The notes below the pieces were generated by a model. The model searched no databases. It was given only the letters and a program-made list of their open reading frames with translations, and was not told the DNA's origin. Position numbers and translations under genes: made by a program. Source: Campylobacterota bacterium (GTDB lineage: Bacteria; Bdellovibrionota; Bacteriovoracia; Bacteriovoracales; Bacteriovoracaceae). Taken from it: 64,000 bases of DNA. Location of the stretch: positions 19,738 through 83,737 of the forward strand of contig QNFX01000004.1 of NCBI GenBank assembly GCA_003650125.1, written 5' to 3'. Below are positions 1-64,000 of this stretch, one piece after another (the stretch's first letter is position 1; the number at the start of each line of letters is the position of its first letter).

Positions 1-104
1 ACCTCAATATTGATATCTTCACCAATTTCCTGGGATGATTTCTTCTCCATTCCAGCACAAGAGACCAAAAATATTAAAATAAATAATAATTTTTTTTGAA
101 ACAT
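1..104 (-). CDS. lipoprotein, N-terminal fragment (gene continues past the window start)
   Basis: Minus-strand ATG at 104-102 gives MFQKKLLFILIFLVSCAGMEKKSSQEIGEDINIEV...: basic n-region, hydrophobic core and LVSC lipobox. Open to position 1. Absent from the ORF track because the window edge cuts it. Confidence 0.4.
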   Translation of the reverse strand, partial: MFQKKLLFILIFLVSCAGMEKKSSQEIGEDINIE

Positions 105-140
105 CTACCTCATCCCTTTAAAATGAATTTAGGAGAATCC

Positions 141-926
141 ATGAATTCAATAACCGTTTTAGGCTCAGGCACCAGTACCGGAATACCTATGCTAGGTTGC
201 AAGTGTGACGTTTGTAAATCCCAAGATGTGAAAAATAAGCGTCTACGATCAAGCATTCTATTGCAAATTGATGAAGTAAAAATATTGGTAGACACCACTC
301 CAGACCTTCGAACACAATTTTTAAATAATGATATCGATGATATTGATGCGGTGATAATCACCCATGACCATGCTGATCATCTCCATGGCATTGATGATTT
401 AAGACCCCTTTGCTTTGAACATCCCTTATCCATTTACACTTCAAAGAATTGTGAAAAGGACATTAAGACAAGATTTCCTTATATGTTTAAAGAAAAGCAT
501 CCTGATGCTGGATCTATTCCTGTGATTAGTTTGGAAACAGTAGAGCTAGGTAAAAGTTTTGATATTAAGGGAGTCTCTTTTGAATTTTTCCTCCTTCCCC
601 ATGGCCCTTTTACTACTTTAGGGTTTGTTCAGGGTGGTTTTGCCTATTTGATTGATTGCAGTGATATTCCCCCAAGTACCTTACAGTTGTTAAAAGAGAA
701 GAATTTAGAATTACTTATTATTGACTGCGTACAAAGGCCCCCTCATAAAACCCATCTAAATGTGGACAAAGCTTTCAATTTTATTAGGGAAATATCTCCA
801 AAACAGGCGGGACTAATCCATATGGGACATGGGTTAGAGCACGAAAAACTGGCAAAAGAGGCCAAAGATAATTTCGATTTTCCTGTTTTCCCCCTTTATG
901 ATAAATTAAAACTCAATTACCGCTAA
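141..926 (+). CDS. MBL-fold metallo-hydrolase (PhnP/beta-lactamase superfamily)
   Basis: ORF 96..926. ITHDHADHLHG is the HxHxDH metallo-beta-lactamase motif, and VLGSGTSTGIP is the typical N-terminus. Start moved to the ATG at 141, which follows AGGAG (131-135). The TTG at 96 would overlap the divergent lipoprotein gene. Confidence 0.75.
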   Translation: MNSITVLGSGTSTGIPMLGCKCDVCKSQDVKNKRLRSSILLQIDEVKILVDTTPDLRTQFLNNDIDDIDAVIITHDHADHLHGIDDLRPLCFEHPLSIYTSKNCEKDIKTRFPYMFKEKHPDAGSIPVISLETVELGKSFDIKGVSFEFFLLPHGPFTTLGFVQGGFAYLIDCSDIPPSTLQLLKEKNLELLIIDCVQRPPHKTHLNVDKAFNFIREISPKQAGLIHMGHGLEHEKLAKEAKDNFDFPVFPLYDKLKLNYR

Positions 927-1008
927 GCGTTGTTAATATTTTGCTTTTATAAACCCCTCAAAATTAATATATTGGCCGAATTAAAATTACTTAAAAAAGG
1001 TGAATAGC

Positions 1009-2115
1009 ATGAAGATAGGAATCCCTAAGGAAATTAAAGTATCTGAAAATCGTGTCGGCATGGTCCCTAGTGGAGTACAGCAATTAGTTCATGATGGAAA
1101 TGAAGTATATGTACAAAGCTCTGCCGGAATGGGGGTCGGACTTTCTGATGAGATGTATATCAATGCCGGTGCCAAGATTCTGCCTACGATAGAAGATATT
1201 TTTGCAACTGCTGAAATGATTATTAAAGTAAAAGAGCCACAGCCAGTAGAGATTGCTCTTTTAAGGCCTCATCATATTCTTTATACCTATCTTCACCTCG
1301 CTGCCGATATTAACCTCACTAAAGGATTATTAGAATCAGGGGCCACATGTGTTGCCTATGAAACCATCCAAGTTGCCGATGGATCTCTTCCGCTTTTAAT
1401 TCCCATGTCTGAAGTTGCCGGAAGAATGGGGACGCAAGTAGGGGCCACTTATTTGCAAAATGAAAAAGGTGGTAAAGGGATCTTACTTGGTGGTGTTCCC
1501 GGTGTTCCCCGGGGAAAAGTGACCGTAATTGGTTGTGGAATAGCCGGAACTAATGCCATCAAAATGGCCATGGGACTAGGTGCTTCCGTTACCGCCATTG
1601 ATATATCAGGAAAAAGGCTGGCCCAATTAGACGACTTATTTGAATGTCGAATAACTACTTTGTTTTCCAATATGGGAAATATAGAAAAATCAGTAATTGA
1701 AGCAGACTTGGTAATTGGCGCGGTCTTAATTCCTGGAGCTAAGGCACCAAAACTAGTTACCAAAGAGATGATTGCTAAAATGCAGCCTGGCTCTGTAGTT
1801 GTAGATATTGCTATTGACCAAGGCGGAAGTATTGAAACTTGTAGACCTACTACTCATGAAGATCCCACTTATGTGATAGATGGAGTAATTCACTACTCTG
1901 TTGCCAATATTCCAGGAGCGGTTGCCAGAACTTCAACCTATGCCTTAACTAATGCCACTTTAAAGTATGCCCGCTTAATCGCTAATAAGGGTATTGATGA
2001 AGCTGCGAGAGGTAGTCTTCCGCTACAAAAAGGTATCAATATTTATAAAGGGGATTTGGTTTATGAGGCGGTGGCAAAAGACCACAACCTACCCTACAGC
2101 GAATTAAAATTATAA
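1009..2115 (+). CDS. ald: alanine dehydrogenase
   Basis: MKIGIPKEIKVSENRVGMVPSG N-terminus, VIGCGIAGTNA Rossmann loop, and full-length similarity to Ald as I recall it. Start set to the ATG at 1009 behind AAGGTGA. Confidence 0.9.
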   Translation: MKIGIPKEIKVSENRVGMVPSGVQQLVHDGNEVYVQSSAGMGVGLSDEMYINAGAKILPTIEDIFATAEMIIKVKEPQPVEIALLRPHHILYTYLHLAADINLTKGLLESGATCVAYETIQVADGSLPLLIPMSEVAGRMGTQVGATYLQNEKGGKGILLGGVPGVPRGKVTVIGCGIAGTNAIKMAMGLGASVTAIDISGKRLAQLDDLFECRITTLFSNMGNIEKSVIEADLVIGAVLIPGAKAPKLVTKEMIAKMQPGSVVVDIAIDQGGSIETCRPTTHEDPTYVIDGVIHYSVANIPGAVARTSTYALTNATLKYARLIANKGIDEAARGSLPLQKGINIYKGDLVYEAVAKDHNLPYSELKL

Positions 2116-3027
2116 TTTTCTCAGGACTTTATCTAGCTCATCCTTAAAGGAATTAACCGCTAGAACCTCTTCTCCAGAAGGGCGAGAGTCCTGATCACAA
2201 TTGTTGCCATTTTCATCACAGTAATTGATTTTATAGCAGCTATTTTTTTGTAGAAGATCGGACTTGCCTCTAACTAGAATCCCCTCTACTTCACCTGATT
2301 TTAGATTAAAAACTGGAGATCCTGAATTCCCTTGGAAGCTATCTAAGTTGGTAGCAAAAAAGATTTCTCCATTGTTAATAACTCTAGCATTGCTGGCCAC
2401 TTTCAAAGGAAGTCCCATCGGGTGTCCCATAATTAAAAGTCGATCACCTTCTCTAGCAATTGAATCACGGTTTAATATAACGGGATCACGACCCAAGACC
2501 TCTCTATCTAGCTCAACAATGGCGTAGTCAACACCAGTTCTCATATTCATAATTTCTTTGTGGACTTTTTTACAGCGATAGACATTTTCCGGCCAAATTG
2601 CCATCTTCATGGAATTTCTATTTCTTGGTACTTTATAGTCAAATACCCAGTTGGCATGCTTACACATATCTCTTCTAAATGTGGCATAGCAATGTCCGGC
2701 AGTTACAATAATTTTTGGATGAACTAAAAAGCCGGTACACATCCCAGCAGTTGGTTGCTCGTCAAAGTTTTCTTTACCACAAAATCCATAGGCATCTTTT
2801 AACTTCTTAACCCTCCGGGAAAATTCCATATAATCTCCTATCAGAGATTTTTTAAGATTTCTCTTTTCAATCATTGCGGCCACAGAATCACCTAGATAGG
2901 CCAGGGGAGAAGCTACAAACTGATACATTTCTAAGCGATCATCTTTACCGTAGATAACCTTATCAATTCCATATGAATTAAAAGAAATAGACAGAACCCC
3001 TATAAGTGCTAGGCAAATTTTCTTCAA
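2110..3027 (-). CDS. secreted trypsin-like (S1) serine protease
   Basis: Signal peptide, then a catalytic triad context: TAGHC (His), DYAIVELD (Asp), GNSGSPV (Ser). Confidence 0.8.
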   Translation of the reverse strand: MKKICLALIGVLSISFNSYGIDKVIYGKDDRLEMYQFVASPLAYLGDSVAAMIEKRNLKKSLIGDYMEFSRRVKKLKDAYGFCGKENFDEQPTAGMCTGFLVHPKIIVTAGHCYATFRRDMCKHANWVFDYKVPRNRNSMKMAIWPENVYRCKKVHKEIMNMRTGVDYAIVELDREVLGRDPVILNRDSIAREGDRLLIMGHPMGLPLKVASNARVINNGEIFFATNLDSFQGNSGSPVFNLKSGEVEGILVRGKSDLLQKNSCYKINYCDENGNNCDQDSRPSGEEVLAVNSFKDELDKVLRKL

Positions 3028-3151
3028 TTATGAGCTCCATGACAGTTGATTAGATTAGAATGGTATACCAGGCCCTTAAGCTATAAAAAAGAAAAAATTA
3101 CTTACAACTGCATGGATTGATGCGCGTTGGTCGGCATGTTAAAATGAACTG

Positions 3152-4264
3152 TCAACCACCCCTCCCTAAAGGAAGGGGCTTGTAATTAGGAGATTGCTCC
3201 CCCACTACGTTCGGCCGATTGACTGCGGCCCTACTTGAGATTACACAAGCAGCGTTGATGTCGGCGTGGACGGTATAACCACACGACTGACAGGAGAAAA
3301 GAGATTGGGATTTTCGATTGGATTTTTTAGTATGTCCGCAACTAGAACATTCCTGGGAAGTGTATCTTGGGTCGACCAAAATCACTTCAATTCCCTCTTT
3401 TCTCGCTTTATACCAGATCTTCCCGGCAAGATCGTTAAATGCCCAAGAATGGAGTTGATACCGCAGGCCCTTCCTAACCGTTACTCTAGATCTTATTCCC
3501 TTGAGGTTTTCAAGGGCAATTCCCACAGAGTGCCTTTGGGCCGTTTCAACAATTTTTTTGGATATTTGATGGTTGATATCTTTGGCAAATCTTCTTTCTT
3601 TTTTGCTTCTTTTTTTCAAAAGGTTTTTGGCAGACTTGGTTCCCTTGGATTGAAGCTTTGCTCTAAGTTTAAGATTTCTAATCCTAACAGAGCTGATGTG
3701 AGAACCACTGTAAATTTTTTCCAAGCTGTCAGTGGCGATGTTGGTGATGCCAAGATCTACCCCAAGATATTGCTCAACAGGAACAGGTTCCTTTTCCGGA
3801 ACCTCACAAGTGGTGTAGAGGAAAAAATCTCCATTTTTATAGATCAGATCAGATTCACCTTTTTGAAATTTGAGTTGTTCTTTTTGTCTTTCTCCACAAA
3901 GATAAGAAAACTTTTTACGACCACCAATCGCCCAGATAGAGACCTCTTCATCTTTCCAAGTCAAAATTCTAGAGTCGTAGGTGATGGCACCATGTTCTCT
4001 AAATTTTCTGATTTTTTTAATATCAAGTTTGTAGCTGTCAGCGACCTTGGATATCGCTCTTACAACGAGTTGAGCGGAGAGATCAAAGCAATCTCGAATA
4101 GGGTGGTAGAGCATTTGGTGGATATCGTATTGGCGAAAAACCTTGTATTCAAAAGCAGATTTACTAATACCATTGCAAACTTCGTTAAACTGCTCCATAG
4201 TTTCAAGCAAAGATTGTTTGTCTTCCCTAGAAATTATAAGTTTAACTTGCGTAGTCAGTTTCAC
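3152..4264 (-). CDS. tnpB: TnpB (IS605 OrfB / IS1341-type) RNA-guided endonuclease
   Basis: 370 aa with a RuvC-like triad context: GVDLGITNIAT (D), GIALENL (E), HADINAA (D). Zinc ribbon CSSCGH...CQSCG. N-terminal KLTTQVKL..EDKQSLLETMEQFNEVCN is typical of OrfB. GTG start. Confidence 0.9.
   Translation of the reverse strand: MKLTTQVKLIISREDKQSLLETMEQFNEVCNGISKSAFEYKVFRQYDIHQMLYHPIRDCFDLSAQLVVRAISKVADSYKLDIKKIRKFREHGAITYDSRILTWKDEEVSIWAIGGRKKFSYLCGERQKEQLKFQKGESDLIYKNGDFFLYTTCEVPEKEPVPVEQYLGVDLGITNIATDSLEKIYSGSHISSVRIRNLKLRAKLQSKGTKSAKNLLKKRSKKERRFAKDINHQISKKIVETAQRHSVGIALENLKGIRSRVTVRKGLRYQLHSWAFNDLAGKIWYKARKEGIEVILVDPRYTSQECSSCGHTKKSNRKSQSLFSCQSCGYTVHADINAACVISSRAAVNRPNVVGEQSPNYKPLPLGRGG
3159..3178 (-). 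repeat. right-end subterminal hairpin of the tnpB element (inside the tnpB 3' codons)
   Basis: Minus strand reads CCCCT-TCC-TTTA-GGG-AGGGG: an 8-bp stem containing one T.G pair and a 4-nt loop. Same architecture as the hairpin at 4349-4368. Confidence 0.6.
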
Positions 4265-4348
4265 GATAAAAATAATAACACAAGGAGATCAAATGGCCAA
4301 ATTCAACAGCAATGGTTTTGGTTCTCGCCGAATGGCATCTCCATTTCT

Positions 4349-4368
4349 CTCCGCCCTGAAGGACGGAG
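4349..4368 (-). repeat. left-end subterminal hairpin of the tnpB element
   Basis: Minus strand reads CTCCG-TCC-TTCA-GGG-CGGAG. The inner TCC/GGG and the loop class match the right-end hairpin. Two outer stem positions differ and both changes are compensated. Confidence 0.6.
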
Positions 4369-4386
4369 TTTCCAGGAGATAATTTG

Positions 4387-4848
4387 ATGAATAAATGGAT
4401 AAACAAAATTTTAATCTTTCTATATTTAGCAGCTTCCTGCGCAACACTATACCTTTTTATATCTTGGTATCACTATGAAAGGCCGCAGATTGATGAATCT
4501 CAGGCGCGAAGAAAATTTTTAGAAGATAGTAGGAAACTTAAAGTTTCGGATACACTTAAAATAGAAAATTTAATTATTAATCTTCCCTCCCGTACGAGGA
4601 AGTTAAGATTTTTAGACCTTAGTGCTCACATCGTACCATTTAATGAAAATGATCTGAAAATTTTAGAAGAACAGGAATATATTATTAGAGATTCAATCAT
4701 TGAGATCGCCGGAAAAATGCGGCCAAAAAAACTTAATTCCATATCTGGAAAGCTCATATTAGAGGATAGAATAGTTAGAAGGATAAATGATATCTACAAA
4801 CAAGATATGATAAAAGAACTCTATTTTTCTAAATTTTTAGTTCAGTAG
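4387..4848 (+). CDS. fliL: flagellar basal-body-associated protein FliL
   Basis: N-terminal TM helix followed by the FliL-type domain (LIINLPS..LRFLDLSAHIV......IIRDSIIEIAGKM....L.SISGKLILEDRIVRRIN......IKELYFSKFLVQ). ATG at 4387 behind AGGAG at 4374-4378. Confidence 0.65.
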   Translation: MNKWINKILIFLYLAASCATLYLFISWYHYERPQIDESQARRKFLEDSRKLKVSDTLKIENLIINLPSRTRKLRFLDLSAHIVPFNENDLKILEEQEYIIRDSIIEIAGKMRPKKLNSISGKLILEDRIVRRINDIYKQDMIKELYFSKFLVQ

Positions 4849-5028
4849 AGGCCCATGCCCTGGAGCATTCTCATCAACTTCTTCGGTATTAACCAAATTT
4901 TTAGTATCATCAGGTAATGCAGCTTCGATCTTTGCAACTTCAGATTTGCTGAGCTTTCCCTCATTAAGTTGCTTGTCGCGAATACGAACATCCATCATTT
5001 TTTCGTTAAGTGCCTTTTTTAATCTCAC
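4837..5028 (-). CDS. small hypothetical protein (63 aa, acidic C-terminus)
   Basis: Supported only by the ORF. GTG start or the internal ATG-ATG are both possible. No recognisable motif. Sits downstream of the rhomboid gene on the same strand. Confidence 0.3.
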   Translation of the reverse strand: MRLKKALNEKMMDVRIRDKQLNEGKLSKSEVAKIEAALPDDTKNLVNTEEVDENAPGHGPLLN

Positions 5029-5094
5029 GGTACTTTGCCTTTGATTTAAAATTTAATGTGGAAAATTAGCATTAAATAGCAGTGAAGGCAACAC

Positions 5095-5769
5095 TTAGTG
5101 CCAATGTTTCGGTGGGTCTTTTTCACCTTTTTTCAAGTCCTTAACTAGATATAGGTTGCCTCTTCCCTTAGGTTTACGACTTTTTTTGGGGCGAGACAGG
5201 TAAACCATGTAAGCATATCCAAAGGCCATAGATCCCAAATGGGCCAGCGAAATGGCCCCCATGGAAGAAAATATCCCTAAATAGATCTCCATCCCGATCA
5301 TAATCATGCAAAAATATTTCGCCTTAATGGGAAAAACGAACATAAAGGAGAATAATCTATTGGGATATAAAATAGCATAGGCCAACATTAAAAAGTTAAT
5401 GATTCCCGACAGTCCAGTAAGAATCCCTCCAGAAGAAACCAGAGATATTAAAAGATAAGTTATTCCGGCCCCTAAAACTGCCACTAAAAGAAAGCTGATA
5501 TACCTTTTTCTTCCCCATGAATGCTCAAGATCACTCCCCACAAACCATAGCAAAAGAGAGTTAAATAAGACCTCCATAAGGCCTTGACCCATAAGTGGGT
5601 AGGTCAATATTTGGTAGATATGGCCTGAAAAAAACTTGGTCCCAGAAAGACCTAGATATATCACTAAGTGAGAAAAGATACTTTGCAGAATAAAAAAGGT
5701 CACACAGGAAATAATTAAAATCTTATTAGAAAAACTGAGCGGAGGTACATGAATTTGTCCAGATTGCAT
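5095..5769 (-). CDS. rhomboid-family intramembrane serine protease
   Basis: Six or more TM segments. GLSGIINF (GxSG catalytic Ser) and a later LAHLGSMAFG (catalytic His) in the usual rhomboid spacing. Confidence 0.8.
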   Translation of the reverse strand: MQSGQIHVPPLSFSNKILIISCVTFFILQSIFSHLVIYLGLSGTKFFSGHIYQILTYPLMGQGLMEVLFNSLLLWFVGSDLEHSWGRKRYISFLLVAVLGAGITYLLISLVSSGGILTGLSGIINFLMLAYAILYPNRLFSFMFVFPIKAKYFCMIMIGMEIYLGIFSSMGAISLAHLGSMAFGYAYMVYLSRPKKSRKPKGRGNLYLVKDLKKGEKDPPKHWH

Positions 5770-5911
5770 ATCTAGCTTTCCTCTTGAGCGGGTTTTTCAT
5801 ATACTAGTTCATAACCCTTACTTTTCAATTCTAAACATTTCTTTTCAATATTTGAACAACTAAAGGAGAGATCTATCACCAAAAATTTCCTTATGAGAGA
5901 ATTCTTGATTA

Positions 5912-7870
5912 CTAGAAGGTGATAATACTCCCATTGTCATTTACAATTGGTGGATCAATCGCCTGTGAACAATCTGGATTAACTGGATCAAATGCTGGAA
6001 CCGATGGTTGTAGCGGTGAAATACAGACTCCATTTCTACACCTACCAAAGGTAGGGGTATAATAACATCTCAGAGCACACTCAAGCCTTCCAAGAGGATC
6101 AGTTCCAGTTTTCACCACATAACAAGTAGTGAGATTTTCCTTTCGGCAAAATTGAGCATCCACACAGGTTTGTCCTGGCGCCTTAGCACAAAGAGTAGTC
6201 TCTTCTTCAGAAATTACATGAACAGCACAAACTCCTCTAGATTGATCACAACAAAGACTTGAACATTGAAAATCAGAAGTGCAAGTTTCCCCAATGCCCA
6301 GATGACCTAGAAGGTCATCATCTTCAGCACATCTAGAAATAAGATTTCTATCCCAACAACGCTTATTAAAGCAACACTCTCCAGAACCACAAGATCTGTT
6401 AGTAGAACAAGACCTCATAGATTGATATAAAACTTCCTGCCCGCCCATAGTCTCACTATCTTTTAAGCTCGGTCTTATAAGCTGTAGTTTTAATTGATGA
6501 TCTGGTTGGCGAAGTAAAGATATCTCCTTCCCATTTTCATCAGTGGTTAAAATCTCTATAGTCGCAGTGATATTACAAGAAGAAAGTCCCTCATTAGCGA
6601 ACATATTTAAATTATTTACTCTTTGGTTACACCCATCCATAAATAGAGTATTTCCCGAAGACACGAGAGTTTCAAGAAACCTCTCCCCCAAAATATTTTC
6701 TGAACCCCAGTACTGTACCTCTCTTGAGAGAGTATTTCTTACAGGCCTTGGAAATAACAAAGAGACGTATCCTGAGTCGTGATTTCCTGGTGATAAATAA
6801 TTTTTTTGATATATTCCTACCGCCTGGTGTTCCTTAGAACTTTCATAAGTAATGGCATTACCTTCTACCTGCCAACCAGATGCATTAAAAGCACGATAAG
6901 GCCCTTGGTAAAAATAACTCTTTTCGACACCATCTTGTTTTAAAACTACTAAATCATTATAACTTAAATTTGAGCTACCACTTCCCACGCTATAAGCATT
7001 TAAAACACCTTTTAGGTTAGCAGTATAATTATTATCAGGAAGACACTTGTTAACTGCTTCTACAATCGTTTCATTGAGGTATTCTTCTCCTAAAATATCT
7101 ATCTGCATTTCGGTTGGATTAAAGGCCAAGTTTTTATCATCAATTAGTCCCTTGTCTCGAATACTGGCGTAAGTATAAAGACAACGCTCCCCTTGTTGAT
7201 CACATTTTTGATTTTCAGATGAGGCCTCAAAGGTAGGATCATCTCGAAGGTTTAATCCCCTACAATATAAAGAAGTGTCCAAAGGATCAGAAGTTGGACC
7301 TTCTAATTCCCCAACGTCATCTCTGAAAACTTCTTTTCCCGTATCATCTCGATAATCATTATAATCAAAAAGATGATAGAGTAATCGTACTTTCTCAAAA
7401 GGTTTCCCTTTAAAATCGAGTTGCAATACCTGCATGGCAACTTGAGGAGTTACACCATCGGTAGTACCGCCTACGGTTGCATTTACATCTACTGGTTCTA
7501 ATTCTCGACCAAAACGAAATCTCACTTTGACCAATTTATTGTTTAGTTGAGTTATGTTAATTCCGGCAATAAATAGAGTTCCCCCGAAATTTTTTGGCAG
7601 CGAGAGCTTTGTTTGGTATGTCCCATCAATAGGATCGATAAAATTTCTAAGTTCAATGGCAACCGGAGTTGAAGGCCCATCATCATCTTGCTCAATGGAT
7701 CCATCATAAGGCCCGGCCCCACGATATCTTGGTTTGGGTATTTCCCTATTAGTCGTGGGAACTTTAGGTTCGATAGTCTCTGGTTTAACAGGAATTTTTC
7801 TCTCAGAGGATAAATCCGTATTAATACAGGAAAGTAAAAAAATCATAAAAAATAAGGCCGAAAATTTCAT
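5912..7870 (-). CDS. large lipoprotein with a cysteine-rich C-terminal module
   Basis: MKFSALFFMIFLLSCIN lipobox. 652 aa. The last ~170 aa carry about 30 Cys, with a repeated C-x5-C-x3/4-CC-x4/6-C pattern. Confidence 0.7.
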   Translation of the reverse strand: MKFSALFFMIFLLSCINTDLSSERKIPVKPETIEPKVPTTNREIPKPRYRGAGPYDGSIEQDDDGPSTPVAIELRNFIDPIDGTYQTKLSLPKNFGGTLFIAGINITQLNNKLVKVRFRFGRELEPVDVNATVGGTTDGVTPQVAMQVLQLDFKGKPFEKVRLLYHLFDYNDYRDDTGKEVFRDDVGELEGPTSDPLDTSLYCRGLNLRDDPTFEASSENQKCDQQGERCLYTYASIRDKGLIDDKNLAFNPTEMQIDILGEEYLNETIVEAVNKCLPDNNYTANLKGVLNAYSVGSGSSNLSYNDLVVLKQDGVEKSYFYQGPYRAFNASGWQVEGNAITYESSKEHQAVGIYQKNYLSPGNHDSGYVSLLFPRPVRNTLSREVQYWGSENILGERFLETLVSSGNTLFMDGCNQRVNNLNMFANEGLSSCNITATIEILTTDENGKEISLLRQPDHQLKLQLIRPSLKDSETMGGQEVLYQSMRSCSTNRSCGSGECCFNKRCWDRNLISRCAEDDDLLGHLGIGETCTSDFQCSSLCCDQSRGVCAVHVISEEETTLCAKAPGQTCVDAQFCRKENLTTCYVVKTGTDPLGRLECALRCYYTPTFGRCRNGVCISPLQPSVPAFDPVNPDCSQAIDPPIVNDNGSIITF

Positions 7871-7940
7871 AAATATATTTCGGAATTTCCACCTATTTTC
7901 ATGCCTTTTAAAGAAGATGGGGGTAAAAAATACCTAGTGC

Positions 7941-9242
7941 CTAATCCGCCAAGGAAATACCACTAGGAACCTTTTTAGGAACAATTCTATGAAGATCATA
8001 AACGGATAAATCCGTCAGGCAATGAAGGAAATTTACAACATCATCAATTTCCTTATCACTTAGGTTTACTTTTGGCAGCTCGCTGGCATTTAAAATAGCA
8101 TCTAATAAATTTTTATCTTTTAAGGCACCTATATCCTGCTGATCTAGATCGGCCCTGGTAGGAAGATAGGCCTTTTCAATAGTGTAGTTTTTTAACATTT
8201 TTTCAGGATAAATATGATGAACAACCACATCTCTTAAATTCCCATAGGCCCCATTATGCCCCCAAGGGCCTGTCACTGCCACATTTCTAAGAGATGGAGT
8301 TCTAAATTTATAACGATCCAAAATATCACCAGTTACTTGCTCTCTACCAAAATCATCATATCCTTTTTCACCATCTCCCTTACCAGGCCCAATTGGCGGC
8401 ATAGCAATGGCATGAAATTTATAGTCGGTTTGTAGCTGCCCGCTATGACAAGTAATACATTTAGCTTTTCCTTTAAAAAGTTCTCCCCCTCTTTTTGCTG
8501 ACTCAGATATGATTTCTTGATCCCCGTAGCTATATTGATCGTAGGGTGAATTTAAAGTGGAAAATGCCTGAGATTGAAAAATGGCCAAAGTATTGGCCAC
8601 CTGAACAATATTTATATCTTTGGCATCTGTTACTTCATCAGAATAAGCATTTTGAAATCTTTCAACGTACTCGGGAATATTTCTAAGTCTTTTAATCAAA
8701 AGATTCCAGGCCTTTATATTTTGCCCTTCTGCCACAGCATCACCCACAGAATTTTCCCCCTTATCACCGGCCATTTCAGAATCACTAAGCAAAGGAAATA
8801 AGGCCTGTGCGGCAAGAGTTCCGGTTAATCCATCTGGAAGATCCATACCCATCGGAGTTTTTATTCCACTGGGAAACTTTTCATTTATCTCCACCCTGCC
8901 ATCATGAAATAATGAGGTAAACTCAGGACCTCCTAAATTAAATACTGCTGGAGAATTCCTGGGAACTCTCACTTTGACCTTCCCCGCATTTCGAGTAGAA
9001 CCAAGCCCCTTTCCCCCTTCACCAATGGGCAGAGAAATAGCATCTCCTGTAAAAAGCAAAGGATTGTGGCAAGTAGCACAGCTAATATTTCTATTTCCAC
9101 TTAGGATTTTATCAAAAAAGAGCATTCGACCTAATTCAAATTTACTTTTCCCCTCTTTTGCCAACTTATAACTTGCTTCAAAATGATCAGTTGCATAGGA
9201 TTTACCAGAAATAAAAAGCATTAGGGCACACAATATCTTCAT
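7941..9242 (-). CDS. di-heme cytochrome c peroxidase (CcpA/MauG family)
   Basis: Two CxxCH sites (CATCHNP, CITCHSG) and the GPWGHNG motif. Start moved to the ATG at 9242 (MKILCALMLFISGKSYA signal peptide) behind GGAG. Confidence 0.85.
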   Translation of the reverse strand: MKILCALMLFISGKSYATDHFEASYKLAKEGKSKFELGRMLFFDKILSGNRNISCATCHNPLLFTGDAISLPIGEGGKGLGSTRNAGKVKVRVPRNSPAVFNLGGPEFTSLFHDGRVEINEKFPSGIKTPMGMDLPDGLTGTLAAQALFPLLSDSEMAGDKGENSVGDAVAEGQNIKAWNLLIKRLRNIPEYVERFQNAYSDEVTDAKDINIVQVANTLAIFQSQAFSTLNSPYDQYSYGDQEIISESAKRGGELFKGKAKCITCHSGQLQTDYKFHAIAMPPIGPGKGDGEKGYDDFGREQVTGDILDRYKFRTPSLRNVAVTGPWGHNGAYGNLRDVVVHHIYPEKMLKNYTIEKAYLPTRADLDQQDIGALKDKNLLDAILNASELPKVNLSDKEIDDVVNFLHCLTDLSVYDLHRIVPKKVPSGISLAD

Positions 9243-9357
9243 ATTTAATCTCCAATTACTTATCGGAGTACTCAAGATTTTCATTATAAACCAATATATT
9301 TTTTGTTTAGATGAAAAGCATTTTGCCAGGCCATGATTTGACAATTATCATTTAATT

Positions 9358-9870
9358 ATGAAAAAACTACTCATTTTACTATTAATCCCAAATATCTATC
9401 TCACGGCCAAATCTTTTGAAAAAAAACTAGATAAACCCTTAAAACTTCCGCACGACTTCCATGTCATATTATCTGTGGAGATGTTTGAACTTCAAGGAAA
9501 AATGAACCTTTTACTTGAGGGAATCTCCCGAGGAAAATGGAAAATGGTGGAGTCCACTGCAGACTACATAAGCGATAACTATATTTTAAAACAAAAAATG
9601 ACCTACAAAGAAAAGAAGATGCTAAAAAAAGCACTCCCTGATGGTTTTGTGGCGCTTGATAAATATTTCCATCAGACTGCTAAAGAATTAAAAGAGGCAG
9701 CAACAAAAAAAGAGTCTGGTCTCGTATTAGAGAAATACCGCCACCTAATTAAAACTTGTATGGAATGTCATGGTAGATATGCTGCTTATAAATTTATCGA
9801 CTTTCAGGGATATGAAGTTCCCGCCACAGTTCCTAAAAATTTCTATAAGCACCTAGATGATTGGAGATAG
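9358..9870 (+). CDS. putative periplasmic c-type cytochrome (class II / cytochrome c'-like)
   Basis: Signal peptide, helix-rich sequence and a single CMECH heme site near the C-terminus. Divergent from the peroxidase gene. Confidence 0.5.
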   Translation: MKKLLILLLIPNIYLTAKSFEKKLDKPLKLPHDFHVILSVEMFELQGKMNLLLEGISRGKWKMVESTADYISDNYILKQKMTYKEKKMLKKALPDGFVALDKYFHQTAKELKEAATKKESGLVLEKYRHLIKTCMECHGRYAAYKFIDFQGYEVPATVPKNFYKHLDDWR

Positions 9871-9872
9871 CT

Positions 9873-10409
9873 CTATACCTCTTCAAAAGTTCTCTTTTCC
9901 ATATTTTTTTCTACCCCAGGCACAGCAAAAACTTTGTTATGAAAAGAAATATAGACACCTGGGTCTAAAAGAGTGACTGCCATTAACGCCTCCGTAACAT
10001 TTTGGAAGGCATCAGAATCCACAAATCCAAGAGGCTTCATGGCACCAGTAAAGATCAGGGGATATTTACTGCCACCCAAGTGATCATGAATATAATGGGC
10101 ACTTAGACTCATCGTATCAGTCCCATGCAGAACCACCACTTTTCGCCCCTTGTTAAATTCATCCAAAATCGTATCTAAAAGTAACTGCCGGTCTTCTGAG
10201 GTGAAATTTAGAGAATCCTTGGAGAGAATAGATCTTAAATGAATATTGCTATAAGGCGTTCTAAGCTTGTCTAGCACCTTATTTTGCACCAATGACTCCT
10301 TGTTAACCAAGGTTCCCTCTATCTCATCATATTTCTTTTCAATGGTTCCCCCAGTGGAGATTAGGGTAATTTCCATGATTTCATTCTTCAAAGTCGCCTC
10401 CTGGGCCAA
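9873..10409 (-). CDS. short asparaginase-domain protein (N-terminal domain only)
   Basis: LISTGGTIEK and VLHGTDTM are the two threonine motifs of the L-asparaginase/GatD family. The protein is only 178 aa. Confidence 0.6.
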   Translation of the reverse strand: MAQEATLKNEIMEITLISTGGTIEKKYDEIEGTLVNKESLVQNKVLDKLRTPYSNIHLRSILSKDSLNFTSEDRQLLLDTILDEFNKGRKVVVLHGTDTMSLSAHYIHDHLGGSKYPLIFTGAMKPLGFVDSDAFQNVTEALMAVTLLDPGVYISFHNKVFAVPGVEKNMEKRTFEEV

Positions 10410-10521
10410 AAATACCTAAAAACTTGCCTGAAGTCCACTTGACACGCTAATTTCTACTACCATCTTGACGGTTGGATACGATTAACATTTATTATTCATT
10501 TGAAAATTATAAGGAGAACCA

Positions 10522-12417
10522 ATGACCGCAAGAACTGGAACGATTTCGGTAAAGACCTCAGACATATTCCCCATCATCAAAAAGTGGCTCTATTCAGAAC
10601 ATGATATTTTCTTGAGAGAACTTGTCGCCAATGCCACTGATGCCATTACCAAAAGGGCCGGCCTAGGCAGGACCCGAAATGAAAAAATTCCTGAAGGTGA
10701 GATATCAGTTTCAGTAAATAAAGGTGAAAAAACTATTATCATTTCTGACAACGGACTTGGGATGTCAGAGACCGAGGTGGAAAAGTACATCGCCCAACTG
10801 GCCTTCTCCGGAGCGGAAGAATTTGTAAAAAAGATTGAAAAGACAGGAGAGAAAGAAGGAGAGATCATTGGTAAATTTGGTCTTGGTTTTTATTCATCCT
10901 TTATGGTGGCGGCAAAAGTCGATATTGAAACTCTCTCCATGGAAGAAGGGGCCAAAGCTACAAAATGGACTTGTGAAGGTGATACCGATTACTCTTTTTC
11001 TGACTCTGATAAAAAAGACGTTGGAACCACCATTACTTTACATGTAAATAAGGATGGTGAAGAATTTCTAGATTTATGGAAAGTCACCAACACACTTCAA
11101 AAATTTTGTGATTACATGCCTTATAAAATTAAAGTGGAAGACGCTGAAAATAAAACCAGAGAAAATGATAAAGGTGAAATCGAACAGGTTGAACCCACTC
11201 TAATTAACGAAATCAAACCACTATGGAAAAGAGACCCCAAGGAAGTAAAAGATGAAGAATATAAGGAATTCTTTAAAAAAATGTTTCCGATGGAACAAGA
11301 ACCTCTTTTTTGGGTTCATTTAAAAATAGATCACCCCTTCACTTTAGAAGGAATTCTCTATTTCCCTAAGATTAATACGAACAAGCCCTTTAATGAATCC
11401 AATATAAAACTTTATTGCAAACAAGTTTTTGTTTCTGATAACGTAAAAAATATTATTCCCGATTTTCTCTCTATGCTTAGAGGAGTCATTGATTCCAATG
11501 ATATCCCTTTAAATGTCTCTAGATCATCCCTTCAAGGAGATCCAAACATTAGGAAAATCAGTAATTATATTGTCAAAAAAGTTGGTGATGCCCTTAAGAC
11601 ACTTTTTAGAAAAGATCGGGAAAAATTTGAAAAGATCTGGCCGGATATTGGTCTCTTTGTAAAATACGGATGTATTTCAGAAGCTAAATTTGATGAGATT
11701 TTAAGATCAATGGTCATCTTTAAAAACTCTGAAGATAAATATATGACACTTGAAGAATACCAAGGATCTATCCCAAAAGAATATACCGAGAAAATGAAAG
11801 ATTTAGTTCTCTACTTTGAAGATGGAGTATCTGACTACAATCTTAAAAATCATTTATGGGAGAAAGGGGTTGGAGTTATTCACACCGATGGCCATATCGA
11901 CCCTCACTTCATGCAACATGTGGAAACACAAAAAAGAGGTGATAATACTTATCGTTTCTCTTCAGTTGATTCAGAAATTGGAAATATCTTAGAGAGTGAA
12001 AATGTGGCCGAAGAAGATATGAAAGTTAAAGATCTTTTTAGCAAAGTTCTTTTTGGGGACCAAAAAGAGGAAGAAAAAACAGAGGTTGTACTACAAAAAT
12101 TAAAAGATAGTAATGCTCCTGCCTATTATAAAATCGATGAACAGATGCGAAGATTTTCTAAAATGGCAGAAAGCATGGGGGGGAATGAAAAATTTCCGAT
12201 TAAGAAAACTTTTGTGGTTAATCCTGCCAACACCTTAATCCAAAATGCTCTTAAAATGCATGAAAAAGGGGAGCATAAGGGCCTTGTAAATAAGCTATGT
12301 CATCATGTAGAAGACCTCGCCAATATCTCAAGCGGTGGTCTAAATAATGAAGAGCGAGATTCGTTTGTACAAAGAAGTCAGGAACTTTTAAAAGAACTAA
12401 CCGGTCTGGCCCTATAA
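10522..12417 (+). CDS. htpG: molecular chaperone HtpG (Hsp90)
   Basis: LYSEHDIFLRELVANATDA, IGKFGLGFYSSFMVA, DIPLNVSRSSLQ. 631 aa. Confidence 0.95.
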   Translation: MTARTGTISVKTSDIFPIIKKWLYSEHDIFLRELVANATDAITKRAGLGRTRNEKIPEGEISVSVNKGEKTIIISDNGLGMSETEVEKYIAQLAFSGAEEFVKKIEKTGEKEGEIIGKFGLGFYSSFMVAAKVDIETLSMEEGAKATKWTCEGDTDYSFSDSDKKDVGTTITLHVNKDGEEFLDLWKVTNTLQKFCDYMPYKIKVEDAENKTRENDKGEIEQVEPTLINEIKPLWKRDPKEVKDEEYKEFFKKMFPMEQEPLFWVHLKIDHPFTLEGILYFPKINTNKPFNESNIKLYCKQVFVSDNVKNIIPDFLSMLRGVIDSNDIPLNVSRSSLQGDPNIRKISNYIVKKVGDALKTLFRKDREKFEKIWPDIGLFVKYGCISEAKFDEILRSMVIFKNSEDKYMTLEEYQGSIPKEYTEKMKDLVLYFEDGVSDYNLKNHLWEKGVGVIHTDGHIDPHFMQHVETQKRGDNTYRFSSVDSEIGNILESENVAEEDMKVKDLFSKVLFGDQKEEEKTEVVLQKLKDSNAPAYYKIDEQMRRFSKMAESMGGNEKFPIKKTFVVNPANTLIQNALKMHEKGEHKGLVNKLCHHVEDLANISSGGLNNEERDSFVQRSQELLKELTGLAL

Positions 12418-13119
12418 CGAAGGTTTAATTTCCGGAGGACAATACTTTTCCATACGCTGTTTCAATTCATTTTGCACGGCCTTTTTAAAAGTATCCTCCG
12501 GACGTTTTTCACAAATTTCAATAAACTCAGCAATATCTACATTTTGATAATTCAAACGAATCTTTTTAAAAAGTTTAGGCAATGTCTGTCCTGGAATTTG
12601 TACATGATGAAGGCCTCCACTAAAGGCCAGAATCATTTTGCCTGTTTTAATATGAGTTAAAATATCAGCAATACCACCCATGATAGACATAGGTTTTCCT
12701 GTTTTATCAAGTCCTGTAGGTCTTTTCATTCGTCCTTCAGGAGCAATGGCCACCATAGATTTATCATCTATATATTTTAAAAAATTATCCCAGGTATCAT
12801 CCCTTTTTCTTGAAATAGGCATCATTCCGGGAAAAGAAAATTTAAAAAATTTCCCCACCAAAGGCCTTTTAAGCGTAATGTCTGCTCCCGGGGCCAAAAC
12901 ATTTCCATAATGCTCAAAGATAAATCGCCAAGGGATTGCCCCTATAAAGAGTGGTTCATAAAGACTGGTATGGTTTAAAAAAACATACATGCGTACATTT
13001 TTCCAAGGATCAAAGTCAGGTTTTGAAACCCAGTTGACTTCAATCTTATAAAAAAGACGACCAACTATTTTGGCCATTGAAATAACAAAAAAAGCGATTA
13101 GTTTTCTCATATCAACCAA
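12412..13119 (-). CDS. lysophospholipid (PlsC-type) acyltransferase family protein
   Basis: FLNHTSLYEP (HX4D/E-like block) and IAPEGRM block. N-terminal membrane anchor. Confidence 0.6.
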   Translation of the reverse strand: MVDMRKLIAFFVISMAKIVGRLFYKIEVNWVSKPDFDPWKNVRMYVFLNHTSLYEPLFIGAIPWRFIFEHYGNVLAPGADITLKRPLVGKFFKFSFPGMMPISRKRDDTWDNFLKYIDDKSMVAIAPEGRMKRPTGLDKTGKPMSIMGGIADILTHIKTGKMILAFSGGLHHVQIPGQTLPKLFKKIRLNYQNVDIAEFIEICEKRPEDTFKKAVQNELKQRMEKYCPPEIKPSL

Positions 13120-14473
13120 GTAATTCCAACTGGGCCTTTTTAAAGGTCTCAGATATTTTTTCTATTTTTATATGTTTACCATTTTTTATCACCCAATTTC
13201 CCGCCACGATGTTTCCAGAAAATACGCTGGAATCGGCAGAATATATTAGCGCAGAAAGAAGGTATTCATTTTTTTTACTGGCCAAGACCGGATGATCTGG
13301 ATTTATAACTGCCACGTCAAAAGGATCTCCTACTTTTAACGCCTGATGGTCTTTTATTCCCATGGCCTTTAGTCCTGCTTTTCGTGTTAAATTAAATAAT
13401 ATTTCCCCACTATCTTGTCCATCCGCAAGGCACATAATATTTCTCTTCTTTAATTTTAATCTTTGGCCATAATCTAGCAGTCTTAGTTCCTGTAGAGGGT
13501 TTAGATTAAAATTACCATCTGTTCCAATAGAAAATTGACCACCTACTTTTAAATATTCCACTAAGTTAAAAAGGCCATCACCTAGATTGGCCTCAGTGGT
13601 AGGACAGATAACGACATTGGCGCCACTCTGGGCCAGGTTATGGGTCTCATTATTATCAAGATGAGTAGCATGAACAAGATTATAGCGATCGTTTAACTCT
13701 AGATTATCTAAAAGCCACTCTACTGGTCTTTTTCCTAGATGTTGCAGGCAGGACTGAACTTCTTTTTCTTGCTCAGCAATATGGATATGGGCCGGCAGTT
13801 TTTTATCCGTATTTAAAAAGGCCTCAAGCACCTGGGGGCCATCAACGGCCCTTAATGAATGAACACAAACTCCTAGAGAAAATAAGGGATCACTTACTTC
13901 AAGAGATTCCAAAAGCTTTAAATAGTCATTTGTGGTGGAAGATATAAATCTTTTTTGCTCAGGAAGAGCACCTTTGCCAAAGCCTCCCCTTTGATAAAAA
14001 ACCGGTAGCAGGGTAATATTTATTCCGACTTCTTTGGCCGCAGCATAAAGACGTTTCCCCATTTCGCCAACATCATCAAATGCTTCCCCATTAGCTTGGT
14101 GATGAACATAATGAAATTCTGCCACGTGAGTAATTCCCATTCGCGCCATTTCCGCGTAGAGCATAGTGGCGATCGCTTGAAGCCCCTCGGGACTTATTTT
14201 ACCAGCGAGTTCATACATCACCTTTCGCCAGCTCCAAAAATCATCTCCCTTGGCACCTGGTGGAAGATTTTCACTTAGCCCTACCATTGAATACTGAAAG
14301 GCGTGAGAGTGAGCATTTAAAAATCCTGGAATGGCCAGTCCGTCGATGGCCTCAAATTTCTCAGGTGCATCTTCACCAATACTAACAATTATTCCCCGGG
14401 CATCGGTCTTAACAAAACAGGGCCCATGCCATTTCTCATCACTGTAAAGGCCTTTTAATTTCCACCATTTCAT
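13112..14473 (-). CDS. hutF: formimidoylglutamate deiminase
   Basis: PGFLNAHSHAFQ, VAEFHYVHH, VHSLRAV, HIHIAEQEKEV, LVHATH, TEANLGDG. These are collinear with Pseudomonas HutF as I recall it. Confidence 0.85.
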   Translation of the reverse strand: MKWWKLKGLYSDEKWHGPCFVKTDARGIIVSIGEDAPEKFEAIDGLAIPGFLNAHSHAFQYSMVGLSENLPPGAKGDDFWSWRKVMYELAGKISPEGLQAIATMLYAEMARMGITHVAEFHYVHHQANGEAFDDVGEMGKRLYAAAKEVGINITLLPVFYQRGGFGKGALPEQKRFISSTTNDYLKLLESLEVSDPLFSLGVCVHSLRAVDGPQVLEAFLNTDKKLPAHIHIAEQEKEVQSCLQHLGKRPVEWLLDNLELNDRYNLVHATHLDNNETHNLAQSGANVVICPTTEANLGDGLFNLVEYLKVGGQFSIGTDGNFNLNPLQELRLLDYGQRLKLKKRNIMCLADGQDSGEILFNLTRKAGLKAMGIKDHQALKVGDPFDVAVINPDHPVLASKKNEYLLSALIYSADSSVFSGNIVAGNWVIKNGKHIKIEKISETFKKAQLELLG

Positions 14474-15270
14474 AGTTTTTCCTTTGCCAGGTTAATTAGA
14501 GTTTCCTTTAACCTATCACGAATCAAGGCGGCCCTCAGTTCCATGTAGTGGTCATTAGATTCATCTAGATAGAGGTCTTGACTCATCTCAAGTTGCAAAG
14601 CATGGATACCCTCCTCAGGTTTTCCAAACCATCTAGTCAGGTGTCCGCCCTTAAAAGGTGTATTGTGATAAACCTCAAAAATTTTTCGCGCTCCCAGAGT
14701 TTCTAGTGTCACGTCGATTAATTTTGAATCAGCCGTTTTTCCATCATTGTCCCCTAGGATCAGATCGGGAAAAGAATGCTCACTAATGCTTGAAACATTT
14801 CTTTTAATCGAGTGGCAATCAAAAAAAATAGCGTAACCAAATTCTTTTTTAATATCGGCCAGTAGTTCTTCAACTTTTTTATAATAAGGCCAAAAATATT
14901 TTTGTAAGCGATTTTTAATTTCATCCGATGTCGGTGGCCCATCTTTATAAAGAGGAGTTTTTGAAAAGCTATGGGAAGGAACCACTCCGGTCAAAAATCG
15001 ACCATCATGATATAGACCTTCTCCTTTGAAATCCCGGTTAAGATCAACTACATAGCGAGAATAATTTGCCGAAATTTGAGTAATGCCCATTGTCGGCGCA
15101 AAGTCATAAAGACGATCTATAAACCAATCTGTATCCAGCGGATGATCTATAATATCTTGCTTGAAACTTTTAATAATTTCTGCAGGAAAGTTAACTCCAC
15201 TATGGGGAGAACTTAAAAGAATAGGTAAACGTTTTCCTAAAGGTTTTTTAATAGCGTAGATGTGATCCAT
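14470..15270 (-). CDS. hutG: N-formylglutamate amidohydrolase
   Basis: ILLSSPHSG near the N-terminus and DLNR are FGase family features. 266 aa. Translationally coupled to hutF by a 4-nt overlap. Confidence 0.8.
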   Translation of the reverse strand: MDHIYAIKKPLGKRLPILLSSPHSGVNFPAEIIKSFKQDIIDHPLDTDWFIDRLYDFAPTMGITQISANYSRYVVDLNRDFKGEGLYHDGRFLTGVVPSHSFSKTPLYKDGPPTSDEIKNRLQKYFWPYYKKVEELLADIKKEFGYAIFFDCHSIKRNVSSISEHSFPDLILGDNDGKTADSKLIDVTLETLGARKIFEVYHNTPFKGGHLTRWFGKPEEGIHALQLEMSQDLYLDESNDHYMELRAALIRDRLKETLINLAKEKL

Positions 15271-15313
15271 AGATTGAATATATCATTTAGATTAAGGGAT
15301 CGTCTCCCCTCTT

Positions 15314-16276
15314 TTAATAGAATCTATCTTCTTTTACTAAGTGTTCATTTACGTAATTATCTACGCCTTCTTCAAGGGAACTAAACTTAATATCAAAGAG
15401 AGTATTACAAAGCTTACCCATTTCTGCCTGGGTATAATATTGATACTGGTCCCGCAAAGACTCCGGCATTTCAATATATTCAATACTGGGAGTTTTACCT
15501 AAGGCCTTAAAGACTGCTTTGGCCAGATCCTCAAAACTTCGTGCTTTCCCTGTCCCTAGGTTATAAATCCCCGATAAGCTGGAATCTTGAATCTTGCTTA
15601 ATTCAATCATTACCTGCGCCACGTCTTTAACATAGATAAAATCCCTAAGCTGTCCACCATCGGCGAAACCTTCTTGATAAGATTTAAAAAGACCAACACT
15701 CCCTTTTTCTTTAATTTGCTCAAAGGCCTTCTTAACCACCGACATCATATGGCCTTTGTGATATTCATTTGGCCCATAGACATTAAAGAACTTTAGTCCA
15801 AACCATTCAGGTGGTGTCTCAATTTGCTCTAGCGCCCACTCATCAAAAATTTGCTTGGAATCCCCATAAGGATTTAGCGGTTTTAAATCAGAGATTTTAT
15901 CATGAGCATCACTATAACCATTCTCTCCAGCTCCATAAGTTGCAGCAGATGAGGCATAAATTAAGGGAATACTATATTCAGTGCATTTTTTAAAAATATG
16001 TTGGGAGTATTCAATATTGTTTTTTCTAAGGAACTCAATGTCCATTTCCGTGGTGGAAGAACAGGCACCCATATGAAACACATAGCGGATATCTTCCCAA
16101 GGAAAATCATCTTTTAAAACAAGAGAGGCATCTAAATAGCTGGTAATATCTGCTTTTTCTAGATTGGATAAATCATCAGTCATATCAACCGCGATAATAT
16201 TATCCATTCCTCTTAAATTAAGCGATCGAATAAGAACGCTTCCAATAAATCCCGCTGCACCGGTTATTAAAAACAT
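15314..16276 (-). CDS. hldD: ADP-L-glycero-D-manno-heptose 6-epimerase
   Basis: ITGAAGFIGS, HMGACSSTTE, YASSAATYG, FNVYGPNEYHKG, NLGTGKARSF. Collinear with E. coli HldD. Confidence 0.9.
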   Translation of the reverse strand: MFLITGAAGFIGSVLIRSLNLRGMDNIIAVDMTDDLSNLEKADITSYLDASLVLKDDFPWEDIRYVFHMGACSSTTEMDIEFLRKNNIEYSQHIFKKCTEYSIPLIYASSAATYGAGENGYSDAHDKISDLKPLNPYGDSKQIFDEWALEQIETPPEWFGLKFFNVYGPNEYHKGHMMSVVKKAFEQIKEKGSVGLFKSYQEGFADGGQLRDFIYVKDVAQVMIELSKIQDSSLSGIYNLGTGKARSFEDLAKAVFKALGKTPSIEYIEMPESLRDQYQYYTQAEMGKLCNTLFDIKFSSLEEGVDNYVNEHLVKEDRFY

Positions 16277-17017
16277 CTATTCACTCCATTTTTTAGCAAG
16301 ATAAGGATGAACAATTAAGGCCACTCCCAGTATTCCCAGTTCATATAAAAAAATTAAGGGAATCCATACTCCTAAAAGGGTGATTACATCAGGTGGTGTG
16401 ATCACTGCAGCGGCCACGGCCATCCCGACATAGACATATCTACGCCAAGATCTCAAAGACTGTTTGGTAACCATTCCCATAAATCCAAGAATTAAAAGAG
16501 CATTTGGCACTTGAAACATTAGACCTAGAAAAACTAAAACCTTACTGGCAAGAACTAGATAATCTTTCAGTCCAATAGTCGCCTCAACATTTGCCACTCC
16601 AAAATTAGTTAGGGTTTCAAAGAAAAAGGGAAAAACTATAAAGTAACCAAAAGATATGCCCAGACAAAAAAGAATAAATCCGATTATGATAAATGGCCTT
16701 ACTGCCTTTAGTTCATGGTCATAAAGTCCTGGTTTAATAAACTTCCAGATTTCTCTAAACCAAAAGGGGGAGGTCAAAAGAATAGAAGACCAAAAGGCGA
16801 CCTGAAGTTGGGACAACACCTTGTCGAGCAGGCCTAAGTAGACAATTTTCCCCTTATTTTCTCCGCTTAAAACTTCTCTAAGTGGAGTTAATAAAAGTTC
16901 AGAAATTTCATCACCTACCGCATAAGCGAGAAAAAAACCTACAAAAAGAATTATTAGACACCTGATAAGGGTCGTCCGAAGCTCTTCTAAATGTTCTACA
17001 AAAGATATTTCATTCAT
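16277..17017 (-). CDS. tatC: twin-arginine translocase subunit TatC
   Basis: SFVEHLEELR N-terminus, six TM segments, TPPDV motif. Confidence 0.9.
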   Translation of the reverse strand: MNEISFVEHLEELRTTLIRCLIILFVGFFLAYAVGDEISELLLTPLREVLSGENKGKIVYLGLLDKVLSQLQVAFWSSILLTSPFWFREIWKFIKPGLYDHELKAVRPFIIIGFILFCLGISFGYFIVFPFFFETLTNFGVANVEATIGLKDYLVLASKVLVFLGLMFQVPNALLILGFMGMVTKQSLRSWRRYVYVGMAVAAAVITPPDVITLLGVWIPLIFLYELGILGVALIVHPYLAKKWSE

Positions 17018-17090
17018 AACACGACGCTTTATACCCTAAATTTTATTTACCTGGCAACCGATAGATAATATATGTAAAAAGGGGCCTAAC

Positions 17091-17681
17091 TTGAAGAAAT
17101 TCTTAGTAATCTTGATATTTTTTGGGAGCTCTGCTTGGGCCAATTCTCTACTTGAATGTTTGGGCAAAGAAGAACTTAATATCCACCAAAATAAGGTGGT
17201 AGGCCCTATTTACACCTTAAACCGCCATTTCGTTAATAAATTTGCCAGCTTTAGCAATATTAGTATTAAAAAAAAATATGTCACCAAAATCTGCCATGAT
17301 AAGGATTTCTCTCCATCCGTGGCCCTTTTAAAAACCATTTTATTGGAAGGAAAAAAGATCTATTTCCTTTCAAAGGACCAATTTAAAAGAGCAGAAGAGG
17401 TGGCCACTATTGAATCCTTTTTAAATCACATTCCCCATACTTTCTTCTCTTATCTAGCGAGTCTGCAAAACGTAGCTGCAACTCCTGACTGTCTGGAAAA
17501 AAATGTAAAACACTTAAAAGAGTTCATCGATAATATCTTTTACCTAGAATCAGAATTCTCAGCACGAGAAATATTTGAAAAAAGAGAAAAAATTCAAGAG
17601 ACTTTTGAAGACCTGAAAAGTCTAGATACTATTTGGGCCAAATGCAAAAAAGAGGCCTCAGCTAAGAAAGTTAAAAAATAG
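17091..17681 (+). CDS. secreted hypothetical protein
   Basis: Signal peptide MKKFLVILIFFGSSAWA. No recognised domain. Confidence 0.5.
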   Translation: MKKFLVILIFFGSSAWANSLLECLGKEELNIHQNKVVGPIYTLNRHFVNKFASFSNISIKKKYVTKICHDKDFSPSVALLKTILLEGKKIYFLSKDQFKRAEEVATIESFLNHIPHTFFSYLASLQNVAATPDCLEKNVKHLKEFIDNIFYLESEFSAREIFEKREKIQETFEDLKSLDTIWAKCKKEASAKKVKK

Positions 17682-18371
17682 CTCACCTTTAAATTTCTCA
17701 TCTACAAATTCTTTTAATTCGGCCTGTCTGGAATTGATCTTCAAAACAACTAAACTATTTTTTATCTCAGAAACTTCATTTTTTGGATCCCACTTTTTTA
17801 TGATCTCATCCATTTTCAAATAAAGTTCTACTGGAGTCATGCCCAACACTCGTTCTTTTTTAGGAGTAACTAAAATCGTTTCTCCCTGAAAATCATGAAT
17901 AATTTTTTCCACATCAAAAAGACAAGTGCTACATCCTCCGGTAGCACCGGTTTGATCTAAGATGGAAAGCAAGTCACCTGAACCATTTTTAAGGGCGTCT
18001 AAAACTTGTCCCTTATAAACACCAAAACAGCGACAGATTAAAGCCTCTGCTTTTTCTCCTAAAAGCTCAAAACGATAAGTTTTTCCAATAAAGTCATCAA
18101 TCGCCTGATTTAGAAGTTTTACCGGTAAATTAATAAATTCATCGCCAAAGGATAACTCCCGAGCTTCAGATAAATTTTTTCCTATGACTTTTTCACCGAG
18201 TATTGAAAAAGATGGGATCCATTTTTCCAGACCCTTTTGTTCGTAGCTAAAATCTATAATCTTATTTTTATCGATATCGAGGAATATGGTTGCGGCCACT
18301 CCCTCCTTTGGAATATAAGAGGCATTGGCATTAAAAAAAAGAGGTCTCTCGTTATATTTAGAAATTTTCAT
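17658..18371 (-). CDS. NifU-like protein with a BFD-type [2Fe-2S] motif (no IscU cysteines)
   Basis: CRC...x...GGCSTC cysteine pattern in the middle, as in BFD-like [2Fe-2S] domains. The N-terminal ~100 aa are IscU-sized but contain no Cys. Confidence 0.5.
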   Translation of the reverse strand: MKISKYNERPLFFNANASYIPKEGVAATIFLDIDKNKIIDFSYEQKGLEKWIPSFSILGEKVIGKNLSEARELSFGDEFINLPVKLLNQAIDDFIGKTYRFELLGEKAEALICRCFGVYKGQVLDALKNGSGDLLSILDQTGATGGCSTCLFDVEKIIHDFQGETILVTPKKERVLGMTPVELYLKMDEIIKKWDPKNEVSEIKNSLVVLKINSRQAELKEFVDEKFKGELFFNFLS

Positions 18372-19128
18372 CTTCTTCTGGACGTAAAGTTAAAATTTCG
18401 GACCCAACATCTGTCACTAAAATAGTATGTTCAAATTGCGCTGACCATAATCTATCTTTAGTTAAAACAGTCCATTTATCTTTTTGCAGATCACATTCTC
18501 TGGTTCCAAGATTAATCATAGGCTCAATGGTAAAGGTCATGCCCTTTTTAAATATCAGGCCTTTACCTTTTGTCCCAACATGAACAATTTGTGGATCTTC
18601 ATGAAATTCTCGGCCTATTCCATGCCCACAGTATTCTTCAACTACTGAGTACCCTTGAGACTCTGCAATTTCTTGAATAATTGCACCAATATCTCCTACA
18701 CGAGATCCATGTTTAACCGTTTTAATCGCCTCTCTCATGCATTTATAAGTCACTTCAACGAGCTTTTTAATTTTAGGATCGACATTGCCTACCAAGAAAG
18801 TCTTGTTGGTATCGCCATGGAACTTATTTAGGTAAGTAGTCACATCAATATTTAAAATATCCCCATCTTTTAGGATTACATCCTCACTCGGAATCCCATG
18901 ACAAATTACTTCATTTGGCGAAGTACAAACAGATTTAGGAAAGCCGTGATAGTTTAGTGGAGAAGGATAAGCATCGTGTTTGGTGATATAATCATGGCAC
19001 AGCTTGTTAATTTCTTCTGTGCTAACCCCTGGTTTTATAAAGGGTTCAATATAAGTGAGAGTACTCGCGGCCAGGGCACAAGTTTTTCTCATCAACTCAA
19101 TTTCTCTACTAGATTTTATCTTAATCAT
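18358..19128 (-). CDS. map: type I methionine aminopeptidase
   Basis: CHGIPS, DILNIDVT, GHGIGREFHE, FTIEPM, QFEHT metal-ligand blocks. Confidence 0.95.
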   Translation of the reverse strand: MIKIKSSREIELMRKTCALAASTLTYIEPFIKPGVSTEEINKLCHDYITKHDAYPSPLNYHGFPKSVCTSPNEVICHGIPSEDVILKDGDILNIDVTTYLNKFHGDTNKTFLVGNVDPKIKKLVEVTYKCMREAIKTVKHGSRVGDIGAIIQEIAESQGYSVVEEYCGHGIGREFHEDPQIVHVGTKGKGLIFKKGMTFTIEPMINLGTRECDLQKDKWTVLTKDRLWSAQFEHTILVTDVGSEILTLRPEEDENF

Positions 19129-19198
19129 AGGTACTCTTATTAATAGTTTAATATTTGCTTTTGTAGTCTAATTCTAGGATAAAGACAATTAATGCCTG

Positions 19199-20131
19199 AT
19201 GCAAATTATGAAAATATTTCGCTGTAATACATCCCCTTATCAATCTCCCGACTTCTCCTATAAGGAGAAGAAAGAGCTAGAGTCTCTAGGAATAAATTAT
19301 CTAGATACAAATCAGGATGCCTCAATACTTATAACCAACACCCTTACAAAGATCCCAGATCTCGATATTAAAGGTGTTGAACTCATTATTCACCCCAACT
19401 CAGGTTATGATAATTTCCCACTCTCTTTCGTAGAAAAAGCAAACGTCCCCATTATCATCGGAAGTGAAATAAGAGCATCAGCGGTGAGTGAATATATCCT
19501 ATATTGTCTGTTTAAAAGGTTTTCAAAAGTCCCTTTTCAAAAGTCTTGGAATAGATCATGGAAGGGACGCTCTCTTTTAAGAGATCAACAAGTTCTTTTA
19601 ATAGGCCGGGGAAAAATAGGGACTATAATCAAAGACTCTCTTTTACCATTAGTTGAAAAAATTTGGACGGTAGATCCCTTTATAAATGAAGATGATATTT
19701 TAAACACCCCCTTTGAGGCCCCTCTTCATCAATGTGGAGTGGTTATCCTTTGTTCGGGATTAAATGAAACCAGCAGAAATATTATTGACGCTAAATTCCT
19801 TAAATCACTTCCAAAAGATGCCACAATAATTAATGCTGCTAGAGGGAAATTAATCAACCAAGAAGACCTCCTCAGTTTTTTAAAAGAGAGGCCTGAGGCC
19901 TATGCTTATTTAGATGTTTTTGAAAAAGAACCTGCAGTATTAGAAGAGTTAAATTTACCAAACCTTTCCCTAACTTCTCACATAGCGGGGGTTTTTGATG
20001 CCCTTGATGACACTATTATAGCTTTTGAGAAGAGAGTCATCACAGATTTCAAGCATGAGCGCGAAAATTTTGAAAAAAAATATCACGATAGTATTTTAAA
20101 AAACCGAATTCATGATAATATCTTGATTTAA
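19199..20131 (+). CDS. D-isomer-specific 2-hydroxyacid dehydrogenase family protein
   Basis: LIGRGKIGT NAD-binding loop, INAARG, LDVFEKEP, TSHIAG. Confidence 0.75.
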   Translation: MQIMKIFRCNTSPYQSPDFSYKEKKELESLGINYLDTNQDASILITNTLTKIPDLDIKGVELIIHPNSGYDNFPLSFVEKANVPIIIGSEIRASAVSEYILYCLFKRFSKVPFQKSWNRSWKGRSLLRDQQVLLIGRGKIGTIIKDSLLPLVEKIWTVDPFINEDDILNTPFEAPLHQCGVVILCSGLNETSRNIIDAKFLKSLPKDATIINAARGKLINQEDLLSFLKERPEAYAYLDVFEKEPAVLEELNLPNLSLTSHIAGVFDALDDTIIAFEKRVITDFKHERENFEKKYHDSILKNRIHDNILI

Positions 20132-20141
20132 GGAGGGGTGG

Positions 20142-21206
20142 GTGACACTTCAAAATAAATTAGAACAACTTCTCTGTCCTCCAGGTAATGGAGTCTATAC
20201 CGTTCACACGGCCAAAGAAAATAAAGATAAACTACATCTTAAACTTTTTGGCACTACTGAAAACATTGAAGATAAATGGAAAAGCTCATTAAAAGAAATT
20301 AATGAAGATGTCTTATTACTTGGTGTCTGTTCCGACACTGGTGGAGGAATTCTCCGTGGAGCAAACTGGGGCCCTCTATTTCTTAGAGAAACGCTGCTAG
20401 ATTTACCTCATAAGCTAAAATTTAAAGATATTGGTGACGTGCGAGTAGTCCCTCACCTACTGCATGACAAATACTTAAATGATGAAACGATTACAAATGT
20501 AAGACGTGCCCTCTATAACGATGAAGACTCAAAGCTTCCAGTGAGTTCGCTCTCAATAACTGAAGAAGTCTGCGATGCTATTTACAAAGAACTCCCGGAT
20601 AAAAAAATATTTGGTATTGGCGGCGATCATAGCTGTAGCTATCCCTTAGTAAAATCTTATCTTAAAGCAAAAAAAGACAAAGGAATTAAAACTGCCTTAA
20701 TTCATTTTGATGCTCACACCGATCTTTTAGTTGAAAGACTGGGCATTGATATCTGCTTTGGTTCCTGGACTACCCATGTTCTAAAATACCTCCCCGATCC
20801 AAGTCAATGCTATCAAATTGGCATAAGGGCCACGGGAAAATCTAAGGAGCACTGGGAATCAACTTTTGGGGTGAAGCAATTTTGGGCAAAATATGTAAAA
20901 GAAGTTGGCCCGGCCAAAATTGCTGAGCAAATCATAGTCAAATTAAAAGAGCAAAAGATAGATGAACTCTATATTACCTTTGATATCGATGCTCTTGATG
21001 CCCAATATGCATCTAGCACAGGTACTCCAGAACCTGGAGGTCTCGCTCCTCACGAATGCACTACTATAATTGAAATGCTCGCTAGTGAATTTAAAGTTAC
21101 TGGTGCTGATATTATGGAAATTGCTCCTTTCATTGGAAATCGTGAAAATACCATGATGTCTGCGGGATCAATAACTACAACCCTTATTAATTCTCTATGG
21201 CGATAG
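20142..21206 (+). CDS. arginase/agmatinase/formiminoglutamase-family hydrolase
   Basis: GGDHS, FDAHTD, DIDALD, MEIAP Mn-binding blocks. Substrate not assignable from sequence. GTG start behind AGGAGG. Confidence 0.8.
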   Translation: MTLQNKLEQLLCPPGNGVYTVHTAKENKDKLHLKLFGTTENIEDKWKSSLKEINEDVLLLGVCSDTGGGILRGANWGPLFLRETLLDLPHKLKFKDIGDVRVVPHLLHDKYLNDETITNVRRALYNDEDSKLPVSSLSITEEVCDAIYKELPDKKIFGIGGDHSCSYPLVKSYLKAKKDKGIKTALIHFDAHTDLLVERLGIDICFGSWTTHVLKYLPDPSQCYQIGIRATGKSKEHWESTFGVKQFWAKYVKEVGPAKIAEQIIVKLKEQKIDELYITFDIDALDAQYASSTGTPEPGGLAPHECTTIIEMLASEFKVTGADIMEIAPFIGNRENTMMSAGSITTTLINSLWR

Positions 21207-21865
21207 TTTCTTTTCCCTCTATTGAAAAGGCCGATGAAGAAGGCCTTCTCGCGCTAGGTGGCGATTTAGAAATCCCATCACTACTCCTTGCTTACAAACA
21301 AGGAATTTTTCCCTGGCCCTTAGGTGCTGATTATCCCCTGGCCTGGTTTTCTCCTGATCCCCGGGGAATTTTAAGGCACAAAGATTTATTAATCAGTAAA
21401 AGTTTAAAAAAGATTCTCCGCCAGGAAAAATTTGAAGTTAAATTTAATCATGATTTTCCATCAGTTATCTTAAATTGTGCCAAATCAAACAATCGTAAAG
21501 ATCAAAATGGAACTTGGATCACTGAAGATATTATCCTTTCTTATATAAACCTCCACTTTGCAGGCCATGCCTACTCAGTTGAAACCTATTTTGAAGACAA
21601 GTTAGTTGGCGGTATGTATGGAGTACAAATCGGGGCCTATGTTTCTGGTGAATCAATGTTCTACACAAGATCAAATGCTTCCAAGGTGGCCTTAGTCTCC
21701 CTGATGGAATATCTCCACCAACAAAAAATAGATTGGCTTGATACCCAGTTAATTAACCCTTTTTTAGAAAAGATGGGGGCCTTAGAGATTTCCCGCGTGG
21801 ATTATATCAAGATGTTAGATAAGAGTATTAAAAGAAAAGTTTCCAAAGATTTTTTCTCTCAGTAA
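21197..21865 (+). CDS. aat: leucyl/phenylalanyl-tRNA--protein transferase
   Basis: GLLALGGDL...LLLAYKQGIFPW and GESMF blocks. 222 aa. Confidence 0.85.
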   Translation: MAIVSFPSIEKADEEGLLALGGDLEIPSLLLAYKQGIFPWPLGADYPLAWFSPDPRGILRHKDLLISKSLKKILRQEKFEVKFNHDFPSVILNCAKSNNRKDQNGTWITEDIILSYINLHFAGHAYSVETYFEDKLVGGMYGVQIGAYVSGESMFYTRSNASKVALVSLMEYLHQQKIDWLDTQLINPFLEKMGALEISRVDYIKMLDKSIKRKVSKDFFSQ

Positions 21866-23337
21866 AACCCTTTCCAAGTGATATCATTTGGAAAACCAAA
21901 TACCCATTTATCTTCTCGAATCTCTCTCTCTTTCTTACTACTGCAAAATAGATCAAGTCCCGAACTTGGTACCCATGAGTATATTTTTTGATGGGAACCA
22001 CCGGCCTCATTGTCATAAGTGATATATTTATAAGATGGAAGCCCTTGATGGCCTAGATTCTTTAATTTATTGATGGCCCTAATAAAAGCGTAGTCTAATT
22101 TTTTTCCTTTACATTTTTTAAGCTCAGTTAAAAAGTCATACTCCATTGCCCCTTTTTTATAATTGTAAAAATTTTTGGTCCAAATATTTTCTGGGCAAAC
22201 ATGCACATTCTCTAAATCTTTAACGAGAAAAAAGGCATTAAAATAGGACAAAAACCAATGCCGGTCTCGATCTTCATTAATATTGGATCCTCTTACGTAT
22301 TTAAGACAGGTGCTATACTGGTTTCCATACTTTCCAATAAAATAGTGTAGATAAGTTGAAAAATTCTCATAGATTTTTTTAGGAGCATTACGATTAAAAG
22401 GTTTCACCCAACGGGTTAAATTTTCATCTTTGCTTCCACGTATAATTTGGACTGAATTCCAAACGTAATCATAGAGCTTATGACAAGCTGTTCGCGTAGA
22501 GAACATTTCCTGGGCAGTAAAGACATGACCTAGCTCTAGTGCTTTTTTAAGTGCCTGTCCCGGGCCCAACTCTCCTTTGATCTTATAGGCGGGAAAAGAA
22601 GACACAGATTTAACATGAACTCCTCTACCATTTTCCATAAAGGCCTTAAACTCCGGCCAATCCACCGCTTCTTTTAAAAGAGAGATGCTATTGAGCTCTC
22701 CAAGCTTTTTATCCTCAGGATAGACTGCGACTAAAACAATGGAAGACATCCATGATCTCTCAATGCCACAAGGCCAAACCTCGCAGTAGTTTTCAATAAT
22801 GCCTCCGACAACTTTTACCTTTTTTAAAGAATTAATTTTGACTGGATTTTTTGGTTCCCCAAAAATTACAATTTGCAGCGGTCGACCTAGTACATCTAAG
22901 ACTCGTGGGATGATCCCTAGGGAAAACTCAGGAGTACTCATTGATGATCCATAGTTTCCTGTCGCGTCTTTAAAAGTACAATAAGATGCTTTTTTAAAGG
23001 GCTCACCAGAGACAAGGTCAAGGCCAAAATAAGTTTCCTTTTCTTTGGGCGTAAGGACAATAGCGTTAACCATATTAGGTTCTGATTTATCTGAGGGGAG
23101 TTCATCAAAGAAGTTATGGTGAATGTAGCTGCCCCATTCTCCTTTAAAAGAAAATCTTGAGGGCACCTTTAGCCAGGAGGGATATTTGGCCTCTTTATAG
23201 GTTTTAATCTGTCTTATTCGTTGTTTGACCGAAGGGTCTTTCTTATTTTCTGGAACAGATGACGAGCAGCCCCATAAACTTAAAAGAACACAAATTAGAA
23301 CGTATTTAAATTGACAACTTCTCACTATATAGTCCAA
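21859..23337 (-). CDS. hypothetical lipoprotein (492 aa)
   Basis: LSLWGCSS lipobox. No recognised domain. Confidence 0.6.
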   Translation of the reverse strand: MDYIVRSCQFKYVLICVLLSLWGCSSSVPENKKDPSVKQRIRQIKTYKEAKYPSWLKVPSRFSFKGEWGSYIHHNFFDELPSDKSEPNMVNAIVLTPKEKETYFGLDLVSGEPFKKASYCTFKDATGNYGSSMSTPEFSLGIIPRVLDVLGRPLQIVIFGEPKNPVKINSLKKVKVVGGIIENYCEVWPCGIERSWMSSIVLVAVYPEDKKLGELNSISLLKEAVDWPEFKAFMENGRGVHVKSVSSFPAYKIKGELGPGQALKKALELGHVFTAQEMFSTRTACHKLYDYVWNSVQIIRGSKDENLTRWVKPFNRNAPKKIYENFSTYLHYFIGKYGNQYSTCLKYVRGSNINEDRDRHWFLSYFNAFFLVKDLENVHVCPENIWTKNFYNYKKGAMEYDFLTELKKCKGKKLDYAFIRAINKLKNLGHQGLPSYKYITYDNEAGGSHQKIYSWVPSSGLDLFCSSKKEREIREDKWVFGFPNDITWKGFY

Positions 23338-23357
23338 TATTTCTTCCTATTCTACAT

Positions 23358-23444
23358 GCCTGGGTGGTGGAATTGGTAGACACAAGGGACTTAAAATCCC
23401 TCGATCTCACGATCGTGCGAGTTCAAGTCTCGCCCTAGGCACCA
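23358..23444 (+). tRNA. tRNA-Leu (anticodon UAA), class II with long variable arm, CCA encoded
   Basis: GCCTGGG/CCTAGGC acceptor stem with one G.T pair. AGGGA-CTTAAAA-TCCCT anticodon arm. Variable arm GATC-TCAC-GATC. GCGAG-TTCAAGT-CTCGC T arm. Ends ACCA. Confidence 0.9.
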
Positions 23445-23507
23445 CTTCTTAAAAATAGTATCCAAAAATGTTCTAATTGAAAAATGCTCTTAAGTTGACC
23501 ATTTTGG

Positions 23508-23873
23508 TTAAGGACAAAGACCTTCGCCTTTTCTTATCCAAGTTTTCTTACCACGACCACACTTGTACCAGGTTTCCGTGAGCTTAAGTTCTTTGATGTT
23601 GGAGAGATAACCTGCCATCTCACCATACTCTCCTGATTTAAATTCAAAAACATATCGCTGGCCTCTTATTGAATCGTCCATCCATCTCATGTCATCAACG
23701 ATCACCATTCCACCGGAGGGCATTTCGCCAGAGTTGGGCGTGACCTTCATGGAGAACTCTAGTCCTTGGGATTTCCAATTTAGTTTTTCAAAAACCATTT
23801 TGAATAAATTATTCTCTCTAGCATGTAAATTTAGAGATAATAAAAGAGAAATAAGGGAAATAATTTTTATCAT
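23508..23873 (-). CDS. secreted hypothetical protein
   Basis: Signal peptide MIKIISLISLLLSLNLHA. No recognised domain. Confidence 0.5.
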   Translation of the reverse strand: MIKIISLISLLLSLNLHARENNLFKMVFEKLNWKSQGLEFSMKVTPNSGEMPSGGMVIVDDMRWMDDSIRGQRYVFEFKSGEYGEMAGYLSNIKELKLTETWYKCGRGKKTWIRKGEGLCP

Positions 23874-23926
23874 GATTAACTCCTATTTATTTAAAGTATT
23901 AGTCAATTTAGAAAACTTGGCAAAAA

Positions 23927-24106
23927 TTAAGTTTTTTTGAGCTCAGGGCAGTCGTCTTTGTTGTCACAGAAATCACAATCATCATCCATTACAGCGCCTA
24001 GTCCGCCACAAGAGCCCTTTATCCTTTTATTAGAAAAGATTACTCCCACTGCCATAGCTAAAATGGTGAGTGTCATAACGGTAAGGGATAGTAAAAAATA
24101 TTTCAT
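23927..24106 (-). CDS. nqrM: (Na+)-NQR maturation protein NqrM
   Basis: Hand-translated 59-aa ORF, below the track cutoff: [59 protein letters not shown]. It has one TM helix, then KGSCGG and a C-x2-C...C cluster. Its ATG overlaps the apbE stop (ATGA). Confidence 0.8.
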
Positions 24107-25110
24107 TTAGAAACCATATTTTTAAATTCTGTTGTTGGTTTTTCTATAAATGTTTCCTTGCCTCTGTAAATAAAAAAAGCTGCTAGGTTATTTTTTTCAG
24201 CAAATTCAAAGGCCTTATCTCCCATGGCCATCAAAGTAGTGGCATAAGCATCTGCTTTCATACAAGAATCGGAATCCACCACCGTAACCGAGGCCAGATT
24301 ATGGGCGACGGGTTTTCCTGTTTTAAAATCAAAAGTATGAGAATACATCCGTTTTTCACCCTTAAAGAAATTTCTATAATCTCCACTGGTGGCGATGGCC
24401 TTATTAGTTAAATTGAATACTTTTCTGATTTTTCTAGTGAGAAAGTCAGGAGATTCCACCCCAATAGACCATTTTTGACCATTGGGCTTGGCCCCACTCA
24501 CTTTTATCTCCCCGCCTATTTCGACTAAAAAACTAGTGATTCCATTCGTTTTTAAAACCTCCGAGAGTTGGTCCACGCCAAAGCCTTTGGCAATGGAGGA
24601 GAGGTCAAGTTGTATGCCTTCTCTTAGTTTTCGGATACGAGGAGTATTTGGGTCTATAACTAAAAGGTGATGTCCCACCTTGGCCATTTGTTTTTCAATT
24701 TCCTCAATACTTGGCTCTTTTCTCTTTCCACTAGGGCCAAATCCCCAAAGGTTAATCAAAGGGCCTAAGGTAATATCAAAATAACCATCTGATTTAATGG
24801 AAATTTCTTTGGCATTTTTTAAAACAAAGTGAAGCTCGGGAGAAATTTTTATCCAGTCTCCTCCTCTTGTGAGATTAATTTTAGAAATCTCTGAATAAGA
24901 GAGATAAGTGGACATGGAATCATTAATTTTCTTGAGCGCCTGTTCAATTTCTTGAGAAATTAAAATTTTAGATGGAGCTCCTCTGTCAGCATAATACTTT
25001 ACTGAGTAAGTACTTCCCATCGTACTTCCAAAAAGGGTTGTAAGTTCTTCCTTTTTAGAACAGCCAAATAAAATACTGATGATAAAAATTAGTTGGATAA
25101 ACTTTTGCAA
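24103..25110 (-). CDS. apbE: FAD:protein FMN transferase ApbE
   Basis: Lipoprotein signal (LFGCS), [31 protein letters not shown] blocks. Confidence 0.9.
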
Positions 25111-25155
25111 AAGAGTCCCCCTTAGGGATTATAAAACCTAAAAGAGGAATATTAG

Positions 25156-25308
25156 TTATCCTACTTTGATTTCTTTTTTGTCTTGATCCATTAATTTGAA
25201 CAAAATCTTATAGAGTCTGCGTAGTTCATCTAAATCTTGATTGGATTCAGCAATTTCAATTTCTTTAAGGATCTCTCCACGGCAAGTAAATTCCTTTTCA
25301 CCATTCAT
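25156..25308 (-). CDS. small hypothetical protein (50 aa) between nqrF and apbE
   Basis: Hand-translated: MNGEKEFTCRGEILKEIEIAESNQDLDELRRLYKILFKLMDQDKKEIKVG. Strong SD (GGGAGGGGGG) 4 nt upstream. No family recognised. Confidence 0.35.
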   Translation of the reverse strand: MNGEKEFTCRGEILKEIEIAESNQDLDELRRLYKILFKLMDQDKKEIKVG

Positions 25309-25353
25309 AGGCCCCCCTCCCTGTTGCCTTTATTTTAACATGAAAATGTCGGC

Positions 25354-26577
25354 CTAACCTCCAAAATCATCTAGCATTATATCTTCTCTCTCAACACCTA
25401 GCTCAAGCAGCATTTCAATTACGCACTTATTCATAATTGGTGGCCCACAGAGGTAGTACTCACAGTCCTCTGGATTAGGATGATTTTTCAAATACTGCTC
25501 AAATAAAACATTATGAATAAACCCTGTTAAACCAGTCCAGTTATCCTCTGGCAGGGCATCTGAAAGTGCTACATGCCACTTAAAGTTCTCATTTTCGGCC
25601 TGAAGTCCATCAAAGTCTTCTACGAAAAACATTTCTTTCTTTGATCGTGCTCCGTACCAAAAGCTGAGTTTTCTATCCGTATTAATCCGCTTTAATTGAT
25701 CAAATATATGAGAACGCATTGGCGCCATTCCTGCACCACCACCAACAAAAACCATCTCTTTTTTGGTCTCTCTGGCAAAGAACTCTCCAAAAGGCCCTGA
25801 GATGGTAACTTTATCACCAGGCTTTAAGTTAAAAATATAGGAAGACATTTTACCTGGAGGAAGGCCTTTAGTTCCTGGAGGAGGCGAAGCAATCCGCACG
25901 TTAAGCATAATAATGCCTTTTTCCTCTGGATAGTTGGCCATGGAATAGGCCCTAATAGTTTCTTCCGGTTCTATAGAGACATATTGCCACTGCTTAAAAC
26001 GGTCCCAGTCTCCATGATATTCTTTTTCAATATCAAAATCTTTAAAGTTAATAGTAAGTCCCGCGGGCCTTTCAATTTGAATATATCCACCAGCTCTAAA
26101 AGGCACGGACTCACCTGCTGGAAGCTCTATTATAAGATTTTTAATGAAAGTCGCAACATTGTGGTTTGACTTAACGGTACATTCCCATTTTTTAATACCA
26201 AAGACTTCTTTTGGTACTTCAATTTTCATATCATTTTTAACTGCGACCTGACAGGAAAGCCTCATACCTTCTTTGGCCTCTCTTTTAGTGATGTGAGAGA
26301 GCTCTGTTTGAAGAATTTCTCCTCCGCCTTCTTTAATTTTCACCGTACACTGGCCACAGGTTCCCCCTCCCCCGCAAGCAGAAGACAAAAATAATTTATG
26401 GTCGGCCAAGACATTGAGAAGTTTCCCCCCTGCCTCCGTGATCATATCTTTTTCATCATTAATATTGATAGTGACATCACCAGATGGAACCAGTTTTGAT
26501 TTTGCAATTAAGATAATAGCTACCAGGGCCAATACAATACCGGTAAACATTCCTACGCCAAGAACAATTTCATTCAT
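25354..26577 (-). CDS. nqrF: Na+-translocating NADH:quinone oxidoreductase subunit F
   Basis: N-terminal TM helix, 2Fe-2S ferredoxin motif [10 protein letters not shown]...C, RAYSMAN FAD block, [15 protein letters not shown] block. Confidence 0.95.
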
Positions 26578-26591
26578 AGATCAACTCGCTT

Positions 26592-27203
26592 TTAAAGCTG
26601 GATTCCTGAGAAGGCCAAAAATCCGATCGACATTAAACCAACAGTTATAAAAGTAAGACCAAGTCCGCGAAGGCCATCTGGTGGATTGGCATAAGTTAAC
26701 TTTTCTCTAATTCCCGCCAGGGCCATAATCGCCAGGGCCCACCCCATTCCCGAACCAAAACCATAAGTAACCGATTCGGCAAAGTTATAATCTCTTTGCA
26801 CCATAAAAAGCGAACCACCTAAAATAGCACAGTTAACGGTAATCAAAGGAAGAAAAATTCCTAGGGCACTATGAAGAGCTGGGAAATATCGATCTAGAAT
26901 CATCTCCAATATCTGCACCATGGCAGCAATAACACCAATATAAGAAATCAGTCCGAGAAAACTTAAATCCATTTCTGGCATACCGGCCCAAGTGAGCGCT
27001 CCATCTTTTAAAAGGTAGTTATAGATAAGGTTGTTGGCGGGAACGGTAATTACCTGAACCACGATAACCGCGACCCCTAGTCCTATTGCAGTTTTCACCT
27101 TTTTAGAGACGGCAAGGAAGGTACACATGCCGAGGAAAAATCCCAGGGCCATATTTTCAATAAAAATGGACTTAATTAAAATGTTTAAATGATGTTCAAA
27201 CAT
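26592..27203 (-). CDS. nqrE: Na+-NQR subunit E
   Basis: 203-aa polytopic RnfA/NqrE-type protein in operon order. Confidence 0.9.
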
Positions 27204-27206
27204 ATT

Positions 27207-27824
27207 CTATTCCTCTTCCACTTGGGACTTATCAAAAGTCCTGATAATCCAAATAAAAATACCAATGAGAAAAAAGGCACTGGGTGCAAGCACCATTAAA
27301 CCATTAGGAACATACCAGCCACCGTCATTAACTGTGTTTAACATGGTATAACCAAGAAGTTTTCCTGTACCTAATAGCTCACGAAAAAATCCAACAAAAA
27401 TTAGTACAATGGAATAACCCAGACCATTTCCTAGACCATCTAAAAGAGAATCGATGGGGCCATTTTTCATGGCATACCCCTCAGCTCTTCCCATAACAAT
27501 ACAGTTGGTAATAATCAGTCCCACATAAACAGACAGGCCTTTGGAAACTTCAAACAAATACGCTTTCATAAGTTGATCAGCAATAATAACCAGTGACGCT
27601 ATAATGGTCATCTGAACAATAATTCTAATGCTTGAAGGAATATGGTTCCGAATTAAACTTACAAAAAGATTAGAAAACATAGTTACGAGGGTAACCGCAG
27701 CAGACATTACAAATGCCGTTTCAAGCTTTGTGGTAACCGCAAGCGCTGAGCAAACACCCAGAATTTGTAAGGCAATGGGATTATTTTTAAAAAAAGGATT
27801 TAGAATTGTTGCTTTAACACTCAT
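27207..27824 (-). CDS. nqrD: Na+-NQR subunit D
   Basis: 205-aa polytopic RnfE/NqrD-type protein ([21 protein letters not shown]). Confidence 0.9.
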
Positions 27825-28612
27825 TAGATTCCCCCTCCGGCCCTGAATTTACTCAGGTATGGGCCAAATCCATTTTCTCCCAACCAATACCTCAGGAGAT
27901 TGGTAACCCCATTAGAAGTAATAGTGGCCCCGGCCAGTCCATCTACCTCGTAAATAGCATTGGCATGACTTGGGTTAACCAGTCCTTTAACAACTTTAAT
28001 TACTGGGCCAAAATTTTCATCGTAAACTTTTTTGCCAATCCATTTTGCCTTCCAATTAGCATTGTCTACTTCTCCGCCAAGGCCTGGCGTTTCCCCATGT
28101 TGATAAAAACCAAACCCTTTAACGGTACTAGTATCTTTATCAAGCGCTAGAAATCCATACAGGGTAGACCATAGTCCCAGTCCATGGACTGGAAGAACTA
28201 CCATGGAAACTTGCCCATTTTTTTTAACGAGATAAACTTTTGCAAGCTTTGATCTCCTTTTAATCTTGGCGATATCTTTAGAGCTATCTATCGTCATATT
28301 TGTTGATGGATCCTTTGCATACTTTACTTGATCAAAAGTCGCTATATCAACATCACTGACGTATTCGCCCGTTTCTAAATTTACTATTTTTGGTTCAAAC
28401 TTTTCAAAGGCCTGAAGAATTTCATCTTTACTCGATTTTGGATTCTTCAAGATTCCCGCGGAAAGCAAGAGATTTTTTTTAATATCAAGGTCAGCATTTT
28501 CCTTTTGCAATCCTTTCAGTTTTACCGCCGCAGTAGAAACTAAGATTGAACAAACTATACAAATAACTAGTGCGACTCCAATCGTTCTACCGACAGTATC
28601 CTTAGAGGCCAT
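27824..28612 (-). CDS. nqrC: Na+-NQR subunit C
   Basis: Single TM anchor plus FMN-attachment context GLAGATITS. Confidence 0.9.
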
Positions 28613-29807
28613 GTTTTAGCTCCCTTCGTTTAATATTTTTCTCAGTGACAAACCAATCGAATAAGGGAGCGAAGACGTTAGCAAATAAAATTGCCAGCAT
28701 CATTCCCTCGGGAAAAGCAGGATTTATAACTCTTATAAGGATGACCATTATGCCAATTAAGGCCCCGTAATACCATTGTCCCCTCTGCGTTTGAGCGGCG
28801 GAAACGGGGTCCGTGGCCATAAAGACCAGGCCAAAAGCATACCCCCCAACCACATAGTGCCAGATAGGAGTTAGTGAAAACATGGGGTTGGTATCTGATC
28901 CTATTTGATTGAAAAGTAGGGCCATCAGACCAGTAGTGACAAAACAACTCAACATGATTCGCCAAGAAGCAATTCCAGTCACCATTAAAACAATTGCTCC
29001 TATTAAGCAGGCCAGGGCAGAGGTCTCACCCATTGAACCTGGAATAAATCCTAAAAAGGAATCCATCCAAGATATTTTAATCGCTTCAAGTCCACCTTGA
29101 GCGGCCATGCTAAGCGCTGTTGCTCCGGTGTGTCCGTCAACAGCAATCCAAACAGCATCACCTGACATTTCTGCCGGATAAGCAAAGAATATAAAGGCAC
29201 GGGCAACTAGAGCTGGGTTTAAAAAGTTTTTCCCCGTTCCCCCGAAAATCTCTTTGCCAATTACCACTCCAAAAGTAGTTCCAAGCGCTACCTGCCAAAG
29301 AGGAATTGTTGGAGGGCAAATTAGAGGAAGTAAAAGTCCAGTTACTAAAAAACCCTCATTTATTTCATGGCCGCGAACGGCAGAAAAAATAGCTTCCCAA
29401 AGTCCTCCCACAGTCATGGTTACGATGTAGACCGGAAGAAAAAAGAGAGCTCCATATATAAAGTTAGACCAAAGGGAATTAGGATCAAGGCCAAGCCCGA
29501 AAGTGAACATAAGGTCACCTCGCCATCCTGCAACTGAGGCAATGCCTTGGTTAGCTAAAACCAAATTTGCTTGATACCCCGTATTCCACATGGCCATAAG
29601 CACTGCTGGAGTTAAGGCCAAGACAACGGTAACCATCATTCTTTTTAAATCAAGACCATCTCGAACGTGGGTTTCACCTTCTGCTACTTCTCCAGGAGTG
29701 AAGGCAAACGTATCAATTGCTTCATAAAGTGCGTAGAACTTCTCAAACTTTCCACCTTTTTCAAAATCTCGGTGGAGGTTATCAAGAAGTTTTCTTAATC
29801 CCTTCAT
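28602..29807 (-). CDS. nqrB: Na+-NQR subunit B
   Basis: 401-aa polytopic RnfD/NqrB-type protein with the TGATAL FMN-attachment context. Confidence 0.9.
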
Positions 29808-31135
29808 TATCCTTCCCTCTCAATAGTGGTTAATGTTTTCCTAAGCATTGGGCCGTAATCTACTTTCCCTGTATCAGCAAAAGTACAAAGGGCCAAATCT
29901 TCCTCATCTAACTCTAAAGCGCCAAGCTTTTGGGCCATATCAGTATTTCCCGTAATTAGGGACTTAAGGAAAGGAACTGGTACAATATCTAACGGCATAA
30001 TTTTTTCAAACATACCAATTGGTATCATCGCTCTAGGCGAACCATTGGTACTGGAATCTAATTTAAAAGTTTTAGTGGGATTAAAAGCAGATAAGAAGGT
30101 CCTGGTGATGGAAAACTTATTAAAACCTGGAGAATTCCAACCTAGAAATTCTCTTTTTGTTCCTTCTTCCAAAACAGATATCTGATTGTGATAACGTCCT
30201 AAGTAAGAGAAGACCTTATCGCATTTATCTCCCTTCCAAACTGAGCCAGAAATAATTCGAGCATTATTTTCTTCAACTAATTCGGAGTTAACTATATCAA
30301 GACAGTTAGCACCAAGTCTGGTCTTTATAAGTCTGGGGTTTTTAACTAAAGGACCTGCAAGAGAAATTACTCTCTCAGTCCACAGCTCTCCAAGAGCAAA
30401 AAACTTACCGATAGCGATGACATCTTGAAAACCTATATACCAAACCATCTTTTTATCACTAACTGGATCTATAAAGTGAATATGAGTGCCAGGGTTACCT
30501 GCCGGATGAACCCCTTTAAATTCTTTAACTTCAACTTCTGAAACTGCTGGAATACTTTTTCCCGCCTCTTTACACAGATAGGTTTTTCCTTCAGTTAATT
30601 TTGAAATGACTTGTAGGCCTCTTTCAAATTCTTTTACATGTTCAGAAATAACCAGTTCAGGTTCTGCTGCCAAAGGATTTGTATCCATGGCAGTGATAAA
30701 GATTGAATGTGGTGTGCTACCAACTACTGGAATTTTTGAATAGGGTCTGGTTCTAAACGATGTCCAGAGTCCTGTTTCAACCAAGGTTTTAGCAATAGAC
30801 TTTGAATCGAGATTCCTCGGTGGAGCGATATCTACTTGAGACTCTTTATCCGCTACTTGAATTACTAGATTTTGAAATACTCTTTTGGCACCCCTATTAA
30901 TGGCCGAGACTGTTCCTGCAGCAGGTGCGGTGAAGATCACCCCTTCATTTTTTTTATCAGTAAAAAGAGGCTGGCCTATTAAAACTGTATCGCCTTCTTT
31001 TACCAACATGGAGGGTTTCATTCCCATATAGTCACGGCCGTTAACTGCGACAGTCCTCGTTCTTTTGGTATCTTGGATTATTTGTTGGGGAGTACCTTTT
31101 AAAGGTAGAGATAAACCTTTCTTGATTTTAATCAT
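29807..31135 (-). CDS. nqrA: Na+-NQR subunit A
   Basis: [17 protein letters not shown]-terminus typical of NqrA. 442 aa. First gene of the operon. Confidence 0.9.
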
Positions 31136-31249
31136 GTTAAAACAGACCTATTTTAAAAAATAATTTTCCTAAACTTATACTAAAGTCTACGTAATTTGTA
31201 ATAAATGAATTTAACTAAAGTTAAAGATTGGACACTCAAAGTCAAGTTT

Positions 31250-31906
31250 TTAAAAGCGAAATAATAGGTCGGTGAACTTCGTATTCTCATCCGAATAAAA
31301 GTTCTTACTCTCCAACACTCTAGAAGAGACGATGGTGAAATACGGTTTTAAAAGGTTGAGGTATTTTGACTTGCTTCGTCGCTTCGCATAGGGATCTAAA
31401 AACTCCATCTCACTAATCTGGCGGTCCAATTCCTTATTAGTGGGTACACTAAAATAGAGATAGCGAACTCTTTGGGCGAGAACTGGCAGGATCTGTTTGA
31501 TCTCTTCTTCGGGTAAATAATGAATGACCCCGGTGCAGATTCCCAGATCAATGGCCTTTTTCCCCCGCCATTTTTTTTTGCACCAAGAGAGGAGATCAGT
31601 ATTTTCTAATTTGATATCATAGGATTTAAGCAGTTTTTGGGATTGAAGAAAGCCATGTTCTGAGGGCTCTATTCCCCAGGCCTTTTGCGGGTTAAAAGTT
31701 TTGTAAAACTCTCTTAAAAGATAACCCAGGCCATGGCCTAAATCGATCATACTTTTAACTTCCACATTTTCCAGGTCAAAGAAGTTTTTGAGGTAGAGCG
31801 CATGACCTTTCGCATTGAAGATGCCATCCATATCCTCTGGCTCAGAATAATTTTTCACCCAATACTCTTTGCTAAAACCTCGGCTTCCATTTTCAATTTT
31901 CATCAT
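31250..31906 (-). CDS. class I SAM-dependent methyltransferase
   Basis: MIDLGHGLGYL motif I. 218 aa. Confidence 0.65.
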   Translation of the reverse strand: MMKIENGSRGFSKEYWVKNYSEPEDMDGIFNAKGHALYLKNFFDLENVEVKSMIDLGHGLGYLLREFYKTFNPQKAWGIEPSEHGFLQSQKLLKSYDIKLENTDLLSWCKKKWRGKKAIDLGICTGVIHYLPEEEIKQILPVLAQRVRYLYFSVPTNKELDRQISEMEFLDPYAKRRSKSKYLNLLKPYFTIVSSRVLESKNFYSDENTKFTDLLFRF

Positions 31907-31974
31907 TTGAGGAGTCTAGGACGGCCCATCTGCTTTTTCAATTGTTGATATTGAAGTGTTCTTGGCATTATCTT

Positions 31975-32985
31975 TTAACGCAAACCATTACCTCTTACAT
32001 CGAAGTGTTTAATTCCTTTAAATTTATTAACTGGAGTTAAATCTTTGATCCGATTATTTCTAAGTTTTAATACTTCAAGATTATTCAACTTAGTAAGTGG
32101 TCTCACGTCAGTTATACGATTATCTGATAAGACTAAATAGCTTAGACTTTTCAAATTTGATAAAACACGAATATTTGAAACATTATTTTTACGAAGATTT
32201 AAGTAATTTAACTTTTTCATATTCGCCAAAGGGGATATATCGAAAATTTTATTTCGACTTAAAGATAAATGATGAAGTTCGGTGAGTCCCGAAATCGGTC
32301 TTAGATCAGTTATTCTATTTAAAAATAACTCCAATCCTCTTAGACTTTTTAATCCTGAAAGAGGTCTTATTTTTGAAACTCGATTATGTCCCAAATCAAG
32401 TCTAACTAGATTTGTTAATCTAGATAACGGTCTAACATCTAAAACCTTATTCTTATAGAGGGATAAATAATGAAGCCCTCTTAAATTAGCTAATGGTTCT
32501 AGATGGGAAATTTCATTCATATTCAAGATTAAAGTCTTTAGTTTTTTTAAACCGGCAAAGGGTTCTAACCTTTGAAGAGGAAAGTTTTGTACTCGATCCC
32601 CAGGAAAAAGTATTCCCGTGTTTAAAATTATACTCTCTTGTTTAAAAATAATCCTATAGGCCTTTTGGCAATCATTTTTATTTTGAAAGACCTGTTTGAG
32701 TCTATTTTGAAAAACATCTCTATTTTTACCGTAGTATTTTCTTGTAGGAAATTTATAGTGTTTAAATTTGCTATTGATACTCGTTTTAACTATTTCACCG
32801 GATGCCCCCGTAATCTCTTTACTATCCATATTAGTAATTGAAATTTTACCTTCTAAATGTATGATTTTTAAAATGGCAACGGTATTGGCAATTTGTAAAT
32901 TAACATTATGAGATTCACATATTTGCAAAAAATTGGCCTGTATTGCAAAAGGCAGAATCATTAACAAAAAAACTAACAACTTCAT
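31975..32985 (-). CDS. secreted leucine-rich-repeat protein (internalin-like 22-residue LRRs)
   Basis: Signal peptide, then about 8.5 tandem LxxLxxLxLxxNxIxDIxPLxx repeats from residue ~146 to the C-terminus. Confidence 0.8.
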   Translation of the reverse strand: MKLLVFLLMILPFAIQANFLQICESHNVNLQIANTVAILKIIHLEGKISITNMDSKEITGASGEIVKTSINSKFKHYKFPTRKYYGKNRDVFQNRLKQVFQNKNDCQKAYRIIFKQESIILNTGILFPGDRVQNFPLQRLEPFAGLKKLKTLILNMNEISHLEPLANLRGLHYLSLYKNKVLDVRPLSRLTNLVRLDLGHNRVSKIRPLSGLKSLRGLELFLNRITDLRPISGLTELHHLSLSRNKIFDISPLANMKKLNYLNLRKNNVSNIRVLSNLKSLSYLVLSDNRITDVRPLTKLNNLEVLKLRNNRIKDLTPVNKFKGIKHFDVRGNGLR

Positions 32986-33011
32986 TTAAAGCTCCCATAT
33001 TCTTAAACTTA

Positions 33012-33020
33012 ATTATATCA
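33012..33020 (-). promoter_or_regulatory. candidate extended -10 promoter element (TGaTATAAT) for the LRR gene
   Basis: The minus strand reads TGATATAAT 27 nt upstream of the ATG at 32985, with GGGAG as SD between them. The -35 is weak (TTCTTG at 17-nt spacing). Confidence 0.35.
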
Positions 33021-33183
33021 CCTTATCGAGTTTTCAAGAATTTTTAGTAATTAGTTGTTTAGCTAATTAAATAATGTTTAGTTGGCCGCTCACTATGCGC
33101 CATGCATTAACAATGTCTTTTTGCAGCCATTTCCTGTCCTATATCATTGTCGGAATCCCTCCTAAAGGCATAGATTGAACTCG

Positions 33184-34506
33184 ATGGAAGATCTACTAAA
33201 AAAATACAATCAACAAGGGCCACGCTATACTAGCTACCCGGCAGTTCCTTTTTGGAAAGGTCCCCCCGATGAAAAGAGGTGGATGGACGATCTTAAAGAA
33301 GAAAAGGCTTCAACCAAAGGTGTAGATATTTATCTACATATCCCTTTTTGTCAGAGCCTATGCTTTTATTGTGGTTGTCACCGAAAAATCACCAAAGACA
33401 AATCCCAAGGGCGAGAATACGTAGAATATATTAAAAAAGAATGGGATATCTACCTTAAAAATCTAGGTGATATAAAAATTAATTCGCTTCATTTAGGGGG
33501 TGGCAGTCCCACCTTTTTAGATCCCGGAGACCTCTCCACCCTGCTTAGTTTCTTTAGACCTTACTTTGCTCAAGATGGATTTATTGGCTCTATTGAAGTA
33601 GATCCCAGGGCCTGCACTGACGAACATTTATTTATTGCTAAAAATAATGGGATTGAAAGAATAAGTTTGGGAATCCAAGATTTTGAACCCAAAGTACAAA
33701 AGGCGATTAATCGAGTTCAAAGTTTTGAAATGGTAGGAACTCTAGTACAAAAAATTCGCCAGATGAAATTCCAATCCCTTAATTTTGATCTTATATATGG
33801 TCTCCCCAATCAAGATGAGGCCTCCATAGCTAAAACGATAAAGCTGGTACTTTTATTATCTCCTGATCTGATTGCCTACTATAGCTACGCACATGTTCCT
33901 TGGAAAATACCTAACCAAAAATTGATCAATGAAGAGAATCTTCCAGAAGGTGTAGAAAAAAGGAATCTTTTTGAACAAGGAAAAAGAGGTCTCAAAGACA
34001 GCAACTATATCGAAGTGGGATTTGACCATTTCGCCAGACCTGACTCTTATTTAGGAAAGGCCTTTACTGCGGGTAAATTAAAAAGAAACTTTATGGGATA
34101 TACTGATAAGAAATCAGAGGTGCTTATTGGACTTGGTGTTTCTTCCATCTCCAATTCTAGAGTAATCATGATACAAAATGAGAAGGACATAAAGAAATAT
34201 TATGAAGCTCTCGACGAGGGAAAACTTCCTATCATCAACGGACATATTAGATGCCAAAAGGATATTATCATTAATGATATTATCCAAGATATCATGTGTT
34301 CTTCCAAGGCAACTTTCAACTCACTAGAGATTGATGGTGGCATGCAAGCAGGACTTGAAGACCTAGAATCTGATGGTTTGATAACATATTCAAAAGATAA
34401 CTTAGAAGTAACCGATTTAGGTCATACCTTTCTTCGAAACGTGGCGATGGTTTTTGATCAATATCTAAAAAGGCCTGATAAAAAGATGTTTAGTCGTACC
34501 GTCTAA
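33184..34506 (+). CDS. hemN: oxygen-independent coproporphyrinogen III oxidase (radical SAM)
   Basis: KYNQQGPRYTSYP, CQSLCFYCGC radical-SAM cluster, GGGSPT, ISLGIQDF. Start moved to the ATG at 33184. Confidence 0.9.
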   Translation: MEDLLKKYNQQGPRYTSYPAVPFWKGPPDEKRWMDDLKEEKASTKGVDIYLHIPFCQSLCFYCGCHRKITKDKSQGREYVEYIKKEWDIYLKNLGDIKINSLHLGGGSPTFLDPGDLSTLLSFFRPYFAQDGFIGSIEVDPRACTDEHLFIAKNNGIERISLGIQDFEPKVQKAINRVQSFEMVGTLVQKIRQMKFQSLNFDLIYGLPNQDEASIAKTIKLVLLLSPDLIAYYSYAHVPWKIPNQKLINEENLPEGVEKRNLFEQGKRGLKDSNYIEVGFDHFARPDSYLGKAFTAGKLKRNFMGYTDKKSEVLIGLGVSSISNSRVIMIQNEKDIKKYYEALDEGKLPIINGHIRCQKDIIINDIIQDIMCSSKATFNSLEIDGGMQAGLEDLESDGLITYSKDNLEVTDLGHTFLRNVAMVFDQYLKRPDKKMFSRTV

Positions 34507-34812
34507 TTATCTACAAGAGTTATTTTTGATTTTATAATCCATCGTTTTTTTTCTGCTATTATATTGTCCTATAACCAATATTTGACAAGGCTGTGGTGGG
34601 ATAACTCCATAACCTCTTTGTCTTGATCCTTTGATAAATTCTGCATCAATTACATAGCGTTCCGGATATCGCCACTCGATTTTTTTAATAGAAACATTTT
34701 TTAAAGTTGGATATAAAAAATCAATTAAGACCTTTAAATTTTTTCGATGGGCCGCAGAAAATGTAGAGGTTGAAGTAAGTAGTAAAAGAAGTCCAAAAGT
34801 CCAAGATTTCAT
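34507..34812 (-). CDS. secreted hypothetical protein (101 aa)
   Basis: Signal peptide MKSWTFGLLLLLTSTSTFSA. No recognised domain. Confidence 0.45.
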   Translation of the reverse strand: MKSWTFGLLLLLTSTSTFSAAHRKNLKVLIDFLYPTLKNVSIKKIEWRYPERYVIDAEFIKGSRQRGYGVIPPQPCQILVIGQYNSRKKTMDYKIKNNSCR

Positions 34813-34958
34813 AAAATTCTCCTTAGAATCCTTTATCGGCCTCCTTTATGACTTTTTTTAATTTGTAACTGACATTTATTATGTTTTTGGCCGATTGAAT
34901 AAATTCTATTTGGCCTATTAATTATTCTACATTGTAAGCATACTAGCAGAGGAAAATT

Positions 34959-35990
34959 ATGAGTGGGCAAGCAAATTATTTGGGACTTAAAGGCATCGAA
35001 TTTATAGAATTCACCTCCCCAGATCCTGGGGCACTTCACCGACTATTTTTAGAATTTGGGTTCTCACGACTCATGCGGCATCAGAGTAAGAAAATTGATT
35101 ATTATAAGCAAAATGATATCCATATTTTATTAAATTATGAAGCTGGAAGTTTTGCAGAAGATTTCAATAAAAAGCATGGCCCCTCACTTTGCTCCATGGG
35201 ACTTAGGGTCGAAAATGCTCCTAAGGCGCAAGAAGTTGCCACTGAAAGAGGTGCAAAACCTGGAACTGGTGATTTTAAAGAACTTCCGGCCATCTACGGC
35301 ATCGGTGAGAGCTTCATTTATTTAATTGATAACTTTAAAGACCCTGAACGCTTTAAAAAAATGGGCTTCATAGATTTAGAAAATCCAGACATCGTACCTG
35401 ATAAAGGATTTATCCTCATTGATCACCTCACCAATAATGTAGAAAAAGGAACCATGAACAAATGGGCCGATTTTTATAAAAATATTTTTGGTTTTACTGA
35501 AATTCGCTATTTCGACATCAAAGGAAAAAAGACGGGACTAACCTCTTACGCGTTAAAATCACCTTGTGGTTCATTTTGTATCCCTATTAATGAGGGAACG
35601 GATAAAAAATCACAAATTAACGAATATCTCGAAGAGTATAAGGGGCCGGGAGTACAACACCTGGCCTTTTTAACTCATGATATTTTGAAATCATTAAAGG
35701 GGCTTAAGGATACTTCTATTGAGACTCTAAATATGGATGATGAATATTACCAGGAAGTATTTGACCGTGTCCCAAACGTAACTGAGGACAAAAAAGAAAT
35801 TAAAGACCTGCAAGTGTTAGTAGACGGTGATGACCAAGGTTATCTCCTGCAGATATTCACCAAAAATTTAATAGGTCCAATTTTCATTGAAATAATTCAA
35901 CGAAAAAATCACTTCTCTTTTGGTGAAGGAAATTTTGGGGCCTTATTTCGCTCAATTGAAAAAGATCAAGAACAACGAGGATATATTTAA
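34959..35990 (+). CDS. hppD: 4-hydroxyphenylpyruvate dioxygenase
   Basis: GLKGIEFIEF, IDHLTNNV, GVQHLAF, LLQIFT, FIEIIQR, GEGNFGALFRSIEKDQ. These include the 2-His-1-Glu ligand contexts. Confidence 0.9.
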   Translation: MSGQANYLGLKGIEFIEFTSPDPGALHRLFLEFGFSRLMRHQSKKIDYYKQNDIHILLNYEAGSFAEDFNKKHGPSLCSMGLRVENAPKAQEVATERGAKPGTGDFKELPAIYGIGESFIYLIDNFKDPERFKKMGFIDLENPDIVPDKGFILIDHLTNNVEKGTMNKWADFYKNIFGFTEIRYFDIKGKKTGLTSYALKSPCGSFCIPINEGTDKKSQINEYLEEYKGPGVQHLAFLTHDILKSLKGLKDTSIETLNMDDEYYQEVFDRVPNVTEDKKEIKDLQVLVDGDDQGYLLQIFTKNLIGPIFIEIIQRKNHFSFGEGNFGALFRSIEKDQEQRGYI

Positions 35991-36000
35991 GGAGAAAATT

Positions 36001-36792
36001 ATGGAACAAGTAGAAATTACGAATAACTTTAATGGTATGAGGTATGAAGGACCTTGGGGACTTCCAGAAGATTATAAACATGCTTTAATTGAACTATTAA
36101 CTTTTCAAGCTGACTCAGAATTTATGGGTGGTATAAGAGTTGCAGAAAACCTCAGATTTGCTCCAAGACCTGAAGAGGCCCTTAGACTTTCTAAAAAAGT
36201 AAAAGAAGAGTATGGCCATGGTGTCTATCTTTGGAACATTCTTAAACCTTTAGGGGTTGATGTGGATGCCAGACTTAAAGCAATTGTCCAAAACCCCTTT
36301 GAGGATGCTCCTGGTGGAACTAAAATCATCAACGCTTTTAAATATAAAAACTGGAAACAACTTTTTACCTGCTGGGAAGACGTCGCAATGTTTTCCACGG
36401 TAGTTACACCCGGTGCAGTTGCCTTTTTAGGTCAATATCAACACTCAAGTTACCTGCCTTGGGCCAAAGTATCTGAAAGAATCTTTACCGAAGAACTAGG
36501 ACACCTTGGTTTTGGTATGTGGGCAGCTAGTCGAGTTATGGAATTTGATGGAGAAAAAGGAAAAGAGAGACTACAAAATGCTATCCCTAAATTTTTATCA
36601 GTAGGTCTTGGTTTTTATGGTCGAGATTCTAAAACCAGTGAACACTTTAAAATGTATCACCGCTTTGGTTTAAAACCCAAATTCCCAGAACAACTAAAAG
36701 ACGAATATCTGCATATTGTAGGGAGTCGTCTTAAAGAATTAGGACTTGAGCTTCCAAAAGATGTTGAAGCTAACTATGACATGAATTTCTAA
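36001..36792 (+). CDS. PaaA/PaaC-like ferritin-fold di-iron protein
   Basis: QADSEF..., KEEYGHGVYLW and TEELGHLGFG (two ExxH motifs) are collinear with E. coli PaaA as I recall it. Start moved to the ATG at 36001, 10 nt after the hppD stop and behind AAGGAG. Confidence 0.6.
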   Translation: MEQVEITNNFNGMRYEGPWGLPEDYKHALIELLTFQADSEFMGGIRVAENLRFAPRPEEALRLSKKVKEEYGHGVYLWNILKPLGVDVDARLKAIVQNPFEDAPGGTKIINAFKYKNWKQLFTCWEDVAMFSTVVTPGAVAFLGQYQHSSYLPWAKVSERIFTEELGHLGFGMWAASRVMEFDGEKGKERLQNAIPKFLSVGLGFYGRDSKTSEHFKMYHRFGLKPKFPEQLKDEYLHIVGSRLKELGLELPKDVEANYDMNF

Positions 36793-36806
36793 ATCAGATG
36801 CCCCCG

Positions 36807-36859
36807 CCTTCAGGCCGCTGTGATGGTATTTACCACCTAGAGGCCTGAAGGTGTTTTTT
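36807..36859 (+). terminator. rho-independent terminator after the hppD/PaaA-like pair
   Basis: 10-bp stem CCTTCAGGCC/GGCCTGAAGG (36807-36816 / 36842-36851) with an inner TGGT/ACCA helix, followed by a T6 run at 36854-36859. Confidence 0.7.
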
Positions 36860-36972
36860 CTACCTTTGACTGCATCATGCTAAACATGATGAGAATCATT
36901 AATTTAAGACATCCAAATCAAAGAGATTTCAGGCCCCATGAAGCAATATCATATTAAAAATGAGGTGAATTT

Positions 36973-37125
36973 ATGCTAGGACTTGGCGCCGGTGAGCTGG
37001 CAGTAGTTGGGGGAATACTTCTTCTTCTCTTTGGAGGAAAAAAGCTTCCTGAACTTGGCGGAGCATTTGCCAAGAGCATTAAAAATTTTCAGAAAGGACT
37101 TAAAGAAAATAAAAAAATTGAATAG
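36973..37125 (+). CDS. tatA: twin-arginine translocase subunit TatA/E
   Basis: Hand-translated 50-aa ORF: MLGLGAGELAVVGGILLLLFGGKKLPELGGAFAKSIKNFQKGLKENKKIE. It has the TM helix, FG hinge and amphipathic helix of TatA. SD is GAGGTGA. Confidence 0.85.
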   Translation: MLGLGAGELAVVGGILLLLFGGKKLPELGGAFAKSIKNFQKGLKENKKIE

Positions 37126-37139
37126 TAACTAATTTATTA

Positions 37140-37234
37140 TTCCTTATCTTGCCTACCTAAAGCGAATGCAATGGAGGTAAGACGACACGGCATAACCTGG
37201 AAACGGGTATGTCTCCCGTATTTGGAGGGGAATA
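37140..37234 (+). promoter_or_regulatory. candidate molybdenum-cofactor (Moco) riboswitch in the moeA leader
   Basis: GC-enriched 112-nt leader. Its 3' segment GTCTCCCGTATTTGGAGGGG-N7-ATG closely resembles the E. coli moaA leader as I recall it (GCCTCCCGTATCTGGAAAGG-N6-ATG). An upstream helix GGCATAACC-TGGAAAC-GGGTATGTC is present. The SD lies inside the conserved 3' segment. Confidence 0.5.
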
Positions 37235-37237
37235 AAC

Positions 37238-38443
37238 ATGACATCTGTAGAACAGGCCCAAAATGCAATTTTTGCTGGTCTAATTCAAAGCAACTCTCAA
37301 AATCAAGATCTGACCGATTGGCCTGGCAAAATATTATGCCAAGAAATAACTGCTGAAAGAGATGGCCCTCCTTTTAATCGTTGTGCAATGGATGGGATTG
37401 CCATTAATTTATCCCACATAGGTAATACCGTTTTTAACTTGGAAGGAGTCCAAGCAGCTGGTGAAATACAAAAAACCTTAAACAATCCTGCCCAGGCCTT
37501 AGAAGTTATGACAGGTGCCCCACTCCCCATCGGATGTGATCTGGTTATTCCCTATGAACAGATTTCAATAAATAATGGGAATGCCGTTTTAAATCCTGGA
37601 CTCAATTTAAAACCAATGCAAAACGTCCATCAAAAGGCCTCTGATTTTAAAAAGGGTGATATTCTTCTGACCAAAGGAAGGCCCTTAAACACTCCTCAAA
37701 TAACCGTGGCCGTCTCCCAAGGTTATAACAAACTAGTTGTAAAGACCTTACCTAAAGTTGCGATCATCAGTAGTGGAGATGAGTTGGTAGATCTTGATAA
37801 AACCCCTCTCCCTCATCAAATTAGAAAATCAAATCCCTATGCAATTCAAAATGAACTTAAATCCATGAGAATTAAAGATTTGGATCTCTATCATTTAAAT
37901 GATGATTTTGATGAGTCTTATTTGTTAATAAAAGGCCTGTTGGAAAAATATCAAATTCTGGTTCTCTCAGGTGGAGTTTCTAAGGGAAAATTTGATCTTC
38001 TACCAGATGTTTTAGAAAAACTAAATGTAACTAAAGTATTTCACCGAATAACTCAGCGGCCAGGTAAACCCTTTTGGTTCGGCAAGGGAGAAAAAGGGCA
38101 AATGATCTTTGCCCTTCCAGGAAATCCCGTATCGGCACTAATCTGCCTCCGCAGATATGTAACCCCGGCCTTAAGAAAAATGGAACTAGGAAAGATGCCA
38201 AACCAACGATTTGCCATTTTAAAAGAACCAATTACCTTTAGAAAAGATTTAACCTTGTTTAAACCAGTCAAAATATCTTATTCACATGATGGTAAGACTT
38301 GGGCCACACCAGTAGAGTTAAATGGCTCTGGTGATTATTTTTCCTTGGCCGAGAGTGATGGTTTCTTAGAATTACCCAGCGAAAAACAAGATTTTTTAAG
38401 TGGCGAGTCCTATCCTCTATACCTTTGGGGGGAAAATGAATAA
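37238..38443 (+). CDS. moeA: molybdopterin molybdenumtransferase MoeA
   Basis: 401 aa. MDGIAI, MTGAPLP, ISSGDELV, LSGGVSKGKFD, LPGNPVSA blocks. Confidence 0.9.
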   Translation: MTSVEQAQNAIFAGLIQSNSQNQDLTDWPGKILCQEITAERDGPPFNRCAMDGIAINLSHIGNTVFNLEGVQAAGEIQKTLNNPAQALEVMTGAPLPIGCDLVIPYEQISINNGNAVLNPGLNLKPMQNVHQKASDFKKGDILLTKGRPLNTPQITVAVSQGYNKLVVKTLPKVAIISSGDELVDLDKTPLPHQIRKSNPYAIQNELKSMRIKDLDLYHLNDDFDESYLLIKGLLEKYQILVLSGGVSKGKFDLLPDVLEKLNVTKVFHRITQRPGKPFWFGKGEKGQMIFALPGNPVSALICLRRYVTPALRKMELGKMPNQRFAILKEPITFRKDLTLFKPVKISYSHDGKTWATPVELNGSGDYFSLAESDGFLELPSEKQDFLSGESYPLYLWGENE

Positions 38444-39377
38444 GCTTATAGATCCTCATGGAAGGTCCATTCATAAATTAAGACTTTCTCTTTTAGATGC
38501 CTGTAATTTTCGCTGTCTATATTGCATGCCCGAAAAAGTAGAGTTCATGCCTAGTGATAAGTTCATGGATAAATTCGAGATCTTTAATGTCACAAAAACA
38601 TTGGTAGATTATGGTATTGATGAAATAAGATTAACAGGTGGTGAGCCTGCCCTGCGAACTGATTTTTTAGAGATTGTTAAACTACTTTCTAAATTACCCT
38701 TAAAAAAATTAGGACTGACATCCAATGGTGTGAGGCTTAAAAAATTCTTGCCAGACCTTAAAAAGTCTAATCTTTTAAATATTAACTTCAGTCTAGATTC
38801 TTTAAATAGAAAAACCTTTAAAACAATCTCCCGCTCTGATTCCCTCGAACAAGTTTTAGAATCCATCTTTTTGGCCAAAGAGCTAGGCTTTAACGTTAAA
38901 ATTAATACCGTAGTTATGAAGGGTCTAAATGATCACGAAATTGAAGATTTTATAGAATTCTCGGGCAAATATGGAATTGAAGTTCGTTTTTTAGAAGTAA
39001 TGAAAATCGGCGTTATGGTTCCAATGTTTGAACGATATTTTATCTCAGCAGATCAACTGATGGCCCAAATAAAGACAAAATGGATTCCAAAAACCATTCC
39101 TGTCCCTGTTGATTCGACATCTTATAATTATACAATCTCTAATGGGGCCAAGATTGGTTTTATCGCCTCGGAGTCAAAACCTTTCTGCCATGGCTGTTCC
39201 CGTTTAAGAATGGGTCCTGATGGATCTATTTTTCCTTGCCTGATGATAGATAAAGGATTTTCATTACGCGGAAAAAACAGAGAAGAGATTGGGGAAGCTT
39301 TAATCAAGACCATGGGACTTAAGCCTACTTATCGAATCGATGAGATGGTTAAACCTATGTATCAAATAGGGGGGTAG
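38436..39377 (+). CDS. moaA: GTP 3',8-cyclase MoaA (radical SAM)
   Basis: LRLSLLDACNFRCLYCMP, RLTGGEP, and a C-terminal CHGCSRLR second-cluster motif. The ATG at 38436 overlaps the moeA stop. Confidence 0.9.
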   Translation: MNKLIDPHGRSIHKLRLSLLDACNFRCLYCMPEKVEFMPSDKFMDKFEIFNVTKTLVDYGIDEIRLTGGEPALRTDFLEIVKLLSKLPLKKLGLTSNGVRLKKFLPDLKKSNLLNINFSLDSLNRKTFKTISRSDSLEQVLESIFLAKELGFNVKINTVVMKGLNDHEIEDFIEFSGKYGIEVRFLEVMKIGVMVPMFERYFISADQLMAQIKTKWIPKTIPVPVDSTSYNYTISNGAKIGFIASESKPFCHGCSRLRMGPDGSIFPCLMIDKGFSLRGKNREEIGEALIKTMGLKPTYRIDEMVKPMYQIGG

Positions 39378-39380
39378 CAA

Positions 39381-39851
39381 ATGTTAACCCATGTAGATGA
39401 AAAAAATAATCCTAAAATGGTAGATGTATCACCAAAAGTTGAAACCAATCGCTATGCCTATGCCAGATGCCATGTGGTACTTCCCCCAGAAATCATTGAT
39501 CTTTTCTCTGGAAAAGAAATTCACTCTAAAAAGGGCCCGGTTTTTCAAACGGCAATCATTGCTGGAACCATGGCACTAAAACAAACCTCTGCTCTTATTC
39601 CTTTTTGTCATCAACTAAATATAGAAGGTAGCAAAATAGAAATAAAAATGGAAAAGAATATTGCCTTCGTTGACTGCACTGTTAAATGTTTTGGCAAAAC
39701 AGGAGTGGAGATGGAGGCCTTAATGGGCGCCCAAATAGCGGCCCTCACAATTTATGATATGTGCAAGGCGATCTCCCAAAATATTGTAATTGATAATCTG
39801 CACCTGGTGAAAAAAAAAGGAGGAAAGAGTGACTACCACAAAATTTCATGA
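39381..39851 (+). CDS. moaC: cyclic pyranopterin monophosphate synthase MoaC
   Basis: LTHVDE...MVDVS, IPFCHQL, KTGVEMEAL, IYDMCKA blocks. Confidence 0.9.
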   Translation: MLTHVDEKNNPKMVDVSPKVETNRYAYARCHVVLPPEIIDLFSGKEIHSKKGPVFQTAIIAGTMALKQTSALIPFCHQLNIEGSKIEIKMEKNIAFVDCTVKCFGKTGVEMEALMGAQIAALTIYDMCKAISQNIVIDNLHLVKKKGGKSDYHKIS

Positions 39852-40950
39852 CTCTGAAATTTACTTTTGTGGCTTTTCCGACTCGGGTAAATCCACTCTT
39901 ATATCTAAGTTAATAAAAAAAATGGGGTCTGACTTTAATATTGGCTACCTAAAACATGATGCTCATAAATTTTCTATGGACAAGGAAGGAAAGGATACCT
40001 GGAAAGCAACAAATGCTGGGGCCAAAAGAATTGCCATCACTTCTAAAGATAAAAATGCCTATATTATTCATGATCAATTCAAAGACAATCTCTTAATACC
40101 TAGTTTTAGCGACTGTGACATGCTTTTTGTAGAGGGGTTTAAGTTTACCACTCTTCCTAAGATTTTAGTTTTAGGTGAATTTGAAACTAAGACAAGAATT
40201 CTTGAAAAATTACACTCCAAGGAAGTGACCGGAGCTATTGCACTAGTTGGTATAGAAGAGACAAATACTACAAATATCAATCTTCCTTACTTTAACCGAG
40301 ATGATATTAAAGGAATTCAAAGCTTCATCCTTGAATTCTTCCATCAAAAATTCAAGGATATTCCAATCTATGGACTGATCCTGGCCGGTGGAAAAAGTTC
40401 TCGTATGGGTGAAGATAAAGGATCTTTAGATTACCATGGGATGGCCCAAGTAGATCATGTACAAAAAATCCTAAGAAACTTCACCAAACAATGTTTTGTC
40501 TCTTGTCGTAAAGAACAAGAACATCTCCCTCATTTAAAATATCATTTACAAATTCACGACCGCCTACTAGAGATGGGCCCAGGAGGAGGTATTGTATCTG
40601 CACTCATGGAACATAAAAAGGCCGCATGGCTTGTACTTGCCTGTGATTTGCCCTTTCTAGATGAAGCTACTATCGAAAATATAATTGCCAAACGAAATCC
40701 CTTTAAAGTGGCAACCTGTTATAGGTCTAGTAAAAATAAACTTCCCGAACCATTATGTGCAATTTATGAACCTCGGGCAAAGCAAAATTTCTTTCAATTT
40801 TTTGCTAAGGGATATACTTGTCCCCGTAAAATGTTAATTAATTCTAATGTCTTAAATATTGATTTATTAAATGAAAGTTCTCTGGCCAATGCCAACACTC
40901 CCGATGATTTTAAATTGGCCAAAGAAAAATTAGGAGAGGTAGTACTGTGA
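39829..40950 (+). CDS. mobA: fused MobB-MobA (molybdopterin-guanine dinucleotide biosynthesis)
   Basis: The N-terminal half has the MobB P-loop context GFSDSGKSTL and LKHDAHKF. The C-terminal half has MobA motifs LILAGGKSSRMGEDKG and LACDLPF. GTG start behind AGGAGG. Confidence 0.8.
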   Translation: MTTTKFHDSEIYFCGFSDSGKSTLISKLIKKMGSDFNIGYLKHDAHKFSMDKEGKDTWKATNAGAKRIAITSKDKNAYIIHDQFKDNLLIPSFSDCDMLFVEGFKFTTLPKILVLGEFETKTRILEKLHSKEVTGAIALVGIEETNTTNINLPYFNRDDIKGIQSFILEFFHQKFKDIPIYGLILAGGKSSRMGEDKGSLDYHGMAQVDHVQKILRNFTKQCFVSCRKEQEHLPHLKYHLQIHDRLLEMGPGGGIVSALMEHKKAAWLVLACDLPFLDEATIENIIAKRNPFKVATCYRSSKNKLPEPLCAIYEPRAKQNFFQFFAKGYTCPRKMLINSNVLNIDLLNESSLANANTPDDFKLAKEKLGEVVL

Positions 40951-41186
40951 AAATAAGTATTAAATACTTTGCAATGATTAGAGACAATACAGGTATCGAG
41001 GGGGAGGTGATTGACACCAATGTTATAACCCCCTCAGAGCTCTATGATTTATTAAGCGAAAAATATTCTATAAAACTAAAGCAATCAGACTTACGGGTGG
41101 CGATTAATAATAGTTTTGAAAGCTTCACTACCCCTTTAAAAGAAAACGATGTAGTGGCATTTATCCCACCAGTTGCCGGAGGTTAG
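40947..41186 (+). CDS. moaD: molybdopterin synthase sulfur-carrier subunit MoaD
   Basis: 79 aa with a ubiquitin-like length and a C-terminal ...IPPVAGG di-glycine. Confidence 0.8.
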   Translation: MKISIKYFAMIRDNTGIEGEVIDTNVITPSELYDLLSEKYSIKLKQSDLRVAINNSFESFTTPLKENDVVAFIPPVAGG

Positions 41187-41601
41187 AAAATTGTTTGAAA
41201 TATCTGATAAAAGCATTGAAGAAATCATTTTGAAAAATAGATTTGACCCCGTAGTAGGTGGAGTAGTCACTTTTGAGGGGCGGGTTCGAAATCACAATGA
41301 TGGACATAAAGTTAAATCTCTTGAGTATCAGGCATTCGAAGAGATGGCCTTGGTCGAAGGTAATAAAATTGTTAAAGAGGCCTTAGAGGTTTTTGGGATT
41401 GAGCAACTCTTTTGTGTACACAGAACAGGACATTTAAAAATATCTGATCTGGCGATATGGATTTATGCTGCTAGCAAGCATCGAAAAGAGGCCTTCTTGG
41501 CCTGCCAATACACTATCGATGAAATAAAAAAAAGAGTACCAGTTTGGAAACGGGAACACTACCAAGACCTCGAACCTCAATGGGTTCAGTGTCATCACTA
41601 A
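41173..41601 (+). CDS. moaE: molybdopterin synthase catalytic subunit MoaE
   Basis: VGGVVTFEGRVRN, LEYQAFEEMA, HRTGHL, PVWKRE blocks. The start (TTG at 41173 or a downstream TTG) is uncertain. Confidence 0.85.
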   Translation: MPEVRKLFEISDKSIEEIILKNRFDPVVGGVVTFEGRVRNHNDGHKVKSLEYQAFEEMALVEGNKIVKEALEVFGIEQLFCVHRTGHLKISDLAIWIYAASKHRKEAFLACQYTIDEIKKRVPVWKREHYQDLEPQWVQCHH

Positions 41602-41603
41602 TT

Positions 41604-42347
41604 ATGGATTTAGTTTTTTTAACTATATTATTTTTTATCGTAGCATTTTTTTATTCCATGGTTGGTTTCGGAGGAGGCTCCTCCTATATTGCACTACTCA
41701 TTTTGTTTTCTACCCCCTACCTGGCCCTTCCCAAAATAGCATTAACCTGTAATTTAATTGTTGTAAGTGGTGGATTAATACATAGCTTGAAAAGTAAAAA
41801 CTTCTCTTTTCGTTTTTTGCTACCTTTTATACTCACTTCTGTTCCCCTGGCCTATGTCGGGGGAAAAATTCCTATCGATGAAAACACCTTTCGTTTAATC
41901 CTTGGAGTCTGCCTTTTAATTGCCGGGTTAAAAATGCTTTTTTTTAAAAAATCAAACCAGGGCTATAAAGATCACCTAGAAATCCCTCCCACTATCCCCT
42001 CCTTGATTCTTGGTAGTGGACTGGGACTTATCTCTGGAATTGTGGGGGTTGGAGGAGGAATATTTCTTTCCCCTCTTTTGTTTTTGTTTAAATGGGGAAA
42101 TCCCAACAAAATTGCCGCAACCGCTTCTGGTTTCATCTTTTTTAATTCCATTTCTGGTTTAATCGGGCAGTTTCAAAAAAATGGAAATATTCCTGATTTT
42201 GTTTCCTATTGGCCATTATTTATAGCTGTTTTAATTGGTGGGCAGATGGGAAGTTATCTCTCCAATAAAAAATTACCTCAGAGAAGGATTGAAGTTTTTA
42301 CATCTTTTTTAGTAATCCTTGTCTCTTCTAGGTTATTAATGAGCTAA
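41604..42347 (+). CDS. TauE/SafE-family (sulfite exporter-like) membrane protein
   Basis: Seven or eight TM helices with duplicated GxGGG motifs (VGFGGGSSY, VGVGGGIF). Start moved to the ATG at 41604, just after the moaE stop. Confidence 0.75.
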   Translation: MDLVFLTILFFIVAFFYSMVGFGGGSSYIALLILFSTPYLALPKIALTCNLIVVSGGLIHSLKSKNFSFRFLLPFILTSVPLAYVGGKIPIDENTFRLILGVCLLIAGLKMLFFKKSNQGYKDHLEIPPTIPSLILGSGLGLISGIVGVGGGIFLSPLLFLFKWGNPNKIAATASGFIFFNSISGLIGQFQKNGNIPDFVSYWPLFIAVLIGGQMGSYLSNKKLPQRRIEVFTSFLVILVSSRLLMS

Positions 42348-43024
42348 TTTCTCAAACTGGTATGAGGGATTTTCTCTTGAGCTGTTTTTAAAATTTTCTC
42401 ACAAGTTGCTTTATCAAAAGGGATTATTTTTTTAAAATTAGGATCAATTGTTTTAATATTTCTAAAAGGTTGTAGAATCCATTTTTTGACCCCTTTTAGC
42501 ATTTGAGACATTTCAGATATCTCCTTTGGGCCTACTAGCGAGGGTACTAAGGTAGTTCTGATTTCATAATCAAAATTATTTTGATTTAAAATATAATCTA
42601 GTGAAGAGGAAATTTTTTCTTCTATATTTTTCACACCCGTTAATTCACAGTATCTCCCGAGTGACGTTTTAAAGTCCATCGCTAGGTAATCAATATCTAA
42701 ATCATATAAAATTTCAGGATGAGTACCATTGGTATCTAATTTTACCAAAAGCCCCATCTTTTTAATTTTGTGGATAAATTGCTTTAGGCCCAAATATTGG
42801 GTCGGCTCTCCGCCACTGATGCAGACAGCATCGATCCACCTTCCTCGTGCTTTAAATAGATATTCAAAGACCTCAGCTTCAGTCGTTGTTTTGGTTTTAC
42901 CGAAAACTAGATCAGGATTATGGCAATATCCACATCTAAAATTACAACCACTAATAAATATAGTGGTTGCAATTTGTTCAGGATAGTCCACAAAAGAGAC
43001 TGGTATTATCCCTCCTATAGACAA
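42344..43024 (-). CDS. nrdG: anaerobic ribonucleoside-triphosphate reductase activating protein (radical SAM)
   Basis: VDYPEQIATTIFISGCNFRCGYCHNP cluster motif and ISGGEPT. Overlaps the nrdD stop. Confidence 0.85.
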   Translation of the reverse strand: MSIGGIIPVSFVDYPEQIATTIFISGCNFRCGYCHNPDLVFGKTKTTTEAEVFEYLFKARGRWIDAVCISGGEPTQYLGLKQFIHKIKKMGLLVKLDTNGTHPEILYDLDIDYLAMDFKTSLGRYCELTGVKNIEEKISSSLDYILNQNNFDYEIRTTLVPSLVGPKEISEMSQMLKGVKKWILQPFRNIKTIDPNFKKIIPFDKATCEKILKTAQEKIPHTSLRN

Positions 43025-45351
43025 TTGTTGATCTCCTCAACCGTATGGGCCCGGCCAACGAGTTTTTTGTTCTCATCATAAAAAACGATTGTTGGAACAG
43101 TCTTAATTTTTAGTTCTTGCGCCATATTCTGACCCATTTCACTTTCTGCATCTACATAAATCCCCTTAATATTTAAATTTTTTATATTTTCTTTAACTGC
43201 AGGACACCTTGGGCAGTTATCGGTATAGAAGAATGTAAAGGTACTAGGGTGGTTTTCTCCGCTAGCAGCGTCAATCACATATTCTTGTCTTTCTTTAAAC
43301 TCTGATTTTTTCCCCTTATTCCAGTTCTGTACTGGACGGTAATATCCCACGACCCTGCTATAAACCTCTGATTCTTTCCCACAATCTGGGCAATTAAAAT
43401 GTTCACCAGAAATTCGCCCATGATCTTGGCATATGGAAAAAGTCGGCGTGATGGTAAAATATGGGAGGTGAAAATTATAAGCAACTTTTTTTACCAAGGC
43501 CTGAGCTGTCTTCCAATCTTTAATATCTTCGCCAAGAAAACCATGAAAAACTGTGCCTCCAGTGTATTTTGTCTGCAATGAATCTTGATGTTCTAAGGCC
43601 TGAAAAATATCTTTGGTATAATCTACAGGCAAATGAGTTGAGTTAGTATAAAACTTCTCATCATCTCCAGATTGGATGATACCAGGAAATCTTTCTTGAT
43701 CTTTAAGTGCTAAACGATACGAGGCCCCTTCAGCGGGTGTTGCCTCAAGATTGAATAGATTTCCTGTCTCTTCTTGGTAATCGGAAAGTTTTTTTCTCAT
43801 AAATTCTAAAATTTCTTCAGCGAATTCCTTTCCACGACTTTCATCAATCGAAGCTCCTAGAAAGTTCAGGCAGCATTCATTCATTCCATTGAGACCAATG
43901 GTAGAGAAATGATTGTCCAGATTTTTTAAGAATCTTTTTGAATAGGGAAAAAGACCTTGGGCCATAAGCGTATCGATTAATTTCCTTTTAATTTCCAGAG
44001 ATTCTTTGGCCAAATTCATCAGCTTATCTAATTGAGAGAAAACCTCTTCTTTACTTTTAGCAACAAAGCCTATTCTTGGTAGATTAATAGTTACAACGCC
44101 AATAGAACCAGTGAATTCATCAGCACCAAATAATCCCCCGCCTCGATTCCTAAGCTCTCTTTTATCCAATTGCAGGCGACAGCACATAGAGCGGACATCA
44201 CTTGGATCAAGATTTGAATTTATAAAATTTTGAAAATATGGGGTACCAAACTGGGCAGTCATTTTAAATAATAACTCTGCATTAGCGGAGGCCCAATTAA
44301 AATCACGAGTGATATTATAAGTAGGAATTGGATAAGAAAAACCTCTTCCATCAGCATCCCCTTCTAACATTACTTCTAAAAATACTTTATTAATAACATC
44401 CATCTCTTCCTGACAATCTTCATAACAAAAATCTAGTTCAACTCCTCCTACAATGGCCTTTTGTTTTTTAAGATCTTTTGGCACAGTCCAATCAAGAGTA
44501 ATATTGGTAAAAGGTGCCTGGGATCCCCAACGAGATGGAGTATTCATATTAAAAATAAAACTTTGAACTGCCTGCTTAACTGTTTTTTCATCTAATTTAT
44601 CGACCCTAACAAATGGAGCAAGATAGGTATCAAAACTGGAAAAGGCCTGGGCCCCGGCCCATTCATTTTGCATGATTCCCAAAAAATTCACCATCTGGGA
44701 TATAACAGAAGAAAGATGTTTTGCTGGTTTTGAATTAACCTTATTTTTAACTCCACTTATCCCTTCTAGAAGAAGCTGTCTTAAACTCCAACCGGCACAA
44801 TAGCCAGAAAACATGGAAAGATCGTGAATATGGTAATCCCCCTCTGTATGCGCCTTAGATACTTCAGGAGGATAGATATGATTAAGCCAATAATTAGCGG
44901 TTACCGCCCCTGAATTGTGTAAGATAAGTCCACCAAGTGAAAAGTTTACGTTACTATTTTCCTGAACTCGCCAATCGGATTTCTTAAGATATCCATCCAT
45001 AGTTTTTTCAATATCTAGTAAGAACTCTTTTCCTTTCCTTATCTTTCTTTGTTGATCTCGATAGAGAATATAAGATTTTGCTGCCTCTAATTCTCCTTCA
45101 GACATCAAAATTTTCTCAACAATATCTTGAACTTCTTCTACTGCCGGAATCGTTCTAAGATGACGATCCTTCCAAAGTTCACCTTCAACTTTAGTTGATA
45201 AAGTTTTAGCTAATAATTTATCTGACTTACCTATAGAATCTAGCGCCTTAAATATAGCACTTTCTATTTTAGCTCTATCAAATAATGCAACCTGATTGTT
45301 TCTTTTTAGAATCCTTTTTGATTCTCCGACCATGGAATAAATTTTTGTCAT
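43015..45351 (-). CDS. nrdD: anaerobic (class III) ribonucleoside-triphosphate reductase with a C-terminal thioredoxin-like extension
   Basis: N-terminal ATP-cone (ILKRNNQVALFDRAKIESAI), Zn ribbon CPDCG, glycyl-radical motif RVVGYYRP. A further ~76-aa CPRC/VPT thioredoxin-fold-like tail follows. Confidence 0.9.
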   Translation of the reverse strand: MTKIYSMVGESKRILKRNNQVALFDRAKIESAIFKALDSIGKSDKLLAKTLSTKVEGELWKDRHLRTIPAVEEVQDIVEKILMSEGELEAAKSYILYRDQQRKIRKGKEFLLDIEKTMDGYLKKSDWRVQENSNVNFSLGGLILHNSGAVTANYWLNHIYPPEVSKAHTEGDYHIHDLSMFSGYCAGWSLRQLLLEGISGVKNKVNSKPAKHLSSVISQMVNFLGIMQNEWAGAQAFSSFDTYLAPFVRVDKLDEKTVKQAVQSFIFNMNTPSRWGSQAPFTNITLDWTVPKDLKKQKAIVGGVELDFCYEDCQEEMDVINKVFLEVMLEGDADGRGFSYPIPTYNITRDFNWASANAELLFKMTAQFGTPYFQNFINSNLDPSDVRSMCCRLQLDKRELRNRGGGLFGADEFTGSIGVVTINLPRIGFVAKSKEEVFSQLDKLMNLAKESLEIKRKLIDTLMAQGLFPYSKRFLKNLDNHFSTIGLNGMNECCLNFLGASIDESRGKEFAEEILEFMRKKLSDYQEETGNLFNLEATPAEGASYRLALKDQERFPGIIQSGDDEKFYTNSTHLPVDYTKDIFQALEHQDSLQTKYTGGTVFHGFLGEDIKDWKTAQALVKKVAYNFHLPYFTITPTFSICQDHGRISGEHFNCPDCGKESEVYSRVVGYYRPVQNWNKGKKSEFKERQEYVIDAASGENHPSTFTFFYTDNCPRCPAVKENIKNLNIKGIYVDAESEMGQNMAQELKIKTVPTIVFYDENKKLVGRAHTVEEINNCL

Positions 45352-45530
45352 TTCCTTTTCCTCTCTTTTTATCTGTTGCCCTCATTTTATTTTTTAATCG
45401 TTTAAAAAGGAAAGAAGGAAATCTGGAATTATTCTCAATGGATTTCATGAGCGAAATCATAGAATAGAATACAATAGAACTCCTCTTCCCTTGGTTTAAA
45501 AACCTAGATTCTGACTAGGAAAAGAAGTTC

Positions 45531-45557
45531 TTTGATAAAATAATGATATTTATCAAA
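45531..45557. promoter_or_regulatory. 9-bp inverted repeat TTTGATAAA-N9-TTTATCAAA with a nested FNR/CRP-like half-site pair (aTGAT-N4-ATCAA)
   Basis: Read directly at 45531-45539 / 45549-45557. The nested 14-mer is at 45543-45556. It lies in the divergent nrdD / KAS intergenic region, 84 nt from the KAS ATG and 198 nt from the nrdD ATG. Confidence 0.3.
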
Positions 45558-45633
45558 ATATTTAATTACATTAATTTTTTTATACTTAAAAGAAGGATGC
45601 TATAAGGCCTATTCCCGTTGGAGGTTTATTTAA

Positions 45634-46797
45634 ATGAATATCGCAATCACAGGAATTGGCTCAATATCCCCCTTAGGCACGAACAAAAGTGATATCTGGT
45701 CTAGTTATAAGAGTCAAAACTCTTTAATAAAAAATAAGTTGATAGATGGGAAATCTGAACTCGTTGCCCCTCTAACAAAGTTGGGAGAAACAATGTTAGA
45801 TCTTTTAAAACAAGAAAGGAGAACTTACACCTCCTTGGACAGGTCTGTTTTACTATCTATTATTGCTGCTAGGAATTGTTATTTAGATGCTAAATGGAAT
45901 GAGCATGTTGGCGTCAATATTTCCTCTTCAAGGGGAGCAACAGAAACATTTGAAAAAAACCATGAAGATTTCCTCAAATTTGGAAAAGTATCCTCTCACT
46001 GTTCCCCAACCACAACGCTTGGAAATATTTCTAGCTGGGTAGCTCAAGATCTTAAACTAAAAGCAATCTCAATTGAAAATTCCATGACTTGCAGCTCGGC
46101 CTTTCATGCTCTGTTAAATGGTATTTCCTGGATTGAGTCAGGTCTTGTCAATCACTTTATTTTTGGTGGAAGTGAAGCACCGTTAACTCCCTTTACCTTG
46201 GCACAGATGAAGGCATTAAAAATATATCGCAACGATTTTGACCAACACTATCCCTGCAAACCATTTGGAAGTGATAACAGTGGAATGGTTTTAGGAGAGG
46301 GTTCTTGTGTAATGTCACTGGAAAAAATGAAAAGTAATATGAAAGTTCATGGAATAATTGAATCCATAGGTTTTGGCATAGAAAATATTAGCAGTCCTAC
46401 CTCCATATCAAGTGATGGAGTAGGTCTTGAAAATTCTATGAAATCTGCCATCGAAAAGATGAGTACTCCCAAACTCCCTGAAGTTGTCATTACCCACGCA
46501 CCAGGGACACGCAAAGGGGATAGTGCAGAGTTAAATGCTATCAAAAAAGTATTTCCTGACCTTCCTATTTTAACCTCTAATAAATGGTTAATAGGCCACA
46601 CATTAGGCGCCTCTGCGGCCTTTAGCTTGGAATATGCTTTATATATTTTAAAAAATAATGAATATATCGATTTTCCCTACAAAACCATATTTGAAAAACC
46701 AAAAAAAAATATTGAAAAAATAAACAAGGTATTGATTAATGCTACCGGTTTTGGTGGTAATTGTGTAAGCGTGGTAGTAACTCGTCCCAATCTTTAA
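45634..46797 (+). CDS. beta-ketoacyl-ACP synthase (KAS I/II-type, short form)
   Basis: Cys-His-His triad contexts: MTCSSAFHAL, THAPGT, GHTLGASA. C-terminal GFGGNCVSVVV. 387 aa. Confidence 0.8.
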   Translation: MNIAITGIGSISPLGTNKSDIWSSYKSQNSLIKNKLIDGKSELVAPLTKLGETMLDLLKQERRTYTSLDRSVLLSIIAARNCYLDAKWNEHVGVNISSSRGATETFEKNHEDFLKFGKVSSHCSPTTTLGNISSWVAQDLKLKAISIENSMTCSSAFHALLNGISWIESGLVNHFIFGGSEAPLTPFTLAQMKALKIYRNDFDQHYPCKPFGSDNSGMVLGEGSCVMSLEKMKSNMKVHGIIESIGFGIENISSPTSISSDGVGLENSMKSAIEKMSTPKLPEVVITHAPGTRKGDSAELNAIKKVFPDLPILTSNKWLIGHTLGASAAFSLEYALYILKNNEYIDFPYKTIFEKPKKNIEKINKVLINATGFGGNCVSVVVTRPNL

Positions 46798-47830
46798 AAC
46801 ACGGATTAAGTCCCATCTCTTTCAAAGAAATTATAATTTCCTCTAGAGAACGATTATCGGTGACGCTAAACTGCTCTAGATTATTATCACCAGGAGAGGT
46901 TTTTGATTCTGCACTAATATTTGTTGCACATAAGTTTAACAAGTGTCCGCGAATTGTTTCACTTTCTCTAGTCGAGAGAAGAATTGGCATCTGGGGAAAG
47001 GCCAGACGAAAGGCCAATAAAACTCGTACAAAATCCCGGTCCTCTAGGGGATACTTTATTTCTTCCAACCCAAAAGCATTTTGCAATCTTGGTATTGAAA
47101 TACTAAATGAAATATTCCAGAAATTACTTTTCAGATACCTTAGATGTGAAAAAAGAGTCAAGGCCTCAAAGCGATAATCAAAAAGTCCGCCAAGAAAACC
47201 AAGTGTTACTTTTTTAAATCCAGCTTCAATTGAACGTTCAACCCCCTCTATCCGGTAATTTAAGTTTGATTTTTGTCCTGATATATGAACATCTTTATAA
47301 GTCGGAGGATGATATGTTTCCTGGTATAAAACAAACTGGTCTGCTCCACTTTCCTGGAGAAGTCGGGCCTGATCACTTTCTAGCGCCCCAAATTCAACCG
47401 CTACTGAGGAAAATCCAACTTCAACCGCTAATTTGGTTGCTCGATTTAAATAATCAATATTGTTAAAATCTTTTAACTCTCCTGAAACTAATAAAATATT
47501 CCTGTAACCTCTTTTATATATGGATAAAAGTTCATTTTTAATCTCTTCAAGTTTTAGAGTTTTTCTTCTTATAATATTTGAGGAGCTAAACCCGCAATAA
47601 GAACAATTGTTATGACAAGCATTGGAGAGATAAAGAGGAATATAAATACCTCTAGTCTGGCCAAAAAAACGTTTGGTCAATGACTGTGCCTTTTGTGCCA
47701 TCACCTCTAAATAATCATTAGCTTGGGGTGATATCAGAGCAAGAAAATCAGACTGAGAGAATTTTTCTCTACTTAGCACCGATTCGACATCTTCTTTGCT
47801 TATCTGCTCTTCAAGGCCATATTTAAACAT
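46742..47830 (-). CDS. thiH: 2-iminoacetate synthase ThiH (tyrosine lyase, radical SAM)
   Basis: YLSNACHNNCSYCGF cluster motif and a C-terminal ..FKDWD tail as in E. coli ThiH. Coupled to thiG by an 8-nt overlap. Confidence 0.85.
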   Translation of the reverse strand: MFKYGLEEQISKEDVESVLSREKFSQSDFLALISPQANDYLEVMAQKAQSLTKRFFGQTRGIYIPLYLSNACHNNCSYCGFSSSNIIRRKTLKLEEIKNELLSIYKRGYRNILLVSGELKDFNNIDYLNRATKLAVEVGFSSVAVEFGALESDQARLLQESGADQFVLYQETYHPPTYKDVHISGQKSNLNYRIEGVERSIEAGFKKVTLGFLGGLFDYRFEALTLFSHLRYLKSNFWNISFSISIPRLQNAFGLEEIKYPLEDRDFVRVLLAFRLAFPQMPILLSTRESETIRGHLLNLCATNISAESKTSPGDNNLEQFSVTDNRSLEEIIISLKEMGLNPCFKDWDELLPRLHNYHQNR

Positions 47831-48587
47831 TTAAAAAACCGGTTAATGGACTTGAGGCCTGGGCCTTTTTATTTTGTCCAGGCATCCCACACTCAAAGGC
47901 CCATCTCCCCGAATCGGTAGCAGTTTTGAAGGCCTTCGCCATTAAAACAGGATCATTCGAGATGGCAATTGCGGTATTTACTAAAACTGCATCGGCCCCC
48001 ATTTCCATGGCCTGGGCCGCATCAGATGGTCTACCAAGTCCCGCATCTATTACAACGGGTACTCCAGCTTGTTCAATTATAATTTCGATCATTTCCTTGG
48101 TTTGAATTCCCCGATTAGTCCCTATCGGTGAGCCAAGAGGCATAACAGCGCTAACACCTACGTCCTCCAGTTTTTTGGCCAATACAGGATCTGCGTTTAT
48201 ATAGGGAAGAACCACAAAACCTTTTCTAACTAACTCATCACTTGCTTTAAGAGTTTCAACTGGATCTGGTAATAGATAGTGAGGATCTGGAATAACTTCT
48301 ATTTTAATCCAATTAACACCCAGTACTTCTCGAGACAACTCAGCATATAAAATGGCCTCTTCGGCAGTTCTCGCTCCTGAGGTATTGGGCATTAAAATGA
48401 TATTATCTGGAATACTTTGAAGAATTTGGTCCCGGGAATTCTGGGAAAAGTCCATCCTCCTCATGGAGACAGTAACCACCTCACAACAGCTTTCTTCAAT
48501 ACATTTTCTCATTATTTCATCTGACGGAAATTTTCCCGTTCCCAAAAAGAGGCGAGATAAGAGATTTTTATTAGCAATTTTTAACAT
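47823..48587 (-). CDS. thiG: thiazole synthase ThiG
   Basis: RLFLGTGKF, NWIKIEVI, VMPLGSPIGTNRG, VIDAGLG, LVNTAIA blocks. Confidence 0.9.
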   Translation of the reverse strand: MLKIANKNLLSRLFLGTGKFPSDEIMRKCIEESCCEVVTVSMRRMDFSQNSRDQILQSIPDNIILMPNTSGARTAEEAILYAELSREVLGVNWIKIEVIPDPHYLLPDPVETLKASDELVRKGFVVLPYINADPVLAKKLEDVGVSAVMPLGSPIGTNRGIQTKEMIEIIIEQAGVPVVIDAGLGRPSDAAQAMEMGADAVLVNTAIAISNDPVLMAKAFKTATDSGRWAFECGMPGQNKKAQASSPLTGFLNV

Positions 48588-48728
48588 TTTAAAGTTTCTC
48601 TGATTTTTTTTTAAAAGCTACGACTTGCTCAAAAATGATTCCATAACAAAGAACATAACAAATTATGATATTTTTCATGTTTTGAGACACTCATTTTAAA
48701 TAAGGCCATCTTATGGTACTCGTCATTT

Positions 48729-49376
48729 ATGAATCAAACCAGTTTGATATATCAGTATTCCCATACTGAAGAATTTATTAACGGATTTACCCATCTCTTA
48801 GGGATAATCCTTGGTTTTTATATCTCTTTTGCATTACTTTCTAAGGCCATAACTAGTGGACAATATGGCCACATTTTCAGTTATCTCATTTATGGAGCTA
48901 GTTTCATTGCCTTGTTCGCATCCTCAACTTTTTATCATTTTACAAGAGAACCTAAATTAAAAATGATACTGAAAAAAGTTGACCATATTTGCATCTATAT
49001 TTTTATCGCTGCTACCTACACCCCAATCATATTAATTAAATTTCACTCACCCTGGAATCCCTGGCTTTTAATTTTAGTATGGGTACTGGCACTGGCGGGA
49101 TCAATTTACAAACTATCTGCCAAAAACCGAAATGTGTTTGTCTCTGTCGGGACTTATTTGGCGATGGGATATGTATGTATGTTGGCCATAAATCCAATGC
49201 TTGAAGTTCTCGATAAGACCTCTTTTTATTTATTATTAATTGGCGGAATATCTTTCAGTATAGGTGTAGTTTTTTATCTGCTAAAAAAAGTACCCTTTAG
49301 TCACTCAATATGGCACCTTTTTGTCTTGGCTGGCACAATATTTCACTATCTCTCAATCAATTCAATCGTTAATTAG
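48729..49376 (+). CDS. hemolysin III / PAQR-family membrane protein
   Basis: Seven TM helices with FTHLLG, SSTFYH, DHICIYIFIA and HLFVLAGTIFHY motifs. Confidence 0.85.
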   Translation: MNQTSLIYQYSHTEEFINGFTHLLGIILGFYISFALLSKAITSGQYGHIFSYLIYGASFIALFASSTFYHFTREPKLKMILKKVDHICIYIFIAATYTPIILIKFHSPWNPWLLILVWVLALAGSIYKLSAKNRNVFVSVGTYLAMGYVCMLAINPMLEVLDKTSFYLLLIGGISFSIGVVFYLLKKVPFSHSIWHLFVLAGTIFHYLSINSIVN

Positions 49377-49386
49377 GAGGAAAGTT

Positions 49387-50772
49387 TTGAAAAAGAAAAA
49401 AAGATCCTGGGCCGAACCCTATAAAATTAAAACCGTAGAACTCATCGAAATGAAAGACCTTAAAGAACGGGAAGAGGCCATTGTAGAGGCCGGATTTAAT
49501 ACCTTCCTTTTAAAAAGTAAGGATGTCTATATCGACCTCCTTACCGATAGTGGAACCAGCGCGATGAGTGATCTCCAATGGGCCGCTATGATGAGAGGAG
49601 ATGAGTCCTACGCCGGATCAAAAAATTTCTACGAACTAGAAGATACTGTTAAAAAATTTTATGGCTACAAACACCTTGTTCCCACCCACCAAGGGCGTGG
49701 AGCAGAAAATATCATGTCTCAAATTTTAATTAAAAAAGGTGATTTCATTCCCGGTAATATGTATTTTACCACTACCAGACTCCACCAGGAAATGGCCGGT
49801 GGGCAATTCATCGATGTTATTGTGGATGAGGCCCATGATCCGGAAAACACTTTCCCTTTTAAAGGTAATGTAGACATAGAAAAAATGCAGGAGCTCGTAG
49901 ACCGAGTTGGGGCCGACAGGGTTCCCTATATTAGTCTTGAGGGCAATGTAAATATGGCCGGAGGACAGCCCTTTTCTATTGCCAACTTAAAAGAGCTCCA
50001 TGCTTTTTGTAAAAAACACAATATTTTAATAATGCTTGATGCTACAAGAACTGTAGAAAATGCCTACTTTATTAAAATACAGGAAAAAGGTTATGAAGAT
50101 AAAAGCATCGAAGAAATTTTACTTGAAATCTGCTCTTATACTGATGGCTGTACCATCTCGGCAAAAAAAGACTGCCTAGTAAACATTGGTGGCTTCTTTG
50201 CCTGTAATGATGATGAAATCTATAGAAGGGCACAAAACCTAGTTGTAATTTATGAAGGACTTCATACCTATGGTGGACTGGCCGGAAGAGACATGGCCGC
50301 CATGGCCCAAGGGATTAGGGAAAGTGTCATGTTTGAACATCAACAAGCACGAGTTGGACAAGTGAAATACCTGGGAGAACAAATTAGAGACTATGGAGTT
50401 CCTATTGTAGAACCAGTGGGATCTCATGCCATATTTTTAAATGCAGGGAAAATTCTTTCTCACTTAGATCAAGATGAATATCCAGCACAAACCCTCTCGG
50501 CCGAACTCTATATTGAAAATGGAATTCGTTCCATGGAAAGAGGAAATGTTTCTGCCGGTAGAGATCCGGGGACAGGTCAAAATAGAAGGCCTAAGCTTGA
50601 ACTTATTAGACTTACAATCCCCAGAAGAGTCTATACCCAGGCCCATATGGATGTTGTAGCAGAGTCAGTGGCCGCGGTTTATGAAAGAAGAAAAAATATT
50701 AAAGGCCTAGAAATGACCTATGAACCGGAATATTTGCGATTTTTTCAATCAAGATTTAAACGAAAAAAATAG
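49387..50772 (+). CDS. tpl: beta-eliminating lyase, most like tyrosine phenol-lyase
   Basis: Long collinear matches to Citrobacter TPL as I recall it: YIDLLTDSGT.AMSD, VPTHQGRGAEN, GNMYFTTTR, DATR.VENAYFIK, the PLP-lysine context KKDCLVNIGGF, and RPKLE..RLTIPRRVYT.AHMDVVA. E. coli tryptophanase differs at these blocks (NYFFDTTQ, KKDAMVPMGG). TTG start behind AGGAGG. Confidence 0.75.
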   Translation: MKKKKRSWAEPYKIKTVELIEMKDLKEREEAIVEAGFNTFLLKSKDVYIDLLTDSGTSAMSDLQWAAMMRGDESYAGSKNFYELEDTVKKFYGYKHLVPTHQGRGAENIMSQILIKKGDFIPGNMYFTTTRLHQEMAGGQFIDVIVDEAHDPENTFPFKGNVDIEKMQELVDRVGADRVPYISLEGNVNMAGGQPFSIANLKELHAFCKKHNILIMLDATRTVENAYFIKIQEKGYEDKSIEEILLEICSYTDGCTISAKKDCLVNIGGFFACNDDEIYRRAQNLVVIYEGLHTYGGLAGRDMAAMAQGIRESVMFEHQQARVGQVKYLGEQIRDYGVPIVEPVGSHAIFLNAGKILSHLDQDEYPAQTLSAELYIENGIRSMERGNVSAGRDPGTGQNRRPKLELIRLTIPRRVYTQAHMDVVAESVAAVYERRKNIKGLEMTYEPEYLRFFQSRFKRKK

Positions 50773-50774
50773 TT

Positions 50775-51074
50775 TCATATTCTTTTTGAATGTTGAAATG
50801 ATGGAACTAATTCGTTTATATCTTGTTTAGGCCAATTGATGATTCCTCCAACGAAGATATTCACTTTGGTAAAATTCTCATCCTCTAAAATATCACGGGC
50901 CAATTGAGACCTTGTACCTGATTGACATAAAATCACGATTTCTTTGTTTTTTAATTGTTCCAATTCATTTAATCGCGTTGGCAAATCACTAAGGGGAATA
51001 TTAAGACCTCCAACATTATAGGTCTCATACTCATGATTTTCTCTTATATCGAGAATAAAAGGTGTACCTTCCAT
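50775..51074 (-). CDS. single-domain rhodanese-like protein
   Basis: 99 aa. ILDIRE..EY and the active-site loop CQSGTRS. Begins 4 nt after the DUF2063 gene. Confidence 0.8.
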   Translation of the reverse strand: MEGTPFILDIRENHEYETYNVGGLNIPLSDLPTRLNELEQLKNKEIVILCQSGTRSQLARDILEDENFTKVNIFVGGIINWPKQDINELVPSFQHSKRI

Positions 51075-51078
51075 AGAT

Positions 51079-51852
51079 TTAAACCAACTCGACTATAATA
51101 CCGCTAGTGGCGATAAAATTGAAAAGAGATTGAACCTCTTGTGGTTCCAATGAAGAATTTTCAAGTGCTGTTTCTAAATTCAGTCCCTGATTTAATTTAT
51201 CTAAAATATCAACCTGCTCAGGTTTTAAAAACTTAGTGTGAATCCCCTGGGAACTTTTATATAAGCAGATACTTTCTGGAGCATTCCAATCTAGATCGAT
51301 TGCATTCCTTTCTTCCAGTGGAATATTTTTCAAATCCCAGATTTTATAAATGGGAAAATTAGATTTTTGTAAATAAAAAGATTCAGCAAACTTAAACTTG
51401 ATCTTAGACAAGTCAGAACAAGATTTTAGTTGTTCCTCCCCTAAGGCCTTTTGAATGGGTAGATGAAAAATTCGCATAAACTGTTTATCGAGATGACAAA
51501 GCTCAAAAAGGAAAGGAAATTCCTCGCCAAGAGGGTGATCTTTTACAAATTGGTCTAAGTCTTCACCAAAATCCCCAATATCAAAAGATTTGGACCGGTG
51601 ATCAATTAGATATTCTTCACATAAAGAAAAAAATAATTTATCCCCGAGAAGTGACCAAGTTCCCTCGTAATTTTCACCCAACACTGAGGTCAGTCTGGCC
51701 ACATAATCATCTCGATAAACCTGTAGGGCCGCCGAGATATCAATTTTTCCTGCGGGAATTATAGCATCGAGGAGATCTTTTTCATTTTCTCCCGTGAGAA
51801 TACTTTTTCCAAATAGTTTTTGTGATTTTTCAATTCCTAATTCACCTATCAT
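51079..51852 (-). CDS. DUF2063-family partner protein of the MNIO (MbnC/BufC/HvfC-like)
   Basis: The N-terminal half matches the DUF2063 pattern (LQVYRDDYVARLTSVLGENYEGTWSLLGDKLFFSLCEEYLIDH.S.S.DIGDFGEDLDQFV). It overlaps the DUF692 gene by 11 nt. Confidence 0.7.
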   Translation of the reverse strand: MIGELGIEKSQKLFGKSILTGENEKDLLDAIIPAGKIDISAALQVYRDDYVARLTSVLGENYEGTWSLLGDKLFFSLCEEYLIDHRSKSFDIGDFGEDLDQFVKDHPLGEEFPFLFELCHLDKQFMRIFHLPIQKALGEEQLKSCSDLSKIKFKFAESFYLQKSNFPIYKIWDLKNIPLEERNAIDLDWNAPESICLYKSSQGIHTKFLKPEQVDILDKLNQGLNLETALENSSLEPQEVQSLFNFIATSGIIVELV

Positions 51853-52657
51853 GATGCCTCTGCCAAATTTTCTGGGCCTTTAAGGCCTCTTCTTCTAGGT
51901 GGGGAAACGCGGGAATATCATCATCCCATTCCAGTAAAACTGGAACGTCCTTTAGGTCCTTAATTACATAAGAAAAAAGATCCCAAACTTCGGGATAGAC
52001 TGGTTTACTATGGGTATCGAATAAAAAATCCCCCATATCCGTATATCCCGCCAGATGAATCTGGACTACCTTATCTTTTGGTATATGGTCCAAATAAACT
52101 TTTGGATCATAATTAAAGTTTACAGAATTTACATAAACATTATTAACATCAAGTAGGATATTGCAGCCAGTTTGTTCAACCAACTTTTTAATAAACTCCC
52201 ATTCAGTATAAGTTGATTCCTTATAATCCACATAAGCAGTGGGGTTTTCTAAAACCATTGGCCGTCCCAAAATAGATTGAATTTTATCTAACTTGGAAGC
52301 AATATGATTTAAAGATTTATCAGTATAAGGAACAGGTAAAAGATTATGAAAATTTGAATCGGGTAGACCTGTCCAACAAAGGTGATCAGATACAATGAAG
52401 GGATCAAAAACATCAATCATGTATTTTAATTTTTCTAGATAATCCAAATTAAGTGGATCATAGGATCCTATAGATAAGGAAACTCCATGAAAAGCTAGAG
52501 GATACTTTTCTCTTATAAATTTTAAGATATCCCAAGGTCTTCCTCTGGAGTTCATATAATTTTCAGAGATAACCTCAAACCATTTTATATTAGTAGGAGG
52601 GTTTTTTTCTAAATAAGAATAATGTTCGGCCCGAAGACCTACGCCAATATTGCACAT
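51842..52657 (-). CDS. DUF692 / MNIO (multinuclear non-heme iron oxidase, MbnB/BufB/HvfB-like)
   Basis: IGVGLR, WFEVISENY, HGVSLSIGS, SDHLCW, LENP, LLDVNNVYVN, IHLAGY, DTH, LEWD are the metal-ligand blocks of the UPF0276/DUF692 TIM barrel. The start is ambiguous (ATG 52657 or TTG 52684). Confidence 0.85.
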   Translation of the reverse strand: MCNIGVGLRAEHYSYLEKNPPTNIKWFEVISENYMNSRGRPWDILKFIREKYPLAFHGVSLSIGSYDPLNLDYLEKLKYMIDVFDPFIVSDHLCWTGLPDSNFHNLLPVPYTDKSLNHIASKLDKIQSILGRPMVLENPTAYVDYKESTYTEWEFIKKLVEQTGCNILLDVNNVYVNSVNFNYDPKVYLDHIPKDKVVQIHLAGYTDMGDFLFDTHSKPVYPEVWDLFSYVIKDLKDVPVLLEWDDDIPAFPHLEEEALKAQKIWQRHHDR

Positions 52658-52748
52658 GCCGGATATAAAACCACAAATTAACAAAACTTATTATCTTTAA
52701 AACACACTTAATGATAACTCTCACATCTTTTAATGATTTTTTGTTCTG

Positions 52749-54341
52749 CTAATGCTTTAACTTTTTAGCTAAATACTCATCATAAGAGATATACTCATCA
52801 TCAATCACGGTGCCATCAATTTCAATAATTCTATCAGCGATGGTTTGAATAAATTCATGGTCATGAGAAGTAAAAAGCAAAGTACCTTTAAAATCGATCA
52901 GGCCATTATTTACGGCCGTAATACTCTCAAGATCTAAATGGGCAGTAGGGCCATCTAAAAGTAAAAGGTTAGATCCAGAAAGCATCATTTTTGCAAGCAT
53001 GCAACGAACCTTCTCTCCCCCTGATAAGACATTCGTTTTCTTTAATGATTCTTCTCCTGTAAATAACATTTTACCTAAAAAGCTTCGTAAAAAAGACTCA
53101 TGCTGATCTTTTGAAAACTGTCTTAACCAATTGATAATATCTAGCTTTCCGCTATCAAAATAACTAGAATTATCGCTTGGGAAATAAGCTTTAGTAATCG
53201 TCACTCCCCAAGTAAACTCTCCGGCATCGGGTTCAAGCTCTCCCATGAGTATTTGAAAAAGGGTTGTTTTTGCCAAATCACTACTACTAAGAAAAATAAT
53301 TTTATCTCCCTTCTTAACTGTGAAACTAACATTATCGAGAATCTTAACTCCATCAATAGACTTGCTGATCCCTGTAACGGTTAAAATATCCTTACCGGCC
53401 TCTCGATTAGGTTTAAATTGCACAAAGGGATATTTACGAGTTGAAACAGGTAAATCCTTTAGTTGTAATTTATCCAGTTGTTTTTGTCTGGAAGTTGCCT
53501 GCTTGGACTTTGAAGCATTGGCACTAAAGCGCTGAATAAATGCCTTTAAATCGTTTGCTTTATCTTCCATCTTTTTATTTTCATTAGACCTTAAATTTCT
53601 TGCAAGCTCCGAAGAGGTGCGCCAAAACTCATAATTTCCCGTGTAGTTGTTGATTTTTTGATAATCAATATCAGCGATATGAGTACAGACTTTATTGAGA
53701 AAATGTCGATCGTGAGAGACGACAATAACAGTATTTTTAAAATCCATAATAAAATTTTCCAACCACTGGATGGAGGCAATATCTAAATGGTTGGTTGGCT
53801 CATCAAGAAGTAAAATATCAGGATTGCCAAAAATCGCCTGGGCCAATAAGACTTTGACTTTTTCAGCTCCATTTAATTCTTTCATCTTTTTATCAAGATA
53901 TTTTGCTCCAAGACCAAGTCCGGCCAATAAACTTCCAGCTTCGGACTCTGCCTCCCAGCCATTGAGTTCAGAGAACTGATCCTCAAGCTCTGAGGCCTTT
54001 ATTCCATCTTCATCAGTAAAATTTTCTTTTGCGTAAATGACATCTTTTGCCACAATAATTTTATGTAAATCTTGATTCCCCATTAAAATGGTATTTAAAA
54101 CTTGTTCCTCTTCATAGGCATAATGATCTTGTTTTAAAATAGAAAGTCGCTCACCAGGAGTAATATTAACCTGTCCACTTTGAGCTTCGATTTCACTGGA
54201 TAAGATTTTTATGAAAGTTGATTTTCCTGCACCATTGGCACCTATTAATCCGTAGCAGTTACCTGGCATGAACTTAATATTTACGTCTTCAAATAATTTT
54301 TGTCCGCCATAACTCATGGTGATATTGCTGGTGCTAATCAT
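52749..54341 (-). CDS. ABC-F family ATPase (YbiT-like, no TM domain)
   Basis: Two ABC cassettes (GANGAGKST ... LSGAEKVKV.. LLLDEPTNHLD; second LSGGEKVR ... LLLDGPTAHLD) joined by a charged linker. Confidence 0.9.
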   Translation of the reverse strand: MISTSNITMSYGGQKLFEDVNIKFMPGNCYGLIGANGAGKSTFIKILSSEIEAQSGQVNITPGERLSILKQDHYAYEEEQVLNTILMGNQDLHKIIVAKDVIYAKENFTDEDGIKASELEDQFSELNGWEAESEAGSLLAGLGLGAKYLDKKMKELNGAEKVKVLLAQAIFGNPDILLLDEPTNHLDIASIQWLENFIMDFKNTVIVVSHDRHFLNKVCTHIADIDYQKINNYTGNYEFWRTSSELARNLRSNENKKMEDKANDLKAFIQRFSANASKSKQATSRQKQLDKLQLKDLPVSTRKYPFVQFKPNREAGKDILTVTGISKSIDGVKILDNVSFTVKKGDKIIFLSSSDLAKTTLFQILMGELEPDAGEFTWGVTITKAYFPSDNSSYFDSGKLDIINWLRQFSKDQHESFLRSFLGKMLFTGEESLKKTNVLSGGEKVRCMLAKMMLSGSNLLLLDGPTAHLDLESITAVNNGLIDFKGTLLFTSHDHEFIQTIADRIIEIDGTVIDDEYISYDEYLAKKLKH

Positions 54342-54416
54342 AAAAACCTCAAATTTTTAATATAAAGTGTTACTCATAGCACAAGGAATATCTAATCGAA
54401 AAGGTAAAAAAGCTAC

Positions 54417-55163
54417 CTAAGAGTCTGTAACTACCAATAAGTTGGGGTTTTCTGTTTCTAACTGAATCACTTTTTGAATAAAGCTTAATGTTGAAGTTAA
54501 AGAGTAATTACAATTTATACAGGCACCCAAATATTCTATCGCCACCATCGAATCATCTACAAATACAGGGGTAACCCCTCCCCCATCAAGACCTAGCGGT
54601 TTAGCTATAAACTTGAATATAATATCATCTATAATATTTTTTTTCTCATTAGTGTTTAGCTCTAAAAACTTGGCCTGAGAAATCGTAGGACTGTCTCCAG
54701 GTCTGTAATCATCATTGATATTTGGAGACCTTTTTTCTTTACTCTGAGGTTCCTCAATATTAGTGAGGCCTTTTACTACTTTATCAAATATTGGAATCAA
54801 AGAGTTATATCCCTCCTCATACGAGGGTGTGATATTATCATTTCTTAGAAAACTTTCTACCTCACGAATACTAATGGATTTTAATCTTGTTATATCCTGG
54901 CCATTTAAAAGTTCAATTAATGCATCTAAAAAGGAAAGTTTTTCATCTGTAATATTTGAGGAATATTTTATACCAGCAAAAACGGAAGGCATTTGATTTT
55001 TATCCAGGATACCAAAAATCAAAATTTGCCCATGATGACTTGATGAATCTATTTCAAAAGAAAAAGAACCTGGAATATTATCATTTAAAAAGAGTTCACG
55101 CTCTTTTAAATCTTCTCTAAAAAGAGGCTTTTTCATCCGCTGTAAAACTTTTTCAGAATACAT
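54417..55163 (-). CDS. NifU-like protein (Cys-less IscU-sized N-domain plus C-terminal Nfu CxxC domain)
   Basis: C-terminal GGGVTPVFVDDSMVAIEYLGACINCNYS matches the Nfu/NifU C-terminal domain. The N-terminal region resembles the ORF at 17658-18371 in layout. Confidence 0.55.
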   Translation of the reverse strand: MYSEKVLQRMKKPLFREDLKERELFLNDNIPGSFSFEIDSSSHHGQILIFGILDKNQMPSVFAGIKYSSNITDEKLSFLDALIELLNGQDITRLKSISIREVESFLRNDNITPSYEEGYNSLIPIFDKVVKGLTNIEEPQSKEKRSPNINDDYRPGDSPTISQAKFLELNTNEKKNIIDDIIFKFIAKPLGLDGGGVTPVFVDDSMVAIEYLGACINCNYSLTSTLSFIQKVIQLETENPNLLVVTDS

Positions 55164-55168
55164 TATAC

Positions 55169-55444
55169 CTACTTAGACATAAGCAAATTTGCTTTTTCAA
55201 AATCCTTACTCTCTAAGGCCTGATGAACCTCATCCAGATTTTTAAGATTGAGAGCTTCAGAATCAAAAAACTTAACTGTGATAATGGCCGCAATTTCCAT
55301 CATTTTAACTGAGGCCTTAACAATTTCTTCTCTTTGCTCCTCAGTCTTTTCCTCAAAGGAGATTGTCTCTTCTAAGGTCTCAAAGGCGTAATGGCCTATG
55401 ACAGTTAATAAATTTCCAAGCGAATCATCGCTAATTTTTGACAT
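55169..55444 (-). CDS. hypothetical acidic protein (91 aa)
   Basis: ORF with tight spacing to its neighbours. No Cys, no signal peptide, no motif recognised. Confidence 0.45.
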   Translation of the reverse strand: MSKISDDSLGNLLTVIGHYAFETLEETISFEEKTEEQREEIVKASVKMMEIAAIITVKFFDSEALNLKNLDEVHQALESKDFEKANLLMSK

Positions 55445-55475
55445 CTTAAGTCCTCTTTAATTGTTTATGGCCTTT

Positions 55476-56015
55476 TTATATTTGGAAAGTGCTAATTTGG
55501 CCAATTTCTTTAAATTGAGCGACCTGATCCTTATAATTCACCTCAACAAGGTTAAATAAGGGCAGCATGAGCTTATCACCATCTTTATGTTCACTATTAA
55601 GACCTTCGGCAAACCGATATAGGACATTATCTTCCTTATGAATATGTTCCTCTAGAGTGCGTATATAGAGTTCCATTGTGTCCTTGAAGATAGGCCATTT
55701 ACTCAAATCTCCTTTAGCTATTTTCTCTAACTCGTAATCGGCCTGACTAATCAGCGCCCTAGTTTGTTTGTGTTCGTGGAGCATACATTTAAGGGGCCCA
55801 TGTTCTAACTCTGGATTTTTTTCTTGCATCCACGGAAAATAGATATCCTCTTCCTTGATATGGTGAAATTTATCAGCATAGATCTTTAAAAAGGAAATAA
55901 AATATTGCCATGTTTTAACGTTCTGCCAATTTGGAGAGGAAAAAACATCCTTCATCTTTCCTAGATGTCTTAAAATATCTTGATGTTCCTCTTTGAGGAT
56001 TTCAGTAACCTTCAA
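55476..56015 (-). CDS. hemerythrin-like (HHE cation-binding) domain protein
   Basis: ILKEEHQDI, FHHIKEEDIYFPW, MLHEHKQ, HIHKEDNVLY. The His/Glu ligand spacing is that of hemerythrin-type di-iron domains. Confidence 0.7.
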   Translation of the reverse strand: MKVTEILKEEHQDILRHLGKMKDVFSSPNWQNVKTWQYFISFLKIYADKFHHIKEEDIYFPWMQEKNPELEHGPLKCMLHEHKQTRALISQADYELEKIAKGDLSKWPIFKDTMELYIRTLEEHIHKEDNVLYRFAEGLNSEHKDGDKLMLPLFNLVEVNYKDQVAQFKEIGQISTFQI

Positions 56016-56057
56016 AAAAAGCTCCTTTAAAAGAGGCGACCTAGGGCCGCCCTGAAT

Positions 56058-57824
56058 TTATGCTTCTTTTAGTAAATAATCTAAAGAAAACTTCCCATTT
56101 CCGGCCCAGGCCAAAACTCCAAGGCAGGCCAGAACTAACATGGAAAATTGTAGTTCCTCTCCCGCGCCAAAAAATGGTGAGCTCCGATGAACGAATAAAA
56201 TGGCCCCAAGCAGAACCGACATATTAATCACCGAAGCAAACCTTGTGGCAAATCCAAGAGCTATGGAAATTCCTCCCACCACGTGGGCAAAGATTACATA
56301 CCAGGCAGTCACGTTTTGAAACTGACCGATTTGACCGGTGAGAACTTCAAGTGCCTGCATATTTATAATGAAATAGATTCCCTTAATTGCTAAGGCCCCT
56401 CCTAAAAACATTCTCAGTAAATCAAGAGGTGCAAATGATCTGATCAGCTCTGGTAAAAGAACCGGTTGGATATCTCCCTTGGCCTTTTTTCTTTCCTTTT
56501 CTAAGGCAATTCTTTTCTGATGGGCATCATAATGGGCCTTCTTGGCCTCTTGTTCAGCTTGAGGTGAAAAGCGAACTGCTAAGGCAAAAAAGGATAGGCC
56601 TATAACCACAAATCCTAAAATCATTAAGGCCTGAGGATAGGAAAGGTCAGGTGATCTAAAAAGAAAACCGGCGGCAACTGCCCCTAAATTCCCTCCAGCT
56701 CCAACAATTCCTGAAACTGCTCCTAAGGCCTTTTTATTAACGAAGGGTACTACTGAATATGTAGCACCTTCCGACATTTGCGTAAAAAGAGAAAAGATAA
56801 CCATGGTGCCAATAGCTAGAGGAAGAATGGTCATACGCGAGAAGATAATGAGAGCAAAACCTTCGACCAAAATTGCTAAGAAGAGCCATTTAACCCTTCC
56901 TCTAAGTCCCCATTTATGGCCAAATTTATCACCAATTATACCACCAGTAGTTCGAGCAAATATATTCATCAGCCCAAACAGTCCGGCCACCAGACCTGCA
57001 GTTTTAACTCCCAGGCCAAAATAATCTTTAAAATAGAGAGCGGCAATATTGTTAATGGTTAGCTCGATACCAAAACAGGCACCATAAACAAAAAACAGCA
57101 TCCAAACCCGGGAATCCTTTAAAGCATCTAAAAAGGATCCACCTGATTTTATATTTTCCTTTCTTTGATGGGTAATTCCTAGTTCCTTATAGTTCCCATC
57201 TGGAAGGTCTGTGGTTAGGTAGTAATAGGCAATACCGGTAACAAAACAAACCGCCCCGGCAATTACCATGGCCAAGCGCCATGACCAAAAGGTGGAAAAT
57301 CCCATGGCGATAAAAGCGGCAAAAACCAAAGGCATAATCATCTGGGTTACCCCGCCTCCGAGATTCCCCCAACCAGCGGTAGTGGCATTAGCTGTTCCCA
57401 CCACATTGGGTGCAAACATTACGGAAGTGTGAAATTGGGTAATAACAAAAGAAGCACCAATGGCGCCGATTGCTAAACGAAAAAGTAAAAAAGTTTCATA
57501 GTTGTGAGCGAAACCAATTCCCATGACCGGCAAAGACCCAAGCATTAAAAGCCATGTATAACTGAGCCTTGGCCCAATTCTATCACAGAGCCAACCAACA
57601 AAAAGTCTGGCAACAATAGTAATTGCCACGGAGGCGATAATGGTATTTCCAATTTGCGTTTTAGTTAAATGAAGTTCTTCCCGAACAATGGCCATCAGGG
57701 GCGCAATACCAAACCAGGCAAAAAAACATAAGAAGAAGGCAAACCATGTAACATGGAATGCCCGCATCGGTCTGGTAGAAAAGTTAAAAAGATCAATCTT
57801 GGTCGCTTGGTTTTTAATTTCCAT
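56058..57824 (-). CDS. NNP-family nitrate/nitrite transporter fused to a C-terminal DoxX-like domain
   Basis: 12-TM MFS with TAGWGNLGGG and GAGGNLG nitrate-signature motifs. A Lys/Glu-rich linker follows, then a ~123-aa four-helix segment (LRMFLGGALAIKG ... GNGKFSLDYLL) matching the DoxX pattern. Confidence 0.8.
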   Translation of the reverse strand: MEIKNQATKIDLFNFSTRPMRAFHVTWFAFFLCFFAWFGIAPLMAIVREELHLTKTQIGNTIIASVAITIVARLFVGWLCDRIGPRLSYTWLLMLGSLPVMGIGFAHNYETFLLFRLAIGAIGASFVITQFHTSVMFAPNVVGTANATTAGWGNLGGGVTQMIMPLVFAAFIAMGFSTFWSWRLAMVIAGAVCFVTGIAYYYLTTDLPDGNYKELGITHQRKENIKSGGSFLDALKDSRVWMLFFVYGACFGIELTINNIAALYFKDYFGLGVKTAGLVAGLFGLMNIFARTTGGIIGDKFGHKWGLRGRVKWLFLAILVEGFALIIFSRMTILPLAIGTMVIFSLFTQMSEGATYSVVPFVNKKALGAVSGIVGAGGNLGAVAAGFLFRSPDLSYPQALMILGFVVIGLSFFALAVRFSPQAEQEAKKAHYDAHQKRIALEKERKKAKGDIQPVLLPELIRSFAPLDLLRMFLGGALAIKGIYFIINMQALEVLTGQIGQFQNVTAWYVIFAHVVGGISIALGFATRFASVINMSVLLGAILFVHRSSPFFGAGEELQFSMLVLACLGVLAWAGNGKFSLDYLLKEA

Positions 57825-57839
57825 AAAAAATGATCCTCC

Positions 57840-59438
57840 CTAAGGATTTTTATAATCGGCCTTAGGCCCTAAATAATACCACCAGTTTAAAACGGCACAG
57901 AAAAGATAAAAAGCTGCAAATCCGTACAGTGCATACTCCGGAGTAGTCGCTTTAATCTGTTCACCAAAAACTTTTGGAATAATAAAAGCACCATAAGCTG
58001 CAACTGCTGAAGTCCAGCCAAGAACAGGTCCTCTTTGCTCTTGATTGAAAATCACGGCGATAGTTCTAAAGGTAGAACCATTACCAATTCCAGTGGCCAA
58101 AAATAGTAGTAAAAAGAGCAGAAAGAAAGGCATGAAAAACTGCTCTGGAGTGGCAGACATATAAGCTGCGTGCATATAGTAGGCAACACCTAAAGCAGCA
58201 CCAACCATAGTTAACGAACAAATTTGAGTAACTAAGGCGCCACCAACTCTATCAGATATCCATCCTCCTACTGGTCGAATTAAAGCTCCAATAAAAGGTC
58301 CAAGCCAGGCGTAGGCCAAGGCCGAAGGGCCATTAGGATTAATCATACTGTGATCAAATACTCCACCTGGGCCTGCGATATGTTGAAAGCCAAAGATAAC
58401 TTTAATGGAAAGAGGAAAGGCCGCAGAAAAGCCGATAAAACTTCCAAAGGTCATGGTGTAGATGATAGTCATGACCCAATTGTGTTTATTTTTAAAAATT
58501 GCGTACTGTCTTGTTAGTGATTCTTTTAACTGTCCCGGAGATAGCAGTTTCATGAGATAAACAGTTGAGACAATGACGATAGGAAGCACGAGCCATTTAG
58601 ACAATCCAACTTTTAAAAGCAAAACAAGTCCAAAGATAGCGGTGACAAATCCTAAAAATAAAAGCCAACTCATCTTGCCAATAGCGGCCAAGGTTGAATC
58701 TACATTAGGAGATACTTGCTGCGTTTTTATATTGTTCATTTTAAAGAAGGCCATAATTACAAAAACAATCAGGATAGGTACCCAAATAAGACCTGCATTG
58801 TGAATATAAGATAATTCGCCAACGGGTATTTTGCCGAGCAGAGAACCACTTGGCTTAATCAAGGTCATTGGAGTTCCACCAAAAAGCCCAAAGGTCATAA
58901 CGAGTGGAACTAAAATTTGCATGGTGGTTACACCAAAGTTTCCAAGTCCCGCATTTAATCCTAAGGCCATCCCTTGAACTTTTTTGGGGTAGAAAAAGGA
59001 AATATTGCTCATAGAGGAAGCAAAGTTTCCGCCACCAAAACCAGAGAGCAGGGCGAGAAGTTGAAATATCCACAAGGGAGTATTTTGGTCTTGCAACGCA
59101 ATCCCCACTCCTAATGCAGGAAGGATGAGCAGTGCTGAGGTCCAAAAAATAGTATTTCGTCCTCCGCAAGGACGGATAAAAAAAGTACTTGGAATTCGAA
59201 GAGTCGCACCGGTTAGTCCCGCAATGGCCATCAGGGTAAAGAGTTCACCTTTTTCAAAAGGAAAACCCACATTGAGCATTTGTACTGTGATAATACTCCA
59301 GTATAACCACACGGCAAAACCGCATAAAAGGTTGGGGATAGAAACCCATAAGTTCCGACTGGCAATCTGTTTGCCCGTGGAATTCCAAAAGGATTCATCC
59401 TCTACATTCCACTCCGTTAAATTAGTTTTATCGCTCAT
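57840..59438 (-). CDS. narK: nitrate/nitrite antiporter NarK
   Basis: Collinear with E. coli NarK as I recall it: IASRNLWVSIP, GGRN, GFGGGNFASSMSNISFFYPK, GLNAGLGNFGV. Confidence 0.9.
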   Translation of the reverse strand: MSDKTNLTEWNVEDESFWNSTGKQIASRNLWVSIPNLLCGFAVWLYWSIITVQMLNVGFPFEKGELFTLMAIAGLTGATLRIPSTFFIRPCGGRNTIFWTSALLILPALGVGIALQDQNTPLWIFQLLALLSGFGGGNFASSMSNISFFYPKKVQGMALGLNAGLGNFGVTTMQILVPLVMTFGLFGGTPMTLIKPSGSLLGKIPVGELSYIHNAGLIWVPILIVFVIMAFFKMNNIKTQQVSPNVDSTLAAIGKMSWLLFLGFVTAIFGLVLLLKVGLSKWLVLPIVIVSTVYLMKLLSPGQLKESLTRQYAIFKNKHNWVMTIIYTMTFGSFIGFSAAFPLSIKVIFGFQHIAGPGGVFDHSMINPNGPSALAYAWLGPFIGALIRPVGGWISDRVGGALVTQICSLTMVGAALGVAYYMHAAYMSATPEQFFMPFFLLFLLLFLATGIGNGSTFRTIAVIFNQEQRGPVLGWTSAVAAYGAFIIPKVFGEQIKATTPEYALYGFAAFYLFCAVLNWWYYLGPKADYKNP

Positions 59439-59452
59439 TTATATCTCCTTAT

Positions 59453-60640
59453 TTACTGATGTAAATTTAATCCTTCCTGTAAAAAGGCATCATTTTTGGG
59501 CATCAATGGTGTCTTGCTTAAGGCCCTCCCCACAACGAGAATAAAAAAGCTGGCAAGACCAATGGCGATACCTATCTCAGGAATGCCAATTTGCGGATTG
59601 GTCACTCCCGCGTGATGATAAACATCGGGTGCAACCATTAAATATATATCCAACCAACGGCCAATAATAAGTAAGATACAGACTCGCCCTAAGATAAAAG
59701 TGCTTCTTTTTGCTTTTCTAGTCATCAAGGCGAAAAAAGGAATAAGCCAATTGATACCCAGGTTAAAAAAGAACAACCAATCCCAACCATGTATTTCTCT
59801 TTGTAAAAAATATCCCGTTTCTTCGGGAATATTAGCGTACCAAATAAGCAAATATTGCGAGATCCAGATATAGGCCCAAAAAGAACTGAACCCAAAGATC
59901 AATTTCCCCAGGTCATGATAGTGATTTTCATTTATAACATCCTTGTAATAACCTTTACCTTGCATCCATATGAGCATCAGGGTTACGACGGCAAGAACAT
60001 TCACAAAGAGTCCGGAAAAAGTATAAATCCCATAGATGGTGCTAAACCAATGAGGTCTAACCGACATAAGCCAATCAAAGCTGGCAAAAGAATAGGTAAA
60101 GGCAAAAACGATTAAAAATATCGCTCCCCATTTCGTCATCTTAGCGGAAAGAGAAAATTCTGGATTTTTGTCCTGTTTAAGCGAAAGAGAAGTCAGTATT
60201 TTGGTCAGCCCCCACCAAACAAGAATAAAAAAGGCCATTCTCGCCATAAAAAATCCCACATTGAGATAAATGGATTTCCCCTGAAGGATCTCATCTTTTG
60301 CCACCAATTCAGGATGACTCCACTCATATAGCGTATGAATACCAAAGAAAAGACCGGCCCCTAAAATCAGGCCATAGGGTAGAAACTTGGTCAATGCCTC
60401 AAGTAGTCTCTTATAGGGTGTTGCCCAAGCAGCACTTGTAACTGCTGTTAGCGCCAATATAAATCCCCCGCCAAGGGCCAGTGACATAAAATAGAAAAAA
60501 TCTACCAGATAATTTATCCAGGCGCGCTCAGGAGAATCAAGAAAGCTCCAAACGAAACAAAAGATACCGACCAAGCAACCGGTGACTAATAGTCTCTTGG
60601 TTTTTATCTTGAAGTTGAATTTTTCAGTAATATTTCCCAC
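59453..60640 (-). CDS. actF: Alternative Complex III subunit ActF (second NrfD-like quinol-binding membrane subunit)
   Basis: Polytopic membrane protein in the ActF position after ActE. Start set to the GTG at 60640 behind AAGAGG. The track start at 60757 would overlap actE by 107 nt. Confidence 0.7.
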   Translation of the reverse strand: MGNITEKFNFKIKTKRLLVTGCLVGIFCFVWSFLDSPERAWINYLVDFFYFMSLALGGGFILALTAVTSAAWATPYKRLLEALTKFLPYGLILGAGLFFGIHTLYEWSHPELVAKDEILQGKSIYLNVGFFMARMAFFILVWWGLTKILTSLSLKQDKNPEFSLSAKMTKWGAIFLIVFAFTYSFASFDWLMSVRPHWFSTIYGIYTFSGLFVNVLAVVTLMLIWMQGKGYYKDVINENHYHDLGKLIFGFSSFWAYIWISQYLLIWYANIPEETGYFLQREIHGWDWLFFFNLGINWLIPFFALMTRKAKRSTFILGRVCILLIIGRWLDIYLMVAPDVYHHAGVTNPQIGIPEIGIAIGLASFFILVVGRALSKTPLMPKNDAFLQEGLNLHQ

Positions 60641-60650
60641 TTCAAACCTC

Positions 60651-61199
60651 TTATTTTTTTCTAAAAGTTTCTTGTAAAAAGTTAACATATTGAACCAAGA
60701 ACCAGCGATCCTTATAGTAAATCTGTTCACCGTGTGAGGGCATGTCCCCCGAACCATTTGTTATAATATGAAAAAGTCTGCCATCAGAATATTTAAGCAA
60801 ACGTTTTCCCGTAAGCGAAGGTGGGTTGGGGAACTTAGGAATAAGTGGCCCATCACCTTTACCTTGAGTCCCATGGCAAAGCAGACAGTAATTTTTATAA
60901 ACTTCCCCGCCACGGGCCAATGATTCTTTCGTTTTGGGAAAAGGATTTTTCAACTCTCTTCCTGCTCTTTTGGCCTCATCTAAACCTACGCCATAAGGAA
61001 AGGGCATTTTTCCTCGAGCAATAGTATTTTTTGGAGGAAGCTGCATAGTCTTTCCATCTTTCATCAATTCATTTGCTGAATAGGCCTCATAAGGAACGGG
61101 GTAAACCATATCAGTTAAAAACTCATATCCACCATTTGAGTCGTTGCGAGAACAACTAAAGATCAATGGGAGTAATAAAAGAAAAATAATATGTTTCAC
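60651..61199 (-). CDS. actE: ACIII mono-heme cytochrome c subunit ActE (lipoprotein)
   Basis: LIFSCS lipobox and a single CLLCHG heme site with downstream M (GDMPSHG). Confidence 0.75.
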   Translation of the reverse strand: MKHIIFLLLLPLIFSCSRNDSNGGYEFLTDMVYPVPYEAYSANELMKDGKTMQLPPKNTIARGKMPFPYGVGLDEAKRAGRELKNPFPKTKESLARGGEVYKNYCLLCHGTQGKGDGPLIPKFPNPPSLTGKRLLKYSDGRLFHIITNGSGDMPSHGEQIYYKDRWFLVQYVNFLQETFRKK

Positions 61200-61723
61200 T
61201 TCATCCCCCTCTTAGTCTTAATTTCCTTAGCTTTATGGGTAGAAAAGATAGAGCTAACAAGATCTGGATCAATGGCCGAACTTTTAAGTTCTACCGCTAA
61301 GACAAAAGCATCTTCAGTAATTTTTATATCTGGTATATCTCCCGCTTTCCCAGGAAAAAGGCGAGTACGAAAAAAGAAAGCTGCCACAGTTATCAAAGCG
61401 CCAAATAAAACAGTAATTTCAAAGGCCACGGGAATAAACGCAGTAAAAGAGTTAAAGGGCTTGCCACCGACATTTAAAGGCCAGCTAACTTTTGAAGTCC
61501 AAATCTGAAACCAAAGACCGACACTAAGACCTATAATGCCTCCGATAAAAGTAATATAGGGGAGACGGCTTCTTTTAATATCAAGCAAATCATCCAGGCC
61601 ATGAAGAGGAAAAGGCGTGTAGACATCAAAGATAGGAATTTTTTTATCTTTTAATTCTTTGCTGGCATTTACTAAATGCTCTTCATCTTCAAAAATCCCA
61701 AGTAAGAAGTTCTTGTTACTCAT
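61196..61723 (-). CDS. actD: ACIII membrane subunit ActD (DUF3341)
   Basis: [39 protein letters not shown], then two TM helices. Start moved to the ATG at 61723, which overlaps the actC stop by 8 nt. Confidence 0.75.
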
Positions 61724-63080
61724 GACTTTTCCTCGCATATTTAAGCACCGATTTAACCTCGGCCACATTGATGGCCGGGAAAAATCTAATGAAAAGTAAA
61801 AACAGGGTAAAGAACAGACCAAAGCTACCAATAAAAGTCATTATCTCAATTTTAGTAGGTGAATACATCGCCCAACTAGATGGGAGATAATCTCGATGTA
61901 GTGATGTTACAATAATAACAAATCTTTCAAACCACATTCCGATGTTAACCACAATGGAGAGAATGAAAACCGCTACAACGTTGGTTCTAATTTTTTTAAA
62001 CCAGAAAAAATGTGGTGAGATTACATTACAGGTGACCATGGTCCAGTAGGCCCAGGCGAAAGGCCCTGTCGCTCGATTGATAAAAGCATACTGTTCATAA
62101 GGGTTTCCACTGTACCAGGCGATAAAAAACTCTGTTCCATAAGCAAGGGAGACAATCATACCGGTGACGATTAAAACCTTACACATGGCCTCGATATGGG
62201 CAATGGTTATATAGTTTTCAAAGTTCATCACCTTACGAGTTATAATGAGTAAGGTTAAAACCATGGCAAAGCCTGAAAAGACTGCCCCACAAACAAAATA
62301 AGGAGGAAAAATAGTGGTGTGCCATCCGGGAATTACCGAGGTAGCAAAGTCAAAAGATACAATGGTATGAACCGAGACAACTAATGGTGTCGCTAGTCCC
62401 GCCAGAATAAGGCATAAAACTTCATAACGGTGCCAAGTACGGTGTGATCCATTCCATCCCCAACTTAAAATTTCAAAAAACTTTTTTCTTATACCTTTTT
62501 TAGCGCGATCTCTTAGAGAGGCCAAATCAGGGATCATCCCCACATACCAAAAGACAGCGGAAACGATAAAGTAGGTACCGATGGCAAACACATCCCAAAG
62601 AAGTGGCGATCTAAAGTTAACCCAGAGATCCCCCCGCATATTGGGAAAAGGGAACATCCAGTGAGCAAGCCAAGGTCTACCCATGTGAATGATAGGAAAG
62701 ATACCGGCACACATAACAGCAAAAACTGTCATCGCTTCGGCAGATCTATTGATAGAGGTTCTCCATTTCTGTCTAAAGAGAAGCAAGATGGCAGAAATTA
62801 AAGTTCCAGCATGTCCGATACCAACCCAAAAAACAAAATTGGTAATATCCCAGGCCCAGCCAACTGTTTTATTAAGTCCCCAAGTTCCTATCCCGTTGAG
62901 GATTTGGTAGGTGACGGCCGCAAATCCAACCACTAAGGCCGAGGCGGCCACCATAAAAGCGAGGTACCAACCAATATTTGGTTTCCCTTCTACCGAATTT
63001 AAAATATCATCAGAGATTCCCTTATACCCTCTAAATTTGGTTATAAGGGGAATTCTAAGTTTTGAAGTATGCTCGGCCAT
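61716..63080 (-). CDS. actC: ACIII quinol-oxidising membrane subunit ActC (NrfD/PsrC family)
   Basis: 454-aa, 10-TM NrfD-like protein directly after the Fe-S subunit. Confidence 0.85.
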
Positions 63081-63084
63081 ATTC

Positions 63085-64000
63085 TTAACCCTTATTTCTA
63101 ACTTTGGTGAGGTAATTTACTCGTGGTCTCACGTTTAATTCCTCAAGTAGTCTATAATTTCTAGCATTTTTAAGTAATTTTGAAACTTGTGACTTTGGAT
63201 CATTAATATCCCCAAAGACAATGGCATCACCTGGACAACTTTGCTGACAGGCCATTTTAATTTCACCATCTTTAAGAGCTCGCCCATCTATTTTGGCCTG
63301 TAATTTCCCTTCCTGAATTCGCTGAATACACATGGAGCATTTTTCCATAACTCCTCTTGAGCGCACTAATACATCAGGGTTTAAGACCATATTTGCATAT
63401 TTGTCATCGTGAGCGTAATCAAACCAGTTAAAGCGCCTAACCTTATAAGGACAGTTATTTGCACAATACCTGGTTCCAACACAGCGGTTATAAACTTGTT
63501 GATTCAGTCCATCGGAGCTTTGAACTGTAGCGAGTACCGGACAAACGGTTTCACAAGGAGCATTGTCACAATGTTGGCACATAAGAGGTTGATGAACTAC
63601 TTCAGGATTTTCATCATCTCCTTTATAGTAACGATCAATTCTAAGCCAATGCATTTCACGGCGATTCTTTACTTCTTCCCGGCCTACTACCGGAACATTA
63701 TTTTCAGCATTACAACTGATAATACAACCTGAACAACCGGTACATTTATTAAGATCAATCGCCATCGCCCATTGATGTCCCGTTTGGTCATGTTTAGGCC
63801 AAAGACTAATCAATTTAACTTGGGGGGGATTTCCAGCAGATTGGTTATTTTTCCAATCTTTTAAAGTTGTTTCACGAACAATATCCCGCCCCTCCATAGA
63901 GTGATGAGTTTGAGTCAAGGCCAAGGCCTTAAAGGTACCAGTTTTAGAAACTTTTATTCCATGAACGGTTCCACTTAAGTTTTTCCCTCTATACTGCATA
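63085..64000 (-). CDS. actB: ACIII subunit ActB, C-terminal Fe-S (4Fe-4S dicluster) part; N-terminus lies beyond the window end
   Basis: [41 protein letters not shown]...C...CP ferredoxin-type clusters. The reading frame is open to the window edge. Confidence 0.8.

Follow-up and report, generated by a model that had tools for sequence, protein, structure and literature searches.

The analysed stretch of DNA (the window) is 64,000 nucleotides long, and positions 3151–4386 of its minus strand are identified by sequence comparison as an insertion sequence that is non-autonomous and belongs to the tnpB-only IS1341 group of the IS200/IS605 family. The element is 1,236 bp long and lacks a target-site duplication; its limits were determined from homology and an empty site. 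The single ORF of the element, tnpB (3152–4264, minus strand), has a GTG start codon, encodes 370 amino acids and ends with a TGA stop codon inside the terminal TTGAC. A promoter-like site for tnpB, predicted only by a consensus scan, is located at 4272–4300 of the minus strand (TTGGCC, 17 nt, TG-TATTAT), and its sequence is conserved among close copies. The whole is an ordinary "hitch-hiker" IS that carries TnpB and a guide-RNA scaffold and no transposase.

TnpB contains the Pfam domains OrfB_IS605 and Cas12f1-like_TNB and matches the NCBIfam profile NF040570 (guided_TnpB) with 202 bits, relative to a cut-off of 100. The RuvC catalytic residues D170 (3757–3755), E252 (3511–3509) and D335 (3262–3260, all minus strand) and the zinc-ribbon residues C306, C309, C325 and C328 are all present and are invariant in 119–120 of 120 homologues. 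In an alignment with a solved Cas12f structure they coincide with the corresponding motifs, which confirms the proposal of the first-pass annotation that three RuvC motifs and the zinc ribbon are kept. Among solved structures, Cas12f/TnpB-like chains are the closest relatives (E = 8e-31). The dN/dS ratio of tnpB, 0.06–0.12, indicates strong purifying selection. A Type V-F CRISPR system (Cas12f) was considered and rejected: there are no repeats within 12 kb, and the match to the Cas12f2 profile NF049972 reaches 156 bits, where the cut-off is 450.

Limits and mobility of the element

Ten related copies, located at unrelated sites, share homology with the element that begins directly 3′ of TTCAT and ends directly after TTGAC, ATGAC or TTTAC. 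Every left end is abutted by TTCAT, TTCAC or CTCAT. The IS1341 group characteristically inserts 3′ of a conserved short motif in the flank and makes no target-site duplication. An empty site in a genome of the same genus (G001, contig C117) aligns without gaps once 3151–4386 is taken out. The unit had been described as 3144–4391, but the other copies and the empty site place it at 3151–4386 plus the flanking TAM. Its description as a tnpA-less IS200/IS605-type element with an intact TnpB is correct: TnpB looks intact, and the contig (C4) gives no match to Y1_Tnp. The Y1 HUH tnpA of the IS605 group is absent from inside the element, and the relatives likewise have no adjacent tnpA.

Mobility is indicated by a G001 copy at an unrelated site and by at least 11 distinct insertion sites in metagenomes. 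The L011 and G001 copies were counted as independent insertions because their neighbouring ORFs differ. The movement was recent, since G001 has an empty fliL site and carries the element elsewhere. The search for copies and empty sites that had been proposed on first reading yielded the copies of the relatives and the G001 empty site; in its own assembly, the DNA search found this copy only.

Insertion next to host start codons

The TTCAT at 4387–4391 (minus strand), which is the TAM and target of the element, belongs to the flank, and the fliL start codon, ATG on the plus strand, is formed by its CAT. Of 13 insertions, 11 have the left end directly at a host start codon. This end also bears an outward-facing Shine–Dalgarno sequence: on the plus strand, GGAG (4375–4378) is followed by 8 nt and then by the fliL ATG (4387). 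Read on the opposite strand, TTCAT is ATGAA (Met-Lys/Asn). It is conceivable, and we propose it tentatively, that TnpB elements of this clade therefore dock on start codons, landing exactly between the native Shine–Dalgarno sequence of a host gene and its ATG, and that the left-end GGAG takes the place of the ribosome-binding site that is pushed away. Insertions of this kind would then be tolerated, or even be favoured by selection.

A second TTCAT just past the right end recurs above chance, in four of nine close insertions, and is not accounted for by the explanation that we favour. There are hints of a tandem-target preference or of alternative right-end cleavage. If true, start-codon docking with a replacement ribosome-binding site, together with the recurrent second TTCAT, would be a gain for transposon biology.

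Search for the cognate transposase

Most tnpB genes have no adjacent tnpA (PMC10055086). The window contains no Y1 transposase, as had been noted, and the suggestion that mobility needs a tnpA in trans is supported. A genome-wide search, which the first-pass annotation had recommended, found two Y1 genes only, on contigs C76 and C63. These are the third and fourth most deviant of 103 contigs in tetranucleotide profile, with a GC content of 0.43–0.44 versus 0.37. Both were rejected as helpers: the element of the C76 gene, the one of the two whose ends could be read, uses a different hairpin (CCCACGA-ACTTTAG-TCGTGGG), and the HUH motif of the C63 gene is apparently degenerate (H-I-R, by eye). 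The tnpA+tnpB element of G001 (contig C138) was also rejected as a helper, as its left-end hairpin is long-looped, unlike that of the element studied here. The cognate tnpA was not found in the assembly, which is fragmented and about 93% complete, and the copy is for this reason probably immobile at present.

A hairpin search found a multi-copy gene-less repeat of about 355 nt in the same genome, bounded by the same hairpin; the 20-mer of the right hairpin is identical in it. The same hairpin also bounds a tnpA+tnpB element in G012, a genome from a related genus of the same family, with about 20 tnpA copies. The hairpins of this G012 IS605 element are nearly identical to those described here.

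The copy could have been stranded or domesticated, so that its ends are relics and its TnpB and omega RNA serve the host, for example as a TldR-like regulator of fliL. The missing cognate tnpA, the single copy in the assembly, and the position on the fliL start, for which the element provides the Shine–Dalgarno sequence, would fit such a role. However, TldR-type regulators have lost their RuvC catalytic residues, and all three are kept here. The two ends and their DNA guides are intact, the fliL site of G001 is empty while the element occurs elsewhere in that genome, and the relatives adjoin unrelated genes. We consider a stranded or domesticated copy very unlikely and favour a non-autonomous IS1341-type element.

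Subterminal hairpins and the left end

The right subterminal hairpin (3159–3178, minus strand) reads CCCCTTCC-TTTA-GGGAGGGG from 3178 to 3159 and also encodes the TnpB tail PLPLGRGG. The left subterminal hairpin (4349–4368, minus strand) reads CTCCGTCC-TTCA-GGGCGGAG from 4368 to 4349. Direct reading of both confirms the positions and sizes reported previously: each has a stem of 8 bp that closes a loop of 4 nt, with a T·G pair at stem position 6. Another property of the IS1341 group is a pair of imperfect subterminal hairpins, one per end and both on the top strand. The differences between the two ends are compensated (T-A versus C-G at position 2, G-C versus T-A at position 5). The folding z-scores of the single ends are modest, –2.3 and –2.0. 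An alignment of the hairpins of independent copies, along the lines that had been called for, reveals strong covariation at both ends. The compensatory changes in both hairpins corroborate the claim that the structure is selected on the tnpB-sense strand. The T·G pair occurs at both ends here but is not conserved among the copies: at stem position 6, the right hairpin has U·G in four cases, C-G in three, A-U in one and G-C in one, and one left hairpin has T-A instead of T·G. The argument that had been built on a wobble present on the sense strand only loses this part; its broader sense-strand point holds because G·U pairs are frequent throughout the sense-strand structure.

At the left end, the TTCAT (4391–4387) is conserved in all close copies, and the sequence 5′ of it varies. 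It is the flanking target, 18 nt 5′ of the hairpin foot, as the first-pass annotation had placed it. The 18-nt left spacer (4369–4386, minus strand) consists of CAAATT, the 5′ arm of an outer stem (ATCTCC, 4380–4375) and the left DNA guide GGAAA (4373–4369), which pairs with TTCAT by the IS608 rule. The 3′ arm of the outer stem (GGAGAT, 4342–4337) is followed by a small hairpin (GCCATTCGGC, 4336–4327, all minus strand). This two-tier fold is common to six divergent left ends, and four of the six outer-stem pairs covary. Across the left-end alignment, 96% of cells are paired, and double-sided changes occur in 7 of 14 pairs, compared to 2.4 ± 1.0 in shuffles. The left hairpin has compensatory changes in copies L020, L071 and L073 and in the G012 IS605. 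The motif GCCnTTCGGCGAGAA is common to this left end and that of the G012 IS605, and the G001 version is GCCCTTTGGCGAGAA.

Position of the right end

The element terminates with ...GGTTGAC at 3151, 8 nt past the hairpin foot and 7 bases further in than first proposed, according to the ten related copies and the G001 empty site. The right tail TGGTTGAC (3151–3158, minus strand) contains the last bases conserved in all copies and ends with the transposon-encoded end motif (TEM) TTGAC (3155–3151, minus strand). The right DNA guide ACAAG (3179–3183, minus strand), directly 5′ of the hairpin foot, pairs with TTGAC by the IS608 rule (G-C, T-A, C-G). The guide covaries with the end motif: the combinations are AAAAG/TTTAC in copy L074, AGAAT/TTCAA in G012 and GGGAT/GTCAA in the gene-less repeat. 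The rule is obeyed by every tabulated end, which comprise 11 elements of this TnpB-element family and one right-end-only copy, and also by the G012 IS605, the gene-less repeat and IS608 itself (PMC5934647); six motif/guide combinations covary. In IS608, the cleavage sites and guides are CL TTAC/GL AAAG and CR TCAA/GR GAAT, with A+16:T-3 and A+17:T-4 (PMC5934647). Positions 3 and 5 distinguish the TEM from the TAM, which is also the case in Geobacillus elements (PMC10055086).

The first-pass annotation had the element run to the TTCAT at 3148–3144, so that the same pentamer is cut twice and the unit spans 3144–4386. The IS608 distances that it gives, 19 nt on the left and 10 nt on the right, agree with the literature (PMC3201880), and the letters TTCAT are indeed present. 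TTCAT occurs 2–6 nt past the right end in four of nine close-clade insertions, against a baseline of 1.7%, and the TnpA of Geobacillus can choose another boundary that lies downstream of the right end (PMC10055086). However, this alternative boundary needed a match to the TEM, and a swap from TAM to TEM at the left end was not tolerated. Every copy differs after TTGAC, and five of the nine close copies have no TTCAT there. The 7-nt AGTTCAT aligns gaplessly to the G001 empty site with five of seven positions identical, and the guide ACAAG does not pair with TTCAT. Other copies and an empty site that place the end elsewhere are what the annotation itself had named as counter-evidence, and an end at 3144 is extremely unlikely. 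We place the right end at 3151. Because of the G001 empty site, positions 3131–3150 (minus strand; AGTTCATTTTAACATGCCGA), including the TTCAT, are flank, which by analogy would be transcribed as the guide of the omega RNA.

Predicted omega RNA

The last approximately 110 nt of the element are predicted to fold into a covariation-supported omega-RNA scaffold (3151–3258, minus strand), based on an RNAalifold consensus and on pair counts with controls. In the predicted fold, a closing helix (TCAAC/GTTGA) surrounds four stem regions, counted as five helices, the last of which is the right hairpin. For the scaffold and right end, 94% of cells are paired and 18 of 35 pairs are changed on both sides, compared to 6.8 ± 1.9 in shuffles and 2–7 in slid controls. 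The single-sequence fold has a z-score of –3.4. As in OMEGA systems, the conserved predicted structure overlaps the 3′ end of tnpB and extends to the right end. The 5′ end of the RNA, the derivation of the guide from the flank and the length of the guide are assumed by analogy. An Rfam search of the element returned no family at threshold, and none covers this scaffold; a search with the gene-less repeat found nothing. The matches to HgcC (3136–3284, minus strand; 16.6 bits versus 50, E = 0.6) and to HEARO (wrong strand, E = 0.018) are at noise level.

The right hairpin belongs to the covarying RNA scaffold and G·U pairs suit RNA as well as top-strand DNA, but there is hardly any likelihood that the hairpins act as RNA only (omega scaffold, terminator or 5′-UTR) and that the element is moved in some other way, for example by a serine recombinase of the IS607 type: the left hairpin is outside the omega RNA, upstream of the promoter-like site for tnpB; the covarying complementarity of TAM and TEM to the guides makes sense for Y1-type cleavage only; the same hairpins flank the gene-less repeat and a tnpA-bearing element; and the match to the NCBIfam profile IS607_TnpB, with a cut-off of 350, reaches 51 bits.

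Putative transposition mechanism and significance

With high confidence, the observations as a whole are best explained by an IS1341-type element that would be moved by a TnpA in trans and whose TnpB and omega RNA would act on the resealed donor. A Y1 (HUH) TnpA from elsewhere would bind both top-strand hairpins on single-stranded DNA and cut after TTCAT and after TTGAC. A single-stranded circle would be freed, the donor resealed, and the circle pasted 3′ of another TTCAT. Excision at the 3151/4386 boundaries would join ...TTCAT to AGTTCATTTT (TTCAT|AGTTC), whereas the right end at 3144 would give TTCAT + TTTAACATG. The omega RNA would be transcribed through the right end into about 16–20 nt of flank and loaded onto TnpB. 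The complex may then cut the resealed donor joint (TTCAT + AGTTCATTTTAAC...), and recombination would restore the element.

Copies of IS200/IS605 elements with tnpB only are among the commonest prokaryotic genes, and their mechanism is textbook knowledge. The element is a further example of this well-known class and, as an element, routine. Its value is that of a cleanly delimited example, with exact ends, an empty site, and a TAM and TEM with matching DNA guides. The compact 370-residue TnpB, the scaffold and the predicted TTCAT TAM also make it a candidate small genome-editing nuclease.

Comparison with known systems

IS608 of Helicobacter pylori, the mechanistic model of the IS200/IS605 family, also has subterminal top-strand hairpins, a left cleavage site that lies in flanking sequence (18 nt 5′ of the hairpin foot here, 19 nt in IS608), a right cleavage site within the element, and no target duplication. 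A guide is located 5′ of each foot and pairs in the same manner (pos3:-4, pos2:-3, pos5:-1, with A·A at pos4:-2). In contrast to the element described here, IS608 has a tnpA. Its right site is 10 nt from the foot instead of 8 nt, its motifs are TTAC and TCAA instead of TTCAT and TTGAC, and it has an extrahelical T in place of the T·G wobble; the distant relatives L022 and L013 have a bulged T. The outer stem of the left end is additional relative to IS608.

ISDra2 of Deinococcus radiodurans shares the RuvC D-E-D residues and zinc ribbon, an omega RNA that overlaps the tnpB 3′ end and the right end, and a TAM that is the transposon target. Its TnpB has 408 residues, compared to 370 here; it is too distant for sequence-level detection and was not identifiable among the PDB matches. 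IS1341-type tnpB genes with sense-overlapping 3′ ncRNAs (PMC4615843; Rfam HgcC) are likewise tnpB-only with an ncRNA at the 3′ end, but the HgcC match here is far under the threshold.

ISGst2-5 of Geobacillus stearothermophilus (Meers et al., PMC10055086) are tnpB-only elements served by one TnpA in trans. They belong to another TnpB clade and host, and the element described here differs in that its cognate TnpA was not found and that it is known from sequence alone. The similarities are the positions at which the TAM and TEM differ, the TTCAT itself, which is the known TAM of ISGst5, the gene-less derivatives (PATEs) with the same ends, and the model in which TnpB and the omega RNA guard the donor joint.

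Boundaries of the element

The window's assembly contains one DNA copy of the element. A genome of the same genus (G001) encodes a TnpB 90-92% identical to that of the window at an unrelated site, and the homology between the two starts at TTCAT/CAAATT on the left and stops at ...GGTnGTTGAC/ on the right (slashes mark boundaries). Relatives from metagenomes and genomes, with TnpB identities of 49-94%, agree with this comparison: TTCAT, TTCAC or CTCAT precedes every left end, and the right ends terminate with (T)TGAC or TTTAC, beyond which the sequences diverge at once. The relatives include two identical copies with different flanks (L016 and L018). On contig C117 of G001, the flanking peptidase and fliL genes are adjacent, forming an empty site. 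The window without positions 3151-4386 aligns to this contig with zero gaps (window GAACT/ATGAATAAATGG, G001 TACCT ATGGGTAAATGG). The relatives' ends and the gapless empty site therefore define an element of 1,236 bp at 3151-4386, inserted 3' of TTCAT without duplication. The first-pass annotation had placed the right end at a TTCAT at 3148-3144. This pentamer belongs to the flank according to the ends of the copies and the empty site, and the right guide ACAAG, the 5 nt 5' of the right hairpin foot, cannot pair with it.

A second TTCAT 2-6 nt past the right end is present at four of nine close insertions (window, G001, L011 and L073); its positions are 3144-3148 in the window and just after 843 in L006, 1364 in L011 and 1432 in L073. 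Such a TTCAT neighbour accompanies 1.7% of the ATGAA sites in the window's genome, and the probability of at least four of nine is ~1e-5, or ~3e-4 without the window. In two cases the second TTCAT shares bases with a Shine-Dalgarno complement, CCTT(T)CAT. The left side of L022 reads TTCAT-TATT-TTCAC.

TnpB protein

The sole gene between the trypsin-like peptidase gene (2110-3027, minus strand) and fliL (4387-4848, plus strand) is tnpB (3152-4264, minus strand), a 370-aa ORF with a GTG start. The protein matches Pfam families OrfB_IS605 and Cas12f1-like_TNB, and reaches 202 bits against NCBIfam guided_TnpB, for which the cut-off is 100. The catalytic residues D170, E252 and D335 and the four cysteines are conserved without change in 119-120 of the 120 homologues and align with the equivalent motifs of a solved Cas12f. 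The dN/dS of tnpB is 0.06 relative to L011 (first 226 codons) and 0.12 relative to L020. The family of the window TnpB is large, comprising 4,728 proteins (E <= 1e-30). A CRISPR array was looked for and not found within 12 kb. The element is an ordinary IS1341-type TnpB element; it had been correctly recognized as such, without tnpA, and that interpretation stands except for the right boundary and the weight given to a T.G pair. From homology with published systems, we infer the activities of TnpB, the omega RNA and any TnpA.

The RNA/DNA structure at 3152-3230 (minus strand) also encodes the C-terminal ~25 residues of TnpB (…NYKPLPLGRGG), which are not conserved as protein; in L020 the stop codon comes earlier, ahead of its hairpin. 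The tnpB stop codon of the window, TGA, is within the terminal TTGAC. In the close copy L011 (Ga0070722_10045538, 88% identity), the tnpB frame is broken after 227 codons, and tblastn similarity runs on to residue 369 despite the break; L011 is a frameshifted copy or contains a sequencing error.

Hairpins and predicted omega-RNA scaffold

Inspection of the sequence places the right hairpin (3178->3159), the left hairpin (4368->4349), the T.G pair of each, the two compensated differences between them and the two TTCAT pentamers exactly where they had been described. The T.G pair at stem position 6, on which weight had been placed, is not conserved; G.U pairs are frequent on the tnpB-sense strand. 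Six divergent relatives share one fold at their left ends, in which an 11-nt single strand is followed by an outer stem of 6-7 bp, a symmetric internal loop, the 8-bp hairpin and a small GCC/GGC hairpin. In an eight-sequence alignment of the left end, 96% of cells are paired, and 7 of 14 pairs have double-sided changes (2.4+/-1.0 in shuffled and 0-3 in slid controls). The final ~110 nt of the element fold into a closing helix that encloses four stem regions (five helices by count). There, 94% of cells are paired, with double changes in 18 of 35 pairs (6.8+/-1.9 shuffled, 2-7 slid), and the window's own sequence has a folding z of -3.4. This region is the expected omega-RNA scaffold, and the right hairpin is its final stem.

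Transposases and a gene-less repeat

No tnpA was found beside tnpB in any inspected relative of the window TnpB. This is normal, as a tnpA lies close to about 25% of tnpB genes (PMC10055086). The assembly contains two Y1_Tnp genes, on the compositional outlier contigs C76, as part of a tnpA+tnpB element, and C63. The C76 element was rejected as a helper, as its hairpin differs from those of the window element. Together with five other short contigs (C95, C101, C96, C91 and C99), C63 and C76 have a GC content of 0.43-0.47 versus 0.37 for the genome, and deviant tetranucleotide profiles. This group, which contains all Y1 transposase genes of the assembly and also a second TnpB that is unrelated (39% identity), is probably mis-binned DNA of another organism.

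A tnpA+tnpB IS605-type element in a genome of another genus of the family (G012) ends in the same hairpins as the window element. Its load is unusually heavy, with ~20 tnpA copies and 26 copies of the right-end hairpin in 2.7 Mb; tnpA and tnpB are divergently arranged (contigs C12 and C16). A TnpA of this kind is the plausible helper for the window element. None is present in the window's bin, and the window copy is therefore probably stranded for now.

The exact 20-nt right hairpin also occurs at the ends of contigs C24, C35, C81 and C88 of the window's assembly, and a near-identical left version at C5, C21 and C42. These right-end and left-end pieces overlap into a gene-less repeat of ~355 nt with TTTAT and GTCAA as its boundaries (left, TTTAT/CCACAATGTCCTTCAAAA-hairpin; right, hairpin-AGGACGTCAA/), and the assembly is broken at this repeat. 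On its right side, the repeat is similar to the omega-RNA region at the right end of the G012 element, and it is therefore probably a PATE with an orphan omega RNA. At C88:142-200, immediately downstream of a 5S rRNA gene, a segment resembles a miniature form of the repeat with one hairpin.

Insertion at host start codons

The CAT of the target coincides with the start codon of an ORF in the opposite orientation in 11 of 13 insertions (left flanks of the window, 4375-4389, plus strand, and of L007, L011, L012, L019, L020, L071, L073, L074, L013 and L022). Examples of these ORFs are fliL in the window, an epimerase-like N-terminus, lipoprotein or signal peptides and an acetyltransferase. Sequences complementary to a Shine-Dalgarno occur in several right flanks, where the native one is stranded beyond the element's right end, and in the close clade the left end read outward contains GGAG 8 nt upstream of the start codon (GGAG-N8-ATG). 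Together, these sequence features indicate that the element separates the ATG from its native ribosome-binding site and would supply a new one. A predicted promoter-like site (TTGATG, 17 nt, TG-TAAAAT; 3117-3145, plus strand) is just outside the right end and directed into the element. If it is the native fliL promoter, the fliL mRNA would now begin with 1.2 kb antisense to tnpB.

Predicted cleavage sites and guides compared with known elements

In IS608, the cleavage positions are 19 nt upstream of the left hairpin and 10 nt downstream of the right hairpin, with sites and guides CL TTAC/GL AAAG and CR TCAA/GR GAAT and reported pairs A+16:T-3 and A+17:T-4 (PMC3201880, PMC5934647). In the window element, 18 nt separate the left site from its hairpin (17-20 in relatives), and 8 nt the right site (7-9 in relatives). 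With positions 1-5 assigned to the 5-mer and -4 to -1 to the four bases ahead of the hairpin foot, the left site TTCAT (4391-4387) pairs with the guide GGAAA through C3-G, T2-A and T5-A, plus A4.A, and the right site TTGAC (3155-3151) pairs with its guide through G3-C, T2-A and C5-G. The same rule holds at every readable end, including the covarying site/guide variants TTCAC/GGAAG, TTTAC/AAAAG, TTTAT/TAAAA, TTCAA/AGAAT and GTCAA/GGGAT. TTCAT is a known flanking target motif (TAM) among Geobacillus elements, and the TAM of the window differs from the transposon-encoded end motif (TEM) at positions 3 and 5, as has also been reported for the Geobacillus elements (PMC10055086).

Follow-up and report, generated by a model that had tools for sequence, protein, structure and literature searches.

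An intact second copy of a BufA2-type bufferin maturation enzyme pair, followed by a minimal rhodanese gene, in a member of the Bacteriovoracaceae

Introduction

The closest described system to the locus analysed here is bufferin 2 of Caulobacter vibrioides (BufA2/BufB2/BufC2), in which the gene for an MNIO (DUF692) oxidase is followed by an overlapping gene for a ∼255-aa partner with DUF2063 and RRE parts, in a bufABC order described as strictly conserved (PMC11626156, PMC12452194). The Caulobacter buf2 cluster contains no DoxX gene, DoxX is dispensable for modification, and bufferin chemistry requires no external sulfur (PMC11626156). MNIO substrates are diverse, some clusters have no recognised precursor, and both stand-alone precursor genes and genomes in which precursors, MNIOs and partners differ in number have been reported (PMC12452194).

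We have analysed a 64-kb stretch of bacterial DNA, referred to as the window, which encodes an MNIO, its partner and a rhodanese. Like bufferin 2, the locus consists of an MNIO gene and an overlapping DUF2063 partner gene with no DoxX gene; in contrast, it has no cis precursor, bufC' is followed by a translationally coupled rhodanese gene, and the surroundings are a nitrate-transport and Fe-S-repair array rather than a copper context. A first-pass annotation had proposed that either the substrate is encoded elsewhere or the pair acts on a different substrate, the rhodanese or a persulfide that it carries being a candidate for a new MNIO chemistry. The locus comprises:

52658 to 52748, no strand: gap between the ABC-F gene and bufB', the slot of bufA2 in relatives, 91 nt (64 nt with the TTG start)
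51842 to 52657, minus strand: bufB', BufB-type MNIO (DUF692) oxidase, paralogous copy, 271 aa
51079 to 51852, minus strand: bufC', predicted DUF2063 and RRE-type partner (PME-type 1), 257 aa
50775 to 51074, minus strand: stand-alone minimal rhodanese, loop CQSGTRS, 99 aa

Results

The MNIO and its partner

The overlapping DUF692 and DUF2063 genes reported in the first-pass annotation were confirmed by profile matches. bufB', encoding 271 aa from its ATG or 280 aa if the TTG at 52684 is used, matches Pfam PF05114 with an E-value of 1.7e-100 and belongs to the BufB subfamily, scoring 341 bits against the cutoff of 310 of NCBIfam NF050167 (MNIO_BufB). The HvfB, ApyH, MbnB and ChrH models all remain far under their cutoffs (ApyH 83.8 of 400 bits, MbnB 55 of 325, ChrH 52.7 of 600), and the subfamily-specific MNIO and partner of methanobactin (MbnBC), pearlin (TglHI) or chryseobasin systems were not found at the locus. 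bufB' retains 83 of the 85 columns of at least 90% conservation. bufC' follows directly, overlapping bufB' by 11 nt, and scores 49.2 bits against PF09836 (DUF2063/HvfC_N; cutoff 27.2). Its homology to 84 BufC proteins is full-length, it aligns over its whole length with the BufC of canonical loci, and its departures from consensus at 12 of 33 conserved columns lie inside the family range. As judged from these alignments, bufC' belongs to the ∼250–260-aa class of DUF2063 and RRE partners (PME-type 1); a PDB sequence search with BufC' returned no match. The locus is an intact second copy of a BufA2-type bufferin maturation enzyme pair.

Absence of a precursor from the window

That no precursor is encoded in the 64–91 nt upstream of bufB', and that no small Cys-bearing signal-peptide ORF lies between 50.7 and 56 kb, had been noted previously, and both observations extend to the entire window. 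tblastn of three relatives' precursors against the whole 64 kb gave a best E-value of 1.5, the best match of an iterated precursor HMM among all six-frame segments had an E-value of ∼1, and a screen of the 64 kb for small signal-peptide ORFs with Cys identified NqrM (PF04400) alone. The sole ORF touching the gap, a 44-aa GTG ORF (52590–52724), contains one Cys, matches no family and overlaps the start of the MNIO out of frame. Thus a bufferin-like precursor is absent from the window, and the bufABC order with its cis precursor is not present. A promoter scan of the gap upstream of bufB' gave a single promoter-like match (52717–52690, minus strand), at chance level.

Neighbouring genes

As first annotated, an ABC-F ATPase gene lies upstream of the locus and a convergent lyase gene downstream, and the DoxX module ∼3.4 kb upstream is fused to a nitrate transporter:

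46742 to 47830, minus strand (that of the rhodanese): thiH, Pfam Radical_SAM/BATS
47823 to 48587, minus strand (that of the rhodanese): thiG, Pfam ThiG
49321 to 50772, plus strand: tyrosine phenol-lyase, downstream and convergent
52749 to 54341, minus strand: ABC-F ATPase, upstream neighbour, two ABC_tran and one ABC_tran_Xtn domains
56058 to 57824, minus strand: NarK-DoxX fusion, MFS_1 and DoxX domains

The lyase scores 740 bits against TIGR02618 (cutoff 720.7). The ABC-F ATPase, with 612 bits against NF011646, is under the cutoff of 762; it stands where relatives have a YceI/bufA2 context. ThiG of the window is only 41–43% identical to ThiG of the canonical loci and the thiGH neighbourhood therefore lies outside the duplication described below; thiS, thiF and thiC were not found within the 64 kb. 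From NarK through the rhodanese the genes are tightly packed on one strand, in an array that includes a NifU-like protein with an ordinary Nfu CxxC motif, a hemerythrin and a 91-aa protein with zero Cys. The NarK-DoxX fusion is a rare architecture. Its DoxX part scores 18 bits against the HvfX family (cutoff 80) and, judged by this score, the fusion would be context only and not a BufD equivalent. The cluster contains no stand-alone DoxX (BufD) gene, the fused DoxX being 3.4 kb away, and this absence is no anomaly because Caulobacter buf2 also lacks the gene and DoxX is dispensable for modification.

A canonical paralogue and related loci

A complete bufferin locus (L003), with a BufA2-type precursor of 85 aa encoded directly upstream of bufB at 7710–7967 of L003, accompanies the window, as the window and L003 MNIO copies (P0001 and P0002) are both found in the MAGs DRQ88 and DRQ89. 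Assignment to the same genome is based on MAG binning and composition, the tetranucleotide correlation of window and L003 (0.989) being the same as in within-window controls. bufB' is 74% identical to the L003 MNIO. BufC' shares only 55% identity with the canonical BufC and may therefore differ in specificity. A profile search for further precursors in DRQ88 and DRQ89 found none so tagged among the best 120 matches listed.

The MNIOs of the closest relatives are 59–74% identical to bufB', and an 82–86-aa Cys-rich precursor is encoded directly upstream in seven of seven related locus types (L003/L088, L087, L005, L006, L089, L090 and L093). Like the BUF_6/12Cys family, these sister loci, unlike the window, carry 6-Cys precursors. 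A lipobox-type signal peptide is present in most of the seven types, as is a lipoprotein signal peptide in ∼16% of Buf2 precursors (PMC11626156, PMC12452194). The BufA2 model (cutoff 60 bits) gave 66.8, 68.5 and, for L003, 58.3 bits on the three precursors scanned, which appear by sequence to be BufA2-type. L003, L087, L005 and L006 share with the window the gene order and overlap (bufB 64–74% and bufC 43–60% identity) and a rhodanese domain encoded directly after bufC, and differ in having bufA2 upstream. A metagenome scan with BufC' for window-type loci returned L003-type loci, L087 and L088 only, and in a scan of genomes that did not include the source species the best match was 58% identical.

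An upstream precursor candidate is missing in 9 of 80 surveyed bufBC loci. Of the 10 surveyed loci from Bdellovibrionota, 5 have no upstream candidate; to our knowledge, precursor-less bufBC loci of this phylum have not been discussed in the literature searched. One example, L017 of Bdellovibrio bacteriovorus strain s4, resembles the window in encoding BufB and BufC with no recognisable upstream precursor, but differs in that YceI abuts bufB and no rhodanese is present.

The rhodanese and its origin

The 99-aa single-domain rhodanese of the earlier description stands, scoring 37.3 bits against PF00581 (cutoff 22.2) and starting 4 nt past the bufC' stop. Its catalytic Cys, in the six-residue loop (CQSGTRS), is kept in the orthologue of a second species (CQLGLRS; L094, see below) and in the ThiF-rhodanese fusion proteins; it is the only Cys, and a signal peptide is absent. 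With the domain at the C-terminus of the L003 ThiF-rhodanese fusion the sequence shares 46–47% identity, and its top NCBIfam matches are MoeB/MoeZ-type. Thus it resembles ThiF/MoeZ adenylyltransferase-rhodanese fusions in its homologous domain, C-x-x-G-x-[RK]-S loop and genomic slot, whereas an adenylation domain is not found (best E-value of a ThiF HMM over the window, 0.79); lacking that domain, the rhodanese cannot itself activate ThiS or MoaD. Only 6 in-frame codons precede its start, and the N-terminal segment of the fusion proteins is missing. In size (∼85–108 aa) and its one catalytic Cys it is like the single-domain rhodaneses PspE and GlpE, but it is predicted to be cytoplasmic, without a signal peptide, and bears a conserved 20-aa C-terminal tail (…F.HSKRI). 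Its N-terminal extent equals that of the 85-residue PspE chain 2jtq, to which it aligns from residue 5 in a weak match (28.8 bits). A truncated domain was considered and rejected, as PspE has the same short N-terminus and shows that a rhodanese domain can be complete without a longer one. The AlphaFold model, from a two-sequence alignment, has a pLDDT of 48.

In L003, L005, L006 and L087 bufC is followed by a gene for a ThiF-rhodanese fusion of 345–358 aa, in which the rhodanese is the C-terminal domain. This gene begins no more than ∼5 nt from the bufC stop, or overlaps it, and, in the sister loci, heads thiC-thiO-thiS-thiG-thiDE. In the slightly more distant L089 and L090, two genes lie between bufC and the fusion, and in L093 ThiF is absent. 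A TPP riboswitch was found in L089 only, between thiF-rhd and thiC; none was detected in the window, L003, L005, L006 or L090. No rhodanese follows bufC in any of 73 diverse bufBC loci. Because the sister loci have ThiF-rhodanese in the same slot, the BufC-rhodanese adjacency would be explained by descent from thiF-rhd synteny and not by a general linkage. Conservation of the linkage, a check proposed in the first-pass annotation, holds for the second species and fails across diverse loci. The rhodanese may be linked functionally to BufBC; its translationally coupled position in two species fits such a link as well as it fits inheritance. As first annotated, a rhodanese in this operon position is not known from described MNIO clusters; the literature searched contained nothing linking MNIO/DUF692 with a rhodanese, and the MNIO atlas supplements mention neither rhodanese nor ThiF.

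Phylogeny, and selection in a second species

In a neighbour-joining tree of MNIO and BufC, 200 of 200 bootstraps join the window copy to (L003, L087) as their sister, and 200 of 200 also place it within the clade whose members have thiF/rhd directly beside bufC; the branch lengths of the window copy are normal, with no rate acceleration. The same BufC-rhodanese-lyase arrangement occurs in a second species (L094), on a contig that ends before the MNIO start, and window-type loci are known from these two species only. The rhodanese orthologue (P0132) is 71% identical, its 99-aa length and the 4-nt junction with BufC' are kept, and the convergent lyase is 89% identical over 154 aa. Between window and L094, at a dS of 0.6–1.1, Ka/Ks is 0.12 for BufC, 0.28 for the rhodanese (Fisher p = 2e-5) and 0.066 for the lyase control; Ka/Ks of window versus L003 is limited by saturated dS. 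bufC' and the rhodanese are under purifying selection. These ratios, combined with the intact conserved residues of the MNIO, indicate that the copy is not decaying, and the Ka/Ks of the orthologue speaks against the rhodanese as a decaying fragment.

Discussion

We favour, with moderate confidence, the reading that the locus may be a retained bufBC paralogue whose products act in trans on a BufA2 encoded elsewhere. By analogy with stand-alone precursor genes, action of maturases in trans would have precedent. In the ancestor of a Bacteriovoracaceae-like clade, bufA2-bufB-bufC would have become placed directly before a ThiF-rhodanese gene, the first of a thiamine operon. Duplication of bufB-bufC-thiF/rhd would then have been followed by loss of bufA2 at the 5' edge of the copy and of the ThiF adenylation domain, the latter probably through an in-frame internal deletion that left the start 4 nt after bufC in place. 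bufB'-bufC' and a minimal PspE-like rhodanese would remain. BufB', a multi-iron oxidase, and the precursor-binding BufC' would act on an unlinked BufA2 exported as a Sec substrate or lipoprotein, either the 85-aa precursor encoded at L003 or a different one with a stand-alone gene, converting its Cys residues to 5-thiooxazoles in the cytoplasm, and the exported product would bind copper. This MNIO reaction would draw on the cysteine's own sulfur. The rhodanese, through a persulfide on Cys50, would transfer sulfur apart from it, most likely for ThiS/thiazole synthesis together with the products of the nearby thiG-thiH, which are possible users of this activity. Against action in trans it counts that two maturase pairs would have been kept over a long time for a single known precursor.

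The first half of the earlier inference, a substrate encoded elsewhere, is supported by the BufA2 of L003 in the same MAGs; the only feature in favour of the other half, a new chemistry involving the rhodanese or its persulfide, is the adjacency, which descent explains. The annotation had itself held that a precursor beside relatives or elsewhere in the genome would tell against novel chemistry, and precursors lie in both places. New MNIO chemistry is not needed to explain the locus, since relatives and the same MAGs carry canonical BufA2 loci and the rhodanese slot is inherited.

An unlikely alternative, although the best of the rivals, is that the three genes have been neofunctionalised, BufB'C' acting on a non-bufferin substrate with the rhodanese as persulfide donor or acceptor, or as the modified protein. 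The 64 kb without a cis precursor, the junction and length conserved under purifying selection in a second species, the kept catalytic Cys, the retention of the paralogue since before the L003/L087 split and the MNIO-rhodanese link that the searched literature does not describe would all suit this proposal. However, the inherited thiF-rhd synteny fully accounts for the adjacency, rhodanese follows bufC in 0 of the 73 other loci, MNIO and BufC' show neither unusual substitutions at conserved positions nor a rate change, bufferin chemistry requires no external sulfur (PMC11626156), and the rhodanese has a single Cys and no signal peptide. The related, slightly more doubtful claim is of a conserved precursor-less BufB/BufC-rhodanese module with a non-bufferin substrate, or of MNIO oxidation coupled to persulfide chemistry. 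If this minority reading were true, the locus would add a new type of partner or substrate to those of MNIOs, in an undescribed MNIO system that arose when a rhodanese domain of a thi operon was exapted.

It is highly improbable that partial duplication left a dead bufBC and a truncated rhodanese. The loss of the precursor, the ThiF domain and the N-terminal segment of the fusion proteins, and the restriction to two known species, suggest a decaying remnant, but three intact ORFs, low Ka/Ks between two species at appreciable dS, retained MNIO residues, normal branch lengths and the N-terminal extent shared with the PspE chain argue otherwise. Equally remote is an unrecognised cis precursor. 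The tight same-strand array and the diversity of MNIO substrates, with some clusters lacking a recognised precursor (PMC12452194), lend it some plausibility, but the 44-aa ORF, which overlaps bufB' in another frame, contains a single Cys and matches no family, Cys is missing from the 91-aa protein, the Nfu motif of the NifU-like protein is an ordinary one, and all sister loci of this MNIO, a BufB equivalog, use BufA2.

If action in trans on BufA2 is correct, the locus would be a worked example of bufferin maturases encoded away from their precursor genes, and of how an accessory gene that looks suspicious can turn out to be a piece of an adjacent operon. In genome mining for MNIO systems, rules based on bufABC order would discard such loci, and rules based on co-occurrence would over-interpret the rhodanese. 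The locus also raises the question of the substrates of bufBC pairs without a cis precursor, which make up approximately one in ten of the loci surveyed and half of those in Bdellovibrionota.

Results

The window locus and its neighbours

The first-pass annotation had described an operon of an MNIO, a DUF2063 partner and a rhodanese, and the ORF list and the sequence confirm three closely packed minus-strand genes:

51842-52657, minus strand: MNIO (bufB'), ATG start, N-terminus MCNIGVGL as in relatives
51079-51852, minus strand: DUF2063 protein (bufC'), overlapping the MNIO gene by 11 nt
50775-51074, minus strand: rhodanese of 99 aa, loop CQSGTRS, beginning 4 nt past bufC'

The MNIO matches Pfam PF05114 with E=1.7e-100 and exceeds the cutoff of the NCBIfam equivalog MNIO_BufB (341 bits vs 310), scoring far below the cutoffs of the HvfB, ApyH, MbnB and ChrH models. 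The bufC' product and the rhodanese lie above the PF09836 and PF00581 thresholds, respectively. All sequence tests identify the locus as a BufB/BufC pair, and the third gene encodes a true rhodanese domain and not a ThiF fusion. The neighbours reported earlier are all present: an ABC-F ATPase gene 91 nt upstream of the MNIO, a convergent tyrosine phenol-lyase gene and, ∼3.4 kb upstream, a NarK-DoxX fusion. Upstream of bufB', a tight array on the same (minus) strand at 54417-57824 encodes NarK-DoxX, a hemerythrin/RIC-like protein, a protein of 91 aa that matches no family, a NifU-like protein and the ABC-F ATPase; this gene content is suggestive of nitrosative stress or Fe-S repair as the setting of the orphan maturase. 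Features of the array and elsewhere in the window are:

55476-56015, minus strand: hemerythrin/RIC-like protein
56058-57824, minus strand: NarK nitrate/nitrite transporter with C-terminal DoxX domain
57840-59438: second NarK, beyond the array
37130-37245, plus strand: molybdenum-cofactor riboswitch (RF01055, 45.7 bits vs gathering score 36)
23927-24106, minus strand: NqrM (Na+-NQR maturation factor), 59 aa, single TM, four Cys (PF04400, 43.7 bits)

Among the matches listed for NarK-DoxX from 1.84 billion representative proteins, only P0253, a full-length relative of 593 aa with 66% identity, and the fragment P0298 extend over the DoxX part, the others stopping at the NarK part with the DoxX region uncovered; judged by these matches, the fusion is rare. 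Terminator-like hairpins at 50500-58000 number 18 vs 6.1 ± 3.1 in shuffled sequence (∼3-fold), most being intragenic.

The earlier claim that no precursor lies near the MNIO holds for the whole window. Best E values were 1.5 for tblastn with relatives' precursors and ∼1 for an iterated precursor HMM against all six-frame segments, and a screen on physico-chemical properties for small Cys-containing ORFs with a signal peptide returned NqrM alone, the only small Cys-rich membrane ORF of the window. At the cluster level, the locus thus lacks a cis precursor.

Canonical loci and wider survey

The loci L003/L088, L087, L005 and L006, whose MNIOs are 64–74% identical to that of the window, share one same-strand array in the order precursor, bufB, bufC, ThiF-rhodanese, thiC, thiO, thiS, thiG, thiDE (L003 7710-15940). 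In L003, L005, L006 and L087 bufA2-bufB-bufC runs continuously into the thi genes, with gaps among bufC, thiF/rhd and thiC of ≤∼60 nt; this array may constitute a bufferin-thiamine super-operon. In an Rfam run on L003, L005 and L006, no TPP riboswitch reached the gathering score. The ThiF-rhodanese fusions are 345–358 aa and the precursors are lipoproteins of 83–85 aa, carrying a lipobox and six more Cys in the motif GECHGxNSCKGxGACGGxGHSCAGQNKCKGxGWLK. Two precursors exceed the NCBIfam BufA2 equivalog cutoff of 60 (66.8 and 68.5 bits); that of L003, which has a TTG start and was overlooked by the gene caller, scores 58.3 bits.

Among more distant relatives the ThiF-rhodanese link to bufABC is variable. 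In L089 (65%) and L090 (59%), a minus-strand gene and then a histidine kinase separate bufABC from ThiF-rhodanese-thiC, and in L089 a TPP riboswitch lies between ThiF-rhodanese and thiC. In L093 (59–60%), bufA2 x2-bufB-bufC precedes an opp transporter; the tandem BufA2-type precursor genes (5471-6023; 86 and 84 aa) lie after YceI and before a single bufBC pair. Given the arrangements in these three loci, bufABC and thiF-rhd are separate units, which became contiguous in one sub-clade.

We surveyed 80 diverse bufB loci on contigs from one genome per species. In an HMM search, a precursor adjoins the MNIO in ∼60 of the 80, and nine have no candidate upstream precursor. A Pfam scan found ThiF plus rhodanese as the gene after bufC only in the three clade loci that the scan covered (L003, L005, L006), neither domain directly after bufC in any of 73 others, and DoxX in that position in four. 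Five precursor-less loci (L012, L015, L017, L024, L030) fall among the 10 Bdellovibrionota loci surveyed, so that cis precursors have been lost independently more than once in this phylum. One of them is:

L017 5360-7567: bufB-bufC without recognisable precursor, Bdellovibrio bacteriovorus strain s4

Here YceI ends 9 nt ahead of bufB; YceI-bufA-bufB is the gene order in L005, L006 and L093. In L036, L048, L049, L050, L061 and L070 a small precursor is absent and bufB is preceded by genes for long Cys-rich proteins (500–760 aa; gene ends ∼5950) with the common N-terminal motif …VNVELFTIPLYM…, and similar, less alike proteins precede bufB in L047 and L053. These are possibly large MNIO substrates.

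Paralogy, origin and maintenance

Two MAGs, DRQ88 and DRQ89, encode proteins identical to the window MNIO; the MAGs are labelled Epsilonproteobacteria/Campylobacterota, yet all relatives found are Bdellovibrionota. Both MAGs also encode P0002, an MNIO 74% identical to the window copy and located on L003. Tetranucleotide correlation between L003 and the window is 0.989, compared with 0.986–0.989 for each quarter of the window set against its remainder and 0.95–0.98 for contigs of related species. Of the L003 genes tested, only ThiG and the rhodanese domain have a window counterpart; the others (LeuRS and eight more) have none. Given the shared MAGs, matching composition and little shared gene content, we treat the two loci as paralogues of one genome, subject to the usual reservations about MAGs.

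Among the loci examined, the window rhodanese has its best match in the C-terminal rhodanese domain of the L003 fusion (46–47% identity), and in NCBIfam it scores highest with rhodanese domains of the MoeB/MoeZ type. With respect to the bufC stop, it begins where the fusion genes begin; the window contains no remnant of ThiF. In a neighbour-joining tree of MNIO plus BufC, the window copy is the sister of (L003, L087) and nests in the clade in which thiF/rhd abuts bufC (both 200/200 bootstraps), with a root-to-tip length equal to that of other members. The simplest history would be duplication of bufB-bufC-thiF/rhd once both units had become contiguous, with subsequent loss of bufA2 and in-frame loss of the ThiF domain.

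A search with the window rhodanese returned one other protein, P0132 (99 aa, 71% identical), on a 1573-nt contig (L094) from a different sample. L094 contains the last 11 MNIO codons, a BufC of 257 aa (77% identical), then, after 4 nt, the rhodanese, and the convergent phenol-lyase; its alignment with the window is collinear (80% nucleotide identity). Ka/Ks between the two (Nei-Gojobori; dS 0.6–1.3) is 0.12 for BufC' and 0.066 for the lyase control; for the rhodanese it is 0.28, and a Fisher test rejects equal rates (p=2e-5). In a comparison with 23 relatives, 85 columns are at least 90% conserved, and the window MNIO deviates at two of them (S140T, F183Y; range of the others 0–9). BufC' deviates at 12 of 33 conserved columns, within the family range (clade relatives 9–11, family maximum 17), and the short rhodanese N-terminus agrees with that of the 85-residue PspE chain 2jtq. 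These low ratios, conserved columns and PspE-like N-terminus argue against a dead copy, and the three window genes appear to be maintained by selection.

Discussion

BufB together with BufC is both required and sufficient for the conversion of BufA Cys residues to 5-thiooxazoles, a modification which needs neither signal peptide nor DoxX, and DoxX is absent from the buf2 cluster of Caulobacter (PMC11626156); precursor genes often stand alone (PMC12452194). The first-pass annotation proposed either a substrate encoded elsewhere or a different substrate, with the rhodanese (or a persulfide on it) as one candidate and a new MNIO chemistry as the consequence. The former survives, the best-supported reading being that BufB'C' would modify an unlinked BufA2-type precursor. 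As to the latter, the BufB'C' reaction needs no external sulfur, leaving the rhodanese without an obvious role in it; a functional BufBC-rhodanese link is improbable. In the literature searched, no paper names MNIO or DUF692 alongside rhodanese, and neither rhodanese nor ThiF is listed in the MNIO atlas or its supplements.

The rhodanese could instead transfer sulfur for thiazole synthesis, which would fit its ancestry and a thiG-thiH pair 3 kb away; this link is weak because the window thiG is only 41–43% identical to ThiG of the canonical loci. No thiS, thiF or thiC lies near thiG-thiH (46742-50772 region), and the phenol-lyase and an HlyIII-family gene intervene on the opposite strand between this pair and the rhodanese. 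The substrate of ThiH is tyrosine, and we speculate that the position of the lyase may not be accidental.

The finding is real and mostly explained, with an unusual history: a maturase pair without its precursor in the window, and a bufC' with its coupled rhodanese kept in two species, L094 holding the end of the MNIO only.
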